Shown: positions 1-64,000 of the stretch, piece by piece
Layout of the letters: each line of letters starts with the position of its first letter
Position numbering within the stretch: position 1 is the stretch's first letter
IMG/VR virus record: IMGVR_UViG_3300046000_003154
Location: 1-64,000 of that record
Origin: a virus
Strand: one strand, 5' to 3'
DNA: 64,000 nucleotides
Position numbers and translations under genes: made by a program
Notes under the pieces: model-generated
The model's database searches: none
Seen by the model: the letters and a program-made list of their open reading frames with translations, nothing else
Told to the model about the DNA's origin: nothing

Positions 1-161
1 GGAGCTACAGAGGACGTTATTCATACTCAAGGGTGCTGGCATGGGTTCCGTTACATTGATGCCTCTGGTGGTCCTCTAATTGCCTCTGGTGGGTATATTA
101 CTGAGGAAGTTGAGTACCGTGACTTTCGCGTGAAACACTTCATTTCTTAAAAGGTATTAAA

Positions 162-353
162 ATGACATTACTTATTGGTATTGTTTATTGGTTATATGCG
201 CTAACACAAGCTGTTTTGGTTTGTAGGTCTTTTCATCAAAAAGAAGTTATTTTTGTGTTTTTATTTGCGCTTTTTGCACCAATCATATCAATTCTTATTA
301 TGATTGATTTAACAGGTAAATTTCTTAATTATCTTCTAACGGTTGGGAAATAA
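162..353 (+). CDS. small hydrophobic membrane protein
   Basis: 63-aa ORF, two hydrophobic segments; stop overlaps next ATG (ATGA). Confidence 0.3.
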   Translation: MTLLIGIVYWLYALTQAVLVCRSFHQKEVIFVFLFALFAPIISILIMIDLTGKFLNYLLTVGK

Positions 354-667
354 TGTCTGACAAAAAACATATTGTCAAAGCAACGACAATGGACAAACAT
401 GGCAGGATTATTGCAACAAGCCTGAATTCCTATGAAAAAAGTCATCCAATAATGGCTAAATTGGGTAAAGAGGTCGGACTACCAGAAAAGATAAAACTTC
501 ACGCAGAAGTAGCTGCTATTATTAAATCCAAGCTGCGTAAAATACATTCTATTAAAATAGAAAGATATGATACAAAGGGTAATCCAAAATTAGCAAAACC
601 TTGTAAAATTTGTGAACGTATGATAGCAAATTATGGGATAAAGTTTGTTAGTTATACTATTGGTTGA
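353..667 (+). CDS. cytidine/dCMP deaminase-like zinc-binding protein
   Basis: HAE ... PCKIC motif pair (H-A-E and P-C-x-x-C, about 30 aa apart), typical of the CDA-fold zinc site. Confidence 0.45.
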
Positions 668-1466
668 TAAATTCACATTTCCAACCTTTATAATGATTTC
701 TAACTCCAGACGCAACTTCATATAGTGGGTTTTTGTTTATTTTTATATTTGAACAAAAAACTGCTAAGTTGTGTACTATAAATTCCTCATTATAAGGTGA
801 TGTGACTTTATATGATCTTGATGATGTACGTTTATTAATTAAATAATTAAAGTCATAAAATTCATAAAATCTATCAACTTTTCTACATTGCCAACCTTTA
901 TGATGAAGATTAAGTTTATTTGACACTTGGTTCATATTAGATGGGGTTAGATTATTCTCTCTACAAAATTTTTGTAAATTGATAATGTTAAATTCTTCAC
1001 CATTAGGAGACATTACAACCCATTCTTTTGATATTTTTTCTGCTTGGTGTAATTTTAATTTCTCTGACCTAATAGATCCAGAAGTCCCTTCACCACCATC
1101 AGTTTTATTTCTTAATATTCCAGTATTATTATCTTTTCTGCCATACCAACGAATATAAAATCTTTCTAATGATAAAGCACCTATTTCTGACAAATTATTT
1201 TCCATGATAATAATTTTTGTTTTGTCTTTTGGTGGTTTTGTTGTGTGTTCTCTATCCCATGCTCTCTTTTTAGTTCCTTTACCAATATAATAAGGTGTTC
1301 CATCATCACGCAAATAAGCATAAATGTAGTAACGAAACTCTGGTGAATAAATATCCATGCTGATACTCCTTGAAAGTGTTAGAGTCCTTGGGTATTGGCG
1401 TACCGCGAAGGACATTTTTGTTGACTGTTTATTTATATAATTTATCAAAAAGACCCTACAAGTCAC
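657..1466 (-). CDS. GIY-YIG homing endonuclease with duplicated C-terminal DNA-binding modules
   Basis: N-terminal YIYAYL...[25 protein letters not shown] motif; two repeated ~40-aa modules ending KGW(K/Q)C. Confidence 0.8.
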
Positions 1467-1477
1467 TCAAGTATTCG

Positions 1478-1507
1478 TTGACAGTCTTTTTTGAAGCATG
1501 TTATAAT
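1478..1507 (+). promoter_or_regulatory. sigma70-like early promoter (TTGACA-N18-TATAAT) with conserved upstream box ccctacaagtcactcaagtatt
   Basis: TTGACA 1478-1483, TATAAT 1502-1507; module repeated at 3503, 6537, 6894. Confidence 0.6.
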
Positions 1508-1536
1508 TCCTTATCGAAACGAAATCGGAGAATAAA

Positions 1537-2043
1537 ATGACAGTAATGACAGTGATGGAAAAAGTGGAACAAGTCCAAGAAACACTGGCTCGTAAGGGTT
1601 ATCCTATCATTAACATCGATGTGATTGTTAAGACTCTCAGGACAGGGGTGGCTGGTCAAGCATATAACTACAAAGACCAAATCGATATCTCCAAGGAATA
1701 TTTGGAGAAACATCCTGATGAAATTTTTGGTAATACTATTCCTCACGAAATTTGTCATCTGTATGTGCGTCACTATGCCAAGGGATACAAACAAGCCCAC
1801 GGTCCTGAATTTCGGCGTTTCATGGGTCTTTTGGGTCTTGCTGGTGCGACTTATCATTCTATGCCCAGAATTCCCACTGGTGTCGGTAAGACAAAAACTC
1901 GGTTCGTTTACATTACACCAACAGGGCGTAACATAGAATTAACTATTGGTCAACATTTTAAAGCCCAACGTGGTGTTATAATCACAACAAAAGATACAAA
2001 TGAAATTGTGATATTCACTGGAAAACAGGTACAATTCAAGTAA
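1537..2043 (+). CDS. SprT-like zinc metallopeptidase
   Basis: HEICHLYVRH (HExxH) in the SprT-like context TIPHEICHL. Confidence 0.5.
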   Translation: MTVMTVMEKVEQVQETLARKGYPIINIDVIVKTLRTGVAGQAYNYKDQIDISKEYLEKHPDEIFGNTIPHEICHLYVRHYAKGYKQAHGPEFRRFMGLLGLAGATYHSMPRIPTGVGKTKTRFVYITPTGRNIELTIGQHFKAQRGVIITTKDTNEIVIFTGKQVQFK

Positions 2044-2058
2044 CAAAAGGGATTTGAA

Positions 2059-2463
2059 ATGACAACAGAAACAAACTTACCAATGCATCAAGAACTGTAT
2101 GCAATTATCAAAGACCAAGAACTTGAAATTGCACAGTACGAAGTAAATCAGCGGGATCTAGATGCAAAGATTGAATCACTACTAGACGAAGTGGAAATGT
2201 GGAAAGCCACTGCAAATGCGACTGTTGACTTTGAAATGTCAGCACTAAAACAGGAGATTGAAGTACTTACATCAAGGTTGGCAGCGGTGAAAGTCATGTA
2301 CAATGAACAAGCTGATGATCTTGAATCATTAAGCCTTGATGCTGCTCGGTATCGGTGGTTATGTGACAGAGGTTCCAACAGTCTCTGGATAGAATGTGGA
2401 CGCATGGATGCGTGTGACGATGTTGATGCCGCTATTGATGCGGCTATTGAAAGATTAAAATGA
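2059..2463 (+). CDS. hypothetical coiled-coil protein
   Basis: 134-aa ORF, heptad-like acidic sequence. Confidence 0.4.
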   Translation: MTTETNLPMHQELYAIIKDQELEIAQYEVNQRDLDAKIESLLDEVEMWKATANATVDFEMSALKQEIEVLTSRLAAVKVMYNEQADDLESLSLDAARYRWLCDRGSNSLWIECGRMDACDDVDAAIDAAIERLK

Positions 2464-2609
2464 TTGTTATATGTAATGAATGTGGTGAGGAACATAACGT
2501 TGAAGATGTTGAATTTGTTAACGTCGAAGAAAGTATAGAAGGTTTGGACGTTTATTATTTTATCTGTCCTGTCACTGGTCAAGAAACTAATTCTTATGTG
2601 AGGGGATAA
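2460..2609 (+). CDS. small Cys-containing (zinc-ribbon-like) protein
   Basis: 49-aa ORF MIVICNECGEEH...ICPVTG, not in the ORF track (<60 aa); ATG overlaps preceding stop. Confidence 0.3.
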   Translation: MIVICNECGEEHNVEDVEFVNVEESIEGLDVYYFICPVTGQETNSYVRG

Positions 2610-2611
2610 TT

Positions 2612-2809
2612 ATGATTACAATTAAACCTCGTGGAACTCTCAGCATTCTCAGTAATACTTCTAGTGGAATACATTCACATGCTCCATTATTTCCACGACA
2701 GTATGACAAAGCAATCGAAGAATATTATAAATCAATTGAAGAATGTATTAAAAATAGAGAGAAACGTCTAGAAATAACACTTGACAACAATACAAAGACA
2801 TTGTTATAA
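2612..2809 (+). CDS. hypothetical protein
   Basis: 65-aa ORF. Confidence 0.3.
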   Translation: MITIKPRGTLSILSNTSSGIHSHAPLFPRQYDKAIEEYYKSIEECIKNREKRLEITLDNNTKTLL

Positions 2810-3008
2810 TTCGGTGTCTGGAATGATAAGGAATAATATATGAACACTAATAACCCTCTAATAGTCTCTACGAATCCTCTAGAAGACGTTAATGATGATA
2901 CTGGTTACACATTGGATGATCTTGCTAGGGACATTGCTAGTGTCTCTGGTGACGATTATGAATATGATGTGTATAATGAAAATGAAGAATATTTCAAGGA
3001 AGAATAGA

Positions 3009-3323
3009 ATGAAAATAGATCGTAAATTACTACTCGAAACTATTCTTGAAACATCTTTTAACAGATTGTCTAATAAAGAATTAAAAGATTATTATATTGA
3101 TAGTGAAAGACAATATTTTAATGGTCTTGAAGATGATGAATTGTGTGAATATGCTGTTAAAAATGATATCACACTACCTCAATCTATAACAGTATCCAAA
3201 AAAGAATTAATGGAATTATTGTATAAAGTAAACGAAGTCACTAACTATATTACTGCTGATGGTTATGGTCCACAAGGTAAAATAATTAATGCGATTGAAA
3301 AATATATTGATGGATGCGAATAA
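3009..3323 (+). CDS. hypothetical protein
   Basis: ORF 2892..3323 trimmed to the internal ATG (MKIDRK...) with better spacing after the upstream ORF. Confidence 0.3.
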   Translation: MKIDRKLLLETILETSFNRLSNKELKDYYIDSERQYFNGLEDDELCEYAVKNDITLPQSITVSKKELMELLYKVNEVTNYITADGYGPQGKIINAIEKYIDGCE

Positions 3324-3478
3324 TGACACAATTTATTATCGGACTTCTAATGCTTTTCAGTGTATCAGGATCATTTGATGATGCCACTGATGATCAATTG
3401 CCTATGCTCTGGGGCTTTGCGTCTATTGGTATCGTTCTAATGGGTACTTCATCAGTCATTGATCGTAAAAACAAATAA
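3323..3478 (+). CDS. small membrane protein
   Basis: 51-aa ORF MTQFIIGLLMLF..., TAATG overlap with upstream stop. Confidence 0.3.
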   Translation: MTQFIIGLLMLFSVSGSFDDATDDQLPMLWGFASIGIVLMGTSSVIDRKNK

Positions 3479-3502
3479 CCCTACAAGTTACTCAAGTATT
3501 GG

Positions 3503-3532
3503 TTGACAGTCTTTTTGAGACTATGATACAAT
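3503..3532 (+). promoter_or_regulatory. sigma70-like early promoter with extended -10 (TGaTACAAT) and conserved upstream box
   Basis: TTGACA 3503-3508, TACAAT 3527-3532, upstream ccctacaagttactcaagtatt. Confidence 0.55.
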
Positions 3533-3564
3533 CAGTCATCGCAATAAAACTCTGAAAGAAAATC

Positions 3565-3957
3565 ATGGGAACACGCTCACTAACTTATGTGTATAACGAA
3601 AACAATGCTAAATTGCTTTGTATGTATCGGCAATTTGACGGTTATATAAATGGTCATGGAAAAGAGCTAGGTGAGTTCTTGAAAGACCGTGTAGTAGTCA
3701 ATGGTTACAACGAATCATCAAAGAAAATCTCAAATGGTATGGGTTGTCTCGCTGCATCACTTGTATCAAACTTCAAAGATGAAACTGGTGGGATTTACCT
3801 CTTTCCAACAAACACAAAAGATTCTGGACAAGAATTTGAATATCATGTGTACGTTGATAAAGTAGTGGTAAAAACTGTAGGTTCCAAGAAAAAAACAATC
3901 TTCACTGGTTCATGGTACAACTTTAACAAATTCGCCAATGTACCAAATCCCTGCTAA
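3565..3957 (+). CDS. hypothetical protein
   Basis: 130-aa ORF downstream of promoter. Confidence 0.45.
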   Translation: MGTRSLTYVYNENNAKLLCMYRQFDGYINGHGKELGEFLKDRVVVNGYNESSKKISNGMGCLAASLVSNFKDETGGIYLFPTNTKDSGQEFEYHVYVDKVVVKTVGSKKKTIFTGSWYNFNKFANVPNPC

Positions 3958-4142
3958 GAGGCTCACAATGTTCAATCTATCATCACCAATAGCAATCCTA
4001 CCAACAGACTCCAAAAACCTCTCTGTGATCGATCTAGGTCCACGCAAAGGGTATCCTGATGCTGTCACAAAGGAATGCTCAGAACTAGGCACGAAGGTCT
4101 ACACAAAAACTGGATATATTTTCAGAGTCAAAGACCTTACAG

Positions 4143-4172
4143 TTGACAGGGTTTTTGGTATTGATCTATAAT
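4143..4172 (+). promoter_or_regulatory. sigma70-like early promoter
   Basis: TTGACA 4143-4148, TATAAT 4167-4172, followed by conserved leader tcgttatcgcaacaaa. Confidence 0.55.
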
Positions 4173-4202
4173 TCGTTATCGCAACAAAAACTGGAAATCA
4201 AA

Positions 4203-4418
4203 ATGAAGTACCGTCTGATTGTCAATGGAGTTTGTTTTTACTCCACTACCACACAAATAAACAAAGGTGTGGGTGATTTTACGAATGTCAATATTGCAGT
4301 ACAACAATCTCTAACAGCACTCAGGAATATGCAAAAAGGTTCTGGTGCTGCTGATAAAGCCACTGTCGGTTTGAGTGGTACATGGAGTGGTTTCAACGTT
4401 CAAATTAATGAGGCTTAA
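4203..4418 (+). CDS. hypothetical small protein
   Basis: ORF trimmed to ATG 4203 (MKYRLIVNG), downstream of promoter. Confidence 0.35.
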   Translation: MKYRLIVNGVCFYSTTTQINKGVGDFTNVNIAVQQSLTALRNMQKGSGAADKATVGLSGTWSGFNVQINEA

Positions 4419-4420
4419 TC

Positions 4421-4837
4421 ATGGCATACGTTTCTCAAGCTAACAAATTGTCCAAGGCTCCAGCAATCAAGGCTATATTAAAAAAATATGGCATCAAAGG
4501 TTCTCTGGCGATATCCAATCACATGACTCTGGTGCTCAACGTCAAGTCTGGAAGCATTGATTTCATGGAAGACCACTACAACGTTTGTTCTGAAATTCTT
4601 CGTTACTCTAATCCCTATCATGACACCGCACAACGCACATCACATATCAGCGTGAATCCGTACCATTTCGAACGTCAACATAGTGGAACTGCTAGGGACT
4701 TTTTGAGGGAAGTGATTGATGTAATGAACATTGGCAATCATGATGACTCTGATGTTCAAACAGACTATTTCGATGTTGGTTGGTACATTGATGTGAACAT
4801 TGGGAAGTGGAATAAACCTTACATTCTAGTCAAGTAA
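4421..4837 (+). CDS. hypothetical protein
   Basis: 138-aa ORF. Confidence 0.45.
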   Translation: MAYVSQANKLSKAPAIKAILKKYGIKGSLAISNHMTLVLNVKSGSIDFMEDHYNVCSEILRYSNPYHDTAQRTSHISVNPYHFERQHSGTARDFLREVIDVMNIGNHDDSDVQTDYFDVGWYIDVNIGKWNKPYILVK

Positions 4838-4850
4838 TCATTGACAGTCT

Positions 4851-4880
4851 TTTTAGAACTCGTTTATAATTCGTTATCGC
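4851..4880 (+). promoter_or_regulatory. sigma70-like early promoter
   Basis: TTGACA 4851-4856, TATAAT 4875-4880, same leader tcgttatcgcaacaaa as 4173. Confidence 0.55.
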
Positions 4881-4901
4881 AACAAATTCTGAAAGTAAAA
4901 A

Positions 4902-5141
4902 ATGTCTAAAGTCTCCAAGAAAACAGCAATCGAAATCACCAAGATTCTGAATTCTATCGTTGTGTGGAATAAAATTGCATCTGACTCTGAGAAAGAATCT
5001 GGCTCACGCACTGATGCAATGAATTGGCACGATCAGGAAATGGATAAGCTTTCCAAGATTCTCGGAATGGAAGCTGGTGTGAAATTCAACTTTACACCTT
5101 ATATCCCTATGGTTGACAGGGTTAATGCTTCTGCTGTATAA
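4902..5141 (+). CDS. hypothetical protein
   Basis: 79-aa ORF. Confidence 0.4.
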   Translation: MSKVSKKTAIEITKILNSIVVWNKIASDSEKESGSRTDAMNWHDQEMDKLSKILGMEAGVKFNFTPYIPMVDRVNASAV

Positions 5142-5243
5142 TTCAAGTACACCAAGCAAAAGGAGAAAAGAAAACGAAAACTTCCTCTAACTGACCTAGA
5201 GTATATCGGTCAGTGAGTATGGTAAGCAAGTAACAAAAAGAAC

Positions 5244-5273
5244 TTGCAAACCTCTCAAAAAGTGTGTTAGAAT
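5244..5273 (+). promoter_or_regulatory. sigma70-like promoter (TTGCAA-N18-TGtTAGAAT)
   Basis: TTGCAA 5244-5249, TAGAAT 5268-5273 with TG at 5265-5266. Confidence 0.4.
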
Positions 5274-5312
5274 TCATGTGTCGGTTAATTAAACTCTAAA
5301 AGGAAATTTAAA

Positions 5313-5633
5313 ATGTCTAAGGCAAATGTGGTTGGTGGTTCTGTTGTTGTTTTGAACAAGCGCGAAGTCGCTAAGACTCTTGTGAACATTCAACGTGGAC
5401 GCATCTTCACGGCATATTTTGTGTCTAAGGTTGATGGTACTTCTCGCCGTGTGAATGGACGTATGGGTGTCACAAAGTACCTCAAAGGTGAAAACAACGT
5501 GAACAATGCTGCTGGTCATCCTGATCTACTTACTACCTTTGCGATGGGTGACAAACTCGCTTATCGTAACATCGTTTTGGATTCCATCACCGAAATTCGT
5601 GCTGGTGGTAATCGTTACAAGTTCGAAGGATAA
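5313..5633 (+). CDS. hypothetical protein
   Basis: 106-aa ORF. Confidence 0.45.
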   Translation: MSKANVVGGSVVVLNKREVAKTLVNIQRGRIFTAYFVSKVDGTSRRVNGRMGVTKYLKGENNVNNAAGHPDLLTTFAMGDKLAYRNIVLDSITEIRAGGNRYKFEG

Positions 5634-5711
5634 TCTGTCTATTATCTTGGACAAATGATCGATATACTGAGCATTTGTCCAGAATAAGAAACACTTTAAA
5701 AGAAAATCAAA

Positions 5712-5897
5712 ATGGTTCCAAAAGAATTTATAAACGAAAATATTCAGTTTCAATGTGTACAGATATTAACTCTGGCACACAATCTTGAAATTGAAAATAT
5801 TGATAATTGGGTTGTTGCCAGTTATTGTATCGACGCACCTTGGTATCTTCCATCTGGGTGTGTTTCTAGTGGCTATGTACACAATACACGAGATTAA
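5712..5897 (+). CDS. small protein, paralog of 8712..8936
   Basis: shared motif NW(V/L)..SYC(I/L)DAP with ORF 8712..8936. Confidence 0.35.
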   Translation: MVPKEFINENIQFQCVQILTLAHNLEIENIDNWVVASYCIDAPWYLPSGCVSSGYVHNTRD

Positions 5898-6099
5898 TAT
5901 GCAAACTACTAAAAATACTCCAGAGAAAATGAACAAGAAAAAAGAAAAGCGTTACGAATACGAGGATTTGATTCGACTCAAGAAGTTTAATAAACCTAAA
6001 CATACAGACAAGAAACGTCAACAATAAATTTTACTGAGTTGATCAAAAAACAACAGTCATAAAAAACTCTTGCAAATCCTTTGAGGATCGTCTACATTA

Positions 6100-6516
6100 A
6101 TGGCTGGACAACAAATTAATCAGGAAACCGAAATGAACAAGTCTTTCGTACCAGTTGAATTCACAGCAATGTCAGACATTTGTGTAGTTGGATACAATTC
6201 TGAGAATGCTGATTGTGTTAACCCTAAAGGCGCAATTTACGGGTATCAGGTCTATATTCAGGCAGATAGTGAGTACGGTGACACTCGCATCATGTACGTT
6301 GGCGAACCCACTATGGACGGTGACAATGCCACGTTAAAGGCACAAAAACAGGCTGATGCTATGATGGCACGTTGGAACAATTTTAAGAAGCTCCCAATCA
6401 ATTTTGGTGCTTGGGTTGAGGGTAGAGCGGTGTATGGTTCAGATGCTTATCAGGCATATGGTCAAGATGATGAATTGGCACTTGAAATGCGCGAAGAAGA
6501 AGAAAGCTGGTATTAA
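6100..6516 (+). CDS. hypothetical acidic protein
   Basis: 138-aa ORF. Confidence 0.45.
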   Translation: MAGQQINQETEMNKSFVPVEFTAMSDICVVGYNSENADCVNPKGAIYGYQVYIQADSEYGDTRIMYVGEPTMDGDNATLKAQKQADAMMARWNNFKKLPINFGAWVEGRAVYGSDAYQAYGQDDELALEMREEEESWY

Positions 6517-6536
6517 CCCTACGAATCACTTGGGTA

Positions 6537-6566
6537 TTGACAACAAAGCCAATACCCGCTTATAAT
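6537..6566 (+). promoter_or_regulatory. sigma70-like early promoter with conserved upstream box ccctacgaatcacttgggtat
   Basis: TTGACA 6537-6542, TATAAT 6561-6566. Confidence 0.55.
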
Positions 6567-6600
6567 CCTAGTGTCGCAGCAAAACTCTGGAAGAAACAAA

Positions 6601-6870
6601 ATGTACGTTATTTACAATATCGAATCTACAAAGATTATTCGTAAAGCCCAATATGATGTTGGATATGCTTCAATTGGTGCTGCAAAAGCTGCCATGACTC
6701 GCAACAAAATTGACAAGAATACTCACACAATCTCTGAATACACTCACTTTTTCACCAACATCGAAAAGACCGAAACCCGCAAGAATTTCATGTCTGGAAA
6801 AGAATTTGAAACAAGCGTGAATTCTAACTATACAACGTGTCCAAGTTCTGAAACGTACTGGTCAACGTAA
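6601..6870 (+). CDS. hypothetical protein
   Basis: ORF trimmed to ATG 6601 (MYVIYN). Confidence 0.4.
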   Translation: MYVIYNIESTKIIRKAQYDVGYASIGAAKAAMTRNKIDKNTHTISEYTHFFTNIEKTETRKNFMSGKEFETSVNSNYTTCPSSETYWST

Positions 6871-6893
6871 TAACCCTACGAATCACTTGGGTA

Positions 6894-6923
6894 TTGACAG
6901 TAAGATCAAAAGTGTGTCATAAT
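6894..6923 (+). promoter_or_regulatory. sigma70-like early promoter, extended -10 TGtCATAAT
   Basis: TTGACA 6894-6899, CATAAT 6918-6923; upstream box identical to the 6515 copy. Confidence 0.55.
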
Positions 6924-6956
6924 TCAGTCACCGAAACAAATCACTGAAAGCTCCAA

Positions 6957-8132
6957 ATGTCCTCTTATCTGATCCCTGCTCAAAACGTCGAATCCCTCAA
7001 AGCACAATTCGCAACATTGGTCAAGAAGGCAATCAAGGTTTCTGCTGAGTTGCCTACACTGATCATTGGTGTTGTTCAGATGGTAGAAAAGAAGGATGAT
7101 AACGGCAATAAATTCTTTGCTGAATACTTTCCCGTTGAAGTCACTGGAACTGCTCCAAAACTCTCTGGATGGACGTTTAACGGTACATTAGAGACATTAG
7201 AAGGTACTGACAAGACAATCGTTCGTTCTATCCCTGATGCTCCTATTCCTGATCGTTTTCGTTACGTCAATGCATCCAATTGTGACCATTGTGGTGTCAA
7301 TCGTTTCCGTCTTGCTACCTTTGTGGTGTCCAATGGTACTGAATATAAACAAGTTGGACGTTCATGCTTGAAGGATTTCTTGGGTCATGCTAATCCTGAT
7401 CAAATAGCATCCTATGCACAATATCTGTCATCAATGGATTTTGGTGGATTTGAGAATGAATCTGGCGGTTATGTTGATCCATTGTTTGAAACAGTGAATA
7501 TTCTGAGTGCTGCCGTGAATCTGATTAAAGCTGTTGGATATCGCAAGTCTGAATATGAAAACTCTACTAAGGGTGACATTATTTCCCATTTGTTGGCTAA
7601 GAAACAATCGGAACGTCTTGATATTACTGCTGATGATATTGCCACTGCTGAATTGATTAATGCATGGTTGATCACAAAGTCTGGATCTGAATTCTGGGAT
7701 AACCTCTCTGCATATGCTGGCGAAGAGTATGTCAAGCACAAAGCCATTGGATATCTTGCTGCTGGTGCGATGATGTACCTAAAAGAAGTGGAAGCAATCA
7801 AAGTATTCCAATCAAAGAAGGACGGTATCTCTAATGACCCAATCGCTCCAATTGATACCAAGGTCAAGGTAGAAGGAATTGTGGTGTCTGCTCATCGTTT
7901 TGAACGTGCTGCATACCATTATGGCGACTCTGGTATCTCTCAGGTTCTGGTGATCAAGACCAACGACAATAAACTGATCAAAATGTTCTCTGCCAATCTG
8001 AATATCACTCAAGACTCTACTGTTACAATTTCTGGAAAGATTGGTAACATTCAAACAGAAACATTTGAGAAAAGCCCATTCAAGGGTTGTAATATCACCA
8101 CAATGGCTCCACGTTCACGCATCACTATTTAA
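6957..8132 (+). CDS. hypothetical protein (391 aa)
   Basis: long early ORF, no recognisable motif. Confidence 0.5.
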   Translation: MSSYLIPAQNVESLKAQFATLVKKAIKVSAELPTLIIGVVQMVEKKDDNGNKFFAEYFPVEVTGTAPKLSGWTFNGTLETLEGTDKTIVRSIPDAPIPDRFRYVNASNCDHCGVNRFRLATFVVSNGTEYKQVGRSCLKDFLGHANPDQIASYAQYLSSMDFGGFENESGGYVDPLFETVNILSAAVNLIKAVGYRKSEYENSTKGDIISHLLAKKQSERLDITADDIATAELINAWLITKSGSEFWDNLSAYAGEEYVKHKAIGYLAAGAMMYLKEVEAIKVFQSKKDGISNDPIAPIDTKVKVEGIVVSAHRFERAAYHYGDSGISQVLVIKTNDNKLIKMFSANLNITQDSTVTISGKIGNIQTETFEKSPFKGCNITTMAPRSRITI

Positions 8133-8243
8133 TCATGGAAAACAATATGAAACGTTCTGATATATTTCTGATAATCGCTAATATTCTCTTTTGGTTTGGT
8201 ATTCTCCCCTTCATGGCATATATTAAATAAAGGTATATTAAAA

Positions 8244-8462
8244 ATGAAACACTTTAAAAACTTGTCGGATGACCAATTGATGGAAGAGTACAGGACCATC
8301 AGGAAAGAAATGATAACAATTCGCAATATCAATCCAATGACATTAAATTTCGCCTGTATGTATTTGAACGTCACCACTGAACTGATTGACCGTGGCATTA
8401 CCATACAGGAAAGCAAAGATGGTATATGGCGATTTTTGAGTGATAAACAGGCATCAACATAG
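8244..8462 (+). CDS. hypothetical protein
   Basis: ORF trimmed to ATG 8244 preceded by ggtatattaaaaATG context (repeated at 8461). Confidence 0.3.
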   Translation: MKHFKNLSDDQLMEEYRTIRKEMITIRNINPMTLNFACMYLNVTTELIDRGITIQESKDGIWRFLSDKQAST

Positions 8463-8472
8463 TATATTAAAA

Positions 8473-8715
8473 ATGATTAATATTAAAAAAGTAATAACAG
8501 TTCGTGTGATATACAAATCAGGATATGCACACAATTTTGATGTATATTCAATTAAATTTGAGGATAACGGTAGAGTGATACGATGGACTCCCACAAATGA
8601 TTCTGGTCCATTAATGCTTGGAATTGATAACATTGAAGCTGTTTATTACATCAAACACAAATACAATATCGTCCTTGCTGATTGGGTGAATAAACTACTG
8701 AGAATCTCACAATGA
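8473..8715 (+). CDS. hypothetical protein
   Basis: ATG 8473 in the same gtatattaaaaATG context. Confidence 0.35.
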   Translation: MINIKKVITVRVIYKSGYAHNFDVYSIKFEDNGRVIRWTPTNDSGPLMLGIDNIEAVYYIKHKYNIVLADWVNKLLRISQ

Positions 8716-8936
8716 AACAAAATAAAATAGAAACCCTCAGATATATCATTGGGGATCACGTAGCATTTACTGTTCACAATGCTATTATCATGTCCCGTTG
8801 CGGAATCATGGAACGCTCTAAGGATGAAGTACAAAACTGGCTTGATGTATCCTATTGTCTTGATGCTCCAATCCTAACACCAACAGGATCTAACTCTAAA
8901 GCACATGGTAGATTCATGATCAATTATCACCGTTAG
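8712..8936 (+). CDS. small protein, paralog of 5712..5897
   Basis: QNWLDVSYCLDAP motif. Confidence 0.35.
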   Translation: MKQNKIETLRYIIGDHVAFTVHNAIIMSRCGIMERSKDEVQNWLDVSYCLDAPILTPTGSNSKAHGRFMINYHR

Positions 8937-8944
8937 AGAATCAT

Positions 8945-9118
8945 ATGGAAAAAATTAATATCACTCTGAAAATGCAATGTGAGGACTGTGGACATATTCA
9001 AACTGTCAAGGGTTTTCTGACAAGTGATGGAGGATATTATTTTGGTAGTGCATATTCTTATTGTGATGAATGTGATGGATTACCAAACCCCATAGAAGAA
9101 CCAAAACAAATAGAATAA
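8945..9118 (+). CDS. small zinc-ribbon protein
   Basis: 57-aa ORF with CEDCG...CDECDG (two CxxC pairs); not in ORF track. Confidence 0.35.
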   Translation: MEKINITLKMQCEDCGHIQTVKGFLTSDGGYYFGSAYSYCDECDGLPNPIEEPKQIE

Positions 9119-9141
9119 AACAATCCAATAAACACCACAAA

Positions 9142-9170
9142 AGCCTGACTTCAAACATCAGGCTTTTTGT
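9142..9170 (+). terminator. rho-independent terminator
   Basis: agcctga-cttcaaaca-tcaggct followed by TTTTTG. Confidence 0.55.
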
Positions 9171-9179
9171 ACTCGCTTT

Positions 9180-10638
9180 AGCTTGTACTTTCATATCATC
9201 AAACAGTAATGATTCTCAATAAACACATTCAATAAAACGCTCTACAAGGCATCAATAGACTATTCATGTAGGGTAGCATAGGATAGAACAAAACAACGTA
9301 AGGAAGACCCCATAGAAACGATTTAATAGGGGATAGAGAATCAGTAGGACAATCACTGAAATTTATCTGTAGCTTCGCTGAGAATCACTGAGAATCGCTG
9401 AGAATAAATGTGATAATTTCCCATTTATATTGGACTACTGTGGGACCATTGAAAACCATTGAGAATGTTTTGAGAATCTTTGGTATTTTTTATTACTCTC
9501 TGGTATTCTCTGAGACTCTCTGTTCACTTTCTGTACTGATCAGTCTATATTATTACCAGACAGTATCAGATCACTTCCAGATCCACTCCAAGAACTCTCC
9601 AAGGTTTCTCCCACCTACCACAAATAATCCTCCATGTCAATTCTGATGATCCTCTGATGATCCTCTGTGGCTTCGCTGATATCCACCCAGATCCCTACCA
9701 CAAACAGATCCAGAAGTCAACCAGAACCACATCCAGAACCAGATATCCAGAACCAGAACGAGATCCAGAACCACTATCATAACCATAGCACCCACACCAT
9801 ACCCAGAGCGGCATCCAGCCTATAATGCGTTTTTGAACATTATTACTTGTGTGGTCATGTAGGGTAGGTAGGGTATCTGTAAATATGTGTTTTTATGCTC
9901 TGTAAGTCCTTGATTTATAAGGCTTTTTTTCTGCGTTTTTTCATTATTTTGCGTAATGCCTTTCTGATGATTCTCTGAGGCTTATCTGATGATCCTTGAC
10001 AGACCTTTGATTGTATGATAGGAATCTCTGAGGGTATCTGTGCATCCTTATATAATTGTCTGCTTATATGCTGATGGACTTATGAATGATTCTCTAACAT
10101 ATCTCTGAGGATTTGTCAAGTGTTTTCTGTTGACTCGCTGATAGGATTCGCAGAGGGTTTCCGAATGCCTTCCTAGCACGTTTTGGAGGATTTGTCAAGT
10201 GTTTTCCGAGGGTTTGAAAATAAATAAAAATATATTTGTTTGTTGCGAAAATGGTCGATACTGGAGTGAAATAGTCGGGAAATGCTTGACAGGGGGCCAA
10301 AAAGAGTGTATGGAAGGGTGGTCGGGAGTCCTCTGGGTGGGGCTAAGAATCCTTTGAGCCTCAAATCATTCTCAAAAAATTTTCTAGAACGAAAACCAAA
10401 TCATTCTCAAATTTTTTTCTAATATACCCTCTAACGAAGTCTCTATGGATTTTCTGATAAGCCTCAAATTTTCCCCTACAAAAAGTCTCTAAAAAATTTT
10501 CCCAGAAATTTTTACAGTGGAAATAGACGCCCATAGAGGACAAGCTAAAGCGAGTCCATAAAAAATCCCCTGAGAATTAACTGAGGGGATTCTGGGAGTC
10601 TCTGATGACCTTCTGATGATTCTGTAATGGTATGGGAA
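9180..10638. repeat. gene-free region rich in short degenerate direct repeats (iteron-like)
   Basis: ctgagaatc x3 at 9378-9410; ccagaacc x5 at 9720-9775; ctgatga(t/c)cctctg repeats; ggatttgtcaagtgttttc duplicated at 10108 and 10183. Confidence 0.5.
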
Positions 10639-11334
10639 TTAGACCACACACACTTCTAGAGGTTGCCAAAGATTCACTACTGGCATGATTGGTTTCTCTA
10701 TTACTGGAACAACGGTTTCTTTATCCCCATGATTCGCAAATTCGCCATGATGTTCGTTTCTGAGAGATATAACTTTTGCTTCTGCTTCTTCTAGAGTATC
10801 ATAACACCCTCCCCATATCATCTTATTATTGACACCAACGTTTACACAAAATTTTCCTTTTCTCATGAACACTCCTTTGACACCAGTTTTATTGTTTTTT
10901 GCTGTTTTTCTATTATAAGAATTTTGTGTGTTTGTCGCTAGTCTTAAATTTTTTAATATGGTATTTCTTGGATTGTTGTCATCATGATCGATCACGAAAC
11001 CTTTTTGTGGGAAGCTACCATAAACATACAACCAAATTAAATTATGATTTTTGTATGTGTTATATTCTAGAGTAATTCTTCTATATCCTTTTATGTCTTC
11101 GGAACCAGCATGATCCCCAAAATATACTCCGCATCCTTTTGGTGGATTCTTCCAAGTCAACAAACCTGTCTCTGGATCGTAATTAAAGAAGTATCTGACT
11201 TTTTCCTGAGTGAGTATTGGTTTGATCTTGCCCAACCTGTACTGCACGATATCAATGGCTTTCTGCACAACCTCTGATGACCCACTGACACTATCTAATG
11301 CTTCTTTGATCGTTTCAAGTTCTTCTTTGTCCAT
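10639..11334 (-). CDS. HNH homing endonuclease with AP2 DNA-binding domain
   Basis: GFVIDHDDNNPRNTILKNLRLATNTQN (HNH) and GVKGVF...WGGCYDTLEEA (AP2-like). Confidence 0.75.
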   Translation of the reverse strand: MDKEELETIKEALDSVSGSSEVVQKAIDIVQYRLGKIKPILTQEKVRYFFNYDPETGLLTWKNPPKGCGVYFGDHAGSEDIKGYRRITLEYNTYKNHNLIWLYVYGSFPQKGFVIDHDDNNPRNTILKNLRLATNTQNSYNRKTAKNNKTGVKGVFMRKGKFCVNVGVNNKMIWGGCYDTLEEAEAKVISLRNEHHGEFANHGDKETVVPVIEKPIMPVVNLWQPLEVCVV

Positions 11335-11439
11335 ACACTCTCCTAGAGTTATAAAGGTATCATTTTACATCTTAAATCGATCATTGTCAACTTTATGTAC
11401 GATTTATACAACATTAATGAAAATAGTTGAAAATAGTAC

Positions 11440-11468
11440 TTGACAAGGTTTTTTCATGGTGTTAGAAT
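11440..11468 (+). promoter_or_regulatory. sigma70-like promoter (TTGACA-N17-TAGAAT)
   Basis: TTGACA 11440-11445, TAGAAT 11463-11468. Confidence 0.45.
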
Positions 11469-11508
11469 TCAGGTGTTCCGCTTTGATAATATTTAATTAT
11501 TAGATTGT

Positions 11509-11516
11509 TATAAATA
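11509..11516 (+). promoter_or_regulatory. T4-type late promoter box TATAAATA
   Basis: exact TATAAATA about 30 nt upstream of ATG 11546, ahead of the internal-protein operon. Confidence 0.4.
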
Positions 11517-11545
11517 GTCTCTAGAAGAATAACTAAAACAATAAT

Positions 11546-11749
11546 ATGTGTACAATTAAAACAATGAAGAATATAGAGAACACAATGATTCTATTATGGA
11601 TCGCAATATGGATAACATGTATTACAATCATTCCACATGAAATAATACATTTTATACTTGCTATCATTGCTGGTATTAAATTTTCTGAATGGATGATGAA
11701 ACTAACCCAAATGGTAATATACAAATATGACAAATATAAAAACGTTTAA
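11546..11749 (+). CDS. small membrane protein
   Basis: 67-aa hydrophobic ORF. Confidence 0.3.
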   Translation: MCTIKTMKNIENTMILLWIAIWITCITIIPHEIIHFILAIIAGIKFSEWMMKLTQMVIYKYDKYKNV

Positions 11750-12401
11750 AGAATTTATTTCTGAGGAAGAACGTGTAAATGCTTCTGGAAGAACTCAAGT
11801 AGCAACCACTGGAGGAACTTATGAGAAAACTGGAAAGTTCCTCAAAGATAAGCTACCACCAAAGGCTAAGATTGTTTCTATTGGTGCTGGTCTAGATCAT
11901 ACTCGTAAGGCACTCCATACAGGTCTAGGAGAAAATTCTGGTCATACTGTACACGATATGGAACCTAATCCAGAAGGACGTAAAGAAGCACCAGAATATA
12001 CCAAGGGTGAAGACATTCCTAAGAACCACTATCATGCTGCTGTTTCTCATAATGTCTTGAATGTTGTAGAACCCCATGTAAGAGAACATGTAATGCATTC
12101 TATATTCCATTCTGTTAAAGAAGGTGGTCATGCAGTTATTGGTACTCGTAAATGGAAGGGTGATATTGAGAAGAATAAAAATAGTATTCCCGGTGATGAA
12201 CCAAAGAGTATGTGGGTTAAGCGTAAGAAAAAAGGTGGTGGAGAAGAAACTTCATACCAAAAGGGATTTGATGGAAATGAACTCAAAGACTATGTTGAAG
12301 ATTACGCCAAGAGACATGGACACGAAGTAGAAGTCCATAAAGTACCTCTAGCAGCTTCTGGTGTTCATGTGCATATTAAAAAGAAAAATGAAAAGCTTTA
12401 A
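11727..12401 (+). CDS. putative internal head protein with T4-like capsid-targeting N-terminus
   Basis: N-terminus MTNIKTFKEFISEEE resembles the T4 IP capsid-targeting signal MKTYQEFIAE with an (L/I)xE protease site; first of four translationally coupled genes. Confidence 0.5.
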   Translation: MTNIKTFKEFISEEERVNASGRTQVATTGGTYEKTGKFLKDKLPPKAKIVSIGAGLDHTRKALHTGLGENSGHTVHDMEPNPEGRKEAPEYTKGEDIPKNHYHAAVSHNVLNVVEPHVREHVMHSIFHSVKEGGHAVIGTRKWKGDIEKNKNSIPGDEPKSMWVKRKKKGGGEETSYQKGFDGNELKDYVEDYAKRHGHEVEVHKVPLAASGVHVHIKKKNEKL

Positions 12402-12726
12402 AGAATATATTATCGAAAACTCTTCTCAAAAAGAGAAAGATAATTTCCACTATGATTCATCTAAGTTTGATTCCAATGGTGTGTTCTCTGGAATGGGGCA
12501 TAAATTTTTTGCTGTTGGAGCCACTGTAAAGACACCAGAGATATACAAAGGTGTCGGTCATGGTGTGGTAAAGAATGTGTATAAAAAAAATGGTTCTGGT
12601 GGTGTCAATTATGAAATAGAACATAATTTGCCAAAAGGTCATGAAGACGCATATGATGAAAATGGTGAACCAGACCATAAAAAAACAGCAATTCATTCTG
12701 ATGATGCTTTACAGAGACATAACTAA
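12388..12726 (+). CDS. putative internal head protein (CTS family)
   Basis: N-terminus MKSFKEYIIENS; ORF trimmed to this ATG. Confidence 0.45.
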   Translation: MKSFKEYIIENSSQKEKDNFHYDSSKFDSNGVFSGMGHKFFAVGATVKTPEIYKGVGHGVVKNVYKKNGSGGVNYEIEHNLPKGHEDAYDENGEPDHKKTAIHSDDALQRHN

Positions 12727-13205
12727 TGAAAACCTTTAAAGATTTCCTAAATGAAGAAAAATCTGTAGGTAAGAAAATGGGACACGATCTATACGTCCAC
12801 AAAGACTATGCTGAGAACCATCCAGACATTCCCCATGAAGGACTCCAAAAAGCCAAGAGTCACCTTCCTAAAGATTTTGATTACACTGCTGTTAAATATA
12901 ATAAAAAAGAAGGTTCTCATTCTTTTATTCATTCTCCAGACTTTGACACTGCTGACGAACCAACTGTAGGAAAATCTATTAAAGTTCATGCATCAGGAGA
13001 AACAAAGGTAAACAATCCTCCAAAAGATCCTCTAATCTGGCATGGAAAACATCAATGGGTTAAAGATGATCATAAAGGATTTGATGTAGAAAAATCTAAA
13101 GAACGTCATAAACATTGGAAGTCTGTTCTTGGTGTTAATAAAGATGTGTCAAGCAGAATTGGTCGTAAATCATATTGGGACAAATGGACTAAAGAAAACC
13201 TATGA
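12726..13205 (+). CDS. putative internal head protein (CTS family)
   Basis: N-terminus MKTFKDFLNEEK; ATGA overlaps with neighbours. Confidence 0.5.
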   Translation: MKTFKDFLNEEKSVGKKMGHDLYVHKDYAENHPDIPHEGLQKAKSHLPKDFDYTAVKYNKKEGSHSFIHSPDFDTADEPTVGKSIKVHASGETKVNNPPKDPLIWHGKHQWVKDDHKGFDVEKSKERHKHWKSVLGVNKDVSSRIGRKSYWDKWTKENL

Positions 13206-14110
13206 AGTCATTTAAAGATTATAATAAAGAAAAAGAATCCAAGAAAATTCCAACACTTTCTTGGGACTCTTCTTTTGCCGAACAAAGACCAAAAGGTAAA
13301 AAAAGAGAATCAGTGTTATCATGGGATTCTGCCTTTGCTGATGTTCGTGATAAGAAACCAATCAAAGAAGCAAAAGAGAAATTTAATTTAGATACTTCAT
13401 ACAAATCGCATGAATCACAAGGTTTCAATAAAGTTGGTTGTTCATATGACGAAAATTTTCATGGACATTCTCAAGTAAAACCTCAAAGTTTAACCAAAGA
13501 ACATGAAAATGCTATTAGACATTATTCAGAGGATTCTTCTGGTAACGATGAACATGGACACGCATCTTCTGGTAATATGAATGCATGGTTAAGAAATAAA
13601 GAAGGTGATGGAAAACAAAATATTCGTGGTAAACATGATCCAAAGAATGTTGAAAAATCTGTCAAGAAATTATCATCTGCTTTTACTCGTGAAAATACCA
13701 ACCGCAAACCATTAACGACATATGGTGGAGTTCCAGAACACATTGGAAATAAATTAGAGAATAGTGGAAAAGGTGCTGAACATCATTTAGCTGGATTCAC
13801 ATCAACATCATCTTCTGTTCGTACTGCTAAACATTTTGCTCGTACCTATAATGGTCGTGATAATTCTAAAGTGCATCACATAGTAAAATATGATGTAAAG
13901 CCTCATGCTGGATTATCTATAGCAGGACATTCAACCTATCCAGAAAATGAAGTAATGTTGCATCATGGGGCTAAAGTCAAATATTCTCATACAACAGAAC
14001 ATGATGATGGTGAAGATGGAACTATTAAAGTGCATCATGTTACTGTATCACCAAGACATAAGAAATTGTCAGAATATGGTGAATATCACGATACTTCAAA
14101 TTTTTCTTGA
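13202..14110 (+). CDS. ADP-ribosyltransferase with capsid-targeting N-terminus (Alt-like)
   Basis: N-terminus MKSFKDYNKEKE; R ... GFTSTSSS (STS motif) ... ENEVML (ExE motif) = R-S-E ART signature. Confidence 0.55.
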   Translation: MKSFKDYNKEKESKKIPTLSWDSSFAEQRPKGKKRESVLSWDSAFADVRDKKPIKEAKEKFNLDTSYKSHESQGFNKVGCSYDENFHGHSQVKPQSLTKEHENAIRHYSEDSSGNDEHGHASSGNMNAWLRNKEGDGKQNIRGKHDPKNVEKSVKKLSSAFTRENTNRKPLTTYGGVPEHIGNKLENSGKGAEHHLAGFTSTSSSVRTAKHFARTYNGRDNSKVHHIVKYDVKPHAGLSIAGHSTYPENEVMLHHGAKVKYSHTTEHDDGEDGTIKVHHVTVSPRHKKLSEYGEYHDTSNFS

Positions 14111-14135
14111 CAATTCTCTAAAAATTCTCTAAAAT
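14107..14135 (+). promoter_or_regulatory. sigma70-like promoter (TTGACA-N17-TAAAAT)
   Basis: TTGACA 14107-14112, TAAAAT 14130-14135. Confidence 0.4.
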
Positions 14136-14167
14136 CCCTCTAACTAAAAACTAGAGGGATTTTTTAT
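14136..14167 (+). terminator. rho-independent terminator after the ART gene
   Basis: ccctcta-actaaaaac-tagaggg followed by ATTTTTTAT. Confidence 0.55.
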
Positions 14168-14651
14168 GAATATCTTTGTTGTGCATCCAGATCCTATTGT
14201 TTCTGCTCAGATGCTAAATGATAAACACGTAGTAAAAATGATCTTAGAAAGTGCTCAGATTCTTTCTACTGTCAATTTTAAAAATAATAAAAAAGCTACT
14301 TATAAACCAACGCATCACAATCACCCATGTACGCTTTGGGCTGGTAAGACTGTGGATAACTACAACTGGTTAAAACAACATGGAATTGCTCTTTGTGAGG
14401 AATATACCAACAGATACAAGAAAATTCATAAAAGTATGCAATATTACTTTACAGAATACAATATTCCTGATACAATTAAAGACATTGGATTAACAGAATT
14501 CGTCCAAGCAATGCCAGAACAGTATCGTGACATTAATCCTGTGTTGGCATATCGTAAGTATTATATTGGTGAAAAGTCTGGATTTTCTAAGTGGACAAAC
14601 AGAGAAATTCCTAGTTGGTTTGAGTACAGAAATATTGAAATGGAGATGTAA
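14166..14651 (+). CDS. pyrimidine-dimer DNA glycosylase (denV / endonuclease V)-like
   Basis: N-terminal IFVVHPDPIVSAQML and C-terminal AYRKYYIGEK resemble T4 DenV (INLTLVSELADQHL ... WYKYYGKA) as recalled from memory. Confidence 0.45.
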   Translation: MNIFVVHPDPIVSAQMLNDKHVVKMILESAQILSTVNFKNNKKATYKPTHHNHPCTLWAGKTVDNYNWLKQHGIALCEEYTNRYKKIHKSMQYYFTEYNIPDTIKDIGLTEFVQAMPEQYRDINPVLAYRKYYIGEKSGFSKWTNREIPSWFEYRNIEMEM

Positions 14652-14652
14652 A

Positions 14653-15051
14653 ATGACAAGAAAGAAAACTAAATGTCATAATGAATCATGCAACAATTTA
14701 TCTTTTGGTTTTTTATGTAGACCTTGTGACTTAGAACGAAGAAAAAAACCTTATACAAGACAAGAATATTGTAGAGAATGGAATCTTAATAAAAAATATG
14801 GTTTAGACTCTTCTGGATTTGATGTTTTATGGATTGCTTTTAGGGGGAAATGCGGAATATGCGACAAAATTTTAAAAATGCCTGAATATAAAAGAGGGCA
14901 ATCTTTAGATGTAGCTGCTATTGATCATGATCATAAAACTGGAAATATTAGAGGTTTATTATGTAATTCATGTAATAAAGGTATTGGACATTTTTACGAT
15001 GACGTAAATATTTTAAAAAATGCTATTAATTGGTTGGAGAAACAAAAATGA
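14653..15051 (+). CDS. endonuclease VII-like (HNH family) nuclease
   Basis: AIDHDHKTGNIRGLLCNSCNKGIGHF matches the T4 gp49 EndoVII motif DHDHxTGxxRGLLCxxCN; N-terminal CHNESC...CRPC. Confidence 0.65.
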   Translation: MTRKKTKCHNESCNNLSFGFLCRPCDLERRKKPYTRQEYCREWNLNKKYGLDSSGFDVLWIAFRGKCGICDKILKMPEYKRGQSLDVAAIDHDHKTGNIRGLLCNSCNKGIGHFYDDVNILKNAINWLEKQK

Positions 15052-16097
15052 GAAAATTAGCTACAATTAGGAAAATTTCAAATATCATTAGTATTCCAGA
15101 TGCAGATAAAATTTGCACATATGTTGTTGATGGATGGACTATTGTTGATAATGTTGGAAAATATCAAATTGACGAATTAGTTATTATGATAGAAATAGAT
15201 TCATGGATTCCAACAGAACTTGCTCCATTTCTTTCTAAGGGCAAAGAACCTCGTGAATATAATGGTGTCAAAGGTGAAAAACTAAGAACCATTAGACTAC
15301 GCAAGCAACTCTCACAAGGGTTGATTCTTCCATTGAAAGTTCTGATTAAATCACATGGTAAAGATTCTTTTAGTAGCACAGTTCCGTATGTAGAAGATAA
15401 TGATGTAACTGAATTTCTAGGAATTCAAAAGTGGGAAGCACCAATTAATGCTCAACTTGCTGGTCTTGTTCGTGGTAACTTTCCTTCTCTTGTCCCAAAG
15501 ACAGATCAAGAGCGTATTCAGAATCTAAAAAATGAATTAGATCAATGGACAAACAATGAAAACTTTACATGGGAAATATCTGAGAAACTTGAAGGATCAT
15601 CTTGTACCATGTATATTGATGACGAAGGTGAATTCCATGTTTGTTCTCGTAATCTAGACTTAAAGAAAGATGAAAATAATTCTTTCTGGAAAGTTGCTAT
15701 AGATAATAAAATAGAACAAAAGATGAAGGATGCTGGTCTAATGGGATATGCACTTCAAGGTGAATTAGTAGGTGCTGGTATTCAAGGTAACATATACGAA
15801 ATGCAAGATCAACGTTTCTATGTTTATGATATATACGATACGCACAAGGGGGAATTTATTAAGCCTTTGTATGTAAGAGTTTTATGTCAAGAAATGGGAA
15901 TTAATCATGTCCCTATTATGGATGTTGCATTCGTTATTGATAAGACTATGAGCCAAATGTTAGATTTTGCTGATGGTCAGTCTGTAATGGGTCTAATTGG
16001 ATGCTTGCGAGAAGGTTTAGTATTCAAGTGTAATGAATATGGTGGACCAAGTTTTAAAGTAATATCTAATAAGTATCTATTAGGAGTTAAGGATTAA
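15048..16097 (+). CDS. RNA ligase-like nucleotidyltransferase
   Basis: N-terminus MRKLATIRKI; candidate motif I KLEGSS (KxxG); ATGA overlap with EndoVII gene. Confidence 0.45.
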   Translation: MRKLATIRKISNIISIPDADKICTYVVDGWTIVDNVGKYQIDELVIMIEIDSWIPTELAPFLSKGKEPREYNGVKGEKLRTIRLRKQLSQGLILPLKVLIKSHGKDSFSSTVPYVEDNDVTEFLGIQKWEAPINAQLAGLVRGNFPSLVPKTDQERIQNLKNELDQWTNNENFTWEISEKLEGSSCTMYIDDEGEFHVCSRNLDLKKDENNSFWKVAIDNKIEQKMKDAGLMGYALQGELVGAGIQGNIYEMQDQRFYVYDIYDTHKGEFIKPLYVRVLCQEMGINHVPIMDVAFVIDKTMSQMLDFADGQSVMGLIGCLREGLVFKCNEYGGPSFKVISNKYLLGVKD

Positions 16098-16388
16098 TAT
16101 GTCGGCAATAGCTTATATATTAATTACTATAATAATTTTTGGATTACTTATAGGATTAGTGACATTGCTTGGTATGTTGTTTGAATTATGAAAGATTAAT
16201 TTATGTTTAGTATGGTAATGTTTTTTGTGGCAGTGTTTATTTTTGTGAATGTGTTTGCATCTGTAGTGTACAAAACAACAATTAATGAAAAAATAATTTT
16301 TATGAAGTTTGTTTTGTATGGTATAGTAATGATACTAATCACATTGGGTGTAATTGGTGTTTTTGTTAGTTTATTTTAAAGGAAAAAT

Positions 16389-17192
16389 ATGAAAAAGCTT
16401 TTTGGTATGTTTTTTGTTGTGTTGGCACTAGTAGGACTTCAAGCTTGTACTAGAATTGAAACTGGTGAGGTTGGGGTTCGAATTAATGCTTCGAAACAAA
16501 TTGAAGGAAATGAATTAATGCCCGGTTCTTGGAATCAAACATTAGTTGGTCATGTTTTAACTTTTCCGGTTAAAGATATTACAGTTAGTCTTGAAAATAA
16601 GACACCAATGACACTAGATAATTCTGCACTTGCTGATTTTGACATTACTGTAGTGTATGCAATCAATCCATCGTCTGTTGCTGAAATTTATTCTACAAAA
16701 TCAAGGTCTTTCCATACAGAGGATAAAAGTGGAGATATTTACTTGATGTATTCTTATATTTCGACTTTGGTTAATAATGCATCCTATAAAGCTATTAGAG
16801 GTTATAAGGCTTTAGATGTTGCTGATAATCGTGCAAAGTTAGAGCAGGAAATTCATGCTATCGTAGCTGAACAATTGAAAGTGGAAAAGTTGGACACATC
16901 AATTAGTCTTACTGTTGTTCAAATTCGTAATGTGCAACCAAATGCTGAAATTTTAAAGTCTGCTACAGATTATGTTCGTGCTCAGAATGAATTGAAAATT
17001 AAAGAGACTGAAGTTGCTATTGCTAAGAAAGAATCAGAACGTATGGCAGCATTATCATCAAATTCTGTACAATCTATTGCTTATATGCAAGCACAAGCAC
17101 AAATGAAAATTGCAGAGGGGATTGCTGCTGGTAAGGTGAATACCATTGTAGTTCCTATGGATTTCAAAGGTATGGTTAATGTTGGTAAATAA
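16389..17192 (+). CDS. lipoprotein, SPFH/band-7-like
   Basis: signal + lipobox MKKLFGMFFVVLALVGLQAC; Ala/Glu-rich coiled-coil C-terminus typical of SPFH proteins. Confidence 0.4.
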   Translation: MKKLFGMFFVVLALVGLQACTRIETGEVGVRINASKQIEGNELMPGSWNQTLVGHVLTFPVKDITVSLENKTPMTLDNSALADFDITVVYAINPSSVAEIYSTKSRSFHTEDKSGDIYLMYSYISTLVNNASYKAIRGYKALDVADNRAKLEQEIHAIVAEQLKVEKLDTSISLTVVQIRNVQPNAEILKSATDYVRAQNELKIKETEVAIAKKESERMAALSSNSVQSIAYMQAQAQMKIAEGIAAGKVNTIVVPMDFKGMVNVGK

Positions 17193-17202
17193 GGAGTAAA
17201 TT

Positions 17203-17553
17203 ATGGATGCAGTAAAAGTGGCAGTTGAAGATCTTTTGAAGGTTTTGAAAGAAAATCGTGAGAAACATGTAAAAGAATATGATGAAGCAATTGTTGGTTA
17301 TCGTATTGAATTGATTAAACAATTTAAAGAAAAACTAAATCAAGCCGAACGAAATTTGGATGTTGAACATTCTCTAAAATTAGTTCGACCAGTAACATAT
17401 GTGAATGATTATGATGATGCTATTATGATGATGGAATGGACTGTTGATAAGGAAGTTGAATTAGGTCGCCATGAATTCTTACAATATGTAAATGATTCAT
17501 GGTCATGGAAAAATAACTTCTCAAATATTTCTTCGTCATATAAATCAAAGTAA
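17203..17553 (+). CDS. hypothetical protein
   Basis: 116-aa ORF. Confidence 0.4.
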   Translation: MDAVKVAVEDLLKVLKENREKHVKEYDEAIVGYRIELIKQFKEKLNQAERNLDVEHSLKLVRPVTYVNDYDDAIMMMEWTVDKEVELGRHEFLQYVNDSWSWKNNFSNISSSYKSK

Positions 17554-17556
17554 ATC

Positions 17557-17979
17557 ATGGCATACAAGTCAACCAGAACGAAAACTGGCAACACTACAAG
17601 AACAGTAACTAAAAACAGCAATGGTGGTGTTAGATACACGACAAGTAAGTGTTACCATGAACCAAAAAAATCTGGTTTGACTATTTCTAATTCATGGTCT
17701 GGTGGAAATAAGAGAACAACCACTACTTATAAAAATGGTGGTGGTTGGATCACTAGAAAAAATACAACTCAAAATTTAGTTAAAGATTCTAAACCAGCAA
17801 AGAGATATAAAAATGTTGGTGACGAAAACTATGATTGTGATGATGATTCAGAAAATGACGAAAATTTCTTATACACTTTAGCTATGTTTCCTATTCGTGT
17901 TCTTGGTTTTTTGTTTAAAGTAATTTGTATAATTTTATTTTTTGTTTTTGTTGTACAAATAGTAATTCTTGTGTTATAA
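17557..17979 (+). CDS. C-terminally membrane-anchored basic protein
   Basis: Thr/Lys-rich N-terminus, acidic stretch, single C-terminal TM helix. Confidence 0.4.
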   Translation: MAYKSTRTKTGNTTRTVTKNSNGGVRYTTSKCYHEPKKSGLTISNSWSGGNKRTTTTYKNGGGWITRKNTTQNLVKDSKPAKRYKNVGDENYDCDDDSENDENFLYTLAMFPIRVLGFLFKVICIILFFVFVVQIVILVL

Positions 17980-17986
17980 TCAAGAC

Positions 17987-18340
17987 ATGACAAATACTAA
18001 AGAAAATTTACCACAAAAATTTGACGGAATTTACTTTCTGCCATCTTCTGAACAAGACTCTACTGTAAAATACTTATTTTTTGATTTATCAGAAGAATTT
18101 GTAAGTAGTCAAAAAGTTGATCATTCATCTATTGGAGATTGTTTTCATATTGCTTTTGTTAGACCAAATGAAAAAGGTATGCCAATTCTTAATGATCATT
18201 TTGAGGCTATATTGATAGATCCTATGACTTATCTTAGGACTCTGATTGGGACTGATATATATGGATGTATAGTGAGAAAGACAGAAAAATCTCATCTTTG
18301 GTTTAATCAATATGTTAATAGAATGAAGGAGTTAGTATGA
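17987..18340 (+). CDS. hypothetical protein
   Basis: ORF trimmed to ATG 17987. Confidence 0.4.
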   Translation: MTNTKENLPQKFDGIYFLPSSEQDSTVKYLFFDLSEEFVSSQKVDHSSIGDCFHIAFVRPNEKGMPILNDHFEAILIDPMTYLRTLIGTDIYGCIVRKTEKSHLWFNQYVNRMKELV

Positions 18341-18528
18341 AAAATACTTTGACGGTTTTAGGATTGTTTTTTATTTTTGTTTCAGTTTTGATTTTTATGC
18401 CATTACTAACAATTTGGGCATTGAATACATTATTTCCAGTGTTAGCAATTGGGTATAATATTTCTACTTGGTTTGCTGTTATTATTGTTGGTGGTTTTCT
18501 ACGTGCTAAAGTGAATATGAGTAAGTAA
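18337..18528 (+). CDS. small two-TM membrane protein
   Basis: 63-aa hydrophobic ORF. Confidence 0.35.
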   Translation: MKNTLTVLGLFFIFVSVLIFMPLLTIWALNTLFPVLAIGYNISTWFAVIIVGGFLRAKVNMSK

Positions 18529-18530
18529 TT

Positions 18531-18818
18531 ATGTCAAACACTTTAGCATTTGAAGAAAAAGAAACACGCGATTGGTTAAGAGGGTTGCTTCAAGAAGGGG
18601 TGATGACCATTCGTTTTAAGAAAGCTGATGGTACTGATCGTGTAATGATTTGTACCTTATCTGAATCTAAAATTCCAAATGAACATAAACCAAAAGGAAC
18701 AACAAAACGAATGGGGATATCAGAAGAAGTTCAAGTAGTTTTTGATTTAGAAGCAAATGGTTGGAGAAGTTTTCGTTGGGAATCTATTAATCAGTTAAGT
18801 TTTGATCTTGGAGGTTAA
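18531..18818 (+). CDS. hypothetical protein
   Basis: 95-aa ORF. Confidence 0.4.
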   Translation: MSNTLAFEEKETRDWLRGLLQEGVMTIRFKKADGTDRVMICTLSESKIPNEHKPKGTTKRMGISEEVQVVFDLEANGWRSFRWESINQLSFDLGG

Positions 18819-18820
18819 AT

Positions 18821-19114
18821 ATGCGTTATATTGTTGAATCCATTTCTACGTTCCATGAAATGCACGTAGTCGAAGCAGATTCTAAAGAAGATGCAAAGTT
18901 AGTAGCTGAAAATGCTGATTGGAATTCATCTGTTCATGTTGGTGTTCAGGTTCTTGGTGTTTATGCTGCAAATGAACATGATAAAGCTAGAATGAAAGCA
19001 AAGGATGATTATTTCTTTGAGGGATATTCTCATATTAATAAAGAGGGTGTACTAGCATATCATCATGAGAATGGTCTTGTTAATGATAATATGCCAATCC
19101 AAAAGGTTTTATAA
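18821..19114 (+). CDS. hypothetical protein
   Basis: 97-aa ORF. Confidence 0.4.
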   Translation: MRYIVESISTFHEMHVVEADSKEDAKLVAENADWNSSVHVGVQVLGVYAANEHDKARMKAKDDYFFEGYSHINKEGVLAYHHENGLVNDNMPIQKVL

Positions 19115-19842
19115 TGGAAGCGTTGGTTATTTGTTCTCGTGATAGTAATAAGTCTCTGGATGTTCTTATGGCATCCTTAGAGGCTTATGATTTCCCTGTT
19201 CCTGTGTATATTTCTGGAGTTCATAAAGAAAATACAAATTATACAGAGAATACTGCGACTAATTTTGGTGATGCTTATAATTATGCAGTCACAGAGGCTT
19301 TTAAAGATGGTTATAATTCTATTTTAATGGCTAATGATGATGTGGTAATTCGTCCAGACACCTATGAGTTAATGTTAGAGGATTGGAATAAGCTTCAAGG
19401 TATGGGTCAGAAAATTGGATTTCTTGGTGCTAGGTCTGATTGGGTATTGAATACACAAAATATTCGATACCCCTTTGATAATAATGACTATATTATTAAC
19501 CATAGATTCATTTCGGAGACATATATCAAAGAGGTTATTGAAATTGCTCCGATATTTGCTGCGATTTCTCGTGAGGCATGGGAAGAAGAACAATTTCCAC
19601 CTTTAGATTGGTATTCTGATAATGTTATATGTTATAATCTAGCAAAAAAGGGATATCATCATTTTACTAGTCGAGGTTATGTTCATCATATTGGTGCTCA
19701 TTCAGTTGATTTGAATCCTAAATTACAGATGGATAAGGCAGAAAGTTGGATGAAAGCTAATGCACCAGAACTTTATCAACACTATTATATTGATGAACCA
19801 AAACAAAATGAAGAAATGAAGAAAAAACTTGGAATTATTTGA
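19114..19842 (+). CDS. putative glycosyltransferase-like protein
   Basis: ILMANDDVVIRPDTYELM (DxD-like). Confidence 0.3.
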   Translation: MEALVICSRDSNKSLDVLMASLEAYDFPVPVYISGVHKENTNYTENTATNFGDAYNYAVTEAFKDGYNSILMANDDVVIRPDTYELMLEDWNKLQGMGQKIGFLGARSDWVLNTQNIRYPFDNNDYIINHRFISETYIKEVIEIAPIFAAISREAWEEEQFPPLDWYSDNVICYNLAKKGYHHFTSRGYVHHIGAHSVDLNPKLQMDKAESWMKANAPELYQHYYIDEPKQNEEMKKKLGII

Positions 19843-20019
19843 AATTTGACGAAAAAAAATACTAAATACTATTATGAATAAAATAAACAAACTCTTTAAA
19901 GCGATTACTATGTCCACATCACAGTGGCATGGATCATATCGCCCAGAGAATTGCGATAGTATCCAAGGGGTTTGTGAGGCGTGTAGAGACTAATCTTAGT
20001 ACAACACCAAAACACCAAA

Positions 20020-20048
20020 CCCCTAGACCTAAAATCTAGGGGTTTTTT
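20020..20048 (+). terminator. rho-independent terminator
   Basis: cccctaga-cctaaaa-tctagggg + TTTTTT; near-identical design to 23168. Confidence 0.6.
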
Positions 20049-20357
20049 CATTGTTCTTTAAAAATTTAAGTCTAATAATTCTTTGACGTTGAGTTCATAA
20101 CTCCACCTGTCGGGATGACATTGTGTGTCAAAGAATTTTACTATAATATATTCACAATAGTGTGTTATAGTAAGATTGGGATATAGTGTAATAGATAGCA
20201 CAACAGACTTTGACTCTGTTAGTTTGGGTTTGAACCCCGATATCCCTGCCAGTAATTTTGGAAGATGAAGGAGCAAGGTGCTTCAACTGTTTTGAAAGCA
20301 GATTGTGTCAGAAATGGCATGGATTTCGAGTATACCCGTCTTCCTCCAAAAAATATG

Positions 20358-20442
20358 GATAGTTGCCTGAGTGGTTAAAGGAGCAATTTGCTAAATTGTC
20401 GGTGAGAAATCGCCGCATTGGTTCGAATCCAATACTATCCTC
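20358..20442 (+). tRNA. tRNA-Ser (GCU), class II long variable arm, CCA encoded
   Basis: hand-folded: acceptor ggatagt/actatcc, anticodon loop ttGCTaa, T-loop ggttcgaatcc. Confidence 0.6.
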
Positions 20443-20451
20443 CAAAATATG

Positions 20452-20526
20452 TGCGTGTGACCGAGTGATCCAAGGTAGCTGTCTGCAAAACAGTAAAATC
20501 GTCAGTTTGAATCTGACCATGCACTC
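20452..20526 (+). tRNA. tRNA-Cys (GCA)
   Basis: hand-folded: acceptor gtgcgtg/catgcac, anticodon loop ctGCAaa, T arm gtcag-tttgaat-ctgac, CCA encoded. Confidence 0.5.
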
Positions 20527-20535
20527 CAAAGATAT

Positions 20536-20543
20536 ATAAATAG
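20536..20543 (+). promoter_or_regulatory. T4-type late promoter TATAAATA
   Basis: exact TATAAATA 33 nt upstream of ATG 20576. Confidence 0.45.
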
Positions 20544-20575
20544 ATTATAAACACTATTTACAAGGAAATTTTAGA

Positions 20576-22408
20576 ATGTTAAATTTTAAACAATTTATTA
20601 ATGAATCTGATAAACACGATGATCAAAACGATGAAGTCGAATATGAAGGTTTGGATGAATTATTATCACATCATTTTTATAATAATGATGTGCCACCTGA
20701 AATTGAGAAACATATATTGTCACACAAACCTTTAAATGAAGAAGAGGAAACAGATACTGATAAATTTGTTCATGGAGAGGTAAAAAAAGCTTTAAAAAGA
20801 CATAAAGAAGTTTACGGAAAAGATATTGGAGAACCAGTTAAACCAGAAGATGCTCCAGAGATTGGTAGAAAAGCTGTGGAAGAACATTTTAATAAATCTC
20901 CAGAAGAACAACATGCATCATTAAAATTAGCTGCTAAAAGAATTGGTCATGTTGCTTATGGTGATAAGAATATAAACCCAAAAACTTTAGCTAAAAGAAT
21001 ATCTAGTGGAAATAGAAAAACTGATACTGTTATTAATAATAAATTAGTAAAATATAAAGGGAAATTAACTTCTGCTGTTTCTAGTTATGGTGGTGCTGCT
21101 GGAAATTATGAACATCATCATTCCGGTGAAAATGATGATGTTAAACACACAAAAGTAACAACATGTGAACATGCAACTTCTGGGTGTATGTCAGGTGGAA
21201 AAATTAACACAACAGATAATAAAGGAGCAGAAAAAGCCATTAAAGTTGGTGCTTCTTGTTTAGCTAAAAGTGGTGCTTATAATTTTCCCGGAGTTAGAAA
21301 AAAAGTTCAAATAAATTCTCATATTAGAAGTGGACATGATACTATAAAAGATCATGCTATATTAGTTGCACATCATTTACAAAATGAAGCGAAAGATGCA
21401 GAAAAAAAAGATACTGTTCATTCTGTTAGAGGACAAACAACAGACGAAAGAGGAAAAGATATTAGTGCTATAGCTAACGAAACTGCTAAACATGATCCAT
21501 CAGTTAAAAAAAATACTGTTTTGTTTGGTTATACAAAATCGCCAAAAGAAGCATTAGATGCGTCTAGAAAAACAAAAAAAGGTGATGGTGTTCCAGAAGT
21601 TATAGCACATAGTCATCCCGGTCCAGCAGTCTATAGAGATGGAAATGGAAAAGCCCAATTAAACGTTAAAACTATTCAAAGATTAAAAGGTCTTAGACAT
21701 GCCCATGAAACAGCAAAAAAAGAAGGTCTTCATATAAATGATTATGTTGTTGCTGGTGGTAAATCACTTGATGAAAACGGAAATGGAATTGATGGTAGTG
21801 TATATTCACAACTAAGAACACCCGGAAAGAAAGCAACAGCAGAGAAAAAAGCTTCCCATGCTGTTGAAAAAGCTAGATTTAATAGGGTTGATGGATCAAT
21901 TAAAAAGGTTAGATATTGGGATTTACATCACAGTGGTGAATTGAAACCCGGAGAAAAGCCTGACCATCATGATGAAAAAACTGGAACTGGGCATACAACT
22001 GTTGTTCAGGATGGAAAACAATTAAAAATTGGATATCATGATAGAGATGCTAATGTTGGCGATACAGATTCTGGTCATACAACATATGCAGAAAGACATG
22101 ATGGTAGATATGCTGATGGAGAAAATAAGAAATCTTCGTCACACGTAACTGCTAGTGTCTCTTCTGGGTCTAATATTGCTAAATCTGGAGCGTTTAAAAA
22201 TGCATTAACACATCAAATGGAAGAACATTTTGATATGCATGGTGATAAGAAAAGACATAGTGCTCCCGGAACACTTCATGAAGCACATCCCGATATGATG
22301 AAAGAAGCTGGTCATAAATACGAAGATAAAGATACTACATATAAAAATCATGTAGATGGTGAAGACACAACACCAAAACGTAAAGTTATACCAATCAAAG
22401 CACAATAA
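20576..22408 (+). CDS. large His/Lys-rich putative internal head protein (CTS family)
   Basis: N-terminus MLNFKQFINESDK matches the CTS consensus of the 11727-14110 operon. Confidence 0.5.
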   Translation: MLNFKQFINESDKHDDQNDEVEYEGLDELLSHHFYNNDVPPEIEKHILSHKPLNEEEETDTDKFVHGEVKKALKRHKEVYGKDIGEPVKPEDAPEIGRKAVEEHFNKSPEEQHASLKLAAKRIGHVAYGDKNINPKTLAKRISSGNRKTDTVINNKLVKYKGKLTSAVSSYGGAAGNYEHHHSGENDDVKHTKVTTCEHATSGCMSGGKINTTDNKGAEKAIKVGASCLAKSGAYNFPGVRKKVQINSHIRSGHDTIKDHAILVAHHLQNEAKDAEKKDTVHSVRGQTTDERGKDISAIANETAKHDPSVKKNTVLFGYTKSPKEALDASRKTKKGDGVPEVIAHSHPGPAVYRDGNGKAQLNVKTIQRLKGLRHAHETAKKEGLHINDYVVAGGKSLDENGNGIDGSVYSQLRTPGKKATAEKKASHAVEKARFNRVDGSIKKVRYWDLHHSGELKPGEKPDHHDEKTGTGHTTVVQDGKQLKIGYHDRDANVGDTDSGHTTYAERHDGRYADGENKKSSSHVTASVSSGSNIAKSGAFKNALTHQMEEHFDMHGDKKRHSAPGTLHEAHPDMMKEAGHKYEDKDTTYKNHVDGEDTTPKRKVIPIKAQ

Positions 22409-22419
22409 GGAACAATAAA

Positions 22420-23136
22420 ATGCAACAAAACTTAACAGAAGAACAAATCCAAGAAAAGGAAGAGTTGTTCTTTACGATTCTTGAACAATTCATTGATGAC
22501 AATTTTGAAGTAGATCCAGACTATGAAATGACAGAAGATGATGCTTATATTCTATCTATTGTTAAAGAACATTTTGACGAAAACTTTAGATTCCCAACAT
22601 TACAAGAGTCTGCTTTAGAAGCAATTACTGGTTGGGATGTTAACGAAGCTTTATACGAAGAAATGGCTTTAGCTATTCTTGACGAAACTGTAGGTACATT
22701 TATCGCTGGTGCTCGACACGGTATTTCTCACTTCTTAGCAAAACGTAAAGAAGCTGGTGCTACTAAGTCATATGATAAGGCTCATGCTGCTAATAAAGTT
22801 GCTAAAACAGTTGCCTCTGATACAACTAAAGCACATAAGACTGCTGTAAAACAAAAAACTTATGGTGGTGGCGCTACTGGTGCTTTTAAATCTGCCGTTG
22901 CTGGTGGTAAAGTACAAGCTAAACAAAATAAAGCAGTAAAAGCAACAGCAGTTCTAGCGAAGACTAAAGATAAGTTTCATGCAGCTAGTAATAAAAAAGC
23001 TGAAGTTGGCGCAAAGAGAACTGGTTTAGCGAATAAGATTGATACAGGTATTGCGAACGTCAAGAATCGTGTCAAGTCTGCTATAACCACTGGCGCACAA
23101 AGAATTGGTGGATTTTTGGGTAGGGCAATGGGGTAA
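22420..23136 (+). CDS. acidic-N / Ala-Lys-rich-C protein
   Basis: 238-aa ORF; C-terminal AK-rich low-complexity region. Confidence 0.4.
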   Translation: MQQNLTEEQIQEKEELFFTILEQFIDDNFEVDPDYEMTEDDAYILSIVKEHFDENFRFPTLQESALEAITGWDVNEALYEEMALAILDETVGTFIAGARHGISHFLAKRKEAGATKSYDKAHAANKVAKTVASDTTKAHKTAVKQKTYGGGATGAFKSAVAGGKVQAKQNKAVKATAVLAKTKDKFHAASNKKAEVGAKRTGLANKIDTGIANVKNRVKSAITTGAQRIGGFLGRAMG

Positions 23137-23167
23137 TATAAAAGTATTTTAAAATACTAAAATAAAA

Positions 23168-23197
23168 CCCCAAGACCTAAAAATCTTGGGGTTTTGT
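23168..23197 (+). terminator. rho-independent terminator
   Basis: ccccaaga-cctaaaaa-tcttgggg + TTTTGTCATTTT. Confidence 0.55.
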
Positions 23198-23208
23198 CAT
23201 TTTGGGTG

Positions 23209-23237
23209 TTGACAAAGGGTTTAAAAACTCATACAAT
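23209..23237 (+). promoter_or_regulatory. sigma70-like promoter for tRNA cluster (TTGACA-N17-TACAAT)
   Basis: TTGACA 23209-23214, TACAAT 23232-23237. Confidence 0.5.
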
Positions 23238-23303
23238 ACACTCATGCGATAACAAATGATTCAGTTAGTTATCAAAAGTTCATTAAAAATATAATTGAGA
23301 TTT

Positions 23304-23375
23304 ATCCGGTGAGACTGCTGGTGTGGTCAGTTGCCTTTCAAGCAACCTAGAGGGGATCGTAACCCCTACCGGATA
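23304..23375 (+). tRNA. tRNA-Glu (UUC)
   Basis: hand-folded cloverleaf: acceptor atccggt/accggat, anticodon stem gttgc/gcaac, loop ctTTCaa, CCA encoded. Confidence 0.6.
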
Positions 23376-23657
23376 CCATAATTAAACATTGGTGTAAATG
23401 TGCATACTTGGTATAGGTCTAGAACTATATGTAAACAAGAGGAACACTCGGCTCAGAAAGGCAGATGAGAGTATGTTTAATTATGGTATAAGGTGATTCA
23501 TCCCACCAGTTATTCAAAGGCATGGAGTAATTCCCAGAAGTATGAATAACGTTGAGAGATAATATTACTCAATGAATAATCTGGAGGATGGTCGGTTCGA
23601 TTTCCGACACCAGAGATATGAAATTTCCCCTTACGAAGTTTCATATTGATAAATTTT

Positions 23658-23728
23658 GGGATCGTAATTCAATGATAGAATAGTCGGCTTTTAACCGATT
23701 TACGAGAGTTTGATTCTCTCCGGTCCTA
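23658..23728 (+). tRNA. tRNA-Lys (UUU)
   Basis: hand-folded: loop ctTTTaa, T arm gagag-tttgatt-ctctc, CCA encoded; acceptor has two G-U pairs. Confidence 0.5.
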
Positions 23729-23738
23729 CCAGAATTGT

Positions 23739-23810
23739 GGGTTAGTAGCTTAATGGTAAAGCAGTGAACTCATAATTCATTGAGTGTAGGTTCAATTCCT
23801 ACCTAACCCA
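23739..23810 (+). tRNA. tRNA-Met/Ile2-type (CAU)
   Basis: acceptor gggttag/ctaaccc, loop ctCATaa, T-loop ggttcaattcc, CCA encoded. Confidence 0.65.
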
Positions 23811-24080
23811 CCATAAATCGGGTAACGTCATGTTATCTGTTAATCCTTAGAATAAGTCTAAGGCGTGTTAATCGGATAATCACCAGATTGTCTTTCGATA
23901 TCTACGTTAAAGATATGGCTAAAGATCGTAATGCTAAATATTTTGTAAGAAAAAGCTGACCCCTAGAAATAGGACAGGCATTGACTAGGTTACTAAGGTC
24001 GAGATATCTGTCTCTGAGACTCCGAATGTGGTAGAATTCCTAGCAAGTCATATAAGTCGCCCTGAGATATGACAACTATT

Positions 24081-24155
24081 TGGTCTTAAAGTGTTCATGG
24101 ACGCACACAACACTGTCAATGTTGAAGAGTGGGGATCGTTACCCCCTAAGACCGC
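24081..24155 (+). tRNA. tRNA-Asp (GUC), imperfect T stem
   Basis: acceptor tggtctt/aagaccg, anticodon stem caaca/tgttg, loop ctGTCaa. Confidence 0.4.
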
Positions 24156-24310
24156 CAATATATACTGCGGGTAGTGTAGCAACAGTTCTGTCTCATAAGC
24201 ACGAACCATCGGAGGTGCAAGTCCTTCACCCGCATCCATTTTAGGATTCATTCAGCACATAAATACGGCATTGTATAAAAGCGAATCCTGTTGATTAATA
24301 AAGGTATATT

Positions 24311-25165
24311 ATGACAATTTATGGAATGACAACATCAAGAGTTTCCCAAAGGTTTACTAAGTTAGCTATTGATTCTTTTTTTGAGAATACTAAATTTAAA
24401 CCCAAAGATCTTTTCATATTAGTTGACAATGATAATTCAATTGATTTTAAATTGGATAATAGAGTATTACATATTAGAAATGACACCCCACAGTATTTTG
24501 CTGTTAATGCTAATAAAGTGTTAAAGTTTGCTATAGAGAATAAAGCAGATTTAGTGTTGATGAATAATGATATAGTTCTAACCCCTAATTGGTTGGACGC
24601 ATTAGAGAAGTATGACAACAAGATTACAGTCCCTAGTTGTAATGAGCATATCGAAATGAGTCTTGGTGGACTTACTTTGAAACCAGCAATGGAATTAGAT
24701 GAAGTGTTAAGTTATCGTAAAGAGTTGGATGAAATTTCGGATACTATTATAAGTTATCCAGAGAATAGAAATAAATTTGTATCTTTATTCAGAATGGGCT
24801 TGTATGTAATGAGGATTCCGTATACAATATCATCTATCGTAGGTTTAATGGATGAAGAGTATGGTCGTGGTGGTGGAGAGGACATTGATTACAGGATTAG
24901 AACTTGGAAAGCAGGTTTTGATACTTCTGTAGTTTTGGATTCTTTTATTATTCATTTTATGGGTAAATCAACATGGCGATCAGGAGAGTCTAGTTTTGAT
25001 ACTAGAAAGTGTGAAGAACAATATCAAAAACACTTCTTGGAAAAATGGGGCGAGAATATCACCAGAGTATTTTTAGAGGGTGATGTAGGAACCATGAGAA
25101 GATTTGGTGTTGAGAATTTGATGATGAATAGAGAGTATAAGAAAGTTTTAGATATTATTCCGTAG
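24311..25165 (+). CDS. putative glycosyltransferase-like protein
   Basis: 284-aa ORF; LVLMNNDIVLTPNWL (DxD-like). Confidence 0.3.
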   Translation: MTIYGMTTSRVSQRFTKLAIDSFFENTKFKPKDLFILVDNDNSIDFKLDNRVLHIRNDTPQYFAVNANKVLKFAIENKADLVLMNNDIVLTPNWLDALEKYDNKITVPSCNEHIEMSLGGLTLKPAMELDEVLSYRKELDEISDTIISYPENRNKFVSLFRMGLYVMRIPYTISSIVGLMDEEYGRGGGEDIDYRIRTWKAGFDTSVVLDSFIIHFMGKSTWRSGESSFDTRKCEEQYQKHFLEKWGENITRVFLEGDVGTMRRFGVENLMMNREYKKVLDIIP

Positions 25166-25234
25166 AATTCAAGCATGGTGCATGGACCTGACTGTTAATC
25201 AGAGATTAGCTGAGATCGTTACTCAGATACGGAG
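25159..25234 (+). tRNA. tRNA-Asn (GUU), overlaps the stop codon of the upstream CDS
   Basis: anticodon arm cctga-ctGTTaa-tcaga, T arm ctgag-atcgtta-ctcag, CCA encoded; acceptor has one mismatch. Confidence 0.4.
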
Positions 25235-25366
25235 CCAAATAGAATCAAGTGGAAAGCAAGAGCCACAAAGTAAATGCTGATCATCATGGCAATTCGGTGA
25301 TCTATGCAAAGCCATAGCATAGTGGCAGCGGGGTAAGAGTCCTAACTTAGAGTTGTCAGATATTTT

Positions 25367-25447
25367 GGGTGTATGTCCGAGAGGCCGAAGGAGTCTGACT
25401 GTAAATCAGATCGTAACAGCACGGTGGTTCGAATCCATCTGCACCCA
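25367..25447 (+). tRNA. tRNA-Tyr (GUA), long variable arm
   Basis: acceptor gggtgta/tgcaccc, loop ctGTAaa, T-loop ggttcgaatcc, CCA encoded. Confidence 0.65.
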
Positions 25448-25457
25448 CCAAGAATTA

Positions 25458-25529
25458 GGTGATATGACGTAGACGGATGCGTATTGGTTTCATAAGCCAA
25501 AGAGATTGGTTCGATACCAATTATCACCA
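25458..25529 (+). tRNA. tRNA-Met/Ile2-type (CAU), second copy
   Basis: acceptor ggtgata/tatcacc, loop ttCATaa, T-loop ggttcgatacc, CCA encoded. Confidence 0.65.
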
Positions 25530-25727
25530 CCAGTTACGCAGGATCAGTTCGAACGGAATTGATTTCATGAGTCAATTCATCCTGCGACCATTTATGGGAC
25601 TAAAAATATAATTCAGACATGAATTTACACAGCAATAAAAAAAGTCCCACCATTTTAGGATAGGTTCTGCAAAAAACTCAGCAAAACTTTTTGGTTGTCT
25701 TGCGACAAAAACTATCCTGTTGTATTC

Positions 25728-25798
25728 GCTCTTATAGTATATTGGTATTACAATTGCCTTGTAAGCATTTGAATGAGGTTCGATTCCTTGTTGGAGCA
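25728..25798 (+). tRNA. tRNA-Thr (UGU)
   Basis: acceptor gctctta/ttggagc (one mismatch), loop ctTGTaa, T-loop ggttcgattcc, CCA encoded. Confidence 0.45.
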
Positions 25799-25850
25799 CC
25801 AAAAAACTCTCCCTAACATATGGAGTATAATAGGATAAGTTATATGTTTT

Positions 25851-25931
25851 GCGAGTGTGGTGGAACGGTATACACACAAGACTTAAAATCTTGCGCCGAA
25901 AGGCTTGCGGGTTCGAATCCCGCCTCTCGCA
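25851..25931 (+). tRNA. tRNA-Leu (UAA), long variable arm
   Basis: anticodon arm caaga-ctTAAaa-tcttg, variable arm cgccgaaaggc, T arm gcggg-ttcgaat-cccgc, CCA encoded. Confidence 0.55.
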
Positions 25932-25936
25932 CCAAA

Positions 25937-26012
25937 GCATTTGTGGACAATTTGGTAAAGTCGCTTGTCTTAGAAACAAGAAATTCTGTGGGTTCGACTC
26001 CCACCAAATGCA
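25937..26012 (+). tRNA. tRNA with anticodon UAG (Leu by anticodon, but class-I length)
   Basis: acceptor gcatttg/caaatgc perfect, anticodon arm cttgt-ctTAGaa-acaag, T arm gtggg-ttcgact-cccac, only 7-nt variable region. Confidence 0.5.
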
Positions 26013-26023
26013 CCAGATAAATA

Positions 26024-26098
26024 CCGTGATTAGGCTAGTCTGATCAAGTCACTCGATTTGGGGTCGAGATATCGCAAGTTTGAATCTTGCATCACGGA
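26024..26098 (+). tRNA. tRNA-Pro (UGG)
   Basis: acceptor ccgtgat/atcacgg, anticodon arm ctcga-ttTGGgg-tcgag (G37), T arm gcaag-tttgaat-cttgc, CCA encoded. Confidence 0.6.
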
Positions 26099-26120
26099 CC
26101 ATTATTATTAAAAGGATGTT

Positions 26121-26474
26121 ATGAAAAAGGAATTCATATTCGACGCAAAGGTTATCAATGTAGTCGATGGAGATACTATTGATGTTGTAATTGATCTAGG
26201 ATTCTCTATGACAACCCAACAAAGACTTAGATTGTATGGGATTGATACTATGGAGACTAATTCTAAAGATCCATTATTAAAAGAAAATGGTTTATCTGCT
26301 AAGAAGTTTGTTAGTGATTCTGTGTTAAATCAAGATGTAACTATTCACACATTCAAACCAGATAAGTACGGAAGATATCTAGCAAACGTTTATTTTAAAG
26401 ATATGTTTGTTAATGAAGAATTGAAACGTAGAGGATTAGCTAAAGAATATTTTGGAGGATCAAAAAATGTCTGA
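26121..26474 (+). CDS. staphylococcal nuclease (SNase)-like thermonuclease
   Basis: VVDGDTIDV ... RLYGIDTMET matches the SNase DGDT / R-GIDAPE motifs. Confidence 0.6.
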   Translation: MKKEFIFDAKVINVVDGDTIDVVIDLGFSMTTQQRLRLYGIDTMETNSKDPLLKENGLSAKKFVSDSVLNQDVTIHTFKPDKYGRYLANVYFKDMFVNEELKRRGLAKEYFGGSKNV

Positions 26475-26643
26475 CGGTGGAAAAGGTAGTAAAGCAAGAC
26501 CATATAGCGTAACACATGATGAATATAGTAATCGTTGGGATATGATTTTTGGTCGAGATTTAAACAAAGAAGAAGTTAAAGAAGAAAATAAAAAACAAGA
26601 AGAAACTGTAGAAGTAATCGGTAGACTTCTTGTAGATCAATAA
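26467..26643 (+). CDS. small basic/acidic protein
   Basis: ORF trimmed to ATG 26467 adjacent to the upstream stop. Confidence 0.3.
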   Translation: MSDGGKGSKARPYSVTHDEYSNRWDMIFGRDLNKEEVKEENKKQEETVEVIGRLLVDQ

Positions 26644-26644
26644 T

Positions 26645-26717
26645 GGGCTGATAGTGATATTGGGATACACGAGGCACTTGCAATGCTTAGATGGGAGTTC
26701 GATCCTCCCTCGGTCCA
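26645..26717 (+). tRNA. tRNA-Ala (UGC)
   Basis: acceptor gggctga/tcggtcc (G3-U70 wobble present), anticodon arm aggca-ctTGCaa-tgctt, T arm gggag-ttcgatc-ctccc, CCA encoded. Confidence 0.55.
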
Positions 26718-26934
26718 CCATTAAGGAAACATATGAACGAACCAGAAGTCCCTCAAAAAACTTATGAGATAAAACTTAGAATTTTGGGAAATGAAGTCTT
26801 TGCAATTTCATTATCGTCTTCAAATGATGATAAATGGACAGCAATAGGACTTTTCACAGTGTTTTCTATACTTACCGTTATCGGAGCGTATGGAGATAAG
26901 ATTGTGAGTTTGTTTAAAATGTTAGTAGGTTAAT

Positions 26935-27008
26935 ACGTTGGTAGCATAACTGAATAATGCCCTAGACTACGAATCTAGAAGATTGGAGTTTGAATCCCCA
27001 CTAACGTA
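26935..27008 (+). tRNA. tRNA-Arg (ACG)
   Basis: D stem gcat/atgc, anticodon arm ctaga-ctACGaa-tctag, CCA encoded. Confidence 0.6.
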
Positions 27009-27016
27009 CCAAGAAT

Positions 27017-27088
27017 GGCTAGGGAGCATATTGAACATGCAATCGACTGATAATCGATAGATAATAGGTTTAATTCCTATACTAGCTA
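27017..27088 (+). tRNA. tRNA-Ile (GAU)
   Basis: D stem gcat/atgc, anticodon arm atcga-ctGATaa-tcgat, T arm atagg-tttaatt-cctat, CCA encoded. Confidence 0.6.
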
Positions 27089-27097
27089 CCAAAATTT

Positions 27098-27169
27098 GTA
27101 TCGTTAGTGTAAATGGCAACACACCAATCTCCAAAATTGGAATAGAGGATTCGAGTTCTTCACGGTACG
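27098..27169 (+). tRNA. tRNA-Trp (CCA)
   Basis: acceptor gtatcgt/acggtac, D stem gtgt/acac, anticodon arm ccaat-ctCCAaa-attgg. Confidence 0.6.
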
Positions 27170-27212
27170 CCCTAGAGTCAATGTCAAGACTCGAACTATT
27201 ATATATAGAAAT

Positions 27213-27869
27213 ATGGAGAAATTTATGTTCTATACAATATATAAAATAACAAATCAAATTAATGGCAAGCACTACATAGGTAGTCATAAGACCAGAGATT
27301 TGAATGACAACTATATGGGTTCTGGAAAGTACCTAAAACATGCCATAGGAAAATATGGTGAACAAAATTTTACCAAAGAAATTATGTTTGTTTTTGATAC
27401 ACCAGAAGAGATGTATCTAAAAGAAGGTGAAATTGTTAATGAAGATTTTCTAACAACAGAGAACACTTATAATTTAAAAACAGGTGGTTTTGGTGGTTTT
27501 GATTATATCAACTCAAATAATATGAGAAGTTATTCGAAAGAAAGAGCTAATAAAATTAGCTCAAAATTAAAAGAATATCATGCTGATCCTATAATAAAAG
27601 AAAAAAATAATAAATTGTTAAATGAAAATAGAATTAAGGCAACATTAGAAATAAAACGTAAATATCCAAATGGTACTTTTGTTAATAAAAAGCATACAGA
27701 TGAAACTAAAGAAAAAATTGGAAAAACTAATACAATTAAACAGAATGGTGAAAAAAATTCTCAATATGGTACAATATGGATAACTGATGGAACAAATAAT
27801 TTAAAAATAAAAAAAGATTGTGATATTCCAATTGGTTGGAAGTTAGGAAGAGTTATTAAAAAACAATAG
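27213..27869 (+). CDS. GIY-YIG homing endonuclease
   Basis: MFYTIYKITNQINGKHYIGSHKT ... YMGSGKYLKHAIGKYG (GIY-YIG); Lys-rich C-terminal DNA-binding region. Confidence 0.75.
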   Translation: MEKFMFYTIYKITNQINGKHYIGSHKTRDLNDNYMGSGKYLKHAIGKYGEQNFTKEIMFVFDTPEEMYLKEGEIVNEDFLTTENTYNLKTGGFGGFDYINSNNMRSYSKERANKISSKLKEYHADPIIKEKNNKLLNENRIKATLEIKRKYPNGTFVNKKHTDETKEKIGKTNTIKQNGEKNSQYGTIWITDGTNNLKIKKDCDIPIGWKLGRVIKKQ

Positions 27870-27877
27870 GAGTTATA

Positions 27878-28348
27878 ATGAAAAAGATAGATTTAGATGA
27901 AGTGAAAAAGTACATTGATTCTCAGACACCAGAGACTAAAATTTATCTTGGTTGTGACTCTGAAAGATTCAAAATTGATGGTCAGTGGTACGCTGATTAC
28001 ATTGTGGCTATTGTTGTTCACATTAATGGAAATTCTGGATGTAAAGTGTTTGGTGAAGTAACTCGTGAAAGAGACTACGAACAAAAACGCAATCGTCCCA
28101 GATATCGTCTTATGACAGAAGTGTATAAAGCTGCTGATATGTATTTAAAACTTTCAGAAATAGTTCCAGATCGTGACATTGAAGTTCATCTTGACTTAAA
28201 TCCAGATGAAGTGTATGGATCATCTTGTGCTGTTCAGGAAGCTATGGGATACATCAAAGGAATGTGTAATGTTGTTCCTATGATTAAACCAAATGCTCCT
28301 GCTGCTAGTTACTGTGCTGATAGATTTAAATCTCTAAAAATTGCATGA
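27878..28348 (+). CDS. hypothetical protein (possible RNase H-like fold)
   Basis: 156-aa ORF; IYLGCDSERF ... IVAIVVH ... HLDLNPDE pattern. Confidence 0.3.
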   Translation: MKKIDLDEVKKYIDSQTPETKIYLGCDSERFKIDGQWYADYIVAIVVHINGNSGCKVFGEVTRERDYEQKRNRPRYRLMTEVYKAADMYLKLSEIVPDRDIEVHLDLNPDEVYGSSCAVQEAMGYIKGMCNVVPMIKPNAPAASYCADRFKSLKIA

Positions 28349-28518
28349 TAAATGGATTTTCTAAGAGGAATACAAATTTTCAGAAAAGGTGATAGAGTGA
28401 TACATGAACAAACAGGAATTTCTTACATAGTTTCTTATGTTCATGTTAGAGGATATGAGTTGATGTTGAACATGGAAGATGGTTCAAAAATTAATTCAAA
28501 AGAAGTTTATAAAATCTC

Positions 28519-28547
28519 TTGACTTTGGAATTAAACTCTTGTATAAT
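28519..28547 (+). promoter_or_regulatory. strong sigma70-like promoter (TTGACT-N17-TGTATAAT)
   Basis: TTGACT 28519-28524, extended -10 TGTATAAT 28540-28547; precedes a 315-nt structured leader before CDS 28869. Confidence 0.55.
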
Positions 28548-28868
28548 TCATTCTGTTGAGAGATAGAGATAAAAAAGGATAGGTACTGCAACAATCATAA
28601 ACTACTATGACTAGTTTTTACAATAGAGGACAACAAACTCCTTTATATAAAAACAAACTGCGAAAAACTCGTAAAGCAGTTAAAAAAGATGAGAACAACT
28701 ATCCTGTTGTAATTTAGAGTGGTTCCAGCAAAAATAATACATTCAACTTGTAATTGAAACCGTAAAAACCCACTCTGTTGAATAAAGGCTAATTTCAGCA
28801 AAAACTAAAAAAGTTAAACTTGAAATTTAAACAAAAAATTAACCTGTTAAAAAGAAAGAAGATATATT

Positions 28869-30290
28869 ATGAATACATTTGTAAATGCAGTAGCAAACCA
28901 AGAAGCACGTACTGATAATGGTATGAAGGCACGTAAAAACACAGCTAATGCTTGTGTTGATCTTTTCTTTAAGATTGGTGCTTCTCGTGGTAAAGACGTA
29001 ACTAAGGACTTTATTGCAGCTTTCGTTGAAGATAAAGACCTAGCATTGCGTATTGCTGGATGGGTACGTGATGTTCGTGGTGGTGCTGGTGAACGTCAAA
29101 TCTTCAAGGATATCCTAAAGTATCTAGAAAAGAATGACATTGAATCAGCAAAAGCATTGGTTGCTAAAGTGCCAGAAATTGGTCGTTGGGATGATATCTT
29201 TGTGTTTGAAGACAAGGAATTGAAAAGCTTTGCCTACACTATGCTTGGGGATGCTCTACGTGCTAAGAATGGTCTAGCAGCAAAATGGACTCCACGTAAA
29301 GGACCAGTTGCAGCAGAAGTTCGTCAATTTTTTGGAATGTCACCAAAGTTTTATCGTAAATCTTTAGTTGAAATGACTAATGTTGTCGAAACTCAAATGT
29401 GTGCTAAAGAATGGGATGGGATTAATTTCTCACACGTTCCTTCTGTAGCTGCTGCACGTTACAAGAAAGCATTCAATCGTAATACTACAAAGTATGCCGA
29501 ATATGTTGCTAAACTTGTAAAAGGTGATGATGCGTCAGTGAAAGTTAATGCTGCTGCTGTGTTTCCTTATGATGTTTTGAAGGGTCGTATCACTTCTTAT
29601 GGTGTTGTTAGTGTTGATAAAACTGAGAGAGATCTTATCCAAAAACAATGGGAAGCACTACCTAATTATGTTGGGGATGCTAACATTCTTCCTTTGGTTG
29701 ATGTTTCTGGTTCAATGACTTGTTCTGCTGGAAAGAACACTACTGTTACTTGTCTAGATGTTGCTGTATCACTAGGACTATATCTAGCTGATAAGAATAC
29801 TGGTAAATTCAAGGACACTTTCTTGACTTTCTCAGGATCACCAGAATTGATTACTTTAAAAGGTAATATTATTGAAAAGATTGATCAAATGGTTAAATCT
29901 ACTTGGGCGATGAATACAGACCTTAACAAAGCGTTTGTAAAAATTCTTAACGTTGCTGTAAAAGGTAATGTTCCCCAAGAAGAAATGCCAAAGATGCTTT
30001 TGATTCTTTCTGATATGCAATTTGACGGTTGTGTTGATCATGATGACTCTGCTATTGAAATGATTCGTCGTAGTTATGAAGTAGCTGGTTATGAAATGCC
30101 AAAGGTAGTGTTCTGGAACTTAAATGCTCACGATAATGTGCCAGTTAAGTTTAATGAATCAGGAACTGCATTGGTATCTGGTTTCTCACCAGCAATCGTA
30201 AAACCATTGCTATGTGGAGACATGGAGGAATTCACTCCAGAAGCGATCATGCTAAAGACTGTGATGCAAGATCGTTATGCGTTAGTTTAA
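28869..30290 (+). CDS. vWA/MIDAS-domain protein with helical N-terminal domain (Ro60/TROVE-like or DUF2828-like)
   Basis: VDVSGSM (DxSxS MIDAS) near residue 278 followed by vWA-like beta-alpha pattern; about 270-aa helical N-terminal region. Confidence 0.45.
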   Translation: MNTFVNAVANQEARTDNGMKARKNTANACVDLFFKIGASRGKDVTKDFIAAFVEDKDLALRIAGWVRDVRGGAGERQIFKDILKYLEKNDIESAKALVAKVPEIGRWDDIFVFEDKELKSFAYTMLGDALRAKNGLAAKWTPRKGPVAAEVRQFFGMSPKFYRKSLVEMTNVVETQMCAKEWDGINFSHVPSVAAARYKKAFNRNTTKYAEYVAKLVKGDDASVKVNAAAVFPYDVLKGRITSYGVVSVDKTERDLIQKQWEALPNYVGDANILPLVDVSGSMTCSAGKNTTVTCLDVAVSLGLYLADKNTGKFKDTFLTFSGSPELITLKGNIIEKIDQMVKSTWAMNTDLNKAFVKILNVAVKGNVPQEEMPKMLLILSDMQFDGCVDHDDSAIEMIRRSYEVAGYEMPKVVFWNLNAHDNVPVKFNESGTALVSGFSPAIVKPLLCGDMEEFTPEAIMLKTVMQDRYALV

Positions 30291-30424
30291 GACAGTCTGG
30301 GGATTCTTAGGAGTCCTCATTTTGAAGTGTATTATTACGAAAATATTATAAACTAGGAAGGTTCGACCCGACTTATTATAATATTTGGTAGTATGTTGCA
30401 ACGGTAATATACTTCAAAATGATT

Positions 30425-30495
30425 GCAGGGTTAGTTTAATGGTAAAATTAGAGTCTTCCAAACTCAAGTCAAGGGTTCGATTCCCTTATCCTGCT
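30425..30495 (+). tRNA. tRNA-Gly (UCC)
   Basis: acceptor gcagggt/atcctgc, loop ctTCCaa, T arm aaggg-ttcgatt-ccctt, CCA encoded. Confidence 0.55.
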
Positions 30496-30507
30496 CCAAA
30501 ATTTTAT

Positions 30508-30581
30508 GGTGTCTATAGTGTAGTGATTCTGCATTTATGTCTGTGAAACATAAGGTATGGGTTTAATCCCCATTAGACACC
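30508..30581 (+). tRNA. tRNA-His (GUG) with encoded G-1
   Basis: extra 5' G pairing with C73; acceptor gtgtcta/tagacac; anticodon arm tatgt-ctGTGaa-acata; CCA encoded. Confidence 0.65.
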
Positions 30582-30603
30582 CCAATATATAAGAAAGAAT
30601 TTT

Positions 30604-31149
30604 ATGTCTAGCGTATGGATCACATCAGATACACATTTTGGTCATCATGGAGTTTGTAAATTTCTTACAGATGAAGGTGATAAACTACGTCCTTGGGATA
30701 ATCCTGATGATATGGATGAACATATGGTTAAAGTCTGGAATGAAACAGTTAAACCAAGTGATAAGGTATATCATCTTGGTGACGTTGTGATGAATCGTAA
30801 AGCTCTCAAAACACTTTATAGACTTAATGGTGACAAGGTTCTTATTAAAGGGAATCATGATATATTTAAACTTGAAGAATATACACCTCATTTTAGAGAT
30901 ATTCGTGCGTATCATGTGATGAACAATATAATGCTTAGTCACATTCCAGTACACCCAAATAGTAAGGGGAGATTTAATGGTAATATTCATGGTCATCTTC
31001 ATTCAAATAAAGTAATGAAAGATAATGGATATGGGAAAGACGTTATTGATCCTTGGTATCATTGCGTATGTGTTGAGCAGACTGATTTTAAACCCATACT
31101 TTTTGATGATGTTTTGAAACGCATGAAAGATAGTGCATCGGTAATTTAA
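30604..31149 (+). CDS. calcineurin-like metallophosphoesterase
   Basis: ITSDTHFGHH ... YHLGDVV ... KGNHD phosphoesterase motifs. Confidence 0.55.
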   Translation: MSSVWITSDTHFGHHGVCKFLTDEGDKLRPWDNPDDMDEHMVKVWNETVKPSDKVYHLGDVVMNRKALKTLYRLNGDKVLIKGNHDIFKLEEYTPHFRDIRAYHVMNNIMLSHIPVHPNSKGRFNGNIHGHLHSNKVMKDNGYGKDVIDPWYHCVCVEQTDFKPILFDDVLKRMKDSASVI

Positions 31150-31205
31150 TGGTAGAATGTCGCTTTTACACGGCGAATACGGGAGTTCGATTCTCCAACG
31201 ATGTA
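31135..31205 (+). tRNA. tRNA-Val (UAC), 5' end overlaps last codons of upstream CDS
   Basis: anticodon arm tcgct-ttTACac-ggcga, T arm gggag-ttcgatt-ctcc, CCA encoded; acceptor 6/7 pairs. Confidence 0.45.
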
Positions 31206-31216
31206 CCAAAAAACAC

Positions 31217-31245
31217 TTGTACGATAACATAAGTAGTGTTATAAT
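31217..31245 (+). promoter_or_regulatory. sigma70-like promoter for tRNA-Phe/Arg (TTGTAC-N17-TGtTATAAT)
   Basis: TTGTAC 31217-31222, TATAAT 31240-31245 with TG at 31237-31238. Confidence 0.45.
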
Positions 31246-31261
31246 ACATTTATGGTATTAA

Positions 31262-31334
31262 GCAACTTTAGCTGATGTGGTCATAGCGGTGGTCTGAAGA
31301 ACCATTGAAGTAGGTTCGATTCCTACAGGTTGCA
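31262..31334 (+). tRNA. tRNA-Phe (GAA)
   Basis: acceptor gcaactt/aggttgc, D stem gctg/tagc, anticodon arm gtggt-ctGAAga-accat, T arm gtagg-ttcgatt-cctac, CCA encoded. Confidence 0.65.
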
Positions 31335-31345
31335 CCAAAGAATTT

Positions 31346-31417
31346 CTGGCGTTAGTTCAATGGATAGAACAGTAGCCTTCTAAGCTATTAATAGGGGTTC
31401 GATTCCCTTACGCCGGA
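31346..31417 (+). tRNA. tRNA-Arg (UCU)
   Basis: D stem gttc/gaac, anticodon arm gtagc-ctTCTaa-gctat, T-loop ggttcgattcc, CCA encoded. Confidence 0.6.
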
Positions 31418-31440
31418 CCAAAATTGATAGGACATGCATT

Positions 31441-32517
31441 ATGGTAACGGAAAATCTCAATTATATTATTGCTGGACAGGAACCAAAATTTGACCATGAT
31501 ATGTCAAAGATTGAATTGTCACAAGCACTCAACTGGTATTCACAGAACAAGACCTCAAAGGATTCTGTAAAATACATTCACACATTCTTCAAAAAAGTTC
31601 ACAAATTAGACTTAAATTTAGAACATCACAAAAATCAACCAACAACATTCGGATACGTCTGTAAGATCGTATTAAATGGTGGATATTTACCACCAGAAAA
31701 TAGAAGTTGGTTTAATGAACAAGTAGACGAAGTATTAAAAAACTTCAATACAAAAAAGAAAAAAACAATACAACCAACAACAGAAATAGAAAAACCAAAC
31801 ATACAAGACAGGATTCAAGAAAGTGTTTCGGATATTCTTGGTCAGTTTGAAGGTTCTGTTGATGATTATATTCTAAGTTCTTTCAAGACTGTTCCTGTAC
31901 CTAAAGCTATTCTTCATGATAAGGCTAAAGGGGTTCATGCTCGTAAAATTATTGATTGGGCTAAAAAACGTAAAACAGAATTTGAAGAAGTCTACACAAC
32001 AGAAGACAAATATATCATCGAAGGATATTCAAATTTTTCTAGACTTCAAATCCGTAGGTTAATAGCGTATTTTCAATTAATTATCCAAGAGTGTTCTGAT
32101 ATCATTGGAACATCTGTCAAAACACGCAAACCAAAAAAGAAAAAAGAAAAAACACAAGATCAAATTGTGTCTAAGATTAAGGTGTGTAAAGAGTTTCCAG
32201 AATTAAATTTAAAATCTCTTCCACCAAAAGATATTCTTGGTGCTTCACAGGTTTGGGTGTATAATACAAAATATAAGAAATTAGGAGTTTATAATGCGAG
32301 TATTGGTGGACTATATGTTATTGGTGCTTCTATCACTAATTTTGACGAAACAAAGTCAACGCAAAAAATTGTAAGAAAACCTCTATTAACTCTCCCAGAA
32401 GTTTTAAAGAGTAGTAAGACAGCTTTGAAAGGGTTTATGACTACTATTAAATCAACTGAGAATCCATTATCTGGTCGTTTAGGGGAAGACACCGTAATAC
32501 TGAAAGTATTTAAATGA
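31441..32517 (+). CDS. hypothetical Lys-rich protein (358 aa)
   Basis: long ORF, poly-K tracts, no recognisable motif. Confidence 0.45.
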   Translation: MVTENLNYIIAGQEPKFDHDMSKIELSQALNWYSQNKTSKDSVKYIHTFFKKVHKLDLNLEHHKNQPTTFGYVCKIVLNGGYLPPENRSWFNEQVDEVLKNFNTKKKKTIQPTTEIEKPNIQDRIQESVSDILGQFEGSVDDYILSSFKTVPVPKAILHDKAKGVHARKIIDWAKKRKTEFEEVYTTEDKYIIEGYSNFSRLQIRRLIAYFQLIIQECSDIIGTSVKTRKPKKKKEKTQDQIVSKIKVCKEFPELNLKSLPPKDILGASQVWVYNTKYKKLGVYNASIGGLYVIGASITNFDETKSTQKIVRKPLLTLPEVLKSSKTALKGFMTTIKSTENPLSGRLGEDTVILKVFK

Positions 32518-33341
32518 AAATCGCATATTGTTCGGATTTACATTTAGAATTTAAAACATTGGAATTAACAAACACAGAAAATGCTGATGTTTTGGTGTTA
32601 GCTGGTGATATTCTAAATGCACAAGATCTTTATAAACACAAACAACCCGGAATGTTACCACCTTTACCTTGGGGTGCTGGTCAAGCTTCTGCATATAGAT
32701 TTCGTGAATTTCTGGAACGTGTTAATAGTGAATTCAAAAACATTATTGTAATTGCAGGAAATCATGAGTTTTATAGTGGTAAATGGGTGAAGAGTTTAAA
32801 ACATTTGCGTGATGAATATTCAAATTACTCCAACATACATTTCTTAGAACGTGATATAATATCTATCAATGATGTTACATTTGTTGGTGGGTCTTTGTGG
32901 ACGGATATGAATAGATTTGATCCACTAACTCTACATGCAACAAGAGATATGATGCAAGATTATAATATGATACGACATGATGATCTTGAATATAGAAAGT
33001 TAAAACCAGCAGATACAGCAAAACGTCATAAAGAAACATTGGGTTACTTTAAAGAAGTTGTGAAAGATAAAGAAAAGGTTGTTATTGTATCACACCATGC
33101 TCCATCTGTGCTTAGTGTTAATGAGATGTATAGGGGGCATTTTGCAATGAATGGTGCTTATTACAGTGACTTATCAGAATTTATTTTAGACAATCCACAA
33201 ATTAAACTCTGGGTTCATGGACATATGCATGATGATATTGATTATACATTAGGGGAAACTAGGGTTGTTTGTAATCCTAGAGGATACGCTGGATACGAAA
33301 CTCGTGCCAACACTTTTAATCTTAGATACATAGAAGTATAA
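32514..33341 (+). CDS. calcineurin-like metallophosphoesterase
   Basis: CSDLHLEF ... LVLAGDIL ... IAGNHEF ... GHMH. Confidence 0.55.
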   Translation: MKIAYCSDLHLEFKTLELTNTENADVLVLAGDILNAQDLYKHKQPGMLPPLPWGAGQASAYRFREFLERVNSEFKNIIVIAGNHEFYSGKWVKSLKHLRDEYSNYSNIHFLERDIISINDVTFVGGSLWTDMNRFDPLTLHATRDMMQDYNMIRHDDLEYRKLKPADTAKRHKETLGYFKEVVKDKEKVVIVSHHAPSVLSVNEMYRGHFAMNGAYYSDLSEFILDNPQIKLWVHGHMHDDIDYTLGETRVVCNPRGYAGYETRANTFNLRYIEV

Positions 33342-33356
33342 CAAAAGGAATATATA

Positions 33357-34205
33357 ATGATCATCTTTGATTATAATCAGGTAGCAATTTCAAACCTAAT
33401 GGAACAAATCGGATCTTCAAAAGAAGCAGTTGATGAAGATCTAGTTCGCCATATGATTTTAAATACTTTGCGTAAACATATTAAAAAATATAAACAGTCT
33501 CATGGTCCAGAAGTAGTAATTGCTTGTGATAGTAGACATTATTGGCGCAAGGAAATTTTTGCACCATATAAAGCAAATAGGAAGAAAAATCGTGACACAT
33601 CTGGTCATGATTGGTCTACGATTTTTCATTGCCTAGCATTGATTAAAGACGAGTTGAAAGAACATTCTCCATATAAAGTGTTGGAAATAGATACTTGCGA
33701 GGCTGATGATATTATTGGTGTTCTAACACAAAAATATGCACCATCAGAAAAAATAATTATTCTTTCAAGCGATAAAGATTTCGCGCAACTACAAAAGTAT
33801 CAAAATGTAAGTCAACATTCTCCTATTATGAAAAAGGATATTGTTGAAAAGATGCCAGATTTACAACTAAAACAATTAATTATTCGTGGTGATAAGGATG
33901 ATGGTATTCCAAATATTCTTTCACCAGATGATGTGTTTATTTCTGGTGGAAGACAAAAACCAATCATGGAAGCAAAATTATCTGTCTGGATGAATCAGAA
34001 ACCAGAAGATTTCTGTACTGGTGAAATGTTAAGAAATTATTATAGAAATCAAGCATTAATTGATCTTACGAAAATTCCAGAAGATATTGTTGGTAAAATT
34101 TTAGAGTCATACGAAACCACTAAACCAAAAAACAAATCACACTTTATGAATTATATGATAGAACATAGACTTAAAAATCTTATTGAGTGTCTTGACGAAT
34201 TTTGA
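33357..34205 (+). CDS. rnh: RNase H / 5'-3' flap exonuclease (T4 rnh homolog)
   Basis: MIIFDYNQVAIS ... VIACDS ... YKANRK ... IDTCEADDIIGVL ... ILSSDKDFAQL ... KGDKDDGIP aligns with T4 RNase H along its length (recalled from memory). Confidence 0.8.
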   Translation: MIIFDYNQVAISNLMEQIGSSKEAVDEDLVRHMILNTLRKHIKKYKQSHGPEVVIACDSRHYWRKEIFAPYKANRKKNRDTSGHDWSTIFHCLALIKDELKEHSPYKVLEIDTCEADDIIGVLTQKYAPSEKIIILSSDKDFAQLQKYQNVSQHSPIMKKDIVEKMPDLQLKQLIIRGDKDDGIPNILSPDDVFISGGRQKPIMEAKLSVWMNQKPEDFCTGEMLRNYYRNQALIDLTKIPEDIVGKILESYETTKPKNKSHFMNYMIEHRLKNLIECLDEF

Positions 34206-34248
34206 TCATATATACCTATGATACAATGCTATATTACTGGAGAAACTA

Positions 34249-34677
34249 ATGTCATCTGAAAAACTATATTCTGAAATCTTTGATGATTTTGTGAAAGCCG
34301 CAACAAAAGAGGCTAAGATTAATGTGTTGAAAATTAATGATCACCCTCGTTTTCGTGAATTTTTTATTATGTTGTTTAATCCTAGAATTGTTTTTGATGT
34401 GGAAATTCCTGAATATCGTCCAGCACCAGAACCAGCAGGAATGAATTGGACATACTTGGATAGTGAAATGAGTAAGATGTATAGGTTTATTAAAGATCAT
34501 CCAAAACGCACTAATGTCTCTCCAGTAAAATTAAAGAATTTGCTTGCTATGGTATTAGAATCTCTTCATAAAGACGAAGCTGAAATTCTTGTTAAATTAT
34601 TAAAGAAGGATTTGGATATCAAATATTTAAATCCAAAAATTGTATCAGAAGCTTTTCCGGGGATTGAATTAAAATGA
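34249..34677 (+). CDS. hypothetical protein
   Basis: 142-aa ORF. Confidence 0.45.
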   Translation: MSSEKLYSEIFDDFVKAATKEAKINVLKINDHPRFREFFIMLFNPRIVFDVEIPEYRPAPEPAGMNWTYLDSEMSKMYRFIKDHPKRTNVSPVKLKNLLAMVLESLHKDEAEILVKLLKKDLDIKYLNPKIVSEAFPGIELK

Positions 34678-35417
34678 AAGTTGCAATTGTCACACCAACA
34701 ATAGGAACTAAGTTTTTAAGTAAGTGTGTCGAAAGTGTTGACTCACAAACATATCAAAATTTAGTTCATTATGTTTTTATTGATGGTGCTCAATATTTAC
34801 CGCAAGTAGAAGAAACACTATTAGGAGCGTCAAAAGTTCGTACAGTGCTTCTTGAAGAGAATGTGGGTAAAGGTTGGTATGGTCATCGTGTGTATGCTGC
34901 AAGTTCGTTTTTGGTTGATGCTGACATTATATGCTACCTTGATGAAGATAATTGGCTTGACCCAACCCATGTGGAAAAAATGGTAAATAAGATAAAAGAC
35001 GGTAATGATTGGGTTTATTCGTTAAGAAAAATTTATGACAAGGATGAAAATTATCTTTGTGATGATAACTGTGAATCATTAGGAAAATGGCCTGTGTTTT
35101 TTGATAAAGATAATTATTTAATTGATACATCTTGTTTTGCTGTTAAACGTGATGTTGCTTTACAAATAGGTCATTCTTGGTATGGTCAATGGGGTGCTGA
35201 TAGACAATTCTTTAAAGCATTAAGAGAATACTTTCCAAATTATAGTTGCACTTCAGAATACTCTTTGTGTTATCGTTTAGATGGTAATCCAAATTCTGTT
35301 AAACCAGAATTTTTCGAAAAGGGTAATGAGTTTAACAGTAAAAAATATAATGGGAAATTCCCTTGGACAAAACAAAATTTACTACGGGTTGCTCCTAACA
35401 TAAATATTGTTTTATAA
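34674..35417 (+). CDS. family 2 glycosyltransferase
   Basis: VAIVTPTIGTKFLSKCVESVDSQTY ... YLDEDN (GT-A N-terminus + DxD). Confidence 0.55.
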   Translation: MKVAIVTPTIGTKFLSKCVESVDSQTYQNLVHYVFIDGAQYLPQVEETLLGASKVRTVLLEENVGKGWYGHRVYAASSFLVDADIICYLDEDNWLDPTHVEKMVNKIKDGNDWVYSLRKIYDKDENYLCDDNCESLGKWPVFFDKDNYLIDTSCFAVKRDVALQIGHSWYGQWGADRQFFKALREYFPNYSCTSEYSLCYRLDGNPNSVKPEFFEKGNEFNSKKYNGKFPWTKQNLLRVAPNINIVL

Positions 35418-35441
35418 AACATCTTATGATTGGTATAAAAC

Positions 35442-36020
35442 ATGAAAAAAAATGAAAATATTGACGCATCAGAAATGATGGTTGCTGTTGAAAGAGTTAA
35501 TTCTGGATTACTCAATAATCATATCCATTTTCTGAATGGTGATATTGATGAATATTCCGTTGGTGATGCCATTAAATGGATCATATATGAAAACACAATA
35601 GCAGAACAAGATAAAATGTTGACGTTATACATCAGTTCTTGTGGTGGCTCATTAAATGATGCGTTTGCTTTAATTGACATTATGCGCCAATCAAACTGTC
35701 CAATTAGAACAATAGGAATTGGTAGTATTATTTCTGCTGGATTTTTAATTTTTTCGTGTGGAACAAAAGGTGAACGTATTATTGCAAAGAATACTAGCAT
35801 TATGTGTCATCAATATAGTGGCGGTGCATATGGAAAACATCATGATTTACAAGCACACGTAAAAGAAATGGAATATACAAATACTAGAATGATTAACATT
35901 TTAAAAGAAGTTACTGGACTAGATGATAAAAATGTTATGTCTAAACTATTACCAGCAACCGATCAATGGTTAACACCAAAAGAAATTGTCGATTTGGGTA
36001 TTGCTGATATCATTTCATAG
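35442..36020 (+). CDS. ClpP-like (S14) serine peptidase
   Basis: GIGSIISAGF (Ser nucleophile context) and MCHQYSGG (His context) align with ClpP AASMG / IHQPLGG. Confidence 0.6.
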   Translation: MKKNENIDASEMMVAVERVNSGLLNNHIHFLNGDIDEYSVGDAIKWIIYENTIAEQDKMLTLYISSCGGSLNDAFALIDIMRQSNCPIRTIGIGSIISAGFLIFSCGTKGERIIAKNTSIMCHQYSGGAYGKHHDLQAHVKEMEYTNTRMINILKEVTGLDDKNVMSKLLPATDQWLTPKEIVDLGIADIIS

Positions 36021-36355
36021 GAGAAAAAAATGCTAGTTGGTGGGGATAAGAAAATTAGTAAACCAGAAAAAACAAAGTTTCGTAAAAATCAGGAAAATGA
36101 TTGGAACAATACGAAAAAAGAAAAACCTAAACATCATGACAAATCTTATTATAGATTAGTGAAACAAGAAGAAAGAGAAGTAGACGATGAACTATAAACA
36201 AACGATACAAAAACAAATTCAAGAACTTGAAGAAAAGATCCAAACATATTCTGGTGAAAAAATAGAATTAGTTAAACTATTAAACAATTTAAGGTTTATC
36301 GAATCCCAAGAAAACAATAATGTTTCCGATAATCGCCAACTACTAAAAGGGTAAT

Positions 36356-36664
36356 ATGCCAACATACCAATTTTATAATTCAGAAACAAAAGAACAATTT
36401 GAAGAGTTTATGTCTATTTCTATGAAAGAAGATCTTCTATCAAAGAATCCACATATCAATCAAATGCCAACAGGGTGTGCTATTGTTTCTGGTGTTGGGA
36501 GTATTGATTCTAAAACGGATAATACTTGGAAAGAGGTTCTATCAAAAGTAGCAGAAAAACATCCAGATAGTAATGTTGGAAAACGTTATGGGAAAAAATC
36601 AATTGCTCAAGTAAAAACTCAACAAATCATTCAAAAACATAGGGATAAATGGAAAAACAAATAA
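36356..36664 (+). CDS. hypothetical protein
   Basis: 102-aa ORF. Confidence 0.4.
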   Translation: MPTYQFYNSETKEQFEEFMSISMKEDLLSKNPHINQMPTGCAIVSGVGSIDSKTDNTWKEVLSKVAEKHPDSNVGKRYGKKSIAQVKTQQIIQKHRDKWKNK

Positions 36665-36743
36665 CGGTTCAATAACAATAGCGCATCTAGGAATATCTTA
36701 ATAACAAGAGGTATTCCTTTTATTTTTTTAAAAGGTATAATAA

Positions 36744-37466
36744 ATGACAAGAAGAACTCAACAATCTCAATTAGAAAATTCTACATTAGCAAAAAAAGTT
36801 AGACCAAAAATCGACAACTTTAATCTTAAAAAAATTGAAGCAAAAACAGAAGGTCAAAGGGATATGATGGAGGCTTTTGATGAAGGATTGAATGTTGTAG
36901 CTGCTGGATCTGCTGGTACTGGAAAGTCATATATCGCATCATATTTGGCATTGAAAAAACTTTTATCTAAACAAGTTGATAAAATTATAGTTGTTCGTTC
37001 AGCAGTTAATATTCGTGGTCAAGGTTTCTTACCCGGAACCCTAGAAGAAAAGGAAATGGTTTATACTATTCCTTATAAAAACATTTTTGATGATATTTGT
37101 AATTCTGGTACTGCTTGGGAGTCATTAACAAAGAAAGATATGGTACAATTCATTTCTACAACATATGTTCGTGGATTAACATTGAATAATTGTGTTGTTA
37201 TTGTTGATGAAATCCAAAACTTAGATGCTAGTGAATGTGAATCTATTCTTACTCGTTTAGGTGAAAATTGTCAAGTAATTCTTTGTGGTGATATTAGACA
37301 ATCAGATCTTTTTCGTAAGCGTGAAGTAAGTTGTTATCCTTGGTTAATTAGTTTAGCAGATAAGCTAGTTGATTATTTCGAAGTTGTTGAATTTACAAGT
37401 GATGATATTGTTCGTTCAGAATTATGTAAAGCTATTATTATGGCTATTGAAGAGATAGAGAAGTGA
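36744..37466 (+). CDS. phoH: PhoH-like ATPase
   Basis: Walker A GSAGTGKSYIA and overall PhoH-like arrangement. Confidence 0.6.
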   Translation: MTRRTQQSQLENSTLAKKVRPKIDNFNLKKIEAKTEGQRDMMEAFDEGLNVVAAGSAGTGKSYIASYLALKKLLSKQVDKIIVVRSAVNIRGQGFLPGTLEEKEMVYTIPYKNIFDDICNSGTAWESLTKKDMVQFISTTYVRGLTLNNCVVIVDEIQNLDASECESILTRLGENCQVILCGDIRQSDLFRKREVSCYPWLISLADKLVDYFEVVEFTSDDIVRSELCKAIIMAIEEIEK

Positions 37467-37505
37467 TAATAGTTATTATAATGACTACTATGGAAAATAT
37501 GTAAA

Positions 37506-38186
37506 ATGAAAAAATTTGATTATGTAAAACTTGATAAACTTCAATTTGATATGGAAGCAAAAACTGGTGTGTCTGGAAGAGTATACGAAACCCCCAATGG
37601 AGACATATACTCTTCTATTACCACAATTCTTTCACATCTTGGTAAAAAACATATAGCAGCATGGAAAGAACGTGTAGGGGAAGTGGAAGCTAATAGGATA
37701 TCTCGTTTAGCTTCTGCTCGTGGCACTAAAGTACATTCTGCTTGTGAACGATATTTGCTCAACGAAATGAGTCAAATGGAACTTCAGATGATGATGCCAG
37801 ATACAAAGCAATTATTTAAAATGCTCCAACCAGAACTTGATAAGAGTCTTAATAATATATACTCTTTGGAACAGGCATTATACTCTGATGAACTTAGGGT
37901 TGCTGGTAGAGTTGATTGTATTGCAGAGTGGGATGGAAAGTTATCAGTGATCGACTTTAAGACTTCTTCGAAAATTAAAGACGAAGAAAATATTCAAAAT
38001 TACTTTATGCAATGTACAGCTTATAGTATAATGTTTGAAGAGATTACAGGAATTCCGATTGATCAGATAGTCGTTGCAATTGCTGTAGAAGAAGATTTAC
38101 ACCCACAAATTTTCGTTCGTGAGAAAGCTAAATATCTAGAGAACACTAAGAAATTTATCAGAGGTTATCACTTGACTTGTGTTTGA
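37506..38186 (+). CDS. PD-(D/E)xK nuclease, RecB/Cas4-like
   Basis: DCIAEWDGKLSVIDFKTS (D...E.D...DxKT) and QCTAY (QxxxY) motifs. Confidence 0.5.
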   Translation: MKKFDYVKLDKLQFDMEAKTGVSGRVYETPNGDIYSSITTILSHLGKKHIAAWKERVGEVEANRISRLASARGTKVHSACERYLLNEMSQMELQMMMPDTKQLFKMLQPELDKSLNNIYSLEQALYSDELRVAGRVDCIAEWDGKLSVIDFKTSSKIKDEENIQNYFMQCTAYSIMFEEITGIPIDQIVVAIAVEEDLHPQIFVREKAKYLENTKKFIRGYHLTCV

Positions 38187-38200
38187 TTTTTTGGTATAAT
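38172..38200 (+). promoter_or_regulatory. strong sigma70-like promoter for tmRNA (TTGACT-N17-TGGTATAAT)
   Basis: TTGACT 38172-38177, extended -10 TGgTATAAT 38192-38200. Confidence 0.6.
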
Positions 38201-38206
38201 CTAAGA

Positions 38207-38549
38207 AATGGTAGTAAACTGGTTTTTAGAAAAGTTAGCAACACTCGGGTGCAATTCCCGACAGGTCCACCATAATCATTCTAATACGGAAGCACTAGGT
38301 CTAGCTAGGAAACGGTGTGAAAGTTGCACTCTCTGGGCAGTTATCGAACAGGGCAAGTTAAAGATAGCTAGAATGATTTTGATGGGCTTGACTTAGGATC
38401 GACTGATAAACTAGTACAATAATCGGCTACTTGTCAAAGAAGACATTAAAACTAAATCAAAATAAATGCAAATGACGAAAGTTACGCATTAGCAGCTTAA
38501 ACGCTACTTAGGGTTTTTGTGGGTTCCTCGTAACAGAATACCCACTTTT
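38207..38549 (+). ncRNA. ssrA: circularly permuted (two-piece) tmRNA gene
   Basis: acceptor piece: T arm tcggg-tgcaatt-cccga + 3' acceptor caggtcc + A73 + CCA (38245-38272). Coding piece starts gggcttgacttaggatcgac (38384), cf. E. coli ggggctgattctggattcgac, giving G3-U70. Tag ORF GCA AAT GAC GAA AGT TAC GCA TTA GCA GCT TAA = ANDESYALAA* (38468-38500). Terminal hairpin gtgggt...acccac + TTTT. Confidence 0.8.
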
Positions 38550-38573
38550 AATTAACAAAAAGGAAATTTATAA

Positions 38574-39014
38574 ATGAAGAAACTTATTATTGCAACTGCT
38601 CTTATTCTATCTGCTGGTTTTGCTGCTGCTTCTGATGTAGGAGTGTCAACATTACGTGACTATGCTGTAGAAAAGAATGGTGTACGTGTTGAAACATCTG
38701 TTGGAAAACTTGGAGCACTAACCCCAAAACTATCATTTACCCACGTAGACGGTTCTTATAATCGCTATGGTTTTGGGACTGATATTAATGTGTTTGAATA
38801 TAAAAACGTAACACTTTCTGCTAATGTCGGTGGTGTTTATCAGGACACTAGTTATGGTGCTAATGGATATGGTCTAGTTACTGGAGTGAAAGCTTCTGTT
38901 GATTTGACAAAATATGTGTCAGCTAATATTGGTGTTGATCGATTTACAGGGCAAAGTCGTGTAAGTTCTTTTGATGGAAACACTACAACTCTTGGTGTAG
39001 TTCTGAAGTTCTAA
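38574..39014 (+). CDS. outer-membrane beta-barrel protein (Ail/Lom/OmpX-like)
   Basis: signal peptide MKKLIIATALILSAGFAAA; alternating amphipathic strands; C-terminal LGVVLKF (terminal Phe); mature size about 127 aa. Confidence 0.55.
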   Translation: MKKLIIATALILSAGFAAASDVGVSTLRDYAVEKNGVRVETSVGKLGALTPKLSFTHVDGSYNRYGFGTDINVFEYKNVTLSANVGGVYQDTSYGANGYGLVTGVKASVDLTKYVSANIGVDRFTGQSRVSSFDGNTTTLGVVLKF

Positions 39015-39114
39015 AAAGAATTGACTTAATTTTAGGGGTGGGTTATAATGACTCACCCTTACTTATTGAACCGTACCAAATTGCTGATTTCCTAAATAAT
39101 ATTAGGAGAATAAA

Positions 39115-39753
39115 ATGTACTTGTATATAAAAACACACAATAAAACTGGATTAAAATACTTAGGAAAAACTTCATCTAAAGATCCTTTTAAATATAAAGG
39201 GTCTGGATTATATTGGAAAAGACATATAGAAAAACATGGCTATGATGTGTTCACAGAAATAATTTACGAAAGCGATGATGTAAACATAATAAAAGAACAA
39301 GGATTGATTTTTTCTAAACTTTATAATATTGTAGAAGATCCCAATTGGGCAAATCTAAAAGAAGAATCTGGTGATGGTGGGTGGGATTTTGTAAATAAAG
39401 ATGAAAATATAAGAAAAACTAGATCAAAGCGTATGTTAGGTTCTGGAAATCCTTTTTATGGCAAAACGCACACAAAAGAAACAAAAGAAAAATTAAGTGA
39501 GTACACAAAAAAACAAATTTTTCCAAAAAGAACATTAGAACATAATGAAAAAATAAAAAAATCTTTACTAGGAAAAAAACATTCAAAAGAAAGATGTGAG
39601 AATATAAGTCTTGCTAAAAAAGGAAAACCTCCACACAATAAAGGTATTCCAGATTTAAAAATAGAATGTCCTTATTGTAAAAAGATTGGTGGAAGATCTA
39701 ATATGAAAAGATGGCATTTTGAAAATTGTAAATTTAAAAAGGAAATATCATGA
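39115..39753 (+). CDS. GIY-YIG homing endonuclease with NUMOD-like repeats
   Basis: MYLYIKTHNKTGLKYLGKTS ... YKGSGLYWKRHIEKHG; repeats GSGNPFYGKTHTKETKEKLS / GKKHSKERCENISLAKKG. Confidence 0.7.
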   Translation: MYLYIKTHNKTGLKYLGKTSSKDPFKYKGSGLYWKRHIEKHGYDVFTEIIYESDDVNIIKEQGLIFSKLYNIVEDPNWANLKEESGDGGWDFVNKDENIRKTRSKRMLGSGNPFYGKTHTKETKEKLSEYTKKQIFPKRTLEHNEKIKKSLLGKKHSKERCENISLAKKGKPPHNKGIPDLKIECPYCKKIGGRSNMKRWHFENCKFKKEIS

Positions 39754-40406
39754 AAGTTTATATAGGGCCATATATTGATTTTTTAGGCCCATATCAAATA
39801 GCAGAAAAAATCTTATTCTGGTTGGATAAGCATGAAGACAAACGTGTTCATAAATTTGGGGAATGGTTAGCGGATAAAACACCACTATCAAAAATTTGCG
39901 AATGGATTCATGCCAAAAAGAAACGCAACATCAAAGTAAAAATCCACAAATATGACACATGGAGTCTTGATTCCACCATATCTATTGTGATTCTTCCAAT
40001 GTTAAAGCAATTATATTTGACAAAGCATGGTGCAGGACTTGTTGATGATAAAGACGTTCCAGAAGGTCTTGGATTGCGTTCAACGGAATGTCAAGAAAAG
40101 AAAAATGAATGGGATACAGATGATAATTTCTTCAAGCGATATGATTGGATAATGGAAGAAATGATTTGGGCTTTTGAACAAATGCAACCAGACTGTGATT
40201 GGGAAGCGCAATATCATTCTGGAAAATCTGACATAGAATGGGTTGTTACCGAATATGATGACAAAGGTGAACCAAAACTTTATAAGATGGATAGAGGCGT
40301 AAACGATACCCATAAATTTGATTCAGAGGGTTATATGAAACATTCTGATCGTATCGATAATGGTTTACGTCTTTTTGGAAAATATTTCAGAACACTCTGG
40401 GATTAA
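39750..40406 (+). CDS. hypothetical protein
   Basis: 218-aa ORF, ATGA overlap with upstream gene. Confidence 0.45.
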   Translation: MKVYIGPYIDFLGPYQIAEKILFWLDKHEDKRVHKFGEWLADKTPLSKICEWIHAKKKRNIKVKIHKYDTWSLDSTISIVILPMLKQLYLTKHGAGLVDDKDVPEGLGLRSTECQEKKNEWDTDDNFFKRYDWIMEEMIWAFEQMQPDCDWEAQYHSGKSDIEWVVTEYDDKGEPKLYKMDRGVNDTHKFDSEGYMKHSDRIDNGLRLFGKYFRTLWD

Positions 40407-40430
40407 TTTAAAATAAAATTAGGAGAATTT

Positions 40431-40925
40431 ATGAAAAGGTTTTTGATAACCTTGTGTATATCTTTTACTTTTTTATTTGGGTGTACTGATTTAAATCAAT
40501 ATTCGAATAAACAAGTAACAGTAGAATACTCAAAAGAAAATGAAAAAGATATTAAATGTCTTACTGATAACATTTATTACGAATCAAAGGGAGAATCTTA
40601 CGAAGGAAATATTGCAGTAGCTTTTGTTACATTGAATCGTTTAAATCACGAAAAATTCCCAAAGGATATTTGTGGTGTCGTGAAACAAAAACGAAATGGT
40701 GTATGTCAATTTTCTTGGCATTGCACAAAAAGCTTGACAGCAAAGACAGATTTGAGGTATAATTACTTTAGAAAACTTGCAGAGTATATCTTCCATAACC
40801 ACAAAGACATAGAAGATCCAACAAATGGTGCATTGTTTTTTCATGCAACCTACGTTAATCCAAAATGGAAAAATATGGAAAAGACTGCAACAATCGGTAA
40901 ACACATTTTTTATGTAAATATTTGA
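40431..40925 (+). CDS. SleB-like cell-wall hydrolase lipoprotein
   Basis: lipobox LFGC; IAVAFVTLNRLNHEKFPKDICGVVKQ ... QFSW matches the SleB/Hydrolase_2 consensus. Confidence 0.5.
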   Translation: MKRFLITLCISFTFLFGCTDLNQYSNKQVTVEYSKENEKDIKCLTDNIYYESKGESYEGNIAVAFVTLNRLNHEKFPKDICGVVKQKRNGVCQFSWHCTKSLTAKTDLRYNYFRKLAEYIFHNHKDIEDPTNGALFFHATYVNPKWKNMEKTATIGKHIFYVNI

Positions 40926-40934
40926 AAGGGTACT

Positions 40935-41207
40935 ATGACAATTCAACAAATGGCAATTAATCAACTATCAAATCCAGCAGATCGTGAAAAACTTTTGCAT
41001 GTTATTCGTGATTGTTCAGATTCACTAACACGAATGAGTGCTGAACGTGATCTAATGAAAGAATCTATTGACGAAATTAGTAAGCAACTTGACATTCCTA
41101 AAAAGTTTATCAATCGCATGGTTAAGGTATATTTTAAACAGAACTATGACGAAGAAGTTGCTGTCCACGAGCAATTCGAAACCCTTTATGAATCTATTGT
41201 AAAATAA
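40935..41207 (+). CDS. hypothetical protein
   Basis: 90-aa ORF. Confidence 0.4.
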   Translation: MTIQQMAINQLSNPADREKLLHVIRDCSDSLTRMSAERDLMKESIDEISKQLDIPKKFINRMVKVYFKQNYDEEVAVHEQFETLYESIVK

Positions 41208-41217
41208 GGAGATTATT

Positions 41218-41523
41218 ATGAACAGGTATGAATTTTCACAAGTATTTATTGGTGAATGTGATAATAAAGTAAGCACCGTAACACATTCATTTGATGAAGA
41301 TTATTTGGATGAAGTTGTGGTAAGATTTGAAGAATTTCTACGGGGTTGTGGTTATATTTTTTCTGGAAGTCTTCAGATTGTTGACGAAGAAGATGCTTAC
41401 ACAGGCCACCAAGATAGAAATTATCATGATAGTTTTAGTGTTCAAGAACAAGATCAAGAACCAACAGACAAAAAATGTTGCGGCAATGTATGTGAATCAA
41501 AATTTTGCAACGGTAGATATTAA
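41218..41523 (+). CDS. hypothetical protein (Cys-rich C-terminus)
   Basis: 101-aa ORF ending KKCCGNVCESKFCNG. Confidence 0.4.
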   Translation: MNRYEFSQVFIGECDNKVSTVTHSFDEDYLDEVVVRFEEFLRGCGYIFSGSLQIVDEEDAYTGHQDRNYHDSFSVQEQDQEPTDKKCCGNVCESKFCNGRY

Positions 41524-41747
41524 TGCCAACAAAAGATGAAATGAATACCTTTGCTTTATTGATTGAGGCATTAGTATTAAAAACTAAAGTTGGTTATGTT
41601 GATGCTATTGTAGATTATTGTGCAGAAACTGGACTAGAAATTGAAGTAGCAGCAACATTAGTAAATCAAAACCTAAAGTCAAAAATTGAAAGTGATGCAG
41701 CAGATAGGAATATGTTTAAAGAAAAAAGCGCAAGGTTGCCTATATGA
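41523..41747 (+). CDS. hypothetical protein
   Basis: 74-aa ORF. Confidence 0.35.
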   Translation: MPTKDEMNTFALLIEALVLKTKVGYVDAIVDYCAETGLEIEVAATLVNQNLKSKIESDAADRNMFKEKSARLPI

Positions 41748-42334
41748 CAGGTTATGATTGTTATTCTATTTTCAGTGGTATAAAGTTACATTTTTCTACA
41801 GATTCTTATGATTTTTTTAAGTATTCTGGAAAATCAAATGTAAGCCAAACATCATTCGAAAATAGGAAAGACAAATACTTCTTTTATAAGTTATCTAGAA
41901 AATATCCAACTAAAGAAATTCTAATAGATTTCCTTGTTGCTAATTTTCTAGAAAACGAAAAGATGTGGATTGGGGATTTGATTAATGATGACGCAGATAG
42001 TATTTACCTAAAACGTCAAAAATTTGTTCAGTCCCTTTCTTATTCATTTGAAGAAGATTGTAAGATTATTTTTGAAGATGTTAAAGATCCAAATGATGTA
42101 TTAGTTGTTGAGCAAGATTATCCTATATTACTCACAAAGACTTTTCGTAAAGAAATTCATTTTGAGACTCTTTGTATATTAAATATGATTTTGGATTTTT
42201 TACCAATGTGGAAAAATAAGATTTCTGATACAATTCGTTTTCCAGAATATGCAAGAAAAATAGAAAAATTTACTTGCTTTCTTCCAAAAGATGTGGTAAA
42301 ATATAAGTTGATTTTGAGGAAAGTTGTTTTATGA
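41744..42334 (+). CDS. hypothetical protein
   Basis: 196-aa ORF. Confidence 0.45.
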   Translation: MTGYDCYSIFSGIKLHFSTDSYDFFKYSGKSNVSQTSFENRKDKYFFYKLSRKYPTKEILIDFLVANFLENEKMWIGDLINDDADSIYLKRQKFVQSLSYSFEEDCKIIFEDVKDPNDVLVVEQDYPILLTKTFRKEIHFETLCILNMILDFLPMWKNKISDTIRFPEYARKIEKFTCFLPKDVVKYKLILRKVVL

Positions 42335-42825
42335 TTAGTAAAATTTATTTGGATATGGATGGAGTGGTTGCAGATTTCCATAAGAGATATGTTGATTTAT
42401 TTAAAATGACTCCAACAGAATCTCGTGAACAAAAAGAATTTCATCCACATTGGAAAGAATTTATATTAACAAACCAATTTGCTTCTTTGGATTGGTGGTA
42501 TGATGGACAAGAACTACTTGATTATATTAAAACAATTGATTCTAAAGTTCAAATTGAAATGTTAACTTCTTCTGGTGGATTGAAATATCATGATCAAGTA
42601 AAGGAGCAAAAACTTCACTGGTTAAAAGAAAAAGGAATTACATATAAAGCTAATGTAGTCGCTGGAAGGCGTAAAAAAGCTGAGTATGCAACACCAGATG
42701 TTATTCTGGTTGATGACACACTAGATGTTATTGAATCATTCAATGCTGCTGGTGGTATTGGTATCCATCACAAAGATGCCAAGGTGACTATCGAAATTAT
42801 TAAAGCACATTTAAACAGTGCCTAA
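42331..42825 (+). CDS. HAD-family 5'(3')-deoxyribonucleotidase (NT5C-like)
   Basis: N-terminal DMDGVVADF motif I. Confidence 0.55.
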   Translation: MISKIYLDMDGVVADFHKRYVDLFKMTPTESREQKEFHPHWKEFILTNQFASLDWWYDGQELLDYIKTIDSKVQIEMLTSSGGLKYHDQVKEQKLHWLKEKGITYKANVVAGRRKKAEYATPDVILVDDTLDVIESFNAAGGIGIHHKDAKVTIEIIKAHLNSA

Positions 42826-42891
42826 ATAATTCTTTATAATGAATAATGTGGATAAATTTTAATACAAACATACGAAATAAGAGGTAATTAT

Positions 42892-43782
42892 ATGAGTTCT
42901 TTTGCAAACATGAAGCGTGGTAATGACTTTGAAAAACTTCAAAGCACTTTGAAACAAACAACTTCCCCACAAGAATCTGGTGGTAAAGACGATTCTCGTT
43001 TTTGGAATCCATCTGTAGACAAAGCTGGTAATGGAATGGCAATTGTCCGTTTCCTTCCTGCTCCTGCTGCTGATGGTGATGAAGGTCTTCCTTGGGTACG
43101 TGTCTTTAAACATGGTTTCCAAGGTCCGGGAGGATGGTTGATTGACGATTGTTTGACTACGATTAATGGTAAATGTCCAGTTTGTGAAAACAATAGCGTA
43201 TTGTGGAATTCTGGTGTTGAAGCAAATAAGGGTATTGCGCGTGACCGTAAGCGTAAACTAACATATATTGCTAATATTCTAGTCTTATCAGATCCAAGTA
43301 ATCCAGAGAACGAAGGACAAATTAAGTTATTTAAGTTTGGAAAGAAAATTTTCGACAAACTTAATGAAGCTATGAATCCTGAGTTTGCAGATGAAACTCC
43401 TTTGAATCCATTTGATTTCTGGAAAGGTGCTAACTTCAAACTAAAGATGCGTAACGTAGAAGGTTATCGCAACTATGATAAATCAGAGTTTGATAGCGTA
43501 TCTGCATTATTTGATGGTAATGATGATAAACTAGAAACACTTTGGAAGAAAGAATATTCTCTAGCTGAGTTTATTGATCCTACAAAGTTCAAGACATACG
43601 ATCAAATTAAAGATCGTCTTGATAAAGTTTTGGGTGGTCAAACATCTAATTCAAAGGCAGAGGATTCTCCAATGTCAAAGTTTAAAGATGAACTTCCTAC
43701 TAGGACTGCCGCACCAAAGGCTAAAATTGAAGATGATGACGATGATATGAATTACTTTAAATCATTAGCTAACGCTGATTAA
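42892..43782 (+). CDS. 32: single-stranded DNA-binding protein gp32
   Basis: AGNGMAIVRFLPAP ... ANILVLSDPSNPENEGQIKLFKFGKKIFDKLNEAM ... WKGANFKLKMR closely parallels T4 gp32 (NAGNGQAVIRFLPS ... [34 protein letters not shown]); acidic C-terminus. Confidence 0.85.
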   Translation: MSSFANMKRGNDFEKLQSTLKQTTSPQESGGKDDSRFWNPSVDKAGNGMAIVRFLPAPAADGDEGLPWVRVFKHGFQGPGGWLIDDCLTTINGKCPVCENNSVLWNSGVEANKGIARDRKRKLTYIANILVLSDPSNPENEGQIKLFKFGKKIFDKLNEAMNPEFADETPLNPFDFWKGANFKLKMRNVEGYRNYDKSEFDSVSALFDGNDDKLETLWKKEYSLAEFIDPTKFKTYDQIKDRLDKVLGGQTSNSKAEDSPMSKFKDELPTRTAAPKAKIEDDDDDMNYFKSLANAD

Positions 43783-43784
43783 TA

Positions 43785-43808
43785 AAAAGCCCCATTTGGG
43801 GCTTTTTC
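43785..43808. terminator. bidirectional rho-independent terminator between convergent genes
   Basis: AAAAGCCCC-attt-GGGGCTTTTT. Confidence 0.6.
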
Positions 43809-46201
43809 TATGTAAAAATTCTTTTCCATATAGAAAAATCATCATAATTTTTTTTATTATTTGATACGTTTTGTACTACCTTATTGTTATTATTAGTTGT
43901 ATTATTGATAATAATTGGAATTGATGGTTTTTGTTGTTGACGTTGTTCTGATGATATTGTATTTGATTCTATGGCAATTTGTGTACCAAAATTTGGTGTT
44001 AACGAAACTTCTGGTACAACAATCTTTTCTTCTTTAATGTCATTATTTTTATCATCTTTACCAGCAATTAAAGAAGGTTTTCCGGGATTGTTTGGATTAT
44101 CTGATACTGGTTGTGTTCCAGCTAATTGAACATGCCAATCTTCACCTTTAACTGGTCGTGTTAAACCAAATTTTTCTAACCATCCAGAAGATTTATTTTG
44201 TGTTCCAGCAAGAGTATTTAAACCATTAGCTTCTTTTGAATTAATATCAATGGCAAGACCAGAAGCATGTAAACTTCCTTTACCATTTCCTAACGGTGCT
44301 GATGGTTCTGCTACTTTTTCTTTTGTTAATTTAATGTCTGCATGATTTTCGGCTAATTTTGTGTCCCATAATTTTTTCTGTTCTTCATTTGTTCTCACAC
44401 CAGAAGTCGCAGTTAATTTTTTACCAGTTTCCTCTTTAAACGCTGAAGCCATTTTAGACACACGATCAGTTAAAGATTTCGAAATATCATTTAAATTAAC
44501 TCCAGCATTTTGTTTTGTTATTACAGTTGATAGTGATCCACCAACATTTGTAATATCACCAGATTTACCTTCTGTTTCTTTAGATGGTGGTAATGATGCT
44601 TTTGCTGTCATTATAGTAGGGGTTGTTGAATCACCACCAGATTTTATCAAAGCAACAATATCCTTTGATCGACCAGCTACTTGTTTATACCATTTAGATC
44701 CTTCAAGATTTTCAACAAGTTCTTTATTATTACCAGCAACTAATGATTTAACAAAATTGGGCCATTTTTTATACCAAGATGCTCCCATATTAAAGGTTAA
44801 ATCTATTAAAGCACCTTGAGTAGCTTTATTAGCATTTTTATAGCCGGGAATTTTCTCTGCTGCTTTTTTGTGTTCTTCAAAATCTTTAATAAACATAGCA
44901 TCAACTTCTGCCATTGTAAATTCACGATTATATTCAGGTGGTAATGATTTTCCATCCCCTATTAAGTGTCCAACACCAACCGTCCAAAGACCTAAACTAT
45001 CTTTATATGGAGTAGTGCGAACACCTTCATGTTTTTTAATCATGTCCATAATCCATTTGTCATCATTGCTTATATTTGGAATATTAGCTTCTTTTGATGG
45101 TGTTGTAGATGGAACCTTTACTTCTGGAGGTGTTCTTGTTGGAGTTTTAGAAACATAAACTTCTCCCCTAGCATCTGCTTCCTCTTTTTTCATTGTCTCT
45201 GTTTTGTTAGATAAACCTAATCTTTTTCGAATAATTTCATCATCACCAGTATATTGTTTTTCTTCTTGTTCTTTTTTAACACGCGCAGTTTCTGTTCTTT
45301 CTTTTTCTATTTCTTTGAAATATTCTTCATTTTGTATTTCTTGTCCCTTGATAGAATCAACACCACCAACAGCTTTTGTTAAACCACTTGTGTCTACATT
45401 TTGTTGTTTTTGTTTTGGTGTTTCTATGGGAACTTCTAATATCTTTTTCTTAACACCAACACCCATAAACTTTTTTAGCTCTCCAAATTTTTCTGTAAAT
45501 AAATCACCGAATCCAAAGAAATCCGCTACTGATTTCATGACTTCTTCAATAGCTTTTAAACCCCAATCAAAAAATTCTGAAACCATTTTTTTATCTATTA
45601 AACCAAAAGTAAAAAATTCAGTTATAGACCCAATACCAGCTTTTAATGCTTCCCAGATGCTTCCTGATTGTTGCCATTCTTCCCATGCTCCAGTTACACC
45701 TTCCCACAAAGATACCACTATCATTAATGGTAATGCTATTTTGCCTAATAATGATAGAATTTTTTTGGGGTTAAATATATTAATCAAACCATCAAACATT
45801 CCACTAGATTTTTTTTCTCCAATTTTACCTTTATCAATTTCTGATATCACTTTTGTGGGAGAAGTTGATGTTATTTTTTCATTTATTTTTTTAGTTGGAG
45901 AATCTGTTTCTGTTGCTGGTTTTCCACCTTTCATTATAACTAATTGAATAATATCTTCTTTGATTTTTTGAAGATCGTCAGAAAGTTTTGGAACCAACGC
46001 AGAAATATCAGAAACTTCTTTAAGATACTTTAGTGCTCCAGAAAAATCAACTTTTTCTTTAGGTTCTTCTTTCGGAGATTCATTTTGCGGTGATTCTTCG
46101 TGAGATTCAACGGGTTTAATTTCTTCTTTTTGTTCCTGAACAATAGAATTAATCTTTTGTTTAGGGTCTTGTAATACTTTTTTTCTAATTTTTTTTGCCA
46201 T
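43808..46201 (-). CDS. large transmembrane virion-associated peptidoglycan hydrolase: T4-lysozyme-like + peptidase M15 (VanY-like) domains
   Basis: MIKKHEGVRTTPYKDSLGLWTVGVGHL (T4-lysozyme/GH24-like) and GSLHASGLAIDIN (M15 SxHxxGxAxD); central TM helices; Lys/Glu/Pro-rich N-terminus. Confidence 0.6.
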   Translation of the reverse strand: MAKKIRKKVLQDPKQKINSIVQEQKEEIKPVESHEESPQNESPKEEPKEKVDFSGALKYLKEVSDISALVPKLSDDLQKIKEDIIQLVIMKGGKPATETDSPTKKINEKITSTSPTKVISEIDKGKIGEKKSSGMFDGLINIFNPKKILSLLGKIALPLMIVVSLWEGVTGAWEEWQQSGSIWEALKAGIGSITEFFTFGLIDKKMVSEFFDWGLKAIEEVMKSVADFFGFGDLFTEKFGELKKFMGVGVKKKILEVPIETPKQKQQNVDTSGLTKAVGGVDSIKGQEIQNEEYFKEIEKERTETARVKKEQEEKQYTGDDEIIRKRLGLSNKTETMKKEEADARGEVYVSKTPTRTPPEVKVPSTTPSKEANIPNISNDDKWIMDMIKKHEGVRTTPYKDSLGLWTVGVGHLIGDGKSLPPEYNREFTMAEVDAMFIKDFEEHKKAAEKIPGYKNANKATQGALIDLTFNMGASWYKKWPNFVKSLVAGNNKELVENLEGSKWYKQVAGRSKDIVALIKSGGDSTTPTIMTAKASLPPSKETEGKSGDITNVGGSLSTVITKQNAGVNLNDISKSLTDRVSKMASAFKEETGKKLTATSGVRTNEEQKKLWDTKLAENHADIKLTKEKVAEPSAPLGNGKGSLHASGLAIDINSKEANGLNTLAGTQNKSSGWLEKFGLTRPVKGEDWHVQLAGTQPVSDNPNNPGKPSLIAGKDDKNNDIKEEKIVVPEVSLTPNFGTQIAIESNTISSEQRQQQKPSIPIIINNTTNNNNKVVQNVSNNKKNYDDFSIWKRIFT

Positions 46202-46202
46202 A

Positions 46203-48620
46203 TTACATATTCTTTAATAAATCCATTAAATCTAAATCATAAACAGATGCTACATTTTTTTCTTGTCTTCCACTTGAAACAGAAGAGGAATTATTTACTG
46301 CATTATTTGTGAAACTTCCTTGATCGGCAGAAGCTTCCATTCTTTGACCTTCAGAGATATCAGACGATTCTTTTGATATCTCTGGACCAGATACACTAGT
46401 CACACTTGGTTGTAATTCTGGGGTTGCGTCATTAGAAGCAGATTCAACAGGAGAAATTGATGGAGTACCAGAAGCAGATTCAACAGGAGAAATTGATGGA
46501 GTACCAGAAGCAGATTCAACAGGAGAAATTGATGGAGTACCAGAAGCAGATTCAATGCCACTAGATGGTGCTACAGCGGTTGGAGAAGCTTCAGTTGGTG
46601 TAGTACTACCAGAATCTGATTTAGACGCTCTAGTGTCGTTTAAATCGGTCTTTGTTAACCCTTCTGCTTGAGTTGGTTTACTTTCTGTGTTTGTTTCTGG
46701 TAATGTTTTATCTTCTTTTGTTATATTTTTTGGTGTATTATCTTTTGGTTTTTCTTCTGTCTCTATCTTCTTAGGTTCAGATTCATTTTTAATTTTATTT
46801 TTTATGAATGGATCTTGTTCTAATTTTTTAACTTGTTTTGTTTTTTCTTCAATATTAGGCTTATATTTTTCGTCAATTGCCAATAGTTCTGCTGGATAGT
46901 CTTTTGATTTAGGATCATCACTAACACCTTCTGGGAATCTTTGTTTGTCGCTATCTAAAATAGATAATATTTTACCTTTCTCAGATTTATATTCTTGAAG
47001 ATTATTATTTAAATCTAATTTTGTACTCTTGTATGTTTCATACGTTTTCTCTCCTTGTTCTTTGTCTACAACCTCTTTAGAAGGTGTGACTTGTTCTGGA
47101 GATGTTGAATCTTTTTTAGATGTTGTTTCAGAAGGTTTTTCTGTGTTTATTTTATTTTCTTTTTCTATAACCTTTTCTGTATCTTTTTTATCTTCTGTTA
47201 CACGTTTGGTTTTTTCATTATCATTACGTTCATTCGTATAACTTTCAAAACTAGTCTTCATCCCTTTTGCTGTGTCTTTGAATGGATAATAAGGACCAAT
47301 AGTACCTAACTTCCAAGGACCAATGCTTATGTCTCCACCTAATGCTTTTGGAAGAGGTATTACCATTCCCGGAATAGTTGGAAGTTTTATTTCTGGTATA
47401 CCTACATTTTCACCAATCCATTCCATAATACCCATCAAGGCATTTCCAACAGTATCTATAATTGGATTAAGAAAATCTTGAACGGTTTTAAACATTTTCT
47501 TAACAGAATCTTCCCCAAATAAACCAAATGTTAAAAAATCTAAAATAGCGCCAAGACCAGCAAAAATAGCATCCTTTAAGTCGCCAGTTTCTTTCCATCG
47601 TTCAAAGCCAGCAGTAATGCCTTTAAATAAAGATATTAAAACTGTTCCAATTAAAAAAATCTTACCGAATAGTTTTAATATAGCTCCGGGATTGAATAAT
47701 GTTTTAATAGCATTAACGAATCCACCAGAAAACATTCCTATGATTGTGTCTAATATCCCACCACCAGAACTTTCTTTTTTAACATTAGTTACTGGTGTCA
47801 CTTTTTGTTCTTTTGGTTTTATTCTTGCTGTTTCAGATGCTGTTTCTACTTTATCATTTTCACTAAATGAAGCCTTTGCTATTTCTTCTGTTTTTTCTTG
47901 TTTTAATTTTTCTGCTTCTTTTTTCTTATCTTCCTCTACACCAACTAACTGATTTATATTTTGTTTAACCACATTCAAATCATCAGCTATTTTAATAAAT
48001 GAAGCGAAATTACTAGAAATAGTTTTTAACAATCCACTAAAATTATTTAAATCACCACCAGTTTCTTTATTTTCTTTAACAGCTTCTTCTTGGGTTTCTA
48101 TTTCATTTTTTCTTTGTTTTTTGATTGATCTTCCACGCATATAAGAAGAAAACAAATCATCACCAGAAAAGAAATCTCTGTACACTTTACGCCCAAGTTT
48201 TTTGATATTTTTTGGAGCATTTAATGGATTTATACTATCTTTAATTGTTTTGGCTTTAACATCAATAGCACCACCAAAAGATTCACCAATTCCACCACCA
48301 TGAGATAATCTATTTGATATATCGGAATGTAAATCTTTTGATGATGGAGCAAGTTTATGTTTTAAAGCACGAACATCAGAAAATCCTAATTCTTGAGCCA
48401 ATCTTTTAGCTAGTTCACCATCAACTGAAACTTTTCTTTTCTTTTTTGTTTCTTTTACAGGTTCTTTAGTTGACGGTTCTTCTTTGGGAATTTCTTTAGG
48501 AGACTCTTGAATAGGAGGATTCACCTGAGTTTCAACAGGTTTAATTTCTTCCTCTTTTTTTTCTTCTGGTGGTTTGTTGGCAGGGTTTAGATATCTGCCT
48601 TTATTTTTTTTAGTTGCCAT
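46203..48620 (-). CDS. paralog of the 797-aa protein (shared N-terminus and TM core), enzymatic domains not recognised
   Basis: N-terminal KKxxK...ESPKEIPKE and TM block LKLFGKIFLIGTVLISLFKGITAGFERWKETG parallel the 797-aa protein; 3 x ESASGTPSISPV. Confidence 0.5.
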   Translation of the reverse strand: MATKKNKGRYLNPANKPPEEKKEEEIKPVETQVNPPIQESPKEIPKEEPSTKEPVKETKKKRKVSVDGELAKRLAQELGFSDVRALKHKLAPSSKDLHSDISNRLSHGGGIGESFGGAIDVKAKTIKDSINPLNAPKNIKKLGRKVYRDFFSGDDLFSSYMRGRSIKKQRKNEIETQEEAVKENKETGGDLNNFSGLLKTISSNFASFIKIADDLNVVKQNINQLVGVEEDKKKEAEKLKQEKTEEIAKASFSENDKVETASETARIKPKEQKVTPVTNVKKESSGGGILDTIIGMFSGGFVNAIKTLFNPGAILKLFGKIFLIGTVLISLFKGITAGFERWKETGDLKDAIFAGLGAILDFLTFGLFGEDSVKKMFKTVQDFLNPIIDTVGNALMGIMEWIGENVGIPEIKLPTIPGMVIPLPKALGGDISIGPWKLGTIGPYYPFKDTAKGMKTSFESYTNERNDNEKTKRVTEDKKDTEKVIEKENKINTEKPSETTSKKDSTSPEQVTPSKEVVDKEQGEKTYETYKSTKLDLNNNLQEYKSEKGKILSILDSDKQRFPEGVSDDPKSKDYPAELLAIDEKYKPNIEEKTKQVKKLEQDPFIKNKIKNESEPKKIETEEKPKDNTPKNITKEDKTLPETNTESKPTQAEGLTKTDLNDTRASKSDSGSTTPTEASPTAVAPSSGIESASGTPSISPVESASGTPSISPVESASGTPSISPVESASNDATPELQPSVTSVSGPEISKESSDISEGQRMEASADQGSFTNNAVNNSSSVSSGRQEKNVASVYDLDLMDLLKNM
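46435..46556 (-). repeat. 3.4 x 36-bp perfect tandem repeat inside CDS
   Basis: agaagcagattcaacaggagaaattgatggagtacc x3 + partial copy. Confidence 0.8.
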
Positions 48621-48810
48621 CGTTATTTCTTAGATTGTTTTTGTAATCTTATGCGCTCTTTTTCTTCCCTTAAATAATTAACTAACAAAGAAACATAAAT
48701 GCTTCTTTCCCAAGGTAACATTTCTTCAAGTTCAGACAAACTATATTTGTGATGTTGCATCATCGCAAAGTTTGTCTGATAATAATTACTCAAGGTATCA
48801 TAACGAAGGA

Positions 48811-49545
48811 CTATACGAAAAAATTTTGAAGACCCTTTACTACAATGTCTTCTTCATATCCACATTTTGGACATTTAAAATGTAGAAGTTTTTTAATCTC
48901 AGGAACAGTCTCAAAGAATGTTTTGATTTTTTCTAGGTCTTTTTGTTGAAGATTATCGATAAATTCTTGGAGTTCTTCCTTAGTGTTATCTTTGGAATAG
49001 TAAATATTATCTTTATCATAGATGTAATCGATACAATCAACAAGAACTTCCAACATGACTTTTTCTTTTGTCATATTTTCATACTTTTCAACAAGTTCAA
49101 TTGTTGGGTACTTCATACAAATACCAAGATTCTCTGTGATTTTGATTTTGTTTGTGTGTGTTGGATTCTTTGTTGGTTCGATTTCCATAAGATTTAAATC
49201 AAACTCAACAACACCTTTACACTGAACTTCAATACCTTCTTCATTTGCAAGTTTGTTGTTGCATTTATATTTTAATTGTACAATTTCTTCAACAGATTTT
49301 GCACGAAGATGTAAGAAAATCCACTCCAATTCAAATGTTGGAAGATTGTCTACATCAACATCATCAAGAATACAATTTCTTAATACTTGTCTAATTGTTT
49401 TTAATGTGTCAACTTGGTCATTAGACTCAGATGCCATTAGAAATAGTTTTTGTTCTTTCACTAAGAATGGACGATATCTAATAGTTTTACCTGTAGAAAT
49501 CAACTTAATCTCATAAATCGGAACGTCTAAACGTGGAAGCTTCAT
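48811..49545 (-). CDS. hypothetical virion-module protein with C-terminal zinc ribbon
   Basis: 244-aa ORF; C-terminal FKCPKCGYEED. Confidence 0.4.
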   Translation of the reverse strand: MKLPRLDVPIYEIKLISTGKTIRYRPFLVKEQKLFLMASESNDQVDTLKTIRQVLRNCILDDVDVDNLPTFELEWIFLHLRAKSVEEIVQLKYKCNNKLANEEGIEVQCKGVVEFDLNLMEIEPTKNPTHTNKIKITENLGICMKYPTIELVEKYENMTKEKVMLEVLVDCIDYIYDKDNIYYSKDNTKEELQEFIDNLQQKDLEKIKTFFETVPEIKKLLHFKCPKCGYEEDIVVKGLQNFFV

Positions 49546-49568
49546 AATTAATCCTTATAATAAAAAAT

Positions 49569-50312
49569 TTAACCTAATGGTAAAGTTCTAGCTGCCGCAG
49601 TACCAGCTAACATAGCAGCAGCAGCACCAGCATCATATTTACCTTTATATATTGTCCTAAAACTTTGATATGCAAATTGTACTTGTAATCTATGGAAGTC
49701 ATTAGACCCCCAATTCAAAGCTTGTGCAGCAATACCAATTGGAAATGCATCAATTAACTCAACAGCATAAATCTGTTTGATGAAATCGTCATACTGTATA
49801 ACAGTAATATTTGTCATATATCCACCGTTTATATTTGAACCATCTCCTTTTGGAAATCTTAAATTATTTGTGTCAGTAGGAGAAATGCATTCCATCCAAC
49901 GATCAAATAACTTTCTTTCTTCAAATTGATTAGTACATAAAAACGTTAAATCCATAGGTTGGTAAGCAACCCTATAAGGAACCTTAAAAGATGGTCCATA
50001 TATTCTAACGTCAGCGGTCTGAAGATCTTTACCGGGTAATGAGGCATTTTCGCATTGAAGGGCTAAATACCTTGACATTTCTGCTGTTGTTGTATTATTA
50101 TTTCCAGCACTAGCACCCAAGGCATTGTTGATAGCACCACTTATATCACTAAAGATAGAATTTGGAAGATTTAAAATAGTATTTAAAACTGAATTGGAAA
50201 TAAAACTATTAACGTAATTTGGTATTGGTAGTATAATTTCAAAACGACTTGGTTTTGCAAGCCCATCCTTTGATCTTATATTAGCTAAAAAAATATTTGG
50301 TGAGAATGACAT
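49569..50312 (-). CDS. tail-tube-family protein (gp19/gp3-like)
   Basis: ORF trimmed to internal Met (MSFSPN); RFEIILPIP ... MDLTFLCTNQFEER ... FDRWMECIS pattern resembles T4 gp19 (LFQVEISYLGQN ... DDWTVTVMNDE ... VDWQS) as recalled from memory. Confidence 0.35.
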   Translation of the reverse strand: MSFSPNIFLANIRSKDGLAKPSRFEIILPIPNYVNSFISNSVLNTILNLPNSIFSDISGAINNALGASAGNNNTTTAEMSRYLALQCENASLPGKDLQTADVRIYGPSFKVPYRVAYQPMDLTFLCTNQFEERKLFDRWMECISPTDTNNLRFPKGDGSNINGGYMTNITVIQYDDFIKQIYAVELIDAFPIGIAAQALNWGSNDFHRLQVQFAYQSFRTIYKGKYDAGAAAAMLAGTAAARTLPLG

Positions 50313-50313
50313 A

Positions 50314-50964
50314 TTAGAATTTCTTTTTAGAATCTGCCCAAACTTTAACTTGAGAATGTTTCTTAAATTGTTGGAATGGTAGAGTGCATACAATATCCCA
50401 TTCGTCAGCAGATATTGGTAAAAATTTAGATCGCACATGATTAAAAAGATAATGTTTAATACATGGGGTTGCTTCAAATAAACTTTTATAATTTTTTAAA
50501 ACAGCATATGTCATTTTTAACTTTGTTGTTTTATCATAATTTTTATTTGTTAATTTGTTAATAGAATCTATTTTATCCAATAATTCCATTCTATATTTTG
50601 GGTGTATATAATGGAGATTCAATCCCAAAAATCCGGGTTCTTTTTTTGAAGCGGATTTTGATGATGGCATAAAATCAAGAGGGATTATCAATGGGAATGT
50701 GTCATAATATGGTAAAACATCTTTTGTTTTTGGGTCATAAAAATAGAAATACATCTTTGTTTCGCCAGAAGATAATTCACGAAGAAATTCAGCAGAAGAC
50801 ATTGACAATTTTGATTGGTTGACAAATGCCTTTTTAGCTCCACCGGGCATATTAACTTCTTTAACTTTTTTTCGTAACCATTCTCTAGATGCATTTGTAC
50901 GTGCAACCATTCCCTCTTTTGCGAGTTCGTCTTTAATTCTGTCTAATAATCTTTTATTTGCCAT
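50314..50964 (-). CDS. hypothetical virion-module protein
   Basis: 216-aa ORF immediately upstream of the tail-tube-like gene. Confidence 0.4.
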   Translation of the reverse strand: MANKRLLDRIKDELAKEGMVARTNASREWLRKKVKEVNMPGGAKKAFVNQSKLSMSSAEFLRELSSGETKMYFYFYDPKTKDVLPYYDTFPLIIPLDFMPSSKSASKKEPGFLGLNLHYIHPKYRMELLDKIDSINKLTNKNYDKTTKLKMTYAVLKNYKSLFEATPCIKHYLFNHVRSKFLPISADEWDIVCTLPFQQFKKHSQVKVWADSKKKF

Positions 50965-50978
50965 ATACTATTTAGGTC

Positions 50979-51410
50979 TTATATTCCTAAGTCTTTTTCT
51001 GTAATTAAACCAAACTTCCATCCTTGCTCCAGACAAAACAATTCTGCTGCTCTCCATTTTTCCTGATTAATAGCATAGGTAGCAGCTTCTTGAATGAACT
51101 TTTTTGTTCTTTTCTGTTGGGTTGGTTTTAGAGTTTGTTTATATGGTTTGACTTCCCACATATGAGTTGACTCTTTTCCAGTTTTGTCTTTAACTCTTAA
51201 AACAAAATCTGGATAATATTTGTGTATTTTGTTATCAACTGGTGACATATAACGAACAAATAATTCTTCTGAAGACCACCAAATAACATCTTTATGATCA
51301 TCAAGCCATTTCATAACTCTAAGTTCCCAATTTGAACGATATATTATGTTAGTTGAGTCACCATTATATTTTTTAGGTGATTTTGGTGTGAACGTTCCTT
51401 TATATGACAT
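50979..51410 (-). CDS. PD-(D/E)xK-like nuclease-fold protein (possibly gp4 head-completion-like)
   Basis: YRSNWELR ... YYPDFVL ... WEVKP (PD...EVK pattern); placed divergently next to the baseplate genes as gene 4 is in T4. Confidence 0.35.
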   Translation of the reverse strand: MSYKGTFTPKSPKKYNGDSTNIIYRSNWELRVMKWLDDHKDVIWWSSEELFVRYMSPVDNKIHKYYPDFVLRVKDKTGKESTHMWEVKPYKQTLKPTQQKRTKKFIQEAATYAINQEKWRAAELFCLEQGWKFGLITEKDLGI

Positions 51411-51453
51411 AAATAGTATATAGGTAATTTAATTAAGTTTATAAGAGGTATTT

Positions 51454-52626
51454 ATGTCACTGTTCGGTTTTGCTGATATTTCATTTGAAAAAGGAGCAAC
51501 TATTAGGGGTCCATTACAAAATTTAGTAATTAGTCCATACCCAAACACAACTTACAAATATCCTTCAGATATTGGGCAATATGACAAAGGTCATTACATG
51601 ATTTTCTATATTAGAAAACAATCAAAAACAAAATATGCCACACAAGATGGAAGTGAAGGTGCTATAAACAGTAGCCCCGGAGGGTTTCCAACAACTGGTG
51701 GAGTTGCTGTTCCTGCGGCTGGAGGTTTTGGTGGGTCTTTATTAAATAGTTTAGCATCTTCTATTAGTTCTGCTTTACCATCTGGAGTTTCTAGCTTAAT
51801 ATCAAGAATGACTAAATTACCATCTGCTGGTCAACAATCAACACAAACAGAAATTAGTAATTCTATTAAATCATTAACTGGCGGCAGTGTTCAAGCAATA
51901 AAGGTAACAAAATTATCACAAGATGCTATTGCTTTATATATGCCTGATACATTAATGTATTCTTATGATCAATCTTATGATAATGCGAATGTTGGTTCTG
52001 AATTAGGTGGAAAAATTGCTGGTGCTGGTATATCGGCAATGGAAGGGTATCAAAAAAATGGTGGGGCTGGTATTTTTGATTCTGTAGTAAAAACTGCTGT
52101 GTTGGAAGCTGGTCGTGCAGCATCAAATGGTACGGCATCGAATATTGCTGGTTCAAATTCTGCTAAATTGGGATTTCAAAAACTTACGGGACAAGTACAA
52201 AACCCAATGTTGGAAATGATCTATAGTTCACCGCAATTTAGAAAATTTACGTTTGAGTTTAAATTTTATCCAAGAGATTCTAAAGAAGCTTTACAGGTAC
52301 AAAACATTATTGGAAGATTTAGGTTTCACCAAGCACCAGAATTTGCCCAAGGATCATCAAAAGCATTCTTAGTACCACCATCAGAATTTGAAATTAGAAT
52401 GTATTATGGTGGACAAATAAATCCAAATTTACCATCATTTGCTACTTGTATTTTGACAAGCATTAATGTAGATTATGCTCCTGATGGTTTTAGTGCATAT
52501 GAATCACCAAACGAAGATCGTCCATCATTAGGTAAAACTGGTATGCCAGTTTGTATTGTAATGACATTAAATTTCCAAGAAACTACTTATTTAACAAAAG
52601 AAGATTTTTTGGGTTCAAATATATAA
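51454..52626 (+). CDS. baseplate tail-tube-fold protein (gp48/gp54-like)
   Basis: C-terminal FRKFTFEFKFYP ... EFEIRMYYGG ... PVCIVMTLNFQE alternating-hydrophobic pattern; Gly/Ser/Ala-rich central region. Confidence 0.35.
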   Translation: MSLFGFADISFEKGATIRGPLQNLVISPYPNTTYKYPSDIGQYDKGHYMIFYIRKQSKTKYATQDGSEGAINSSPGGFPTTGGVAVPAAGGFGGSLLNSLASSISSALPSGVSSLISRMTKLPSAGQQSTQTEISNSIKSLTGGSVQAIKVTKLSQDAIALYMPDTLMYSYDQSYDNANVGSELGGKIAGAGISAMEGYQKNGGAGIFDSVVKTAVLEAGRAASNGTASNIAGSNSAKLGFQKLTGQVQNPMLEMIYSSPQFRKFTFEFKFYPRDSKEALQVQNIIGRFRFHQAPEFAQGSSKAFLVPPSEFEIRMYYGGQINPNLPSFATCILTSINVDYAPDGFSAYESPNEDRPSLGKTGMPVCIVMTLNFQETTYLTKEDFLGSNI

Positions 52627-52637
52627 TAAGGTTAACA

Positions 52638-53267
52638 ATGGCTAAATATTTCAATTATTATCCAAAAACTTTTTATAGTAATCCATTTACAAAAAGTAAA
52701 GCACTTGATATTGTAACAAATATAACATCAAGATTTACTTTTCAACCACAATTAAAAGAAAATGCAGTAACATTTTATGAATATTCGGTGCAAGAAGGAG
52801 ACACACCAGAAATAATTGCTCATAAATATTATGGTCATTCAGAAAAACATTGGATAATATTATTATTTAATGATATTGTTGATCCACAATTTGATTGGCC
52901 TATGTCAGAAAGTTTATTAAATAGATATGTGGATAAAAAATATCAACATCTTGGTGGATTGTCATGGGCAAAAAATGTTAATAATATTCATTCATATTAT
53001 AAAATAATTACAACAAAACTTGATTATGATGGAACAGAGTTGGTAAATAAATTAAACATAACAGCACAAGAACATTATGTGACAGGAACATCAGTAATGA
53101 CATATTTATTACATGATGGGTATGGTATAACAGAGACTATCACAACAGAAACAATATCATATTTTGAATATGAACAGCAAGAAAATGAAGCTAAAAGAGT
53201 TATTAAATTACTAAAACCAGAATTTGTTGATATGGTCGAAGAACAATTAAAAGAGGTTTTTGTATAA
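52638..53267 (+). CDS. baseplate wedge protein with LysM-like motif (gp53-like)
   Basis: ORF trimmed to ATG 52638; YSVQEGDTPEIIAHKYYG (LysM-like); position before gp27/gp5-like genes. Confidence 0.35.
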   Translation: MAKYFNYYPKTFYSNPFTKSKALDIVTNITSRFTFQPQLKENAVTFYEYSVQEGDTPEIIAHKYYGHSEKHWIILLFNDIVDPQFDWPMSESLLNRYVDKKYQHLGGLSWAKNVNNIHSYYKIITTKLDYDGTELVNKLNITAQEHYVTGTSVMTYLLHDGYGITETITTETISYFEYEQQENEAKRVIKLLKPEFVDMVEEQLKEVFV

Positions 53268-54610
53268 TGGCAGAAATTAGAGAATCGACGGATTTCCATA
53301 TCAAAAAAATGGAAATTATTAAAAAAGATGGAGACACAGTTGATATTAGAAACATATATGAAGAGTTAAACCTATTTGATTCTATTTTTTCTCCAGTATC
53401 TAGTGGTAATATTTTATTAACTGATGCTATAGGACTTTCTGAAGAATTAAAATTTGATGGATCAGAAGCTATAAAAATTGAAATTGTTAAATTTTTAGAT
53501 GATGATAGAGCATCATTTAAACAAGCATTTAGAATATATAAACAAACCGGAAGACAAAATCAAAATCAAGGAAGTGAAAAATATATTCTACATTTTGTTG
53601 CTGATGAATTATTATATTCTGACCAACAAAGAATAAATCAATCGTATGATATGACATATACCGAAATTGTCAAAAAAATAATGGAAAAATATTTAAAAAT
53701 ACCCACAAACGAACTTGATGGAATTTTTGATACTTCGATGGGAATTAGAAAATTAGTTATACCAAATTTACGTCCATTAGCAGCAATAGAATGGTGTGCA
53801 AAAAGAGCAGTTGACGATTACCAATCACCAAATTATATGTTCTTTCAAAATAAAGTTGGTTTTAATTTTGCAAGATTATCTAATTTATTGACACTAGACC
53901 ATATTTTGGATATAAATTTTAAAGTAAAAAATCTTGAAAAAGACAAACTTATTTCTGAATTATGTGGCGCTAGATATTTGGAAATAATAGATCAAAGAAA
54001 TTCTACAGAACGAACAAGATCTGGTGTAGAGGCTGGTAAATTTATTGGATTTGATCCATTAAACAGAAAAATTGATTTTAAAAATATTGGTTATTATGAC
54101 CATTATGATAAAATGAAACATGCTAATAAAACACCAAATCTTTCAGAAATACCTAATAGAGAAACAAAGAAAAACATTGAGATGTTTGACACTAAAAAGG
54201 TTGTTAGTACATTTAATACATCATTAAAAAATAGTAATTATGTTAAAAAAAATGACCCAGAATCTATATTAAAAGCAGATGACACAGAAAATTATATTTT
54301 TCAAAGAACCGCACTATTACAAAATTTAATGAGTCGTAGAATTAAATTAGTCATGCCCGGTAATTTTCAATTATCTTCTGGATTTAATGTTAAATTAAAG
54401 GCTCCAAATTTTTCAGAAAAAGAAACTGGTACAAATGATAGTAATAGTGACGAATCTATTAATGGTAAATATATCATAATAGCATCAAGACAAATTATTA
54501 AATATGATAAACATGAAACAGTTTTAGAAATAGCAACAACTTCTACTATGTCCGATAGAGTTGAACAAGGAACTATGAAACAAACTGAGGAAATTAAAAA
54601 TTATGGATAA
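53267..54610 (+). CDS. baseplate hub protein gp27-like
   Basis: FDGSEAIKIEIVKF ... FRIYKQTG resembles T4 gp27 MDGNEIIQISV ... TRIYGCKHF; directly upstream of the gp5-like gene. Confidence 0.45.
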   Translation: MAEIRESTDFHIKKMEIIKKDGDTVDIRNIYEELNLFDSIFSPVSSGNILLTDAIGLSEELKFDGSEAIKIEIVKFLDDDRASFKQAFRIYKQTGRQNQNQGSEKYILHFVADELLYSDQQRINQSYDMTYTEIVKKIMEKYLKIPTNELDGIFDTSMGIRKLVIPNLRPLAAIEWCAKRAVDDYQSPNYMFFQNKVGFNFARLSNLLTLDHILDINFKVKNLEKDKLISELCGARYLEIIDQRNSTERTRSGVEAGKFIGFDPLNRKIDFKNIGYYDHYDKMKHANKTPNLSEIPNRETKKNIEMFDTKKVVSTFNTSLKNSNYVKKNDPESILKADDTENYIFQRTALLQNLMSRRIKLVMPGNFQLSSGFNVKLKAPNFSEKETGTNDSNSDESINGKYIIIASRQIIKYDKHETVLEIATTSTMSDRVEQGTMKQTEEIKNYG

Positions 54611-55700
54611 TCAAGATAGGATTGAGTTTGCTGGTAAAAATGGATTTACTTGGTGGATGGGTATAGTTGAAGATAAACAAGACCCTTTAAAACTTGGTCG
54701 TTGTAGAGTTCGTTGTGTTGGTTGGCATTCTGATAATAAAATGGATTTACCAACCAATATGTTACCGTGGGCAATGTCATCAAATCCAGTTAATAATATA
54801 CATCCATATGCACCAAGAGAGGGTGACATGGTTTTTGGGTTTTTTACTGATGGTGAAAAGGCTCAAAATCCTATTATGCTTGGTGTTCTTCCCGGAATTC
54901 CATTAGAAGCACCTGATAGCACAAAAGCTTTTAATGATTCAAGAACACCCGAAATTTTAGCTAAAGCACCTAGATTTCCTGCAAGTAAAACCTATAATAC
55001 TGATGGTTCTGGTATTGTTATTATTGAAAAATCTACTGCTGAATTATACACGCATTCTGATAAATTAGACGAACCAACTACTCCAAGAATGGCAAGGAAT
55101 GATCCAGAAACTATTACTAAAACATTTATACAAGAACGTAAAGACAAAGTAGTTAAAGGTGTTAAGGTAGTAAACACAACTTGGGATGAACCACTAACAA
55201 AATATGACACATTATATCCGTATAATAATGTGAACGAAACTGAATCTGGGCATCATTTTGAATTGGATGATACTTTTGGAAAAGAGAGAATTCATTTAGC
55301 ACATAGAAATGGATCTTTTCAAGAATGGTATCCAAATGGTGATAAAGTCGAAAAAATTACCAGAGACAACTTTCAAATTGTTATGAAAGATGATCACATT
55401 TATATTATGGGTAAATGTTTCATAACAGTACAAAAAGATGCAGAAATACATGTACAAAAAGATGCGTATATAAATGTGGATGGTGATGTTAAAGTTGGTG
55501 TTGGTGGAAATTATTATGAACATGTTGCTGGTTCATATACAGTAATTTCTGATGGTGATATGAAAATTAACGGCAGAACCATTAATTTAAATAATGGTAT
55601 AAATGGTGCGGTTAGAATTGGTGATCATGATGACGATAGTGAATCAAATGGTCCAGATAAAATGGTTGAAGGTTCTCACACAGTCTTTATTGGGGATTAA
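54603..55700 (+). CDS. baseplate central spike gp5-like (OB domain + beta-helix, no lysozyme domain)
   Basis: N-terminal TWWMGIVEDKQDPLKLGRCRVRCVGWH (gp5 OB-fold motif); C-terminal repeats HVQKDAYINVDGDVKVGVGGNYYEHVAGSYTVISDGDMKING. Confidence 0.55.
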   Translation: MDNQDRIEFAGKNGFTWWMGIVEDKQDPLKLGRCRVRCVGWHSDNKMDLPTNMLPWAMSSNPVNNIHPYAPREGDMVFGFFTDGEKAQNPIMLGVLPGIPLEAPDSTKAFNDSRTPEILAKAPRFPASKTYNTDGSGIVIIEKSTAELYTHSDKLDEPTTPRMARNDPETITKTFIQERKDKVVKGVKVVNTTWDEPLTKYDTLYPYNNVNETESGHHFELDDTFGKERIHLAHRNGSFQEWYPNGDKVEKITRDNFQIVMKDDHIYIMGKCFITVQKDAEIHVQKDAYINVDGDVKVGVGGNYYEHVAGSYTVISDGDMKINGRTINLNNGINGAVRIGDHDDDSESNGPDKMVEGSHTVFIGD

Positions 55701-55711
55701 TAAATAGTCAT

Positions 55712-56116
55712 ATGGCAGAAATAACAATACAAACAAAAGCAAATTTTTCAGATTTAGATTTGAATTTTACTGCTCATCCTGTTAAAAAGGATATAACAAA
55801 ATATTTAAACGAATATGCTATACTAAATTCTATAAAAAATTTAGTATTAACAAATCATTACGAAAGACCATTTCAACCAGATATTGGTAGTAATATAAGA
55901 AGATTGTTATTCGAAAATATTGATACTTTAGTTGCGGCACAATTAGAAAAAGAAGTAGAAGATACTATTACTAATTTTGAGCCTAGAGTACAGATTAAAA
56001 AAGTAACAGCAAAAGCATCACCAGACGAACATAGATATAATTTAACTTTAGAATTTTATCTAATAAACAATCATAACTTAGTAACATTAAATTTCTTTTT
56101 GGAACGATTAAGATAA
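55712..56116 (+). CDS. 25: baseplate wedge protein gp25-like (GPW/lysozyme-like)
   Basis: NFSDLDLNFTAHPVKKDITKYLNEYAILNSIKNLVLTNHYERPFQPDIGS matches the gp25/GPW family core. Confidence 0.7.
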   Translation: MAEITIQTKANFSDLDLNFTAHPVKKDITKYLNEYAILNSIKNLVLTNHYERPFQPDIGSNIRRLLFENIDTLVAAQLEKEVEDTITNFEPRVQIKKVTAKASPDEHRYNLTLEFYLINNHNLVTLNFFLERLR

Positions 56117-56117
56117 T

Positions 56118-58205
56118 ATGGCAGACCGAATCAAAATAGCAGAGTTAGACTTTGATACTATCAAAAACAATTTAAAGTCATTTTTACAACAACAATCAGA
56201 ATTTGTTGATTATGATTTTGATGGTTCAGGATTAAGTGTATTATTAGATTTATTGGCATATAACACACATTATCAAGCATATTATCTTAATATGGTGTCC
56301 AATGAAGCTTTCTTGGATACTGCTGTACTTAGAGAATCGGTTGTGTCTCATGCCAAAACACTAGGATATAGACCTCATTCAAAAACTGCTGCGGTAGCAA
56401 CTATAAATGTTGTAGTACCAACAACAGATAGTCTTAGTGGTGTGTTGACTATTCCCAGAGGATATGGGTTTCTTTCTGATCAAATAGACGGAAATTCATA
56501 TAGATTCATTGTTTTAAATGATACAATTTCAACAAAGTCTGGTAACAATTATTATTTTGATAATCTAGCAATTCATGAAGGACAAATGAATAACTATATG
56601 TTCGTACATAATAGACAACAAAATCCAAAACAAATATACACAATCCCAGACTTAAATATAGATATGTCTACCCTAATGGTTTCTGTTTCACCATCAATCG
56701 CAAACACAAATATAACTGTTTACAGTCTAATTAATGACGAATTAGATGTTGAATCTAATGGTAATGTATACTTTATCCAAGAAGGATTAAAAGGTAATTA
56801 TGAAATTTATTTTGGAGATGATGTATTAGGAAATAGATTGGGTGATGGTAATGTTATATATTTATCTTATGTAGTAACAAATTCAACTGCTGCAAACAAA
56901 GCTAATAATTTTATAGCTACAGCAACCCTTACTGCTGTAGAAAAATTATCAGAATCATCTTCTGAAACATATAATAAAAATTATACAAATATACTCGTAA
57001 CTCCAGTAACAGCAGCAGAGGGTGGTGGTATTAATGAAACTGTTGATGAAATTAAATATAATGCTCCACTACAATATTTAAGCCAAAATAGAATTGTTAC
57101 TGCTAAAGATTATGAATTGTATATAAGAAAAAGTTATCCAGATATTGATTCTATATCTGTTTGGGGCGGTGATGAAGAATATCCACCAATATATGGAAAA
57201 GTTTTTATTTCTTTAAAACCAAAAGATGGTTATTATATTTCCGAAATAGAAAAAACAAGAATTATTGATGAAATTATTAACCCAAAAGTTATGATGACGG
57301 TTAAAACTGAAATAAGAAATCCAGAATTTCTTTACATATTAACTAGTTCATATGTGGAATATAACAAAGATAAAACATCACTATCTAATGATGCCTTAAA
57401 AAATAAAATAAAAGAAGCCATTCTTTTATATAAACAAACATATTTGAATAAATTTGGTTCTAGATTTGTTATTTCTAAATTACAAGAATATATCACTAAT
57501 GTTGATTTGAATTCTATTGTTGGTTGTGATACATTTGTGTATGCTCAAAAACGATTTGACCCAACTTTAGAAAGCAATAATAATTATACTATTGATTTTG
57601 GTATACCATTAATCCAAAGTCAGAAAAATAAATTGACAACAACAGAATTTAGTGTTTATGACAATAACGGAATTTTAAGAAATGTTATTATTGAAGAAAT
57701 ACCAAAGTCTACCACTGGTGTAAATTCTATAGAAATAGTAGATGCTGGAGCAAATTATACAACAGCACCTATAGTAACTATAACTGGTGATGGTATAGGA
57801 GCATCAGCAGTCGCTACAATATATCGTGGAAAACTTACTGGAGTAACTGTTACTAATCCCGGTATGGATTATAATAAAGCTATTGTTACTTTTTCTGGTG
57901 GTGGTGGAAATAGTGCAACTGCTTTAGCTAAAATAGATGCGTCATTCGGTCAATTAAGATTGGTATATTATGATGTTAATAGTGTTCGCCAAGTTGTTGA
58001 TAATTTAGTTGGTACTATCGATTATACAAATGGAATTGTTCAATTAAATGATATTAATATATTACAAGTAAGTTCTACTGATGGTTATGTTCGAATTAAT
58101 TGTGCAGTTAAAAGTGGAATTATTCAAACAACAAAAAATAATATAATATCAATAGATAGTGGTGATTCCTCATCAATTACTATAGATTTACAAGCAGTGA
58201 AATAA
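56118..58205 (+). CDS. 6: baseplate wedge protein gp6-like (baseplate J family)
   Basis: 695 aa directly after gp25-like and before a ~1030-aa gene, as in T4 (25-6-7-8); N-terminus DFDTIKNNLKSFLQQQSEFVDYDFDGSGLSVLLDLLAY. Confidence 0.6.
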   Translation: MADRIKIAELDFDTIKNNLKSFLQQQSEFVDYDFDGSGLSVLLDLLAYNTHYQAYYLNMVSNEAFLDTAVLRESVVSHAKTLGYRPHSKTAAVATINVVVPTTDSLSGVLTIPRGYGFLSDQIDGNSYRFIVLNDTISTKSGNNYYFDNLAIHEGQMNNYMFVHNRQQNPKQIYTIPDLNIDMSTLMVSVSPSIANTNITVYSLINDELDVESNGNVYFIQEGLKGNYEIYFGDDVLGNRLGDGNVIYLSYVVTNSTAANKANNFIATATLTAVEKLSESSSETYNKNYTNILVTPVTAAEGGGINETVDEIKYNAPLQYLSQNRIVTAKDYELYIRKSYPDIDSISVWGGDEEYPPIYGKVFISLKPKDGYYISEIEKTRIIDEIINPKVMMTVKTEIRNPEFLYILTSSYVEYNKDKTSLSNDALKNKIKEAILLYKQTYLNKFGSRFVISKLQEYITNVDLNSIVGCDTFVYAQKRFDPTLESNNNYTIDFGIPLIQSQKNKLTTTEFSVYDNNGILRNVIIEEIPKSTTGVNSIEIVDAGANYTTAPIVTITGDGIGASAVATIYRGKLTGVTVTNPGMDYNKAIVTFSGGGGNSATALAKIDASFGQLRLVYYDVNSVRQVVDNLVGTIDYTNGIVQLNDINILQVSSTDGYVRINCAVKSGIIQTTKNNIISIDSGDSSSITIDLQAVK

Positions 58206-61200
58206 TGTCCACTAATAAAAAGACCTCTCTACTTATTAATCGTCAAGTACCAGATTTTGTTCGTGATGATTATCCAAATTTCGTTCTATTTTTAGAAGCA
58301 TATTATGAATTTTTAGACAATAATAATTATGGGCTTGCTAAAACTTTAAGAAATATTTCTGATGTTGATGTGTCTATGGAACTTTCTTCGGACATAGATG
58401 ATTCTTTACATACATTTGAAGACCACTTTTTTAATAGTTTTCTTCCGTTTATACCAAAAGATACAGCAATTAGTAAAGATATTATTATTAAAAACGTGAT
58501 GCCTTTATTATTGTCAAAAGGATCTGAAAAATCTTATATGCTTCTTTTTAGAATGTTGTTTGACACGGAAGTTGTAATGAGTCATCCAAGCGATAATATA
58601 TTAAGAGCATCGGCTGGTAAGTGGTCGAAAGAAAATGTGTTGAGAGTGATGCCAATATATTATAGTGAATATGTAAGCGACGGAGTAAAAAAAACATATT
58701 ATTTACCAGAAATATTAAATTCTTCTGATGTTTATGTTTATGTTGATGGAGTATTAATCACCAATTATAGTTTTAGAAAAGAATCCAAAAAAATAGTTTT
58801 AGATAACATTCCACCGCTAAACTCTTTAATAAAAATAGAATATATTACACTTAATGTTGAGGTTTTAACAAATAGTTTAATCACTTCTTTAACATCAGGC
58901 GCAACAGCAATTATAGAAAAGGTTGGAAGAAATAATAATTTTTCATTTAATTATTTCGAATTATTTTTAAACACAAAAAATATTATTGGAAGTTTTAATG
59001 CTGGAGAGACATTAAAAATTGTTTATAAAGGATTAGAAGATATTCCAATATATCTACAAACATTTTCTGATATTGGGTCTGTTCAAATTATAGATGGTGG
59101 TGCTTATTATAATGTTGGTGATCCGGTTATTATTAGTGGTGGAACAAACGACTCACTATCAAAAAACGCCACAGCTATTGTTGATAGTGTTGCGATTGGA
59201 AATATAGAATATTTAACTATTTCAGATGGTGGTGTTGGATTTCAAGCCAATAATATAATTGAAGCTGTTGGATATGATAACACATATTTCGATGCTAAGG
59301 TATTAACAGTTGATACTACTGGTGATGTTACACCAAATACAGCAACTTTAAATATTGATTTAATATCAACTTATGCCAACACCTCACTTAGCGCACAAAA
59401 TTTTAATTTTTCTGGGGCTATTTCTTCTGGTGATTGGGTGACTAGAACATCTGGAACTGTATCAACATTATATGCTACAACATATGGAAATGGTGTTTTT
59501 ATATACAGTGGTCTTGGTGGTGTTTTAGGTTCTTCCACAAATGCCGCAAATTGGTCTTTAAGAACTTCTGGTTCAGTTGGTGTGTTGTATGCTTTGACAT
59601 ATGGCAATAGTATCTATGTTTATGGTGGCTCTAGTGGTGTTTTAGGTTCTTCTATAAATTCATCAGATTGGACTTTGAGAACTTCTGGAACAGTTTCTCC
59701 AATAAATGCTTTAACGTATGGTAATGGAATTTATGTGTATGCTGGTAATGGTGGTGTTTTAGGTTCTTCTGTAAATGCTACTAACTGGACTTTGAGAACT
59801 TCTGGAACAGTTTCTATATTATTTGCTTTAACGTATGGTAATGGAATTTATGTGTATGCTGGTAATGGTGGTGTTTTAGGTTCTTCTGTAAACGCTACTA
59901 GCTGGACTTTAAGAACATCTGGAACTACTACACAAATAACCACATTAACATATGGTAACGGAATCTATGTTTATGGTGGTCCTAATGGTCTTTTAGGATC
60001 TTCCACTAATGCTATAGATTGGACTCTGAGAACTTCTGCGACAGTAACAACTATAACTGGTTTAAATTATACAAATGGAATTTATGTATATGTTGGAACT
60101 TCTGGGGCTTTAGGAACTTCATCAAATGCTAATAATTGGACAGCAAAAATTTCTAATACAACTACTGGTTTGAATAGTATCACTAGCGGTCTTGGATTAA
60201 GTATCTATGTTGGGCTTAACGGAATATTAAAAACTTCTAGTAATGCCGCATTCAGTGATATTGATTCGACAATATCTACAAGATTTTTAAATACTACTAT
60301 AAGCAATTTAGGTTCGATAACTAATTGGAAAATAAATTCTTCTACAATTGGTTCTAGAAACAATCAACAAATAAATGCTATCCCTTCAACAGTTGTTGGT
60401 AATCTATCGCTAAATTCTTTTGGTATTATTGGAAAAGTTGATATATTAAATGCTGGTCAAAATTACCAAATTGGTCAATATTTAACTTTTGCGAACACTG
60501 GTTTATATACTGGTCAAAGTGCAAATTTACAAGTCTCAAATGTATCAGTTACTGGTGGAATTACAAAAATAAAAATTAATAGTGGTGGTATATCTTATCA
60601 AGGAAACACAATCATAACACTAACTTCCACCACTGGAACCAATGCTATGATTAATATTGCTAAAACTCTCGGAGACTATGAAAATATAATAGCTGGAACA
60701 ACAAATAAAAATGTTGGACAAATTTTATCTGTGAAATTAGTTGATTCTGGATATAATTATGCATCAAATCCAACTATAAATATGAGCAGCTTTGGTGATG
60801 GTGGTGCTATTTTATCTGCTAATTTAAGAAATGCTTATTTAAACATCCCCGGAAGATGGACAACTTCTGATGGAAAGCTTTCAAATGAGGATATGGTTTT
60901 ACAGGGTAGAGATTATTTTGTAGATTTTACATATGTTTTATCATCGCAAGTGGAATTTTCAAAATACAAATCAATTCTAAAAAATCTTTTACACCCTTCT
61001 GGATTAAAGCTTTTTAGTAGATTTATAAAAGCTAATGAAGTTAACACAAATACAAATATTATTATTTCATCATCAAATACAAAACAATTGTCTGGAACAG
61101 TAAATATTACTAGTGGTTCTGTTGTGGTACAAGGAACAAACACAAAGTTTGTCCTTATAAATCCAGTGACAATTATAGTGAATAATGAAATTAAGACGGT

Positions 61201-61288
61201 TTCTTCTATAACAAGTAATACATCCTTAAATGTAAGTAGTGCATTTATAAACACAGCAAATAACCAATTTATCAATTTAATCGCATAA
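58205..61288 (+). CDS. baseplate wedge/fibre protein gp7-like with nine ~38-aa repeats
   Basis: 1027 aa (T4 gp7 is 1032 aa) in the gp7 position; repeated WTLRTSGTVS..ALTYGNGIYVY.G.GGVLGSS.NA units. Confidence 0.45.
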   Translation: MSTNKKTSLLINRQVPDFVRDDYPNFVLFLEAYYEFLDNNNYGLAKTLRNISDVDVSMELSSDIDDSLHTFEDHFFNSFLPFIPKDTAISKDIIIKNVMPLLLSKGSEKSYMLLFRMLFDTEVVMSHPSDNILRASAGKWSKENVLRVMPIYYSEYVSDGVKKTYYLPEILNSSDVYVYVDGVLITNYSFRKESKKIVLDNIPPLNSLIKIEYITLNVEVLTNSLITSLTSGATAIIEKVGRNNNFSFNYFELFLNTKNIIGSFNAGETLKIVYKGLEDIPIYLQTFSDIGSVQIIDGGAYYNVGDPVIISGGTNDSLSKNATAIVDSVAIGNIEYLTISDGGVGFQANNIIEAVGYDNTYFDAKVLTVDTTGDVTPNTATLNIDLISTYANTSLSAQNFNFSGAISSGDWVTRTSGTVSTLYATTYGNGVFIYSGLGGVLGSSTNAANWSLRTSGSVGVLYALTYGNSIYVYGGSSGVLGSSINSSDWTLRTSGTVSPINALTYGNGIYVYAGNGGVLGSSVNATNWTLRTSGTVSILFALTYGNGIYVYAGNGGVLGSSVNATSWTLRTSGTTTQITTLTYGNGIYVYGGPNGLLGSSTNAIDWTLRTSATVTTITGLNYTNGIYVYVGTSGALGTSSNANNWTAKISNTTTGLNSITSGLGLSIYVGLNGILKTSSNAAFSDIDSTISTRFLNTTISNLGSITNWKINSSTIGSRNNQQINAIPSTVVGNLSLNSFGIIGKVDILNAGQNYQIGQYLTFANTGLYTGQSANLQVSNVSVTGGITKIKINSGGISYQGNTIITLTSTTGTNAMINIAKTLGDYENIIAGTTNKNVGQILSVKLVDSGYNYASNPTINMSSFGDGGAILSANLRNAYLNIPGRWTTSDGKLSNEDMVLQGRDYFVDFTYVLSSQVEFSKYKSILKNLLHPSGLKLFSRFIKANEVNTNTNIIISSSNTKQLSGTVNITSGSVVVQGTNTKFVLINPVTIIVNNEIKTVSSITSNTSLNVSSAFINTANNQFINLIA
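59395..60250 (+). repeat. array of about nine degenerate ~114-bp in-frame repeats; two adjacent copies (59711-59824 / 59825-59938) nearly identical
   Basis: gctttaacgtatggtaatggaatttatgtgtatgctggtaatggtggtgttttaggttcttctgtaaa(t/c)gctacta repeated. Confidence 0.7.
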
Positions 61289-61298
61289 ATAAGCTATT

Positions 61299-62843
61299 AT
61301 GACAACAAATTACACATCAGCAAAAAATAAAACATACTTAGCTAAAACTTTTAAAGATTCTTTAGGATTTACTAATATATACAACACAGGATACGTGTTT
61401 ATAGGTAAACCTTTGGAGTGGGCAAACACTTCAAATATTGATAGTATTTCTTGTACAGTACAGGATGAAAAAAGTATTTGGAATGAAATGATTGCTGCTA
61501 AATTGATAAACTATTCTGATTTAGAAATAGTTTCGCCTAGATTAAATTGGACAGCAAATAAAGTATATCAACAATATGATGATATTGCCTTATTATCAGA
61601 TTTGGTTGTTGCTGATATTGACAAAAATCAAGAAGCGATGTATGTTTATAATTCAGAAGGAAATGTTTATAAATGTTTGTCAAACAATTTATCAGCAAAC
61701 TCTACAATTGAACCAACCGGGACATACACTTCAGCTAATGGTTTTATTAAAACACCTGACAGTTATGTTTGGAAATATCTTTATAATATAAAAGCTTCTA
61801 ATAAATTTTTAACACTTGATTATATTCCTGTACCATCTGCTATTGATATGTCAACAACTTCCACTGATTATGATATGAACGAATCTAGTCTTGTTGATGG
61901 AAGTGTAAATTTAATTATAGTAACTCATGGTGGAAGTGGGTATGTACACACAACAATCACTACACCTTTTTCTTCAGGTCAATCATATCTATCAGTTCCG
62001 AATACTATAAATATGATAGAAAATATGGAGGTTTCTGGCACTGGTATTATTAATGGAACATATATAACTAACGTATCATCATTTGAAAATAAAATTTATT
62101 TATCATATCCAACTACTTCTTCTGGTAATACATTTGATATTTTAACAAGAATTTCTATCGATGGTGATGGTAAAGATTTATCCGCATCAGCAGTGTTATC
62201 TGGAAATACACTACAAAAAATATTAATTATCTCGGATGGTTCAAATTATTCAAAAGTAAATGTATCTATCTATGGCACAGCAACTAGTAATGTAGCTAAC
62301 GCAAGAGCAGTTTTATCTGTAAAAAATGGACATGGTTACGTTCCATCGATTGAGTTATTATCATCTAATGTTATGATTGTTAAGCGTATAGGTGATGTTG
62401 ACTCTACAGAAGGTGGTATATTGTCTACTGATTATGCTTTTAGGCAATATGGTTTATTAGTAAATCCTCATATATACGGAGAATTTGAAGATGTTGTGTA
62501 TACGTCTGCAAATAGTGTAATATCACAAACTTTAGATGTTACAGTAGCGACCGGATCTAATTATACTCAATTTGAATATGTATATCAAGGAAGTCAATCT
62601 TCACCATATTTTACTGGCTATGTATTGTCACAAACAAGCACCGTTGTAAAGTTAATAAATACTTATGGAACCATAGATGTTGGATCTGTCCTAAAAGGAA
62701 GTGTTATATCAAGACCCGTAGTTTCATACAAAACACCAGAATTTCAACCATATACAGGAGACATATTATATGTCGATAATGTATCCGCTATAAGTAGAAG
62801 TGATGGTCAAGCAGAAGAAATTAAATTCATAATAAAGTTTTAA
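61299..62843 (+). CDS. baseplate/fibre structural protein (gp8 position)
   Basis: 514-aa ORF following the gp7-like gene; call is by position only. Confidence 0.3.
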   Translation: MTTNYTSAKNKTYLAKTFKDSLGFTNIYNTGYVFIGKPLEWANTSNIDSISCTVQDEKSIWNEMIAAKLINYSDLEIVSPRLNWTANKVYQQYDDIALLSDLVVADIDKNQEAMYVYNSEGNVYKCLSNNLSANSTIEPTGTYTSANGFIKTPDSYVWKYLYNIKASNKFLTLDYIPVPSAIDMSTTSTDYDMNESSLVDGSVNLIIVTHGGSGYVHTTITTPFSSGQSYLSVPNTINMIENMEVSGTGIINGTYITNVSSFENKIYLSYPTTSSGNTFDILTRISIDGDGKDLSASAVLSGNTLQKILIISDGSNYSKVNVSIYGTATSNVANARAVLSVKNGHGYVPSIELLSSNVMIVKRIGDVDSTEGGILSTDYAFRQYGLLVNPHIYGEFEDVVYTSANSVISQTLDVTVATGSNYTQFEYVYQGSQSSPYFTGYVLSQTSTVVKLINTYGTIDVGSVLKGSVISRPVVSYKTPEFQPYTGDILYVDNVSAISRSDGQAEEIKFIIKF

Positions 62844-62852
62844 GGTAAATAA

Positions 62853-64000
62853 ATGTCATCAAATATCAATTTCAATTTAAATCCGTACTACGATGATTTT
62901 GACGAAACGAAGAATTTTCAAAGAATTTTATTTCGTCCCGGTTATGCTGTTCAAGCGAGAGAATTAACACAAATACAATCTCAGCTTCAAAATCAAATTG
63001 AAAAATTCGGTAAACATATTTTTAAAGATGGTGGTATTGTTTTGGGTGGACAATTCAATATTGACACTAAAGTTGATTATGTTAAAATTACAGAAGCTAC
63101 TGATGTAACGAACACTACTCTATCAGATTTAATAGGAACAATTTTGGTTGGTGTTTCTAGTGGTGTTAAAGCTTATGTTGTTGATATTGGGTATAAGTCT
63201 GATTGGGGTTATGATAGTGATGTGTTAATGGTTCGATATACAACTTCTGGGGCGTCTTCTTCTTTATTTACAGTTTCTGAACAATTGAGAGTAGAAACAG
63301 ATTTAGCACCAATTACATATACAGTAGCATCAATATCCCCAACAGGAAAAGGCTCATTATTTTCTATTGATGAGGGTGTAGCCTTTTCAAGAGGTTTTTT
63401 TGTTAATTTTGAAAAACAAAATATTGTACTAGACCCAATTAGTAGCACTCCAACTTGTAAAATTGGATTTTCTAGTTTAGAAAGCATCATAAGTCCTAAT
63501 CAAGATCCGTCATTATTAGATCCAGCATTAGGATCATATAACTATTCTGCGCCCGGTGGTGATCGTTTACAAGTATATTTAACTTTAACCAAAGTTGATA
63601 TAGCCGAAGAAACTAGTTTACCAGATTTTTCTGTTTTATTCTCTATAGTTAATGGTGATGTAGTTGAACTAAAAGAAAGAACAGCTTATTCTAGAATATA
63701 TGACGAATTTGCTAAAAGAACATACGACGAATCTGGTGATTATGTTGTAAATGGTTTTGGTGTTCGTATTCGTGAACACTTGGATACTGGTTCTAATGAG
63801 GGATATTTATCATTACCATCCGGTAATGTTAATTCTCTAGCTATTGGTATAGAACCCGGAGTGGCTTATATCAAAGGATATGAAGTAAATAATAGAGTAA
63901 CAAAATATATTGAAACTGATAAAAGTTCTGATTATTTACGTGTCAATTCTGAAATCATTTCTGCAAAAAATGGAAATTATATTTTAGTAAATCAGGTAAT
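62853..64000 (+). CDS. structural protein, partial (continues beyond window)
   Basis: open frame from ATG 62853 to end of window. Confidence 0.4.
   Translation, partial: MSSNINFNLNPYYDDFDETKNFQRILFRPGYAVQARELTQIQSQLQNQIEKFGKHIFKDGGIVLGGQFNIDTKVDYVKITEATDVTNTTLSDLIGTILVGVSSGVKAYVVDIGYKSDWGYDSDVLMVRYTTSGASSSLFTVSEQLRVETDLAPITYTVASISPTGKGSLFSIDEGVAFSRGFFVNFEKQNIVLDPISSTPTCKIGFSSLESIISPNQDPSLLDPALGSYNYSAPGGDRLQVYLTLTKVDIAEETSLPDFSVLFSIVNGDVVELKERTAYSRIYDEFAKRTYDESGDYVVNGFGVRIREHLDTGSNEGYLSLPSGNVNSLAIGIEPGVAYIKGYEVNNRVTKYIETDKSSDYLRVNSEIISAKNGNYILVNQV

Follow-up and report, generated by a model that had tools for sequence, protein, structure and literature searches.

Two-piece tmRNAs have been described from alphaproteobacteria (Caulobacter; Keiler et al. 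2000) and from betaproteobacteria (Sharkady & Williams 2004), both as cited in PMC9004378. One-piece tmRNAs occur in large phages, namely, the mycobacteriophage Bxz1 group and Bacillus phage G (PMC4131195). In the Kyanoviridae phage Melnitz, which infects Methylophilales (OM43), SsrA was annotated as a two-piece tmRNA (Buchholz et al. 2022, PMC9004378; GenBank MZ577097), and its subtype mismatches that of the host (PMC9004378). Two-piece tmRNAs were reported for 17 of 47 Melnitz-like contigs, and of the 133 distinct phage tmRNAs in a 2021 survey, 53 were of this form, 50 of them deriving from marine or aquatic phages (PMC9004378). The kind of gene analyzed here is thus not new, a two-piece tmRNA at the same spot having been described in 2022 in related marine phages. 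An earlier note on this DNA regarded tmRNAs in phages as rare and permuted ones as rarer still. The survey, the Melnitz-like contigs, and our own data, in which 38 of 80 related viral contigs have a homologue right behind the same nuclease gene, show them to be common in aquatic phages.

The window, by which we mean the whole 64-kb stretch of viral DNA that was analyzed, derives from a T4-like myovirus, probably one that infects uncultured aquatic bacteria, and encodes a gp59 loader, a gp33 coactivator, gp5- and gp6-like baseplate proteins, PhoH, and 22 tRNAs. Judging from its sequence, we estimate a probability of roughly 0.9 that the locus at 38207 to 38549 functions as an ssrA gene in a T4-like (Kyanoviridae-type) phage, being permuted and maturing to a two-piece tmRNA. 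The core reading of a phage-borne two-piece tmRNA that has a strong promoter of its own and a tag resembling those of ssrA is supported. The assignment is based on the presence of the structural hallmarks of the family, one fixed genomic position in the clade, compensatory helices, and conservation of the tag at the peptide level.

Covariance models and ARAGORN had been suggested as checks, and they gave different outcomes. When the whole window was searched against 4227 Rfam families, the locus scored above the gathering thresholds of both tmRNA_permuted (RF04321; 103.9 bits versus a threshold of 47, E = 3.6e-19, model positions 1 to 213 all matched) and beta_tmRNA (RF01850; 92.8 bits versus a threshold of 84, a margin of just 9 bits, E = 8.5e-27, positions 1 to 331 matched). 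The T-arm/acceptor/CCA pattern has a single occurrence in the window, and 0 of 100 shuffles contain it. Together with the two E values, this places the gene well beyond chance. ARAGORN called no tmRNA in either the window or the excised region. Because the same program called 29 homologues in related loci, its miss of the window gene is a false negative.

The promoter proposed in the earlier note was confirmed. It is of the sigma-70 type (38172 to 38200, plus strand), with the -35 element TTGACT at 38172 to 38177, a 17-nt spacer, and the -10 element TATAAT at 38195 to 38200; it matches 11 of 12 positions and has an extended -10 TG at 38192 to 38193. The promoter and the final codons of the nuclease gene overlap; the beta_tmRNA model also aligns to this region, and transcription is predicted to start at around 38207. 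Most clade members have a promoter-like site at the same spacing (-10 end 35 to 45 nt before the T-arm), and 10 of 25 distinct upstream regions contain one that matches at least 10 of 12 positions.

The acceptor piece of about 66 nt (38207 to 38272, plus strand; predicted 5' end) was delimited by Rfam alignments, sequence, and the covariation of four helices. Rfam alignments and covariation place the 5' strands of P2 at 38210 to 38214 (outer, GGUAG) and 38235 to 38241 (inner). These are followed by the T-arm UCGGG-UGCAAUU-CCCGA (38245 to 38261; 5-bp stem, 7-nt loop), the acceptor 3' strand CAGGUCC (38262 to 38268), the discriminator A (A73, at 38269), and an encoded CCA (38270 to 38272), all read from the sequence. 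The acceptor 3' strand immediately follows the T-arm, and an anticodon arm is absent. The T-arm loop differs from UUCGAAU, as do those of many clade members and of the alpha consensus. At 38242, the window has a C in place of the G of "GAC" that precedes the T-arm in at least 90% of the clade; the closest relative, L084, has the same C at the equivalent position. The CCA end at 38272 is encoded before G1 at 38384, which constitutes a circular permutation, and the 38 syntenic loci are arranged likewise. In the acceptor stem, GGGCUUG/CAGGUCC, seven pairs are formed, including G3-U70 and one U-G wobble. The T-arm, both acceptor strands, A73, and CCA lie where the earlier note had placed them.

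The coding (mRNA-like) piece, about 166 nt long (38384 to 38549, plus strand; predicted 3' end), was delimited by model alignments, covariation, and tag context. It starts with the acceptor 5' strand GGGCUUG (38384 to 38390) and a conserved UCGAC, and model alignments and covariation place the 3' strands of P2 at 38403 to 38409 (inner) and 38427 to 38431 (outer, CUACU). The Rfam models align a hairpin at 38432 to 38445 with the first hairpin of pseudoknot 1; no convincing second stem of this pseudoknot was found in the window, and the clade alignment is out of register here. The predicted tag frame (38468 to 38500), GCAAATGACGAAAGTTACGCATTAGCAGCTTAA, encodes ANDESYALAA* as claimed, with the resume codon GCA at 38468 to 38470 and the stop codon UAA at 38498 to 38500. 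The context upstream of the resume codon, UAAAU/UAAAC, is conserved in the clade. Tags of the clade follow the pattern AN[D/E]...[Y/F]ALAA, and in L011 an identical ANDESYALAA is encoded with two synonymous differences (TTA/TTG and GCT/GCC). The tag is kept at the peptide level across the clade.

Downstream of the tag, a helix surrounds the stop codon (38491 to 38496 with 38503 to 38508), and a terminal hairpin, GUGGGU/ACCCAC (38519 to 38524 with 38540 to 38545), has a loop of 15 nt that is conserved and ends just before UUUU (38546 to 38549). An anchored hairpin search detected both in all clade members, with compensatory changes in the stems; RNAalifold was uninformative for this 3' domain, as MAFFT set the variable-length stems out of register. 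The terminal hairpin had been taken for a terminator. The hairpin itself stands, and the terminator assignment was not confirmed: a strict terminator scan found none, the loop of the hairpin at 38519 to 38545 being 15 nt long and the run after it just four U. We regard it mainly as a conserved structural helix, which may or may not also terminate transcription. A pseudoknot between AGGG (38511 to 38514) and UCCU in the terminal hairpin loop (38525 to 38528) is possible, with no consistent register across the clade.

Between the two pieces lies an intervening segment of 111 nt (38273 to 38383, plus strand), close to the 110 nt estimated previously, which is predicted to be excised on the basis of folds and pairing across the clade. 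Folding yields a 10-bp closing stem of AAUCAUUCUA (38274 to 38283) with UAGAAUGAUU (38369 to 38378) around a branched, variable interior. A 4-nt leader, UGAU (38380 to 38383), is positioned directly before G1, where RNase P is predicted to cut. In 23 distinct segments, pairing of the closing stem amounts to 92% in the native register versus 40 to 57% with slid partners, and UGAU is present in 20. The interior is 11 to 174 nt long, and in some homologues it holds small open reading frames (ORFs). No riboswitch or other known RNA was found inside the 111-nt segment or 3' of the gene by an Rfam search at E ≤ 10, and the same was true of the segment and the 3' side in 40 related loci at Rfam gathering thresholds. 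It is conceivable, if unlikely, that the intervening slot yields a second product upon excision.

An ATG-started ORF of 62 codons (38208 to 38396) covers the acceptor piece and the intervening segment, so this ORF, or another small one, could in principle be the real gene and the likeness to an RNA incidental. We consider the chance of this negligible. In homologues, the region spanned by the ORF is anywhere from 11 to 174 nt long, its length is not kept to multiples of three, and its sequence is unrelated; conservation tracks base pairing rather than codons, and both RNA models are matched from end to end.

Compensatory pairing between the two pieces, which the earlier note had proposed to look for, was found in a structural alignment of 25 distinct homologues. 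In the four helices of the tRNA-like domain, 97.8% of cells were paired, compared with 48 to 58% when partners were slid. Compensatory double changes were present in 17 of 22 pairs, and the observed score was reached by 0 of 500 shuffles. G1-C72, G2-C71, and G3-U70, the last of which is the alanine identity pair recognized previously, were invariant in all 25 of the 25 clade sequences, although the filter used for homologue selection had required G3-U70 as well as pairing in the acceptor stem and the T-arm. Acceptor pairs 4 to 6 covary, and so do four of the five T-arm pairs in the clade. The loci selected by the filter are independently backed by Rfam and ARAGORN.

The P2 helices played no part in sequence selection. 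They were paired at 94% (outer) and 96% (inner), and all 10 pairs counted (38210 to 38214 with 38427 to 38431, and 38237 to 38241 with 38403 to 38407) had changed on both sides. The Rfam alignment of the window itself contains two noncanonical pairs in P2. An unconstrained minimum-energy fold of the precursor recovered the T-arm, the acceptor stem, and P2. Fold stability did not differ significantly from that of shuffles for the intervening segment (z = -1.3) or the whole precursor (z = -0.9). The value for the whole precursor is usual for AU-rich RNAs and adds no support.

The upstream neighbor, which served as the synteny anchor, had been described as a RecB-like nuclease. It was confirmed as a PD-(D/E)XK exonuclease (37506 to 38186, plus strand; Pfam PF12705; PHROG 298 "exonuclease," E = 2e-68), and homologues were found in 80 viral loci and in Melnitz. 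The downstream gene (38574 to 39014), previously called an outer membrane protein (OMP) gene, has no match to an OMP family in Pfam or PHROG. Between the tmRNA and gp33, the window contains genes for a small secreted protein, a homing-endonuclease-like gene, and others. Neither blastn nor megablast against 50,697 phage records found a relative at the DNA level, and IMG/VR had no exact match to a 26-mer from the T-arm and acceptor strand; relatives were reached via the neighboring nuclease protein, the closest long contig being IMGVR_UViG_3300043399_000371 (168 kb). RF04321 matched all 20 syntenic loci tested, with 101 to 152 bits, and an Rfam scan detected no RF04321-type copy in the 20 closest loci without a detected tmRNA. 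A linkage with ClpP was considered and rejected, a ClpP-like gene (35442 to 36020 in the window) being near the tmRNA in 3 of 38 positive versus 2 of 42 negative loci.

The tmRNA is an accessory gene, lacking in 42 of 80 syntenic loci, and its divergence does not follow that of the neighboring nuclease (Spearman r, 0.06; 374 of 2000 Mantel permutations at least as high). Strict vertical coinheritance of the two is not supported; a saturated short RNA alignment could also explain this result. Both observations would suit a passenger, that is, a decaying fragment of a host ssrA acquired, for instance, by integration at the tmRNA gene and functionless in the phage, and temperate phages do often integrate into ssrA and carry its fragments (PMC4383910, PMC9004378). 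Nevertheless, we hold such an origin to be very improbable. The gene is full length, with both halves, promoter, and tag, and compensatory change keeps its helices across sequences only about 50 to 65% identical, so that the covariation already disfavors a passenger. The phage is T4-like, and no integrase was found by Pfam among the ten large ORFs scanned. Furthermore, among the genomes of 185,579 bacterial species, only 3 contigs contain the 3' motif that is conserved in the main form of the clade; all 3 are metagenome-assembled and carry phage-type copies.

How a functional two-piece tmRNA would operate in the infected cell can be outlined from established tmRNA knowledge. Host RNA polymerase would initiate near 38207 at the consensus early-type promoter and produce a precursor of about 345 nt, and in the folded precursor the acceptor stem would stack on the conserved 10-bp closing stem. 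RNase P would cut 5' of G38384, past the UGAU leader, the 3' end would be trimmed to the encoded CCA at 38272, and the 111-nt insert would be lost. The anatomy, with its conserved closing stem and UGAU at the predicted RNase P site, is in line with processing into two RNAs. The acceptor stem (7 bp) and the P2 helices would then hold the acceptor and coding pieces together, and alanyl-tRNA synthetase would charge the RNA via G3-U70 and A73. With host SmpB and EF-Tu, it would enter ribosomes stalled on broken mRNAs. Translation would resume at GCA 38468 and append ANDESYALAA, marking the truncated protein for host proteases, ClpXP among them. The likely benefit would be added capacity for rescuing ribosomes at a time when host mRNA and DNA are being destroyed by the phage. 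That the window has 22 tRNA genes points to the same sort of translation support.

The reliance on host SmpB is an assumption, since tblastn with an approximate E. coli SmpB query found no SmpB-like ORF in the 64-kb window. That result also suits an RNA that mainly titrates host SmpB or blocks host trans-translation in place of rescue and tagging, as does the unusual C at 38242, a near-invariant position of the tRNA-like domain. Such a decoy role was proposed for the tRNA-like-domain-only molecule of mycobacteriophage DS6A, and phage variants of this type exist that inhibit tmRNA upon expression in E. coli (PMC4131195, PMC11915505). However, a pure decoy needs neither tag nor 3' helices, whereas this gene has a complete tag frame that ends in ALAA and whose resume context is canonical, the peptide is kept across the clade through synonymous changes, and the stop-codon helix and the 3' hairpin are also conserved. 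We therefore judge a decoy role to be improbable, if somewhat less so than a passenger.

The gene also bears on how phage tmRNAs are counted and classified. It is a well-validated, divergent phage tmRNA and belongs to a clade of considerable size that occupies one fixed locus in uncultured T4-like phages. RF04321 found every copy tested, whereas ARAGORN, the tool of published phage tmRNA surveys, missed the window gene and about a quarter of the clade; phage tmRNAs are therefore probably undercounted. The permuted architecture had been read as a hint at the host lineage, naming alphaproteobacteria and some cyanobacteria. This omitted the betaproteobacterial lineage, the best scoring one, and the label flips between beta and alpha within a single syntenic clade (beta was the best subtype model for 15 and alpha for 5 of the 20 syntenic loci, and some clade members score 158 to 163 bits with RF01850). 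Since it flips in this way, the subtype says little about the host and should not be used for host prediction. The gene supports the view, already in the literature, that large aquatic phages may bring a translation-maintenance kit of tRNAs and tmRNA.

It is conceivable, though in our estimation unlikely, that the tmRNAs of the clade form a phage-resident, exchangeable gene lineage rather than repeated fresh captures from hosts. The facts beside which this idea stands are a single hotspot in Kyanoviridae-type myophages, the straddling of alpha and beta model types, the near absence of the 3' motif from bacterial chromosomes, and divergence uncoupled from the neighboring gene. Cyanobacteria and the alpha and beta lineages each have permuted tmRNA genes. 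Hosts of this phage group, according to the literature and records, include cyanobacteria, SAR11 (alpha), and OM43 (beta-type). As the group infects three lineages with permuted tmRNAs, phages could have moved the permuted form between bacteria. If so, there may have been fewer than the "three independent permutation events."

Compared with Melnitz, the window has the same order of PhoH, PD-(D/E)XK nuclease, tmRNA, gp33 coactivator, and gp59 loader, and both phages are T4-like myophages of the Kyanoviridae type. Both tmRNA genes are permuted (RF04321, 113 bits in Melnitz and 104 in the window), have a long intervening segment (about 140 versus 111 nt), are preceded by an early-type promoter, and encode a tag running from AND... 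to ...ALAA. In contrast, no DNA similarity between the two is detectable by blastn, and the adjacent nucleases are 50% identical. The best model is alpha for Melnitz, which has a beta-type host, and beta for the window. Melnitz also has a glutamine riboswitch (RF01739, 52.8 bits) directly 3' of the tmRNA, which the window lacks.

Among the bacterial forms, the betaproteobacterial two-piece tmRNA (RF01850) is the best-scoring clan model for the window and matches it from end to end, spanning the promoter-like leader, P2, the T-arm, the acceptor stem, the first pseudoknot hairpin, the tag, and the post-tag helix. It differs in that the intervening segment of the window is about 80 nt longer, the terminal stem-loop of RF01850 is missing, and the gene resides in a phage rather than in a betaproteobacterial chromosome; moreover, close relatives in the clade are best matched by alpha, not by RF01850. 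The alphaproteobacterial two-piece tmRNA (RF01849) has the same permuted order and maturation into two base-paired pieces, and the 3' loop that is conserved in the clade, CCUCGUAACAGAAUA, is similar to ...GGCAACAGAA... of the alpha consensus. On the window itself, RF01849 scored lower than beta and was suppressed as an overlap within the clan. The tmRNAs of the Bxz1 group and of phage G are likewise phage encoded and presumably support translation during infection. Unlike the gene in the window, they have the standard, unpermuted order and belong to unrelated phage lineages with different hosts.

Between the stop codon of the nuclease gene (37506-38186) and the small ORF that begins at 38574 lie about 390 nt of noncoding DNA, in which an earlier note had called a permuted two-piece tmRNA at 38165-38560. 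This observation was confirmed, and its interpretation as a permuted tmRNA is supported by covariance models. The Rfam tmRNA_permuted model (RF04321) matched end to end at 38210-38500 with 103.9 bits (threshold, 47; E = 3.6e-19), as did the beta_tmRNA model (RF01850) at 38158-38554 with 92.8 bits (threshold, 84; E = 8.5e-27). Every tmRNA element that the note had listed was found where it had been placed. The acceptor piece comes first, with the T-arm UCGGG-UGCAAUU-CCCGA (38245-38261), the acceptor 3' strand CAGGUCC (38262-38268), the discriminator A (38269), and an encoded CCA (38270-38272). After an intervening segment of 111 nt (38273-38383), the 5' acceptor strand GGGCUUG (38384-38390) forms 7 bp with CAGGUCC, G3-U70 included, and is followed by a conserved UCGAC and by the tag frame GCA AAU GAC GAA AGU UAC GCA UUA GCA GCU UAA (38468-38500), which encodes ANDESYALAA. 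When the precursor was folded to minimum energy without constraints, the T-arm and acceptor stem emerged, as did P2, the long-range helix joining both pieces. The promoter that had been proposed was also present, as TTGACT-17 nt-TATAAT with an extended -10 TG (38172-38200), matching 11 of 12 consensus positions.

To place the gene among relatives, 80 syntenic IMG/VR loci (L001-L080) were fetched with the nuclease as the anchor. In 38 of them a permuted tmRNA lies shortly after the nuclease gene, and RF04321 matched all 20 positive loci tested (101 to 152 bits). Among the loci lacking a detected copy, the 20 closest gave no tmRNA match; the gene is therefore a common yet accessory feature of this phage group. 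Pairing was counted for four helices in an alignment of 25 distinct sequences from which the intervening segment had been removed. In total, 97.8% of cells were paired, compared with 48 to 58% when partners were slid by 1 to 3 columns, although perfect pairing in the acceptor stem and T-arm was partly built in by a selection filter that demanded it. Both sides had changed in 17 of 22 pairs, G1-C72, G2-C71, and G3-U70 showed no variation, and none of 500 shuffles reached the observed covariation score. The P2 helices, which lay outside the selection, were 94% and 96% paired with compensatory change in all 10 pairs, so that the two pieces do show the compensatory pairing that the note had asked for. 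Position 38242 is C in the window, whereas at least 90% of clade members carry the G of a GAC just before the T-arm; in the tRNA-like domain of Escherichia coli tmRNA, this G is part of a sheared G-A pair. The C is not a sequencing error, since the closest relative, L084 (a contig from a metagenome-assembled genome), has it as well.

ARAGORN did not call the window gene, either in its standard run or on the excised region. We regard this as a false negative because the program called 29 homologues elsewhere. In addition to the window tmRNA (38205-38556), it missed 9 of the 38 clade members (L013, L015-L017, L019, L020, L022, L037, and L055), and RF04321 scored more than 100 bits on each missed copy tested (L013, L017, L019, L055, and the window). 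Surveys based on ARAGORN probably undercount this clade.

In the mRNA-like piece, tags of the clade follow the pattern AN[D/E]...[Y/F]ALAA and are preceded by a conserved UAAAU or UAAAC. Locus L011 encodes an identical ANDESYALAA despite two synonymous differences, which indicates that the tag is under selection as a peptide. In most members the tag's last bases pair with the stretch behind them, leaving the stop codon in the loop of the resulting helix, and this helix varies in a compensatory manner (AGCAG/CUGCU, AGCCG/CGGCU, and GAUGGCU/AGCCAUC). The hairpin farther 3' (38519-38545; GUGGGU, 15-nt loop, ACCCAC) had been described as a terminator. The hairpin itself is present in every clade member, with stems covarying around the conserved loop CCUCGUAACAGAAUA, and aligns to a structural helix of RF01850. 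Its identity as a terminator was not confirmed: a strict terminator scan of the window locus returned none and the U run that follows it in the window and a few relatives is absent from most members. For these reasons, the hairpin is mainly part of the RNA, and in the window it may also serve as a transcription end.

The intervening segment varies from 11 to 174 nt across the clade, and its interior sequences are mostly unrelated. Its ends are conserved, forming a stem of about 10 bp that runs from one base past CCA to four bases before G1, the latter four being UGAU in 20 of 23 segments. In the window, fold and clade comparison pair AAUCAUUCUA (38274-38283) with UAGAAUGAUU (38369-38378). This closing stem was 92% paired, whereas sliding the register lowered the figure to 40 to 57%, and most of its positions showed compensatory changes. 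We infer that it is a processing scaffold stacked on the acceptor stem, where it would present the CCA end together with the site for RNase P. An Rfam search of the window insert matched no known RNA family, and its fold stability was not unusual. Small ATG-started ORFs occur within the segments of three loci (L034:4730-4889, L055:4238-4412, and L001:3733-3831); they encode 47 amino acids beginning MKPTEIKDQ in L034, 65 amino acids in L055, and a hydrophobic product of about 49 amino acids in L001. In some cases, then, the insert that is excised may carry cargo.

To the structure, its conservation, and the promoter, all of which were observed, established tmRNA biology would add the following course. 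The gene would be transcribed early, and the precursor would fold, be cleaved by RNase P at G38384, and be matured at its 3' end at CCA 38272. Joined through the acceptor stem and P2, the two pieces would be alanylated via G3-U70 and A73, enter stalled ribosomes with SmpB and EF-Tu, and tag proteins with ANDESYALAA for proteolysis. A tblastn search of the 64-kb window found no SmpB-like gene; SmpB would have to come from the host or from a part of the phage genome outside the window. Tags added by tmRNA direct proteins to Clp-type degradation, and 2 kb upstream of the tmRNA is a gene for a ClpP-family protease (35442-36020; Pfam PF00574, E = 3e-32). A linkage between the two was rejected, with ClpP nearby in 3 of 38 tmRNA-positive and 2 of 42 negative loci, and the protease was thus not tied to the mechanism.

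The window is from a T4-like myovirus. Pfam identified a gp59 helicase loader, a gp5-like lysozyme, a gp6-like baseplate wedge, PhoH, and the ClpP-like protease, and a gp33 late-transcription coactivator and a cell wall hydrolase are also encoded. The gp5-like protein (797 amino acids; 43808-46201, minus strand) combines phage lysozyme and VanY D-Ala-D-Ala carboxypeptidase domains. The G+C content is about 32%, and there are 22 tRNA genes. The 22nd, at 27017-27088 within the tRNA array (20177-31420), was recognized by Rfam (46.8 bits; threshold, 29) and left uncalled by ARAGORN. No DNA similarity to the window was found among deposited phages, and its proteins share at most about 50% identity with those of cultured Kyanoviridae (cyanophages, Melnitz, and Phage C48C1). 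Of the flanking genes, the upstream one is indeed a nuclease, of the PD-(D/E)XK family (Pfam PF12705; PHROG 298, "exonuclease"). The outer membrane protein label given to the downstream product (38574-39014; 146 amino acids with a signal peptide and a C-terminal Phe) found no match in Pfam or PHROG. Its homologues (41 to 47% identity) turned up solely in L051, L054, and L055, each time downstream of the tmRNA, and it may be cotranscribed with the tmRNA, as no clear terminator separates them. A homing-endonuclease-like gene (39115-39753; PHROG 314, E = 4.5e-22), with another near-consensus promoter ahead of it (TTGACT-17-TATAAT, 39021-39049), separates the tmRNA from the conserved hydrolase/gp33/gp59 block as an insertion.

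The permuted form had been taken to hint at an alphaproteobacterial or cyanobacterial host. The form stands; the lineage hint is not supported: the best model was betaproteobacterial by a narrow margin and the label flips within the clade (beta in 15 loci, alpha in 5). The subtype of the tmRNA in Melnitz, a myophage of OM43 (Methylophilales), is likewise at odds with its host (PMC9004378). Scanning one genome from each of 185,579 bacterial and archaeal species for the conserved 3' motif of the clade matched three contigs, all metagenome assembled, all with phage-type copies, and probably mis-binned phage DNA. Among them was L084 (CAILDT010000304.1; 1,794 nt, binned as "uncultured Bacteroidetes"), whose RNA is closest to that of the window (nhmmer, 129 bits) and carries the tag ANDELFALAA; a 189-amino-acid homing-endonuclease-like ORF (118-687) extends into its promoter position. 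Taken together, these results make the permuted form a poor guide to the host, and the gene seems to be of a type that resides in phages. In pairwise comparisons, tmRNA divergence was uncorrelated with that of the adjacent nuclease (L001-L080; Spearman 0.06; 374 of 2,000 Mantel permutations at or above the observed value). This suggests that phages exchange the cassette at a hotspot, or else that the short RNA alignment is saturated, which could give the same result.

The tmRNA database holds 79 phage sequences (PMC11915505). A two-piece tmRNA was described in Melnitz by Buchholz et al. in 2022 (PMC9004378), and 17 of 47 related contigs carried permuted ones; two-piece forms made up 53 of 133 distinct phage tmRNAs, and 50 of these 53 originated in marine or aquatic phages (PMC9004378). 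The novelty is modest. Useful by-products of the analysis are a conserved processing stem that frames a hypervariable insert, the false negatives of ARAGORN, and the finding that subtype is not a reliable indicator of the host. Because the Melnitz record has the same gene order (PhoH, PD-(D/E)XK nuclease, two small ORFs, SsrA tmRNA, gp33, and gp59), the window gene is a divergent positional counterpart of the published one. Both have a long insert (about 140 nt in Melnitz, 111 nt in the window). However, the two share no DNA similarity, the Melnitz tmRNA is matched best by the alpha model (RF01849) and that of the window by the beta model, a glutamine riboswitch lies immediately 3' of the tmRNA in Melnitz but not in the window, and extra genes separate the tmRNA from gp33 only in the window. 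Genes of this kind are thus known, and that of the window is a new and rather divergent addition to them.

Follow-up and report, generated by a model that had tools for sequence, protein, structure and literature searches.

Tandem paralogs, probably tape-measure-like and one carrying predicted lysozyme and peptidase domains, in the hub module of a marine T4-like phage

The commonest viruses in the ocean include the T4-like myoviruses of cyanobacteria, SAR11 and OM43, whose tape measure has been reported as unidentifiable, none having been found in the clade of the phage considered here (PMC7029224). That phage is uncultured, marine and T4-like, and is represented by a 64,000-nt stretch (hereafter, the window) of the IMG/VR record IMGVR_UViG_3300046000_003154. 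If its central spike is devoid of lysozyme, and two adjacent genes of the hub module encode proteins of about 800 residues, only one of which bears recognisable wall-degrading domains, what are these two proteins, and how is the cell wall breached? The answer that we consider probable, if well short of certain, is that both (designated A and B; Table 1) are paralogous tape-measure-like proteins that lie in the lumen of the tail tube and are ejected to open the wall and the membrane.

The two minus-strand open reading frames, which are separated by 1 nt, are paralogs, as an earlier note on this DNA had claimed: residues 19–230 of A match residues 165–392 of B with 32% identity (BLASTP, E = 6e-21), and the family profiles align across the N-terminal scaffold with a probability of 99.9% (hhalign, E = 4e-33). 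The basic, Pro/Glu/Lys-rich leader also described there is real but short, consisting of KEEIKPVE(S/T) within a 34-nt patch of 85% identity. A and B additionally have in common a C-terminal module of about 50 residues (hhalign probability 95.9%, E = 6e-9), whose score of 47.5 compares with a maximum of 14.6 among 30 column shuffles. This module is absent from the earlier note. A and B are therefore built on the same N-terminal scaffold and C-terminal module, and only their middles differ, that of B being far longer than in most relatives (whose total length is typically 590–680 aa). Kyte-Doolittle profiles give a single strong hydrophobic segment in A (Table 1), and two in B (about residues 307–340 and 348–370) along with one weak segment. 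In AlphaFold models, the N-terminal halves of both proteins form long helices at low pLDDT, and confidently predicted enzyme folds occur in A only, the model of B having a pLDDT of 50.

Table 1. Features of the paralogous pair and of neighbouring hub, spike and lysis genes in the window.
Feature	Position	Strand	Remarks
SleB-like cell-wall hydrolase, 164 aa	40431..40925	+	PF07486, E = 4e-25; candidate lysis enzyme
ORF A	43808..46201	-	797 aa; tape-measure-like scaffold with predicted GH24 lysozyme and M15 (VanY) peptidase
A residues 732–782, C-terminal module common with B	43856..44008	-	S..IS.EQRQQQKP..PIIINN.TNN
A residues 565–697, M15B/VanY-type zinc peptidase domain	44111..44509	-	SGVR600, H645, D652, H690
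A residues 384–524, T4-lysozyme-type (GH24) domain	44630..45052	-	Catalytic E392, D401, T407
A residues 134–245, hydrophobic/amphipathic helical block common with B	45467..45802	-	Strong TM-like segment about 148–170
A residues 54–90, N-terminal helical motif	45932..46042	-	Family IAKN..ARDxNV.RQN, degenerate in A
ORF B	46203..48620	-	805 aa; tape-measure-like paralog, no recognisable enzymatic domain
B residues 738–788, C-terminal module common with A	46257..46409	-	SG.EISKESSDISEGQRME..AD.G...NN
B residues 450–735, variable charged/low-complexity middle	46416..47273	-	Mostly predicted disordered
Perfect 36-bp x 3.4 tandem repeat	46434..46555	-	Inside variable region of B; encodes ESASGTPSISPV
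B residues 286–407, hydrophobic helical block	47400..47765	-	GGILDTI...KIFLIGTVLISLF...AGLGAILDFLTFGLFGE; most conserved part of the family
B residues 192–225, N-terminal motif common with A family	47946..48047	-	
56-aa ORF at gp51 (hub assembly catalyst) position	48623..48793	-	Equivalent gene in relatives matches Pfam Gp51_C
gp26-type baseplate hub protein	48811..49545	-	PF12322, E = 3e-59; first gene upstream of pair
gp27-like hub/'tail protein'	53267..54610	+	PHROG 350, E = 1e-59
gp5-like central spike, 365 aa	54603..55700	+	OB domain and beta-helix, no lysozyme domain

Both enzymatic assignments made for A from the sequence hold in domain searches. Phage_lysozyme (PF00959) matches residues 389–510 at 55.4 bits (Pfam cut-off, 22.3), the catalytic residues align with E11, D20 and T26, respectively, of T4 lysozyme, and the AlphaFold model of the domain has a pLDDT >90 and a Foldseek TM of about 0.70–0.75 to T4 lysozyme; on profile, fold and catalytic residues, the GH24 domain is thus a predicted lysozyme. 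VanY (PF02557) matches residues 573–677 at 36.1 bits (cut-off, 25), and the M15 motifs are present as SGVR(600), H645-x6-D652 and WH690. Alignment to YodJ/VanY structures puts SGVR600 on SGYR and H645/D652 on SEHxxGxAxD, the third zinc ligand, H690 (in EDWH), being assigned by inspection only, and the domain is, by its M15B/VanY profile and zinc ligands, a predicted peptidase. Both enzyme domains are modelled with a pLDDT above 85–90.

An enzyme-bearing protein of this kind might simply be a plain endolysin, membrane-anchored and late-acting, with B a membrane protein of other ancestry, for example a partner of the holin or spanin kind; GH24 and M15 domains with intact catalytic residues would suit such a role, as would the top PHROG match of A ('endolysin') and the names under which these genes are deposited ('endolysin', 'lysozyme murein', 'GH24 lysozyme'). 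However, only about 280 of the 797 residues of A are enzymatic, it is encoded within the hub module, B has the same two ends, orthologues do without the enzymes or have others in their place, and the equivalents in cyanophages are abundant virion proteins, all of which leaves this explanation with hardly any credence. Canonical endolysins are small enzymes, soluble or of the SAR type, that come from lysis cassettes and are no part of the virion; A is 797 aa long and is encoded in the hub operon. Nor is A needed as an endolysin, since the window encodes a separate SleB-like hydrolase, a candidate lysis enzyme.

In T4, the tail-associated lysozyme is part of gp5, whereas in the window it is part of A, with the same fold and catalytic type on a different carrier; with A as the tblastn query, hundreds of T-even phages are matched in the lysozyme domain of their gp5, at about 28% identity. 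The gp5-like spike of the window (PHROG 430, E = 4e-72) has a Gp5_OB match at residues 46–113, a beta-helix at 221–312 with a weaker Gp5_trimer_C match, and only about 107 residues between the two, and no PF00959 match was found in it with Pfam, in agreement with its original description as a spike without lysozyme. The gp5 proteins of L002, L003, S-SSM5, S-CREM2 and HTVC008M are likewise without a lysozyme domain. The suggestion that wall digestion had moved to a separate membrane-inserting protein is upheld insofar as the enzymes reside on a large protein that is distinct from the spike and contains hydrophobic segments, but the direction implied by 'moved' is not established.

The order in the window is gp26, gp51-like, B, A, with A and B co-oriented with gp26 and gp51, and the pair belongs to the hub cluster that includes gp26, gp51 and gp27 (26-51-27-28-29 in T4). 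The slot that follows gp26 and gp51 is where T4 has gp27-28-29, and gp29 is the T4 tape measure. We infer the identity of the gp27-like gene from its location beside gp5; the 56-aa ORF at the gp51 position has no Pfam match of its own. T4-type late promoters (TATAAATA) were not found near the pair, and the window as a whole contains 5 matches against 10.6 expected.

Besides occupying the same slot relative to gp26 and gp51, gp29 resembles the pair in its length (590 aa, near the approximately 590–650 aa of B-type proteins), in a central hydrophobic region and in a colinear motif of weak similarity (WEAGDWGGLTVAIVEGLG against WKETGDLKDAIFAGLG). It differs in being encoded by a single gene without an enzymatic domain, in contrast to two paralogs with a lysozyme on one. 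Homology to gp29 was sought and not detected, in that BLASTP, Pfam PF25671 (T4_Tape_measure) and hhalign with a single sequence, with an 18-member gp29 profile and with the C-terminus only all gave non-significant results. Neither A nor B matches PF25671 at E<=0.01, a profile against which gp29 itself reaches 1388 bits; nor do any of 24 B-family members at E<=10, and alignments to gp29 family profiles are within the shuffle range (E about 0.01–0.02, probability 2–5%). Of the traits associated with tape measures, helical N-terminal halves and hydrophobic or TM-like segments are present in A and B, and tandem repeats of the kind that drives variation in length are present in B.

Examination of related viral contigs in IMG/VR, limited to the 47 loci with two or more complete paralogs, revealed the order gp26, B-type, A-type, gp32 in every one of them, and the order gp26, gp51, B, A recurs in L002 and L003. 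Marine T4-like phages of a large clade, to which cultured cyanophages belong, have this arrangement as a rule. B-type proteins form a separate, conserved group of orthologues, with neither a lysozyme nor a VanY domain at any of the 47 loci. Their A-type neighbours carry both lysozyme and VanY (5 loci), lysozyme (7), VanY (9) or neither (26), and a Pfam scan of ten from this last class recovered GH19 in four, GH19 with M23 in one and nothing in five. The middle of A-type proteins is, therefore, a swappable cassette that holds GH24, GH19, M15, M23 or nothing recognisable. Contrary to the proposal that the second paralog lost or replaced its enzymes, it is the A-type cassette that varies, and what the two proteins conserve in function is therefore the scaffold rather than the enzymes.

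The same layout recurs in the cultured cyanophages S-SSM5, S-H34, S-B68 and S-CREM2, with a pair following gp51 (S-SSM5_014/015, S-H34 gp197/196, the S-B68 pair and S-CREM2 gp208/209) whose members are each other's paralogs (E = 6e-30 at the profile level) and are labelled 'endolysin', 'chitinase', 'lysozyme murein' or 'TolA' in databases. These pairs match A and B in position, in tandem paralogy over the N-terminal ~200 aa, in bearing GH24, GH19 or M15 domains and in accompanying a gp5 without lysozyme. They differ in that cluster C cyanophages have enzymes on both members, which B-types of the window's kind never do, and a likeness between their C-terminal modules and those of A and B is not demonstrable. 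Outside the lysozyme domain, the cyanophage and window proteins are too divergent for BLAST; profile comparison of the scaffolds yields E-values of 4e-5 and 1e-4 (probabilities of 53–71%) and scores better than every column shuffle, from which homology beyond the enzymatic domains appears probable. A C-terminal motif (…AQ…P-[IV][IV]V…) is visible by eye in the window, cyanophage and T4 proteins, and was not counted as a common module because its scores barely exceed those of column shuffles. At the position of the pair, HTVC008M has a single large protein, so a pair is not obligatory; RefSeq labels this protein 'putative tail tape measure', and no homology of A or B to it was detected.

Proteins of the T7 gp16 type unite a muralytic domain with membrane-active segments, and A and B could by analogy be internal ejection proteins (as T7 gp14/15/16) that are stored in the capsid, cross the tail at infection, degrade the wall and bridge the envelope. 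Both members of the S-CREM2 pair were detected by mass spectrometry in CsCl-purified virions (73 and 71 peptides) and were read as capsid-packaged lysis enzymes, the method being silent on their place within the particle and so compatible with a capsid location (PMC10665884). A second virion-proteome study contains nothing on A/B-type genes (PMC12801897). PHROG 2083 ('internal virion lysozyme motif') also matches A, but over the lysozyme domain only. Storage in the capsid is very unlikely on other grounds: the genes belong to the hub operon, flanked by gp51 and gp27/gp32 and away from head genes, the lengths of the cyanophage proteins appear to follow that of the tail, and a T4-type contractile tail needs a tape measure, for which no other candidate is known.

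If the pair sets the length of the tail, phages with long tails should have long proteins. The two proteins of S-CREM2, whose tail measures 418 nm, are 1565 and 1456 aa long, and those of S-H34 (129 nm) have 936 and 735 aa. This difference of about twofold arises largely through repeats (including tandem 13-aa and ~14-aa tracts, mostly in gp209), and the gp27-like genes beside the pairs encode 426 and 419 aa. The longer tail goes with the longer proteins, but the relationship is non-linear, as 1.5 Å per residue would require about 2800 aa for S-CREM2. Across relatives, A and B lengths agree to within 5 aa in 8 of 45 pairs (permutation p = 3e-4), a figure that is confounded by shared ancestry, and their correlation disappears once the lengths of enzyme domains are subtracted, such that it is not a clean ruler signal. 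In cyanophage-type pairs, only giant outliers co-expand (length Spearman about 0).

These patterns also bear on whether both proteins are rulers. B alone might be the true tape measure, with A a passenger tail lysin that reuses the docking modules, replaces the gp5 lysozyme and has no role in length. B-types, at about 590–650 aa, are close to gp29 in size and never contain lysozyme or VanY, the middle of A-types is an enzyme cassette, and in HTVC008M one large protein suffices. Against this, both S-CREM2 proteins are lengthened (by about 630–720 aa), A and B lengths are often matched to within a few residues, and the A-type gene is kept even though about half of the sampled A-types have no recognisable enzyme. 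We regard a B-only ruler as unlikely, but with an appreciable chance of being correct.

The earlier proposal of an ejected, tape-measure-like protein, here extended to both members of the pair, fits their position, their architecture and their cyanophage equivalents, which are in virions and are longer in the long-tailed phage. On this reading, the tail tube would polymerise around A and B, possibly as a mixed oligomer; since their ends match, we infer that the two would have docking partners in common, each chain being held by its C-terminus in the gp27-like/gp5 hub and reaching the top of the tube with its N-terminus. Three folded enzyme domains of 16–18 kDa abreast would be too big for a lumen of about 4 nm, and they would, as a consequence, have to be unfolded or staggered. 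Contraction of the sheath would drive the lysozyme-less spike through the outer membrane, after which A and B would be expelled. A could then open the wall locally, with its GH24 muramidase acting on the glycan strands and its M15 peptidase on the stem peptides, and the hydrophobic helices of both proteins might insert in the inner membrane, where they would form a conduit for DNA or prime one. The enzymatic cassette would be an exchangeable accessory, and the scaffold the conserved core.

Tape measure proteins with a muralytic domain are known from siphophages, T5 Pb2 among them. The class is an accepted one that also includes the mycobacteriophage TM4 protein and phiCbK gp95, which has a CHAP domain (PMC1796659; PMC3556154). 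As in A, these proteins are long and mostly helical, with hydrophobic segments and one or more embedded hydrolase domains that are thought to act after ejection, and the M15 region of A is itself matched by PHROG 16823 ('tail length tape measure protein'). They are, however, single-copy and from non-contractile tails, whereas the window has tandem paralogs in a phage with a T4-type contractile tail, one protein with two different enzymes, and cassettes that are often swapped among close relatives. Lytic tape measures are thus already known, and the new variation is a paralogous pair in a T4-type contractile tail. (phiCbK, considered as a published case of two tape measure proteins, has two tape measure chaperones instead.)

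Genes of the A and B types are routinely labelled 'endolysin', 'chitinase', 'TolA' or 'hypothetical', a systematic misannotation that recognition of a tape-measure-like pair, if correct, would mend. It would also explain how the wall is breached despite a gp5 spike without lysozyme, and would make the fast-exchanging cassette (GH24, GH19, M15, M23) a likely determinant of host range or of adaptation to the cell wall. Short-tailed cyanophages and those with 418-nm tails would offer a tractable test of tail-length control by two rulers. A far more specific version can be imagined for marine T4-like phages (Kyanoviridae broadly), in which the two paralogs form a hetero-oligomeric ruler, extended Gly/Pro/Ser-rich units of 12–13 aa (ESASGTPSISPV in B, FQQSMGSVAPAGG in S-CREM2) each span about one tube ring (about 4 nm), their copy number sets tail length in ring steps and the cassettes travel unfolded; we think it distinctly unlikely.

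Tandem repeats occur in the variable region of B, of its relatives and of the S-CREM2 proteins. That of B was correctly described as perfect (period 36, 3.4 copies, 100% match). Periods in relatives range from 18 to 36 nt, which excludes a universal repeat unit and keeps the notion of a ring-sized unit speculative. A comparison of copy number would need near-identical relatives, of which there are none, the best relative of B being 44% identical and GenBank phages giving no megablast match. The perfect 12-aa repeat of B may represent recent slippage in a length-variable linker, one that would be of the same sequence type as that massively expanded in long-tailed relatives.

The adjacent ORFs A and B of this uncultured phage (window G+C content, 33%; JGI contig, 67,070 bp) are paralogs, as an earlier note on this DNA had proposed: residues 19-230 of A align with residues 165-392 of B at 32% identity (BLASTP, E=6e-21). 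All that the note observed was confirmed, including the assignment of T4-lysozyme-like and M15 peptidase domains to A, with both domains scoring above their Pfam cut-offs and modelled by AlphaFold at a pLDDT of about 85-95. Residues E392, D401 and T407 of A align with the catalytic E11, D20 and T26 of T4 lysozyme, which the lysozyme domain model matches at TM 0.70-0.75 (Foldseek), and the M15 motifs are present as SG[VY]R at 600, H-x6-D at 645/652 and WH at 690. B has no Pfam or PHROG match; its C-terminal half is predicted to be disordered, and the N-terminal halves of both proteins are modelled, at low confidence, as long helices.

Features of the window, with their positions and supporting scores
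Feature	Position	Strand	Remarks
ORF A	43808-46201	minus	797 aa
ORF B	46203-48620	minus	805 aa; adjoins A
Phage_lysozyme domain	A residues 389-510		Pfam, 55.4 bits (cut-off 22.3)
VanY domain	A residues 573-677		Pfam, 36.1 bits (cut-off 25)
Perfect tandem repeat	46434-46555		36 bp x 3.4; within B
gp5-like spike	54603-55700		365 aa; OB domain + beta-helix
SleB-like cell-wall hydrolase	40431-40925	plus	164 aa; Pfam Hydrolase_2, E=4e-25
TnsA-like / endonuclease-I-like protein	50979-51410	minus	143 aa; PF08722, E=7e-20

The note had further suggested that B lost or replaced its enzymes; a loss is not supported by the relatives. Large-database searches returned 443 relatives for A and 117 for B, and scanning IMG/VR with a B profile left 80 loci, of which the 47 with at least two complete paralogs were used to count gene order. 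All 47 show the order gp26, (gp51), B-type, A-type (the orthologue groups of B and A), with gp32 on the opposite strand wherever the contig extends to it. The first paralog is B-type in every case and has neither lysozyme nor VanY at any of the 47 loci; the last is A-type in 46, and one locus has three paralogs. The variable cassette belongs to the A-type, which carries lysozyme plus VanY at 5 loci, lysozyme at 7, VanY at 9 and neither at 26; a Pfam scan covering ten of these 26 recovered GH19 in four, GH19 with M23 in one and nothing recognisable in five. M23 also replaces VanY among the database matches. Because the cassette varies between loci, the enzymes are, judged from sequence, accessories that can be exchanged, whereas the scaffold is conserved. 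In one IMG/VR contig (3300027971_000116, 6052-11865), three tandem tape-measure-like paralogs lie between gp26 and gp32 (623 aa; 679 aa with GH19; 632 aa with VanY).

B-type proteins are mostly 590-650 aa long. Their N-terminal region and C-terminus are conserved and their middle is variable; the other landmarks are the motif 'IAKN..MARDxNVLRQN', a hydrophobic block with strong conservation, and the motif IGPYYPFK. The N-motif and hydrophobic block are common to both types (hhalign probability 99.9%, E=4e-33), as is a C-terminal module of about 50 aa (95.9%, E=6e-9; its score of 47.5 compares with at most 14.6 when the columns were shuffled 30 times), so that the paralogs are alike at both ends and unlike in the middle. 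The most plausible origin of the perfect repeat in B, reported earlier and found again here, is recent slippage within a linker of variable length, where relatives carry different tandem repeats (periods 18-36 nt). In their 5' leaders, A and B share a 34-nt patch (46101-46134 and 48526-48559; 85% identity) coding KEEIKPVE(S/T) in both and, since most B-family members lack the Pro/Glu/Lys-rich leader, this suggests a local exchange between A and B in the window lineage.

A and B close a minus-strand run (TnsA-like/gp4-position gene, gp2, gp54-like tube protein, gp26, a 56-aa ORF at the gp51 position, B, A) that converges on gp32 and, at its other end, diverges from gp48, gp53, a gp27-like gene, gp5, gp25 and gp6. 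The equivalent run of T4 is 26-51-27-28-29, in which gp29 is the tape measure. No method tried gave significant similarity of A or B to gp29, and none was found to the 'putative tail tape measure' (RefSeq) of HTVC008M, a 687-aa protein without Pfam domain that occupies the A/B position, this phage having after gp51 a single large protein plus a 110-aa ORF (L010 6945-9354). No wall hydrolase is recognisable in that protein or in HTVC008M gp5. The nearest cultured relatives are Melnitz, a phage of OM43, and two pelagimyophages, HTVC008M and Mosig, with a gp6 identity of only 36-38%; a pelagimyophage survey could not identify the tape measure in pelagimyophages or cyanomyophages (PMC7029224).

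In cyanophages S-SSM5, S-H34, S-B68 and S-CREM2, gp26 and gp51 are followed by a pair of large ORFs and these by gp27-like and gp5, the last without lysozyme in all four. The paired ORFs are paralogous to each other in their first ~200 aa (BLASTP E 2e-4 to 3e-9; profile comparison E=6e-30) and carry GH24, GH19 or M15 domains. Comparison of the cyanophage scaffolds with the window scaffolds, using 41-sequence profiles (hhalign E=4e-5, probability 71%; E=1e-4, probability 53%) exceeded every column shuffle, making remote homology probable.

S-CREM2 is reported to have a tail of ~418 nm, longer than that of any other isolated cyanomyovirus, and both its pair proteins occur in purified virions (73 and 71 peptides), where they were labelled endolysins, possibly capsid-packaged (PMC10665884). 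That A and B are likewise ejection proteins stored in the capsid seems improbable to us; in the two phages compared, the positional equivalents are longer where the tail is longer, at 1565 + 1456 aa in S-CREM2 vs. 936 + 735 aa in S-H34 (129-nm tail), with the neighbouring gp27-like genes near-constant (426 and 419 aa). Repeats and an extra segment make up much of this doubling: in gp209 (L005 12185-16555) the added sequence consists for the most part of 13-aa units in tandem, dozens of them (FQQSMGSVAPAGG / FQQTNGSVAPVDN; residues ~770-1250; TRF periods 39, 78 and 117 nt), and in gp208 (L005 7484-12181) its first ~180 aa are S/T/N-rich ~14-aa repeats (residues ~540-720), the remainder including further domains. 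A CHAP/NlpC-like segment at gp208 residues ~1080-1180 was recognised by eye only.

Across loci that are not phylogenetically independent, paralog lengths correlate (Spearman 0.57, 45 distinct pairs) and 8 of 45 pairs fall within 5 aa (1.9 expected; permutation p=3e-4); the window pair (805/797) is listed among the closely length-matched. Once enzyme-domain lengths are subtracted the correlation vanishes, and cyanophage-type pairs co-expand in giant outliers only (rank correlation ~0). B alone might be considered the ruler, with the enzyme-bearing A a docked tail lysin, a reading to which we give a minor share of the probability. Four cyanophage-type loci (L099, L103, L106, L136) have nearly equal lengths: 922/918, 918/919, 918/918 and at least 1329/1340 aa.

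We favor, with some reservation, A and B both being tail-lumen, tape-measure-like proteins, on the basis of their common ends, hub operon position, and GH24 and M15 domains with intact catalytic motifs in A; the note's guess of an ejected, tape-measure-like wall opener is largely right. Both would lie in the tube lumen, held by the common C-terminal module in the gp27-like/gp5 hub, and act as ruler(s) while the tube polymerises. Upon contraction they would be expelled. A would then locally cleave glycan strands as well as peptide stems, and insertion of hydrophobic helices from both proteins into the inner membrane would open a path for DNA. For tape measures that carry muralytic domains, the same ejection model is accepted (PMC1796659; PMC3556154); the present case differs from those in that the genes are two tandem paralogs and the tail is contractile, of the T4 type. 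The wall enzymes are carried by A and not by gp5, the spike having, as first noticed, no lysozyme domain in a Pfam/PHROG scan. The paired arrangement is widespread in marine T4-like phages and, on this reading, systematically misannotated.

It is very unlikely that A is an ordinary endolysin with B as its membrane partner, given that a separate SleB-like hydrolase is available, which probably performs lysis in this group of phages. That gene keeps the same relative position in two related loci (L002 and L003). The TnsA-like gene occupies the slot annotated 'head completion nuclease / gp4' in cyanophage records. The tube-like ORF (49569-50477, minus; 302 aa), mechanically called from a TTG, overlaps the gp2-like ORF (50314-50964, minus) by 164 nt, and probably starts at an internal ATG, since the gene of relatives encodes 249 aa. 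An auxiliary run (34674-40406, plus), located upstream of the modules for replication and the hub, encodes a GT2 glycosyltransferase, a ClpP-like protease, PhoH, a PD-(D/E)XK nuclease and a NUMOD3 homing-endonuclease-like ORF (39115-39753).
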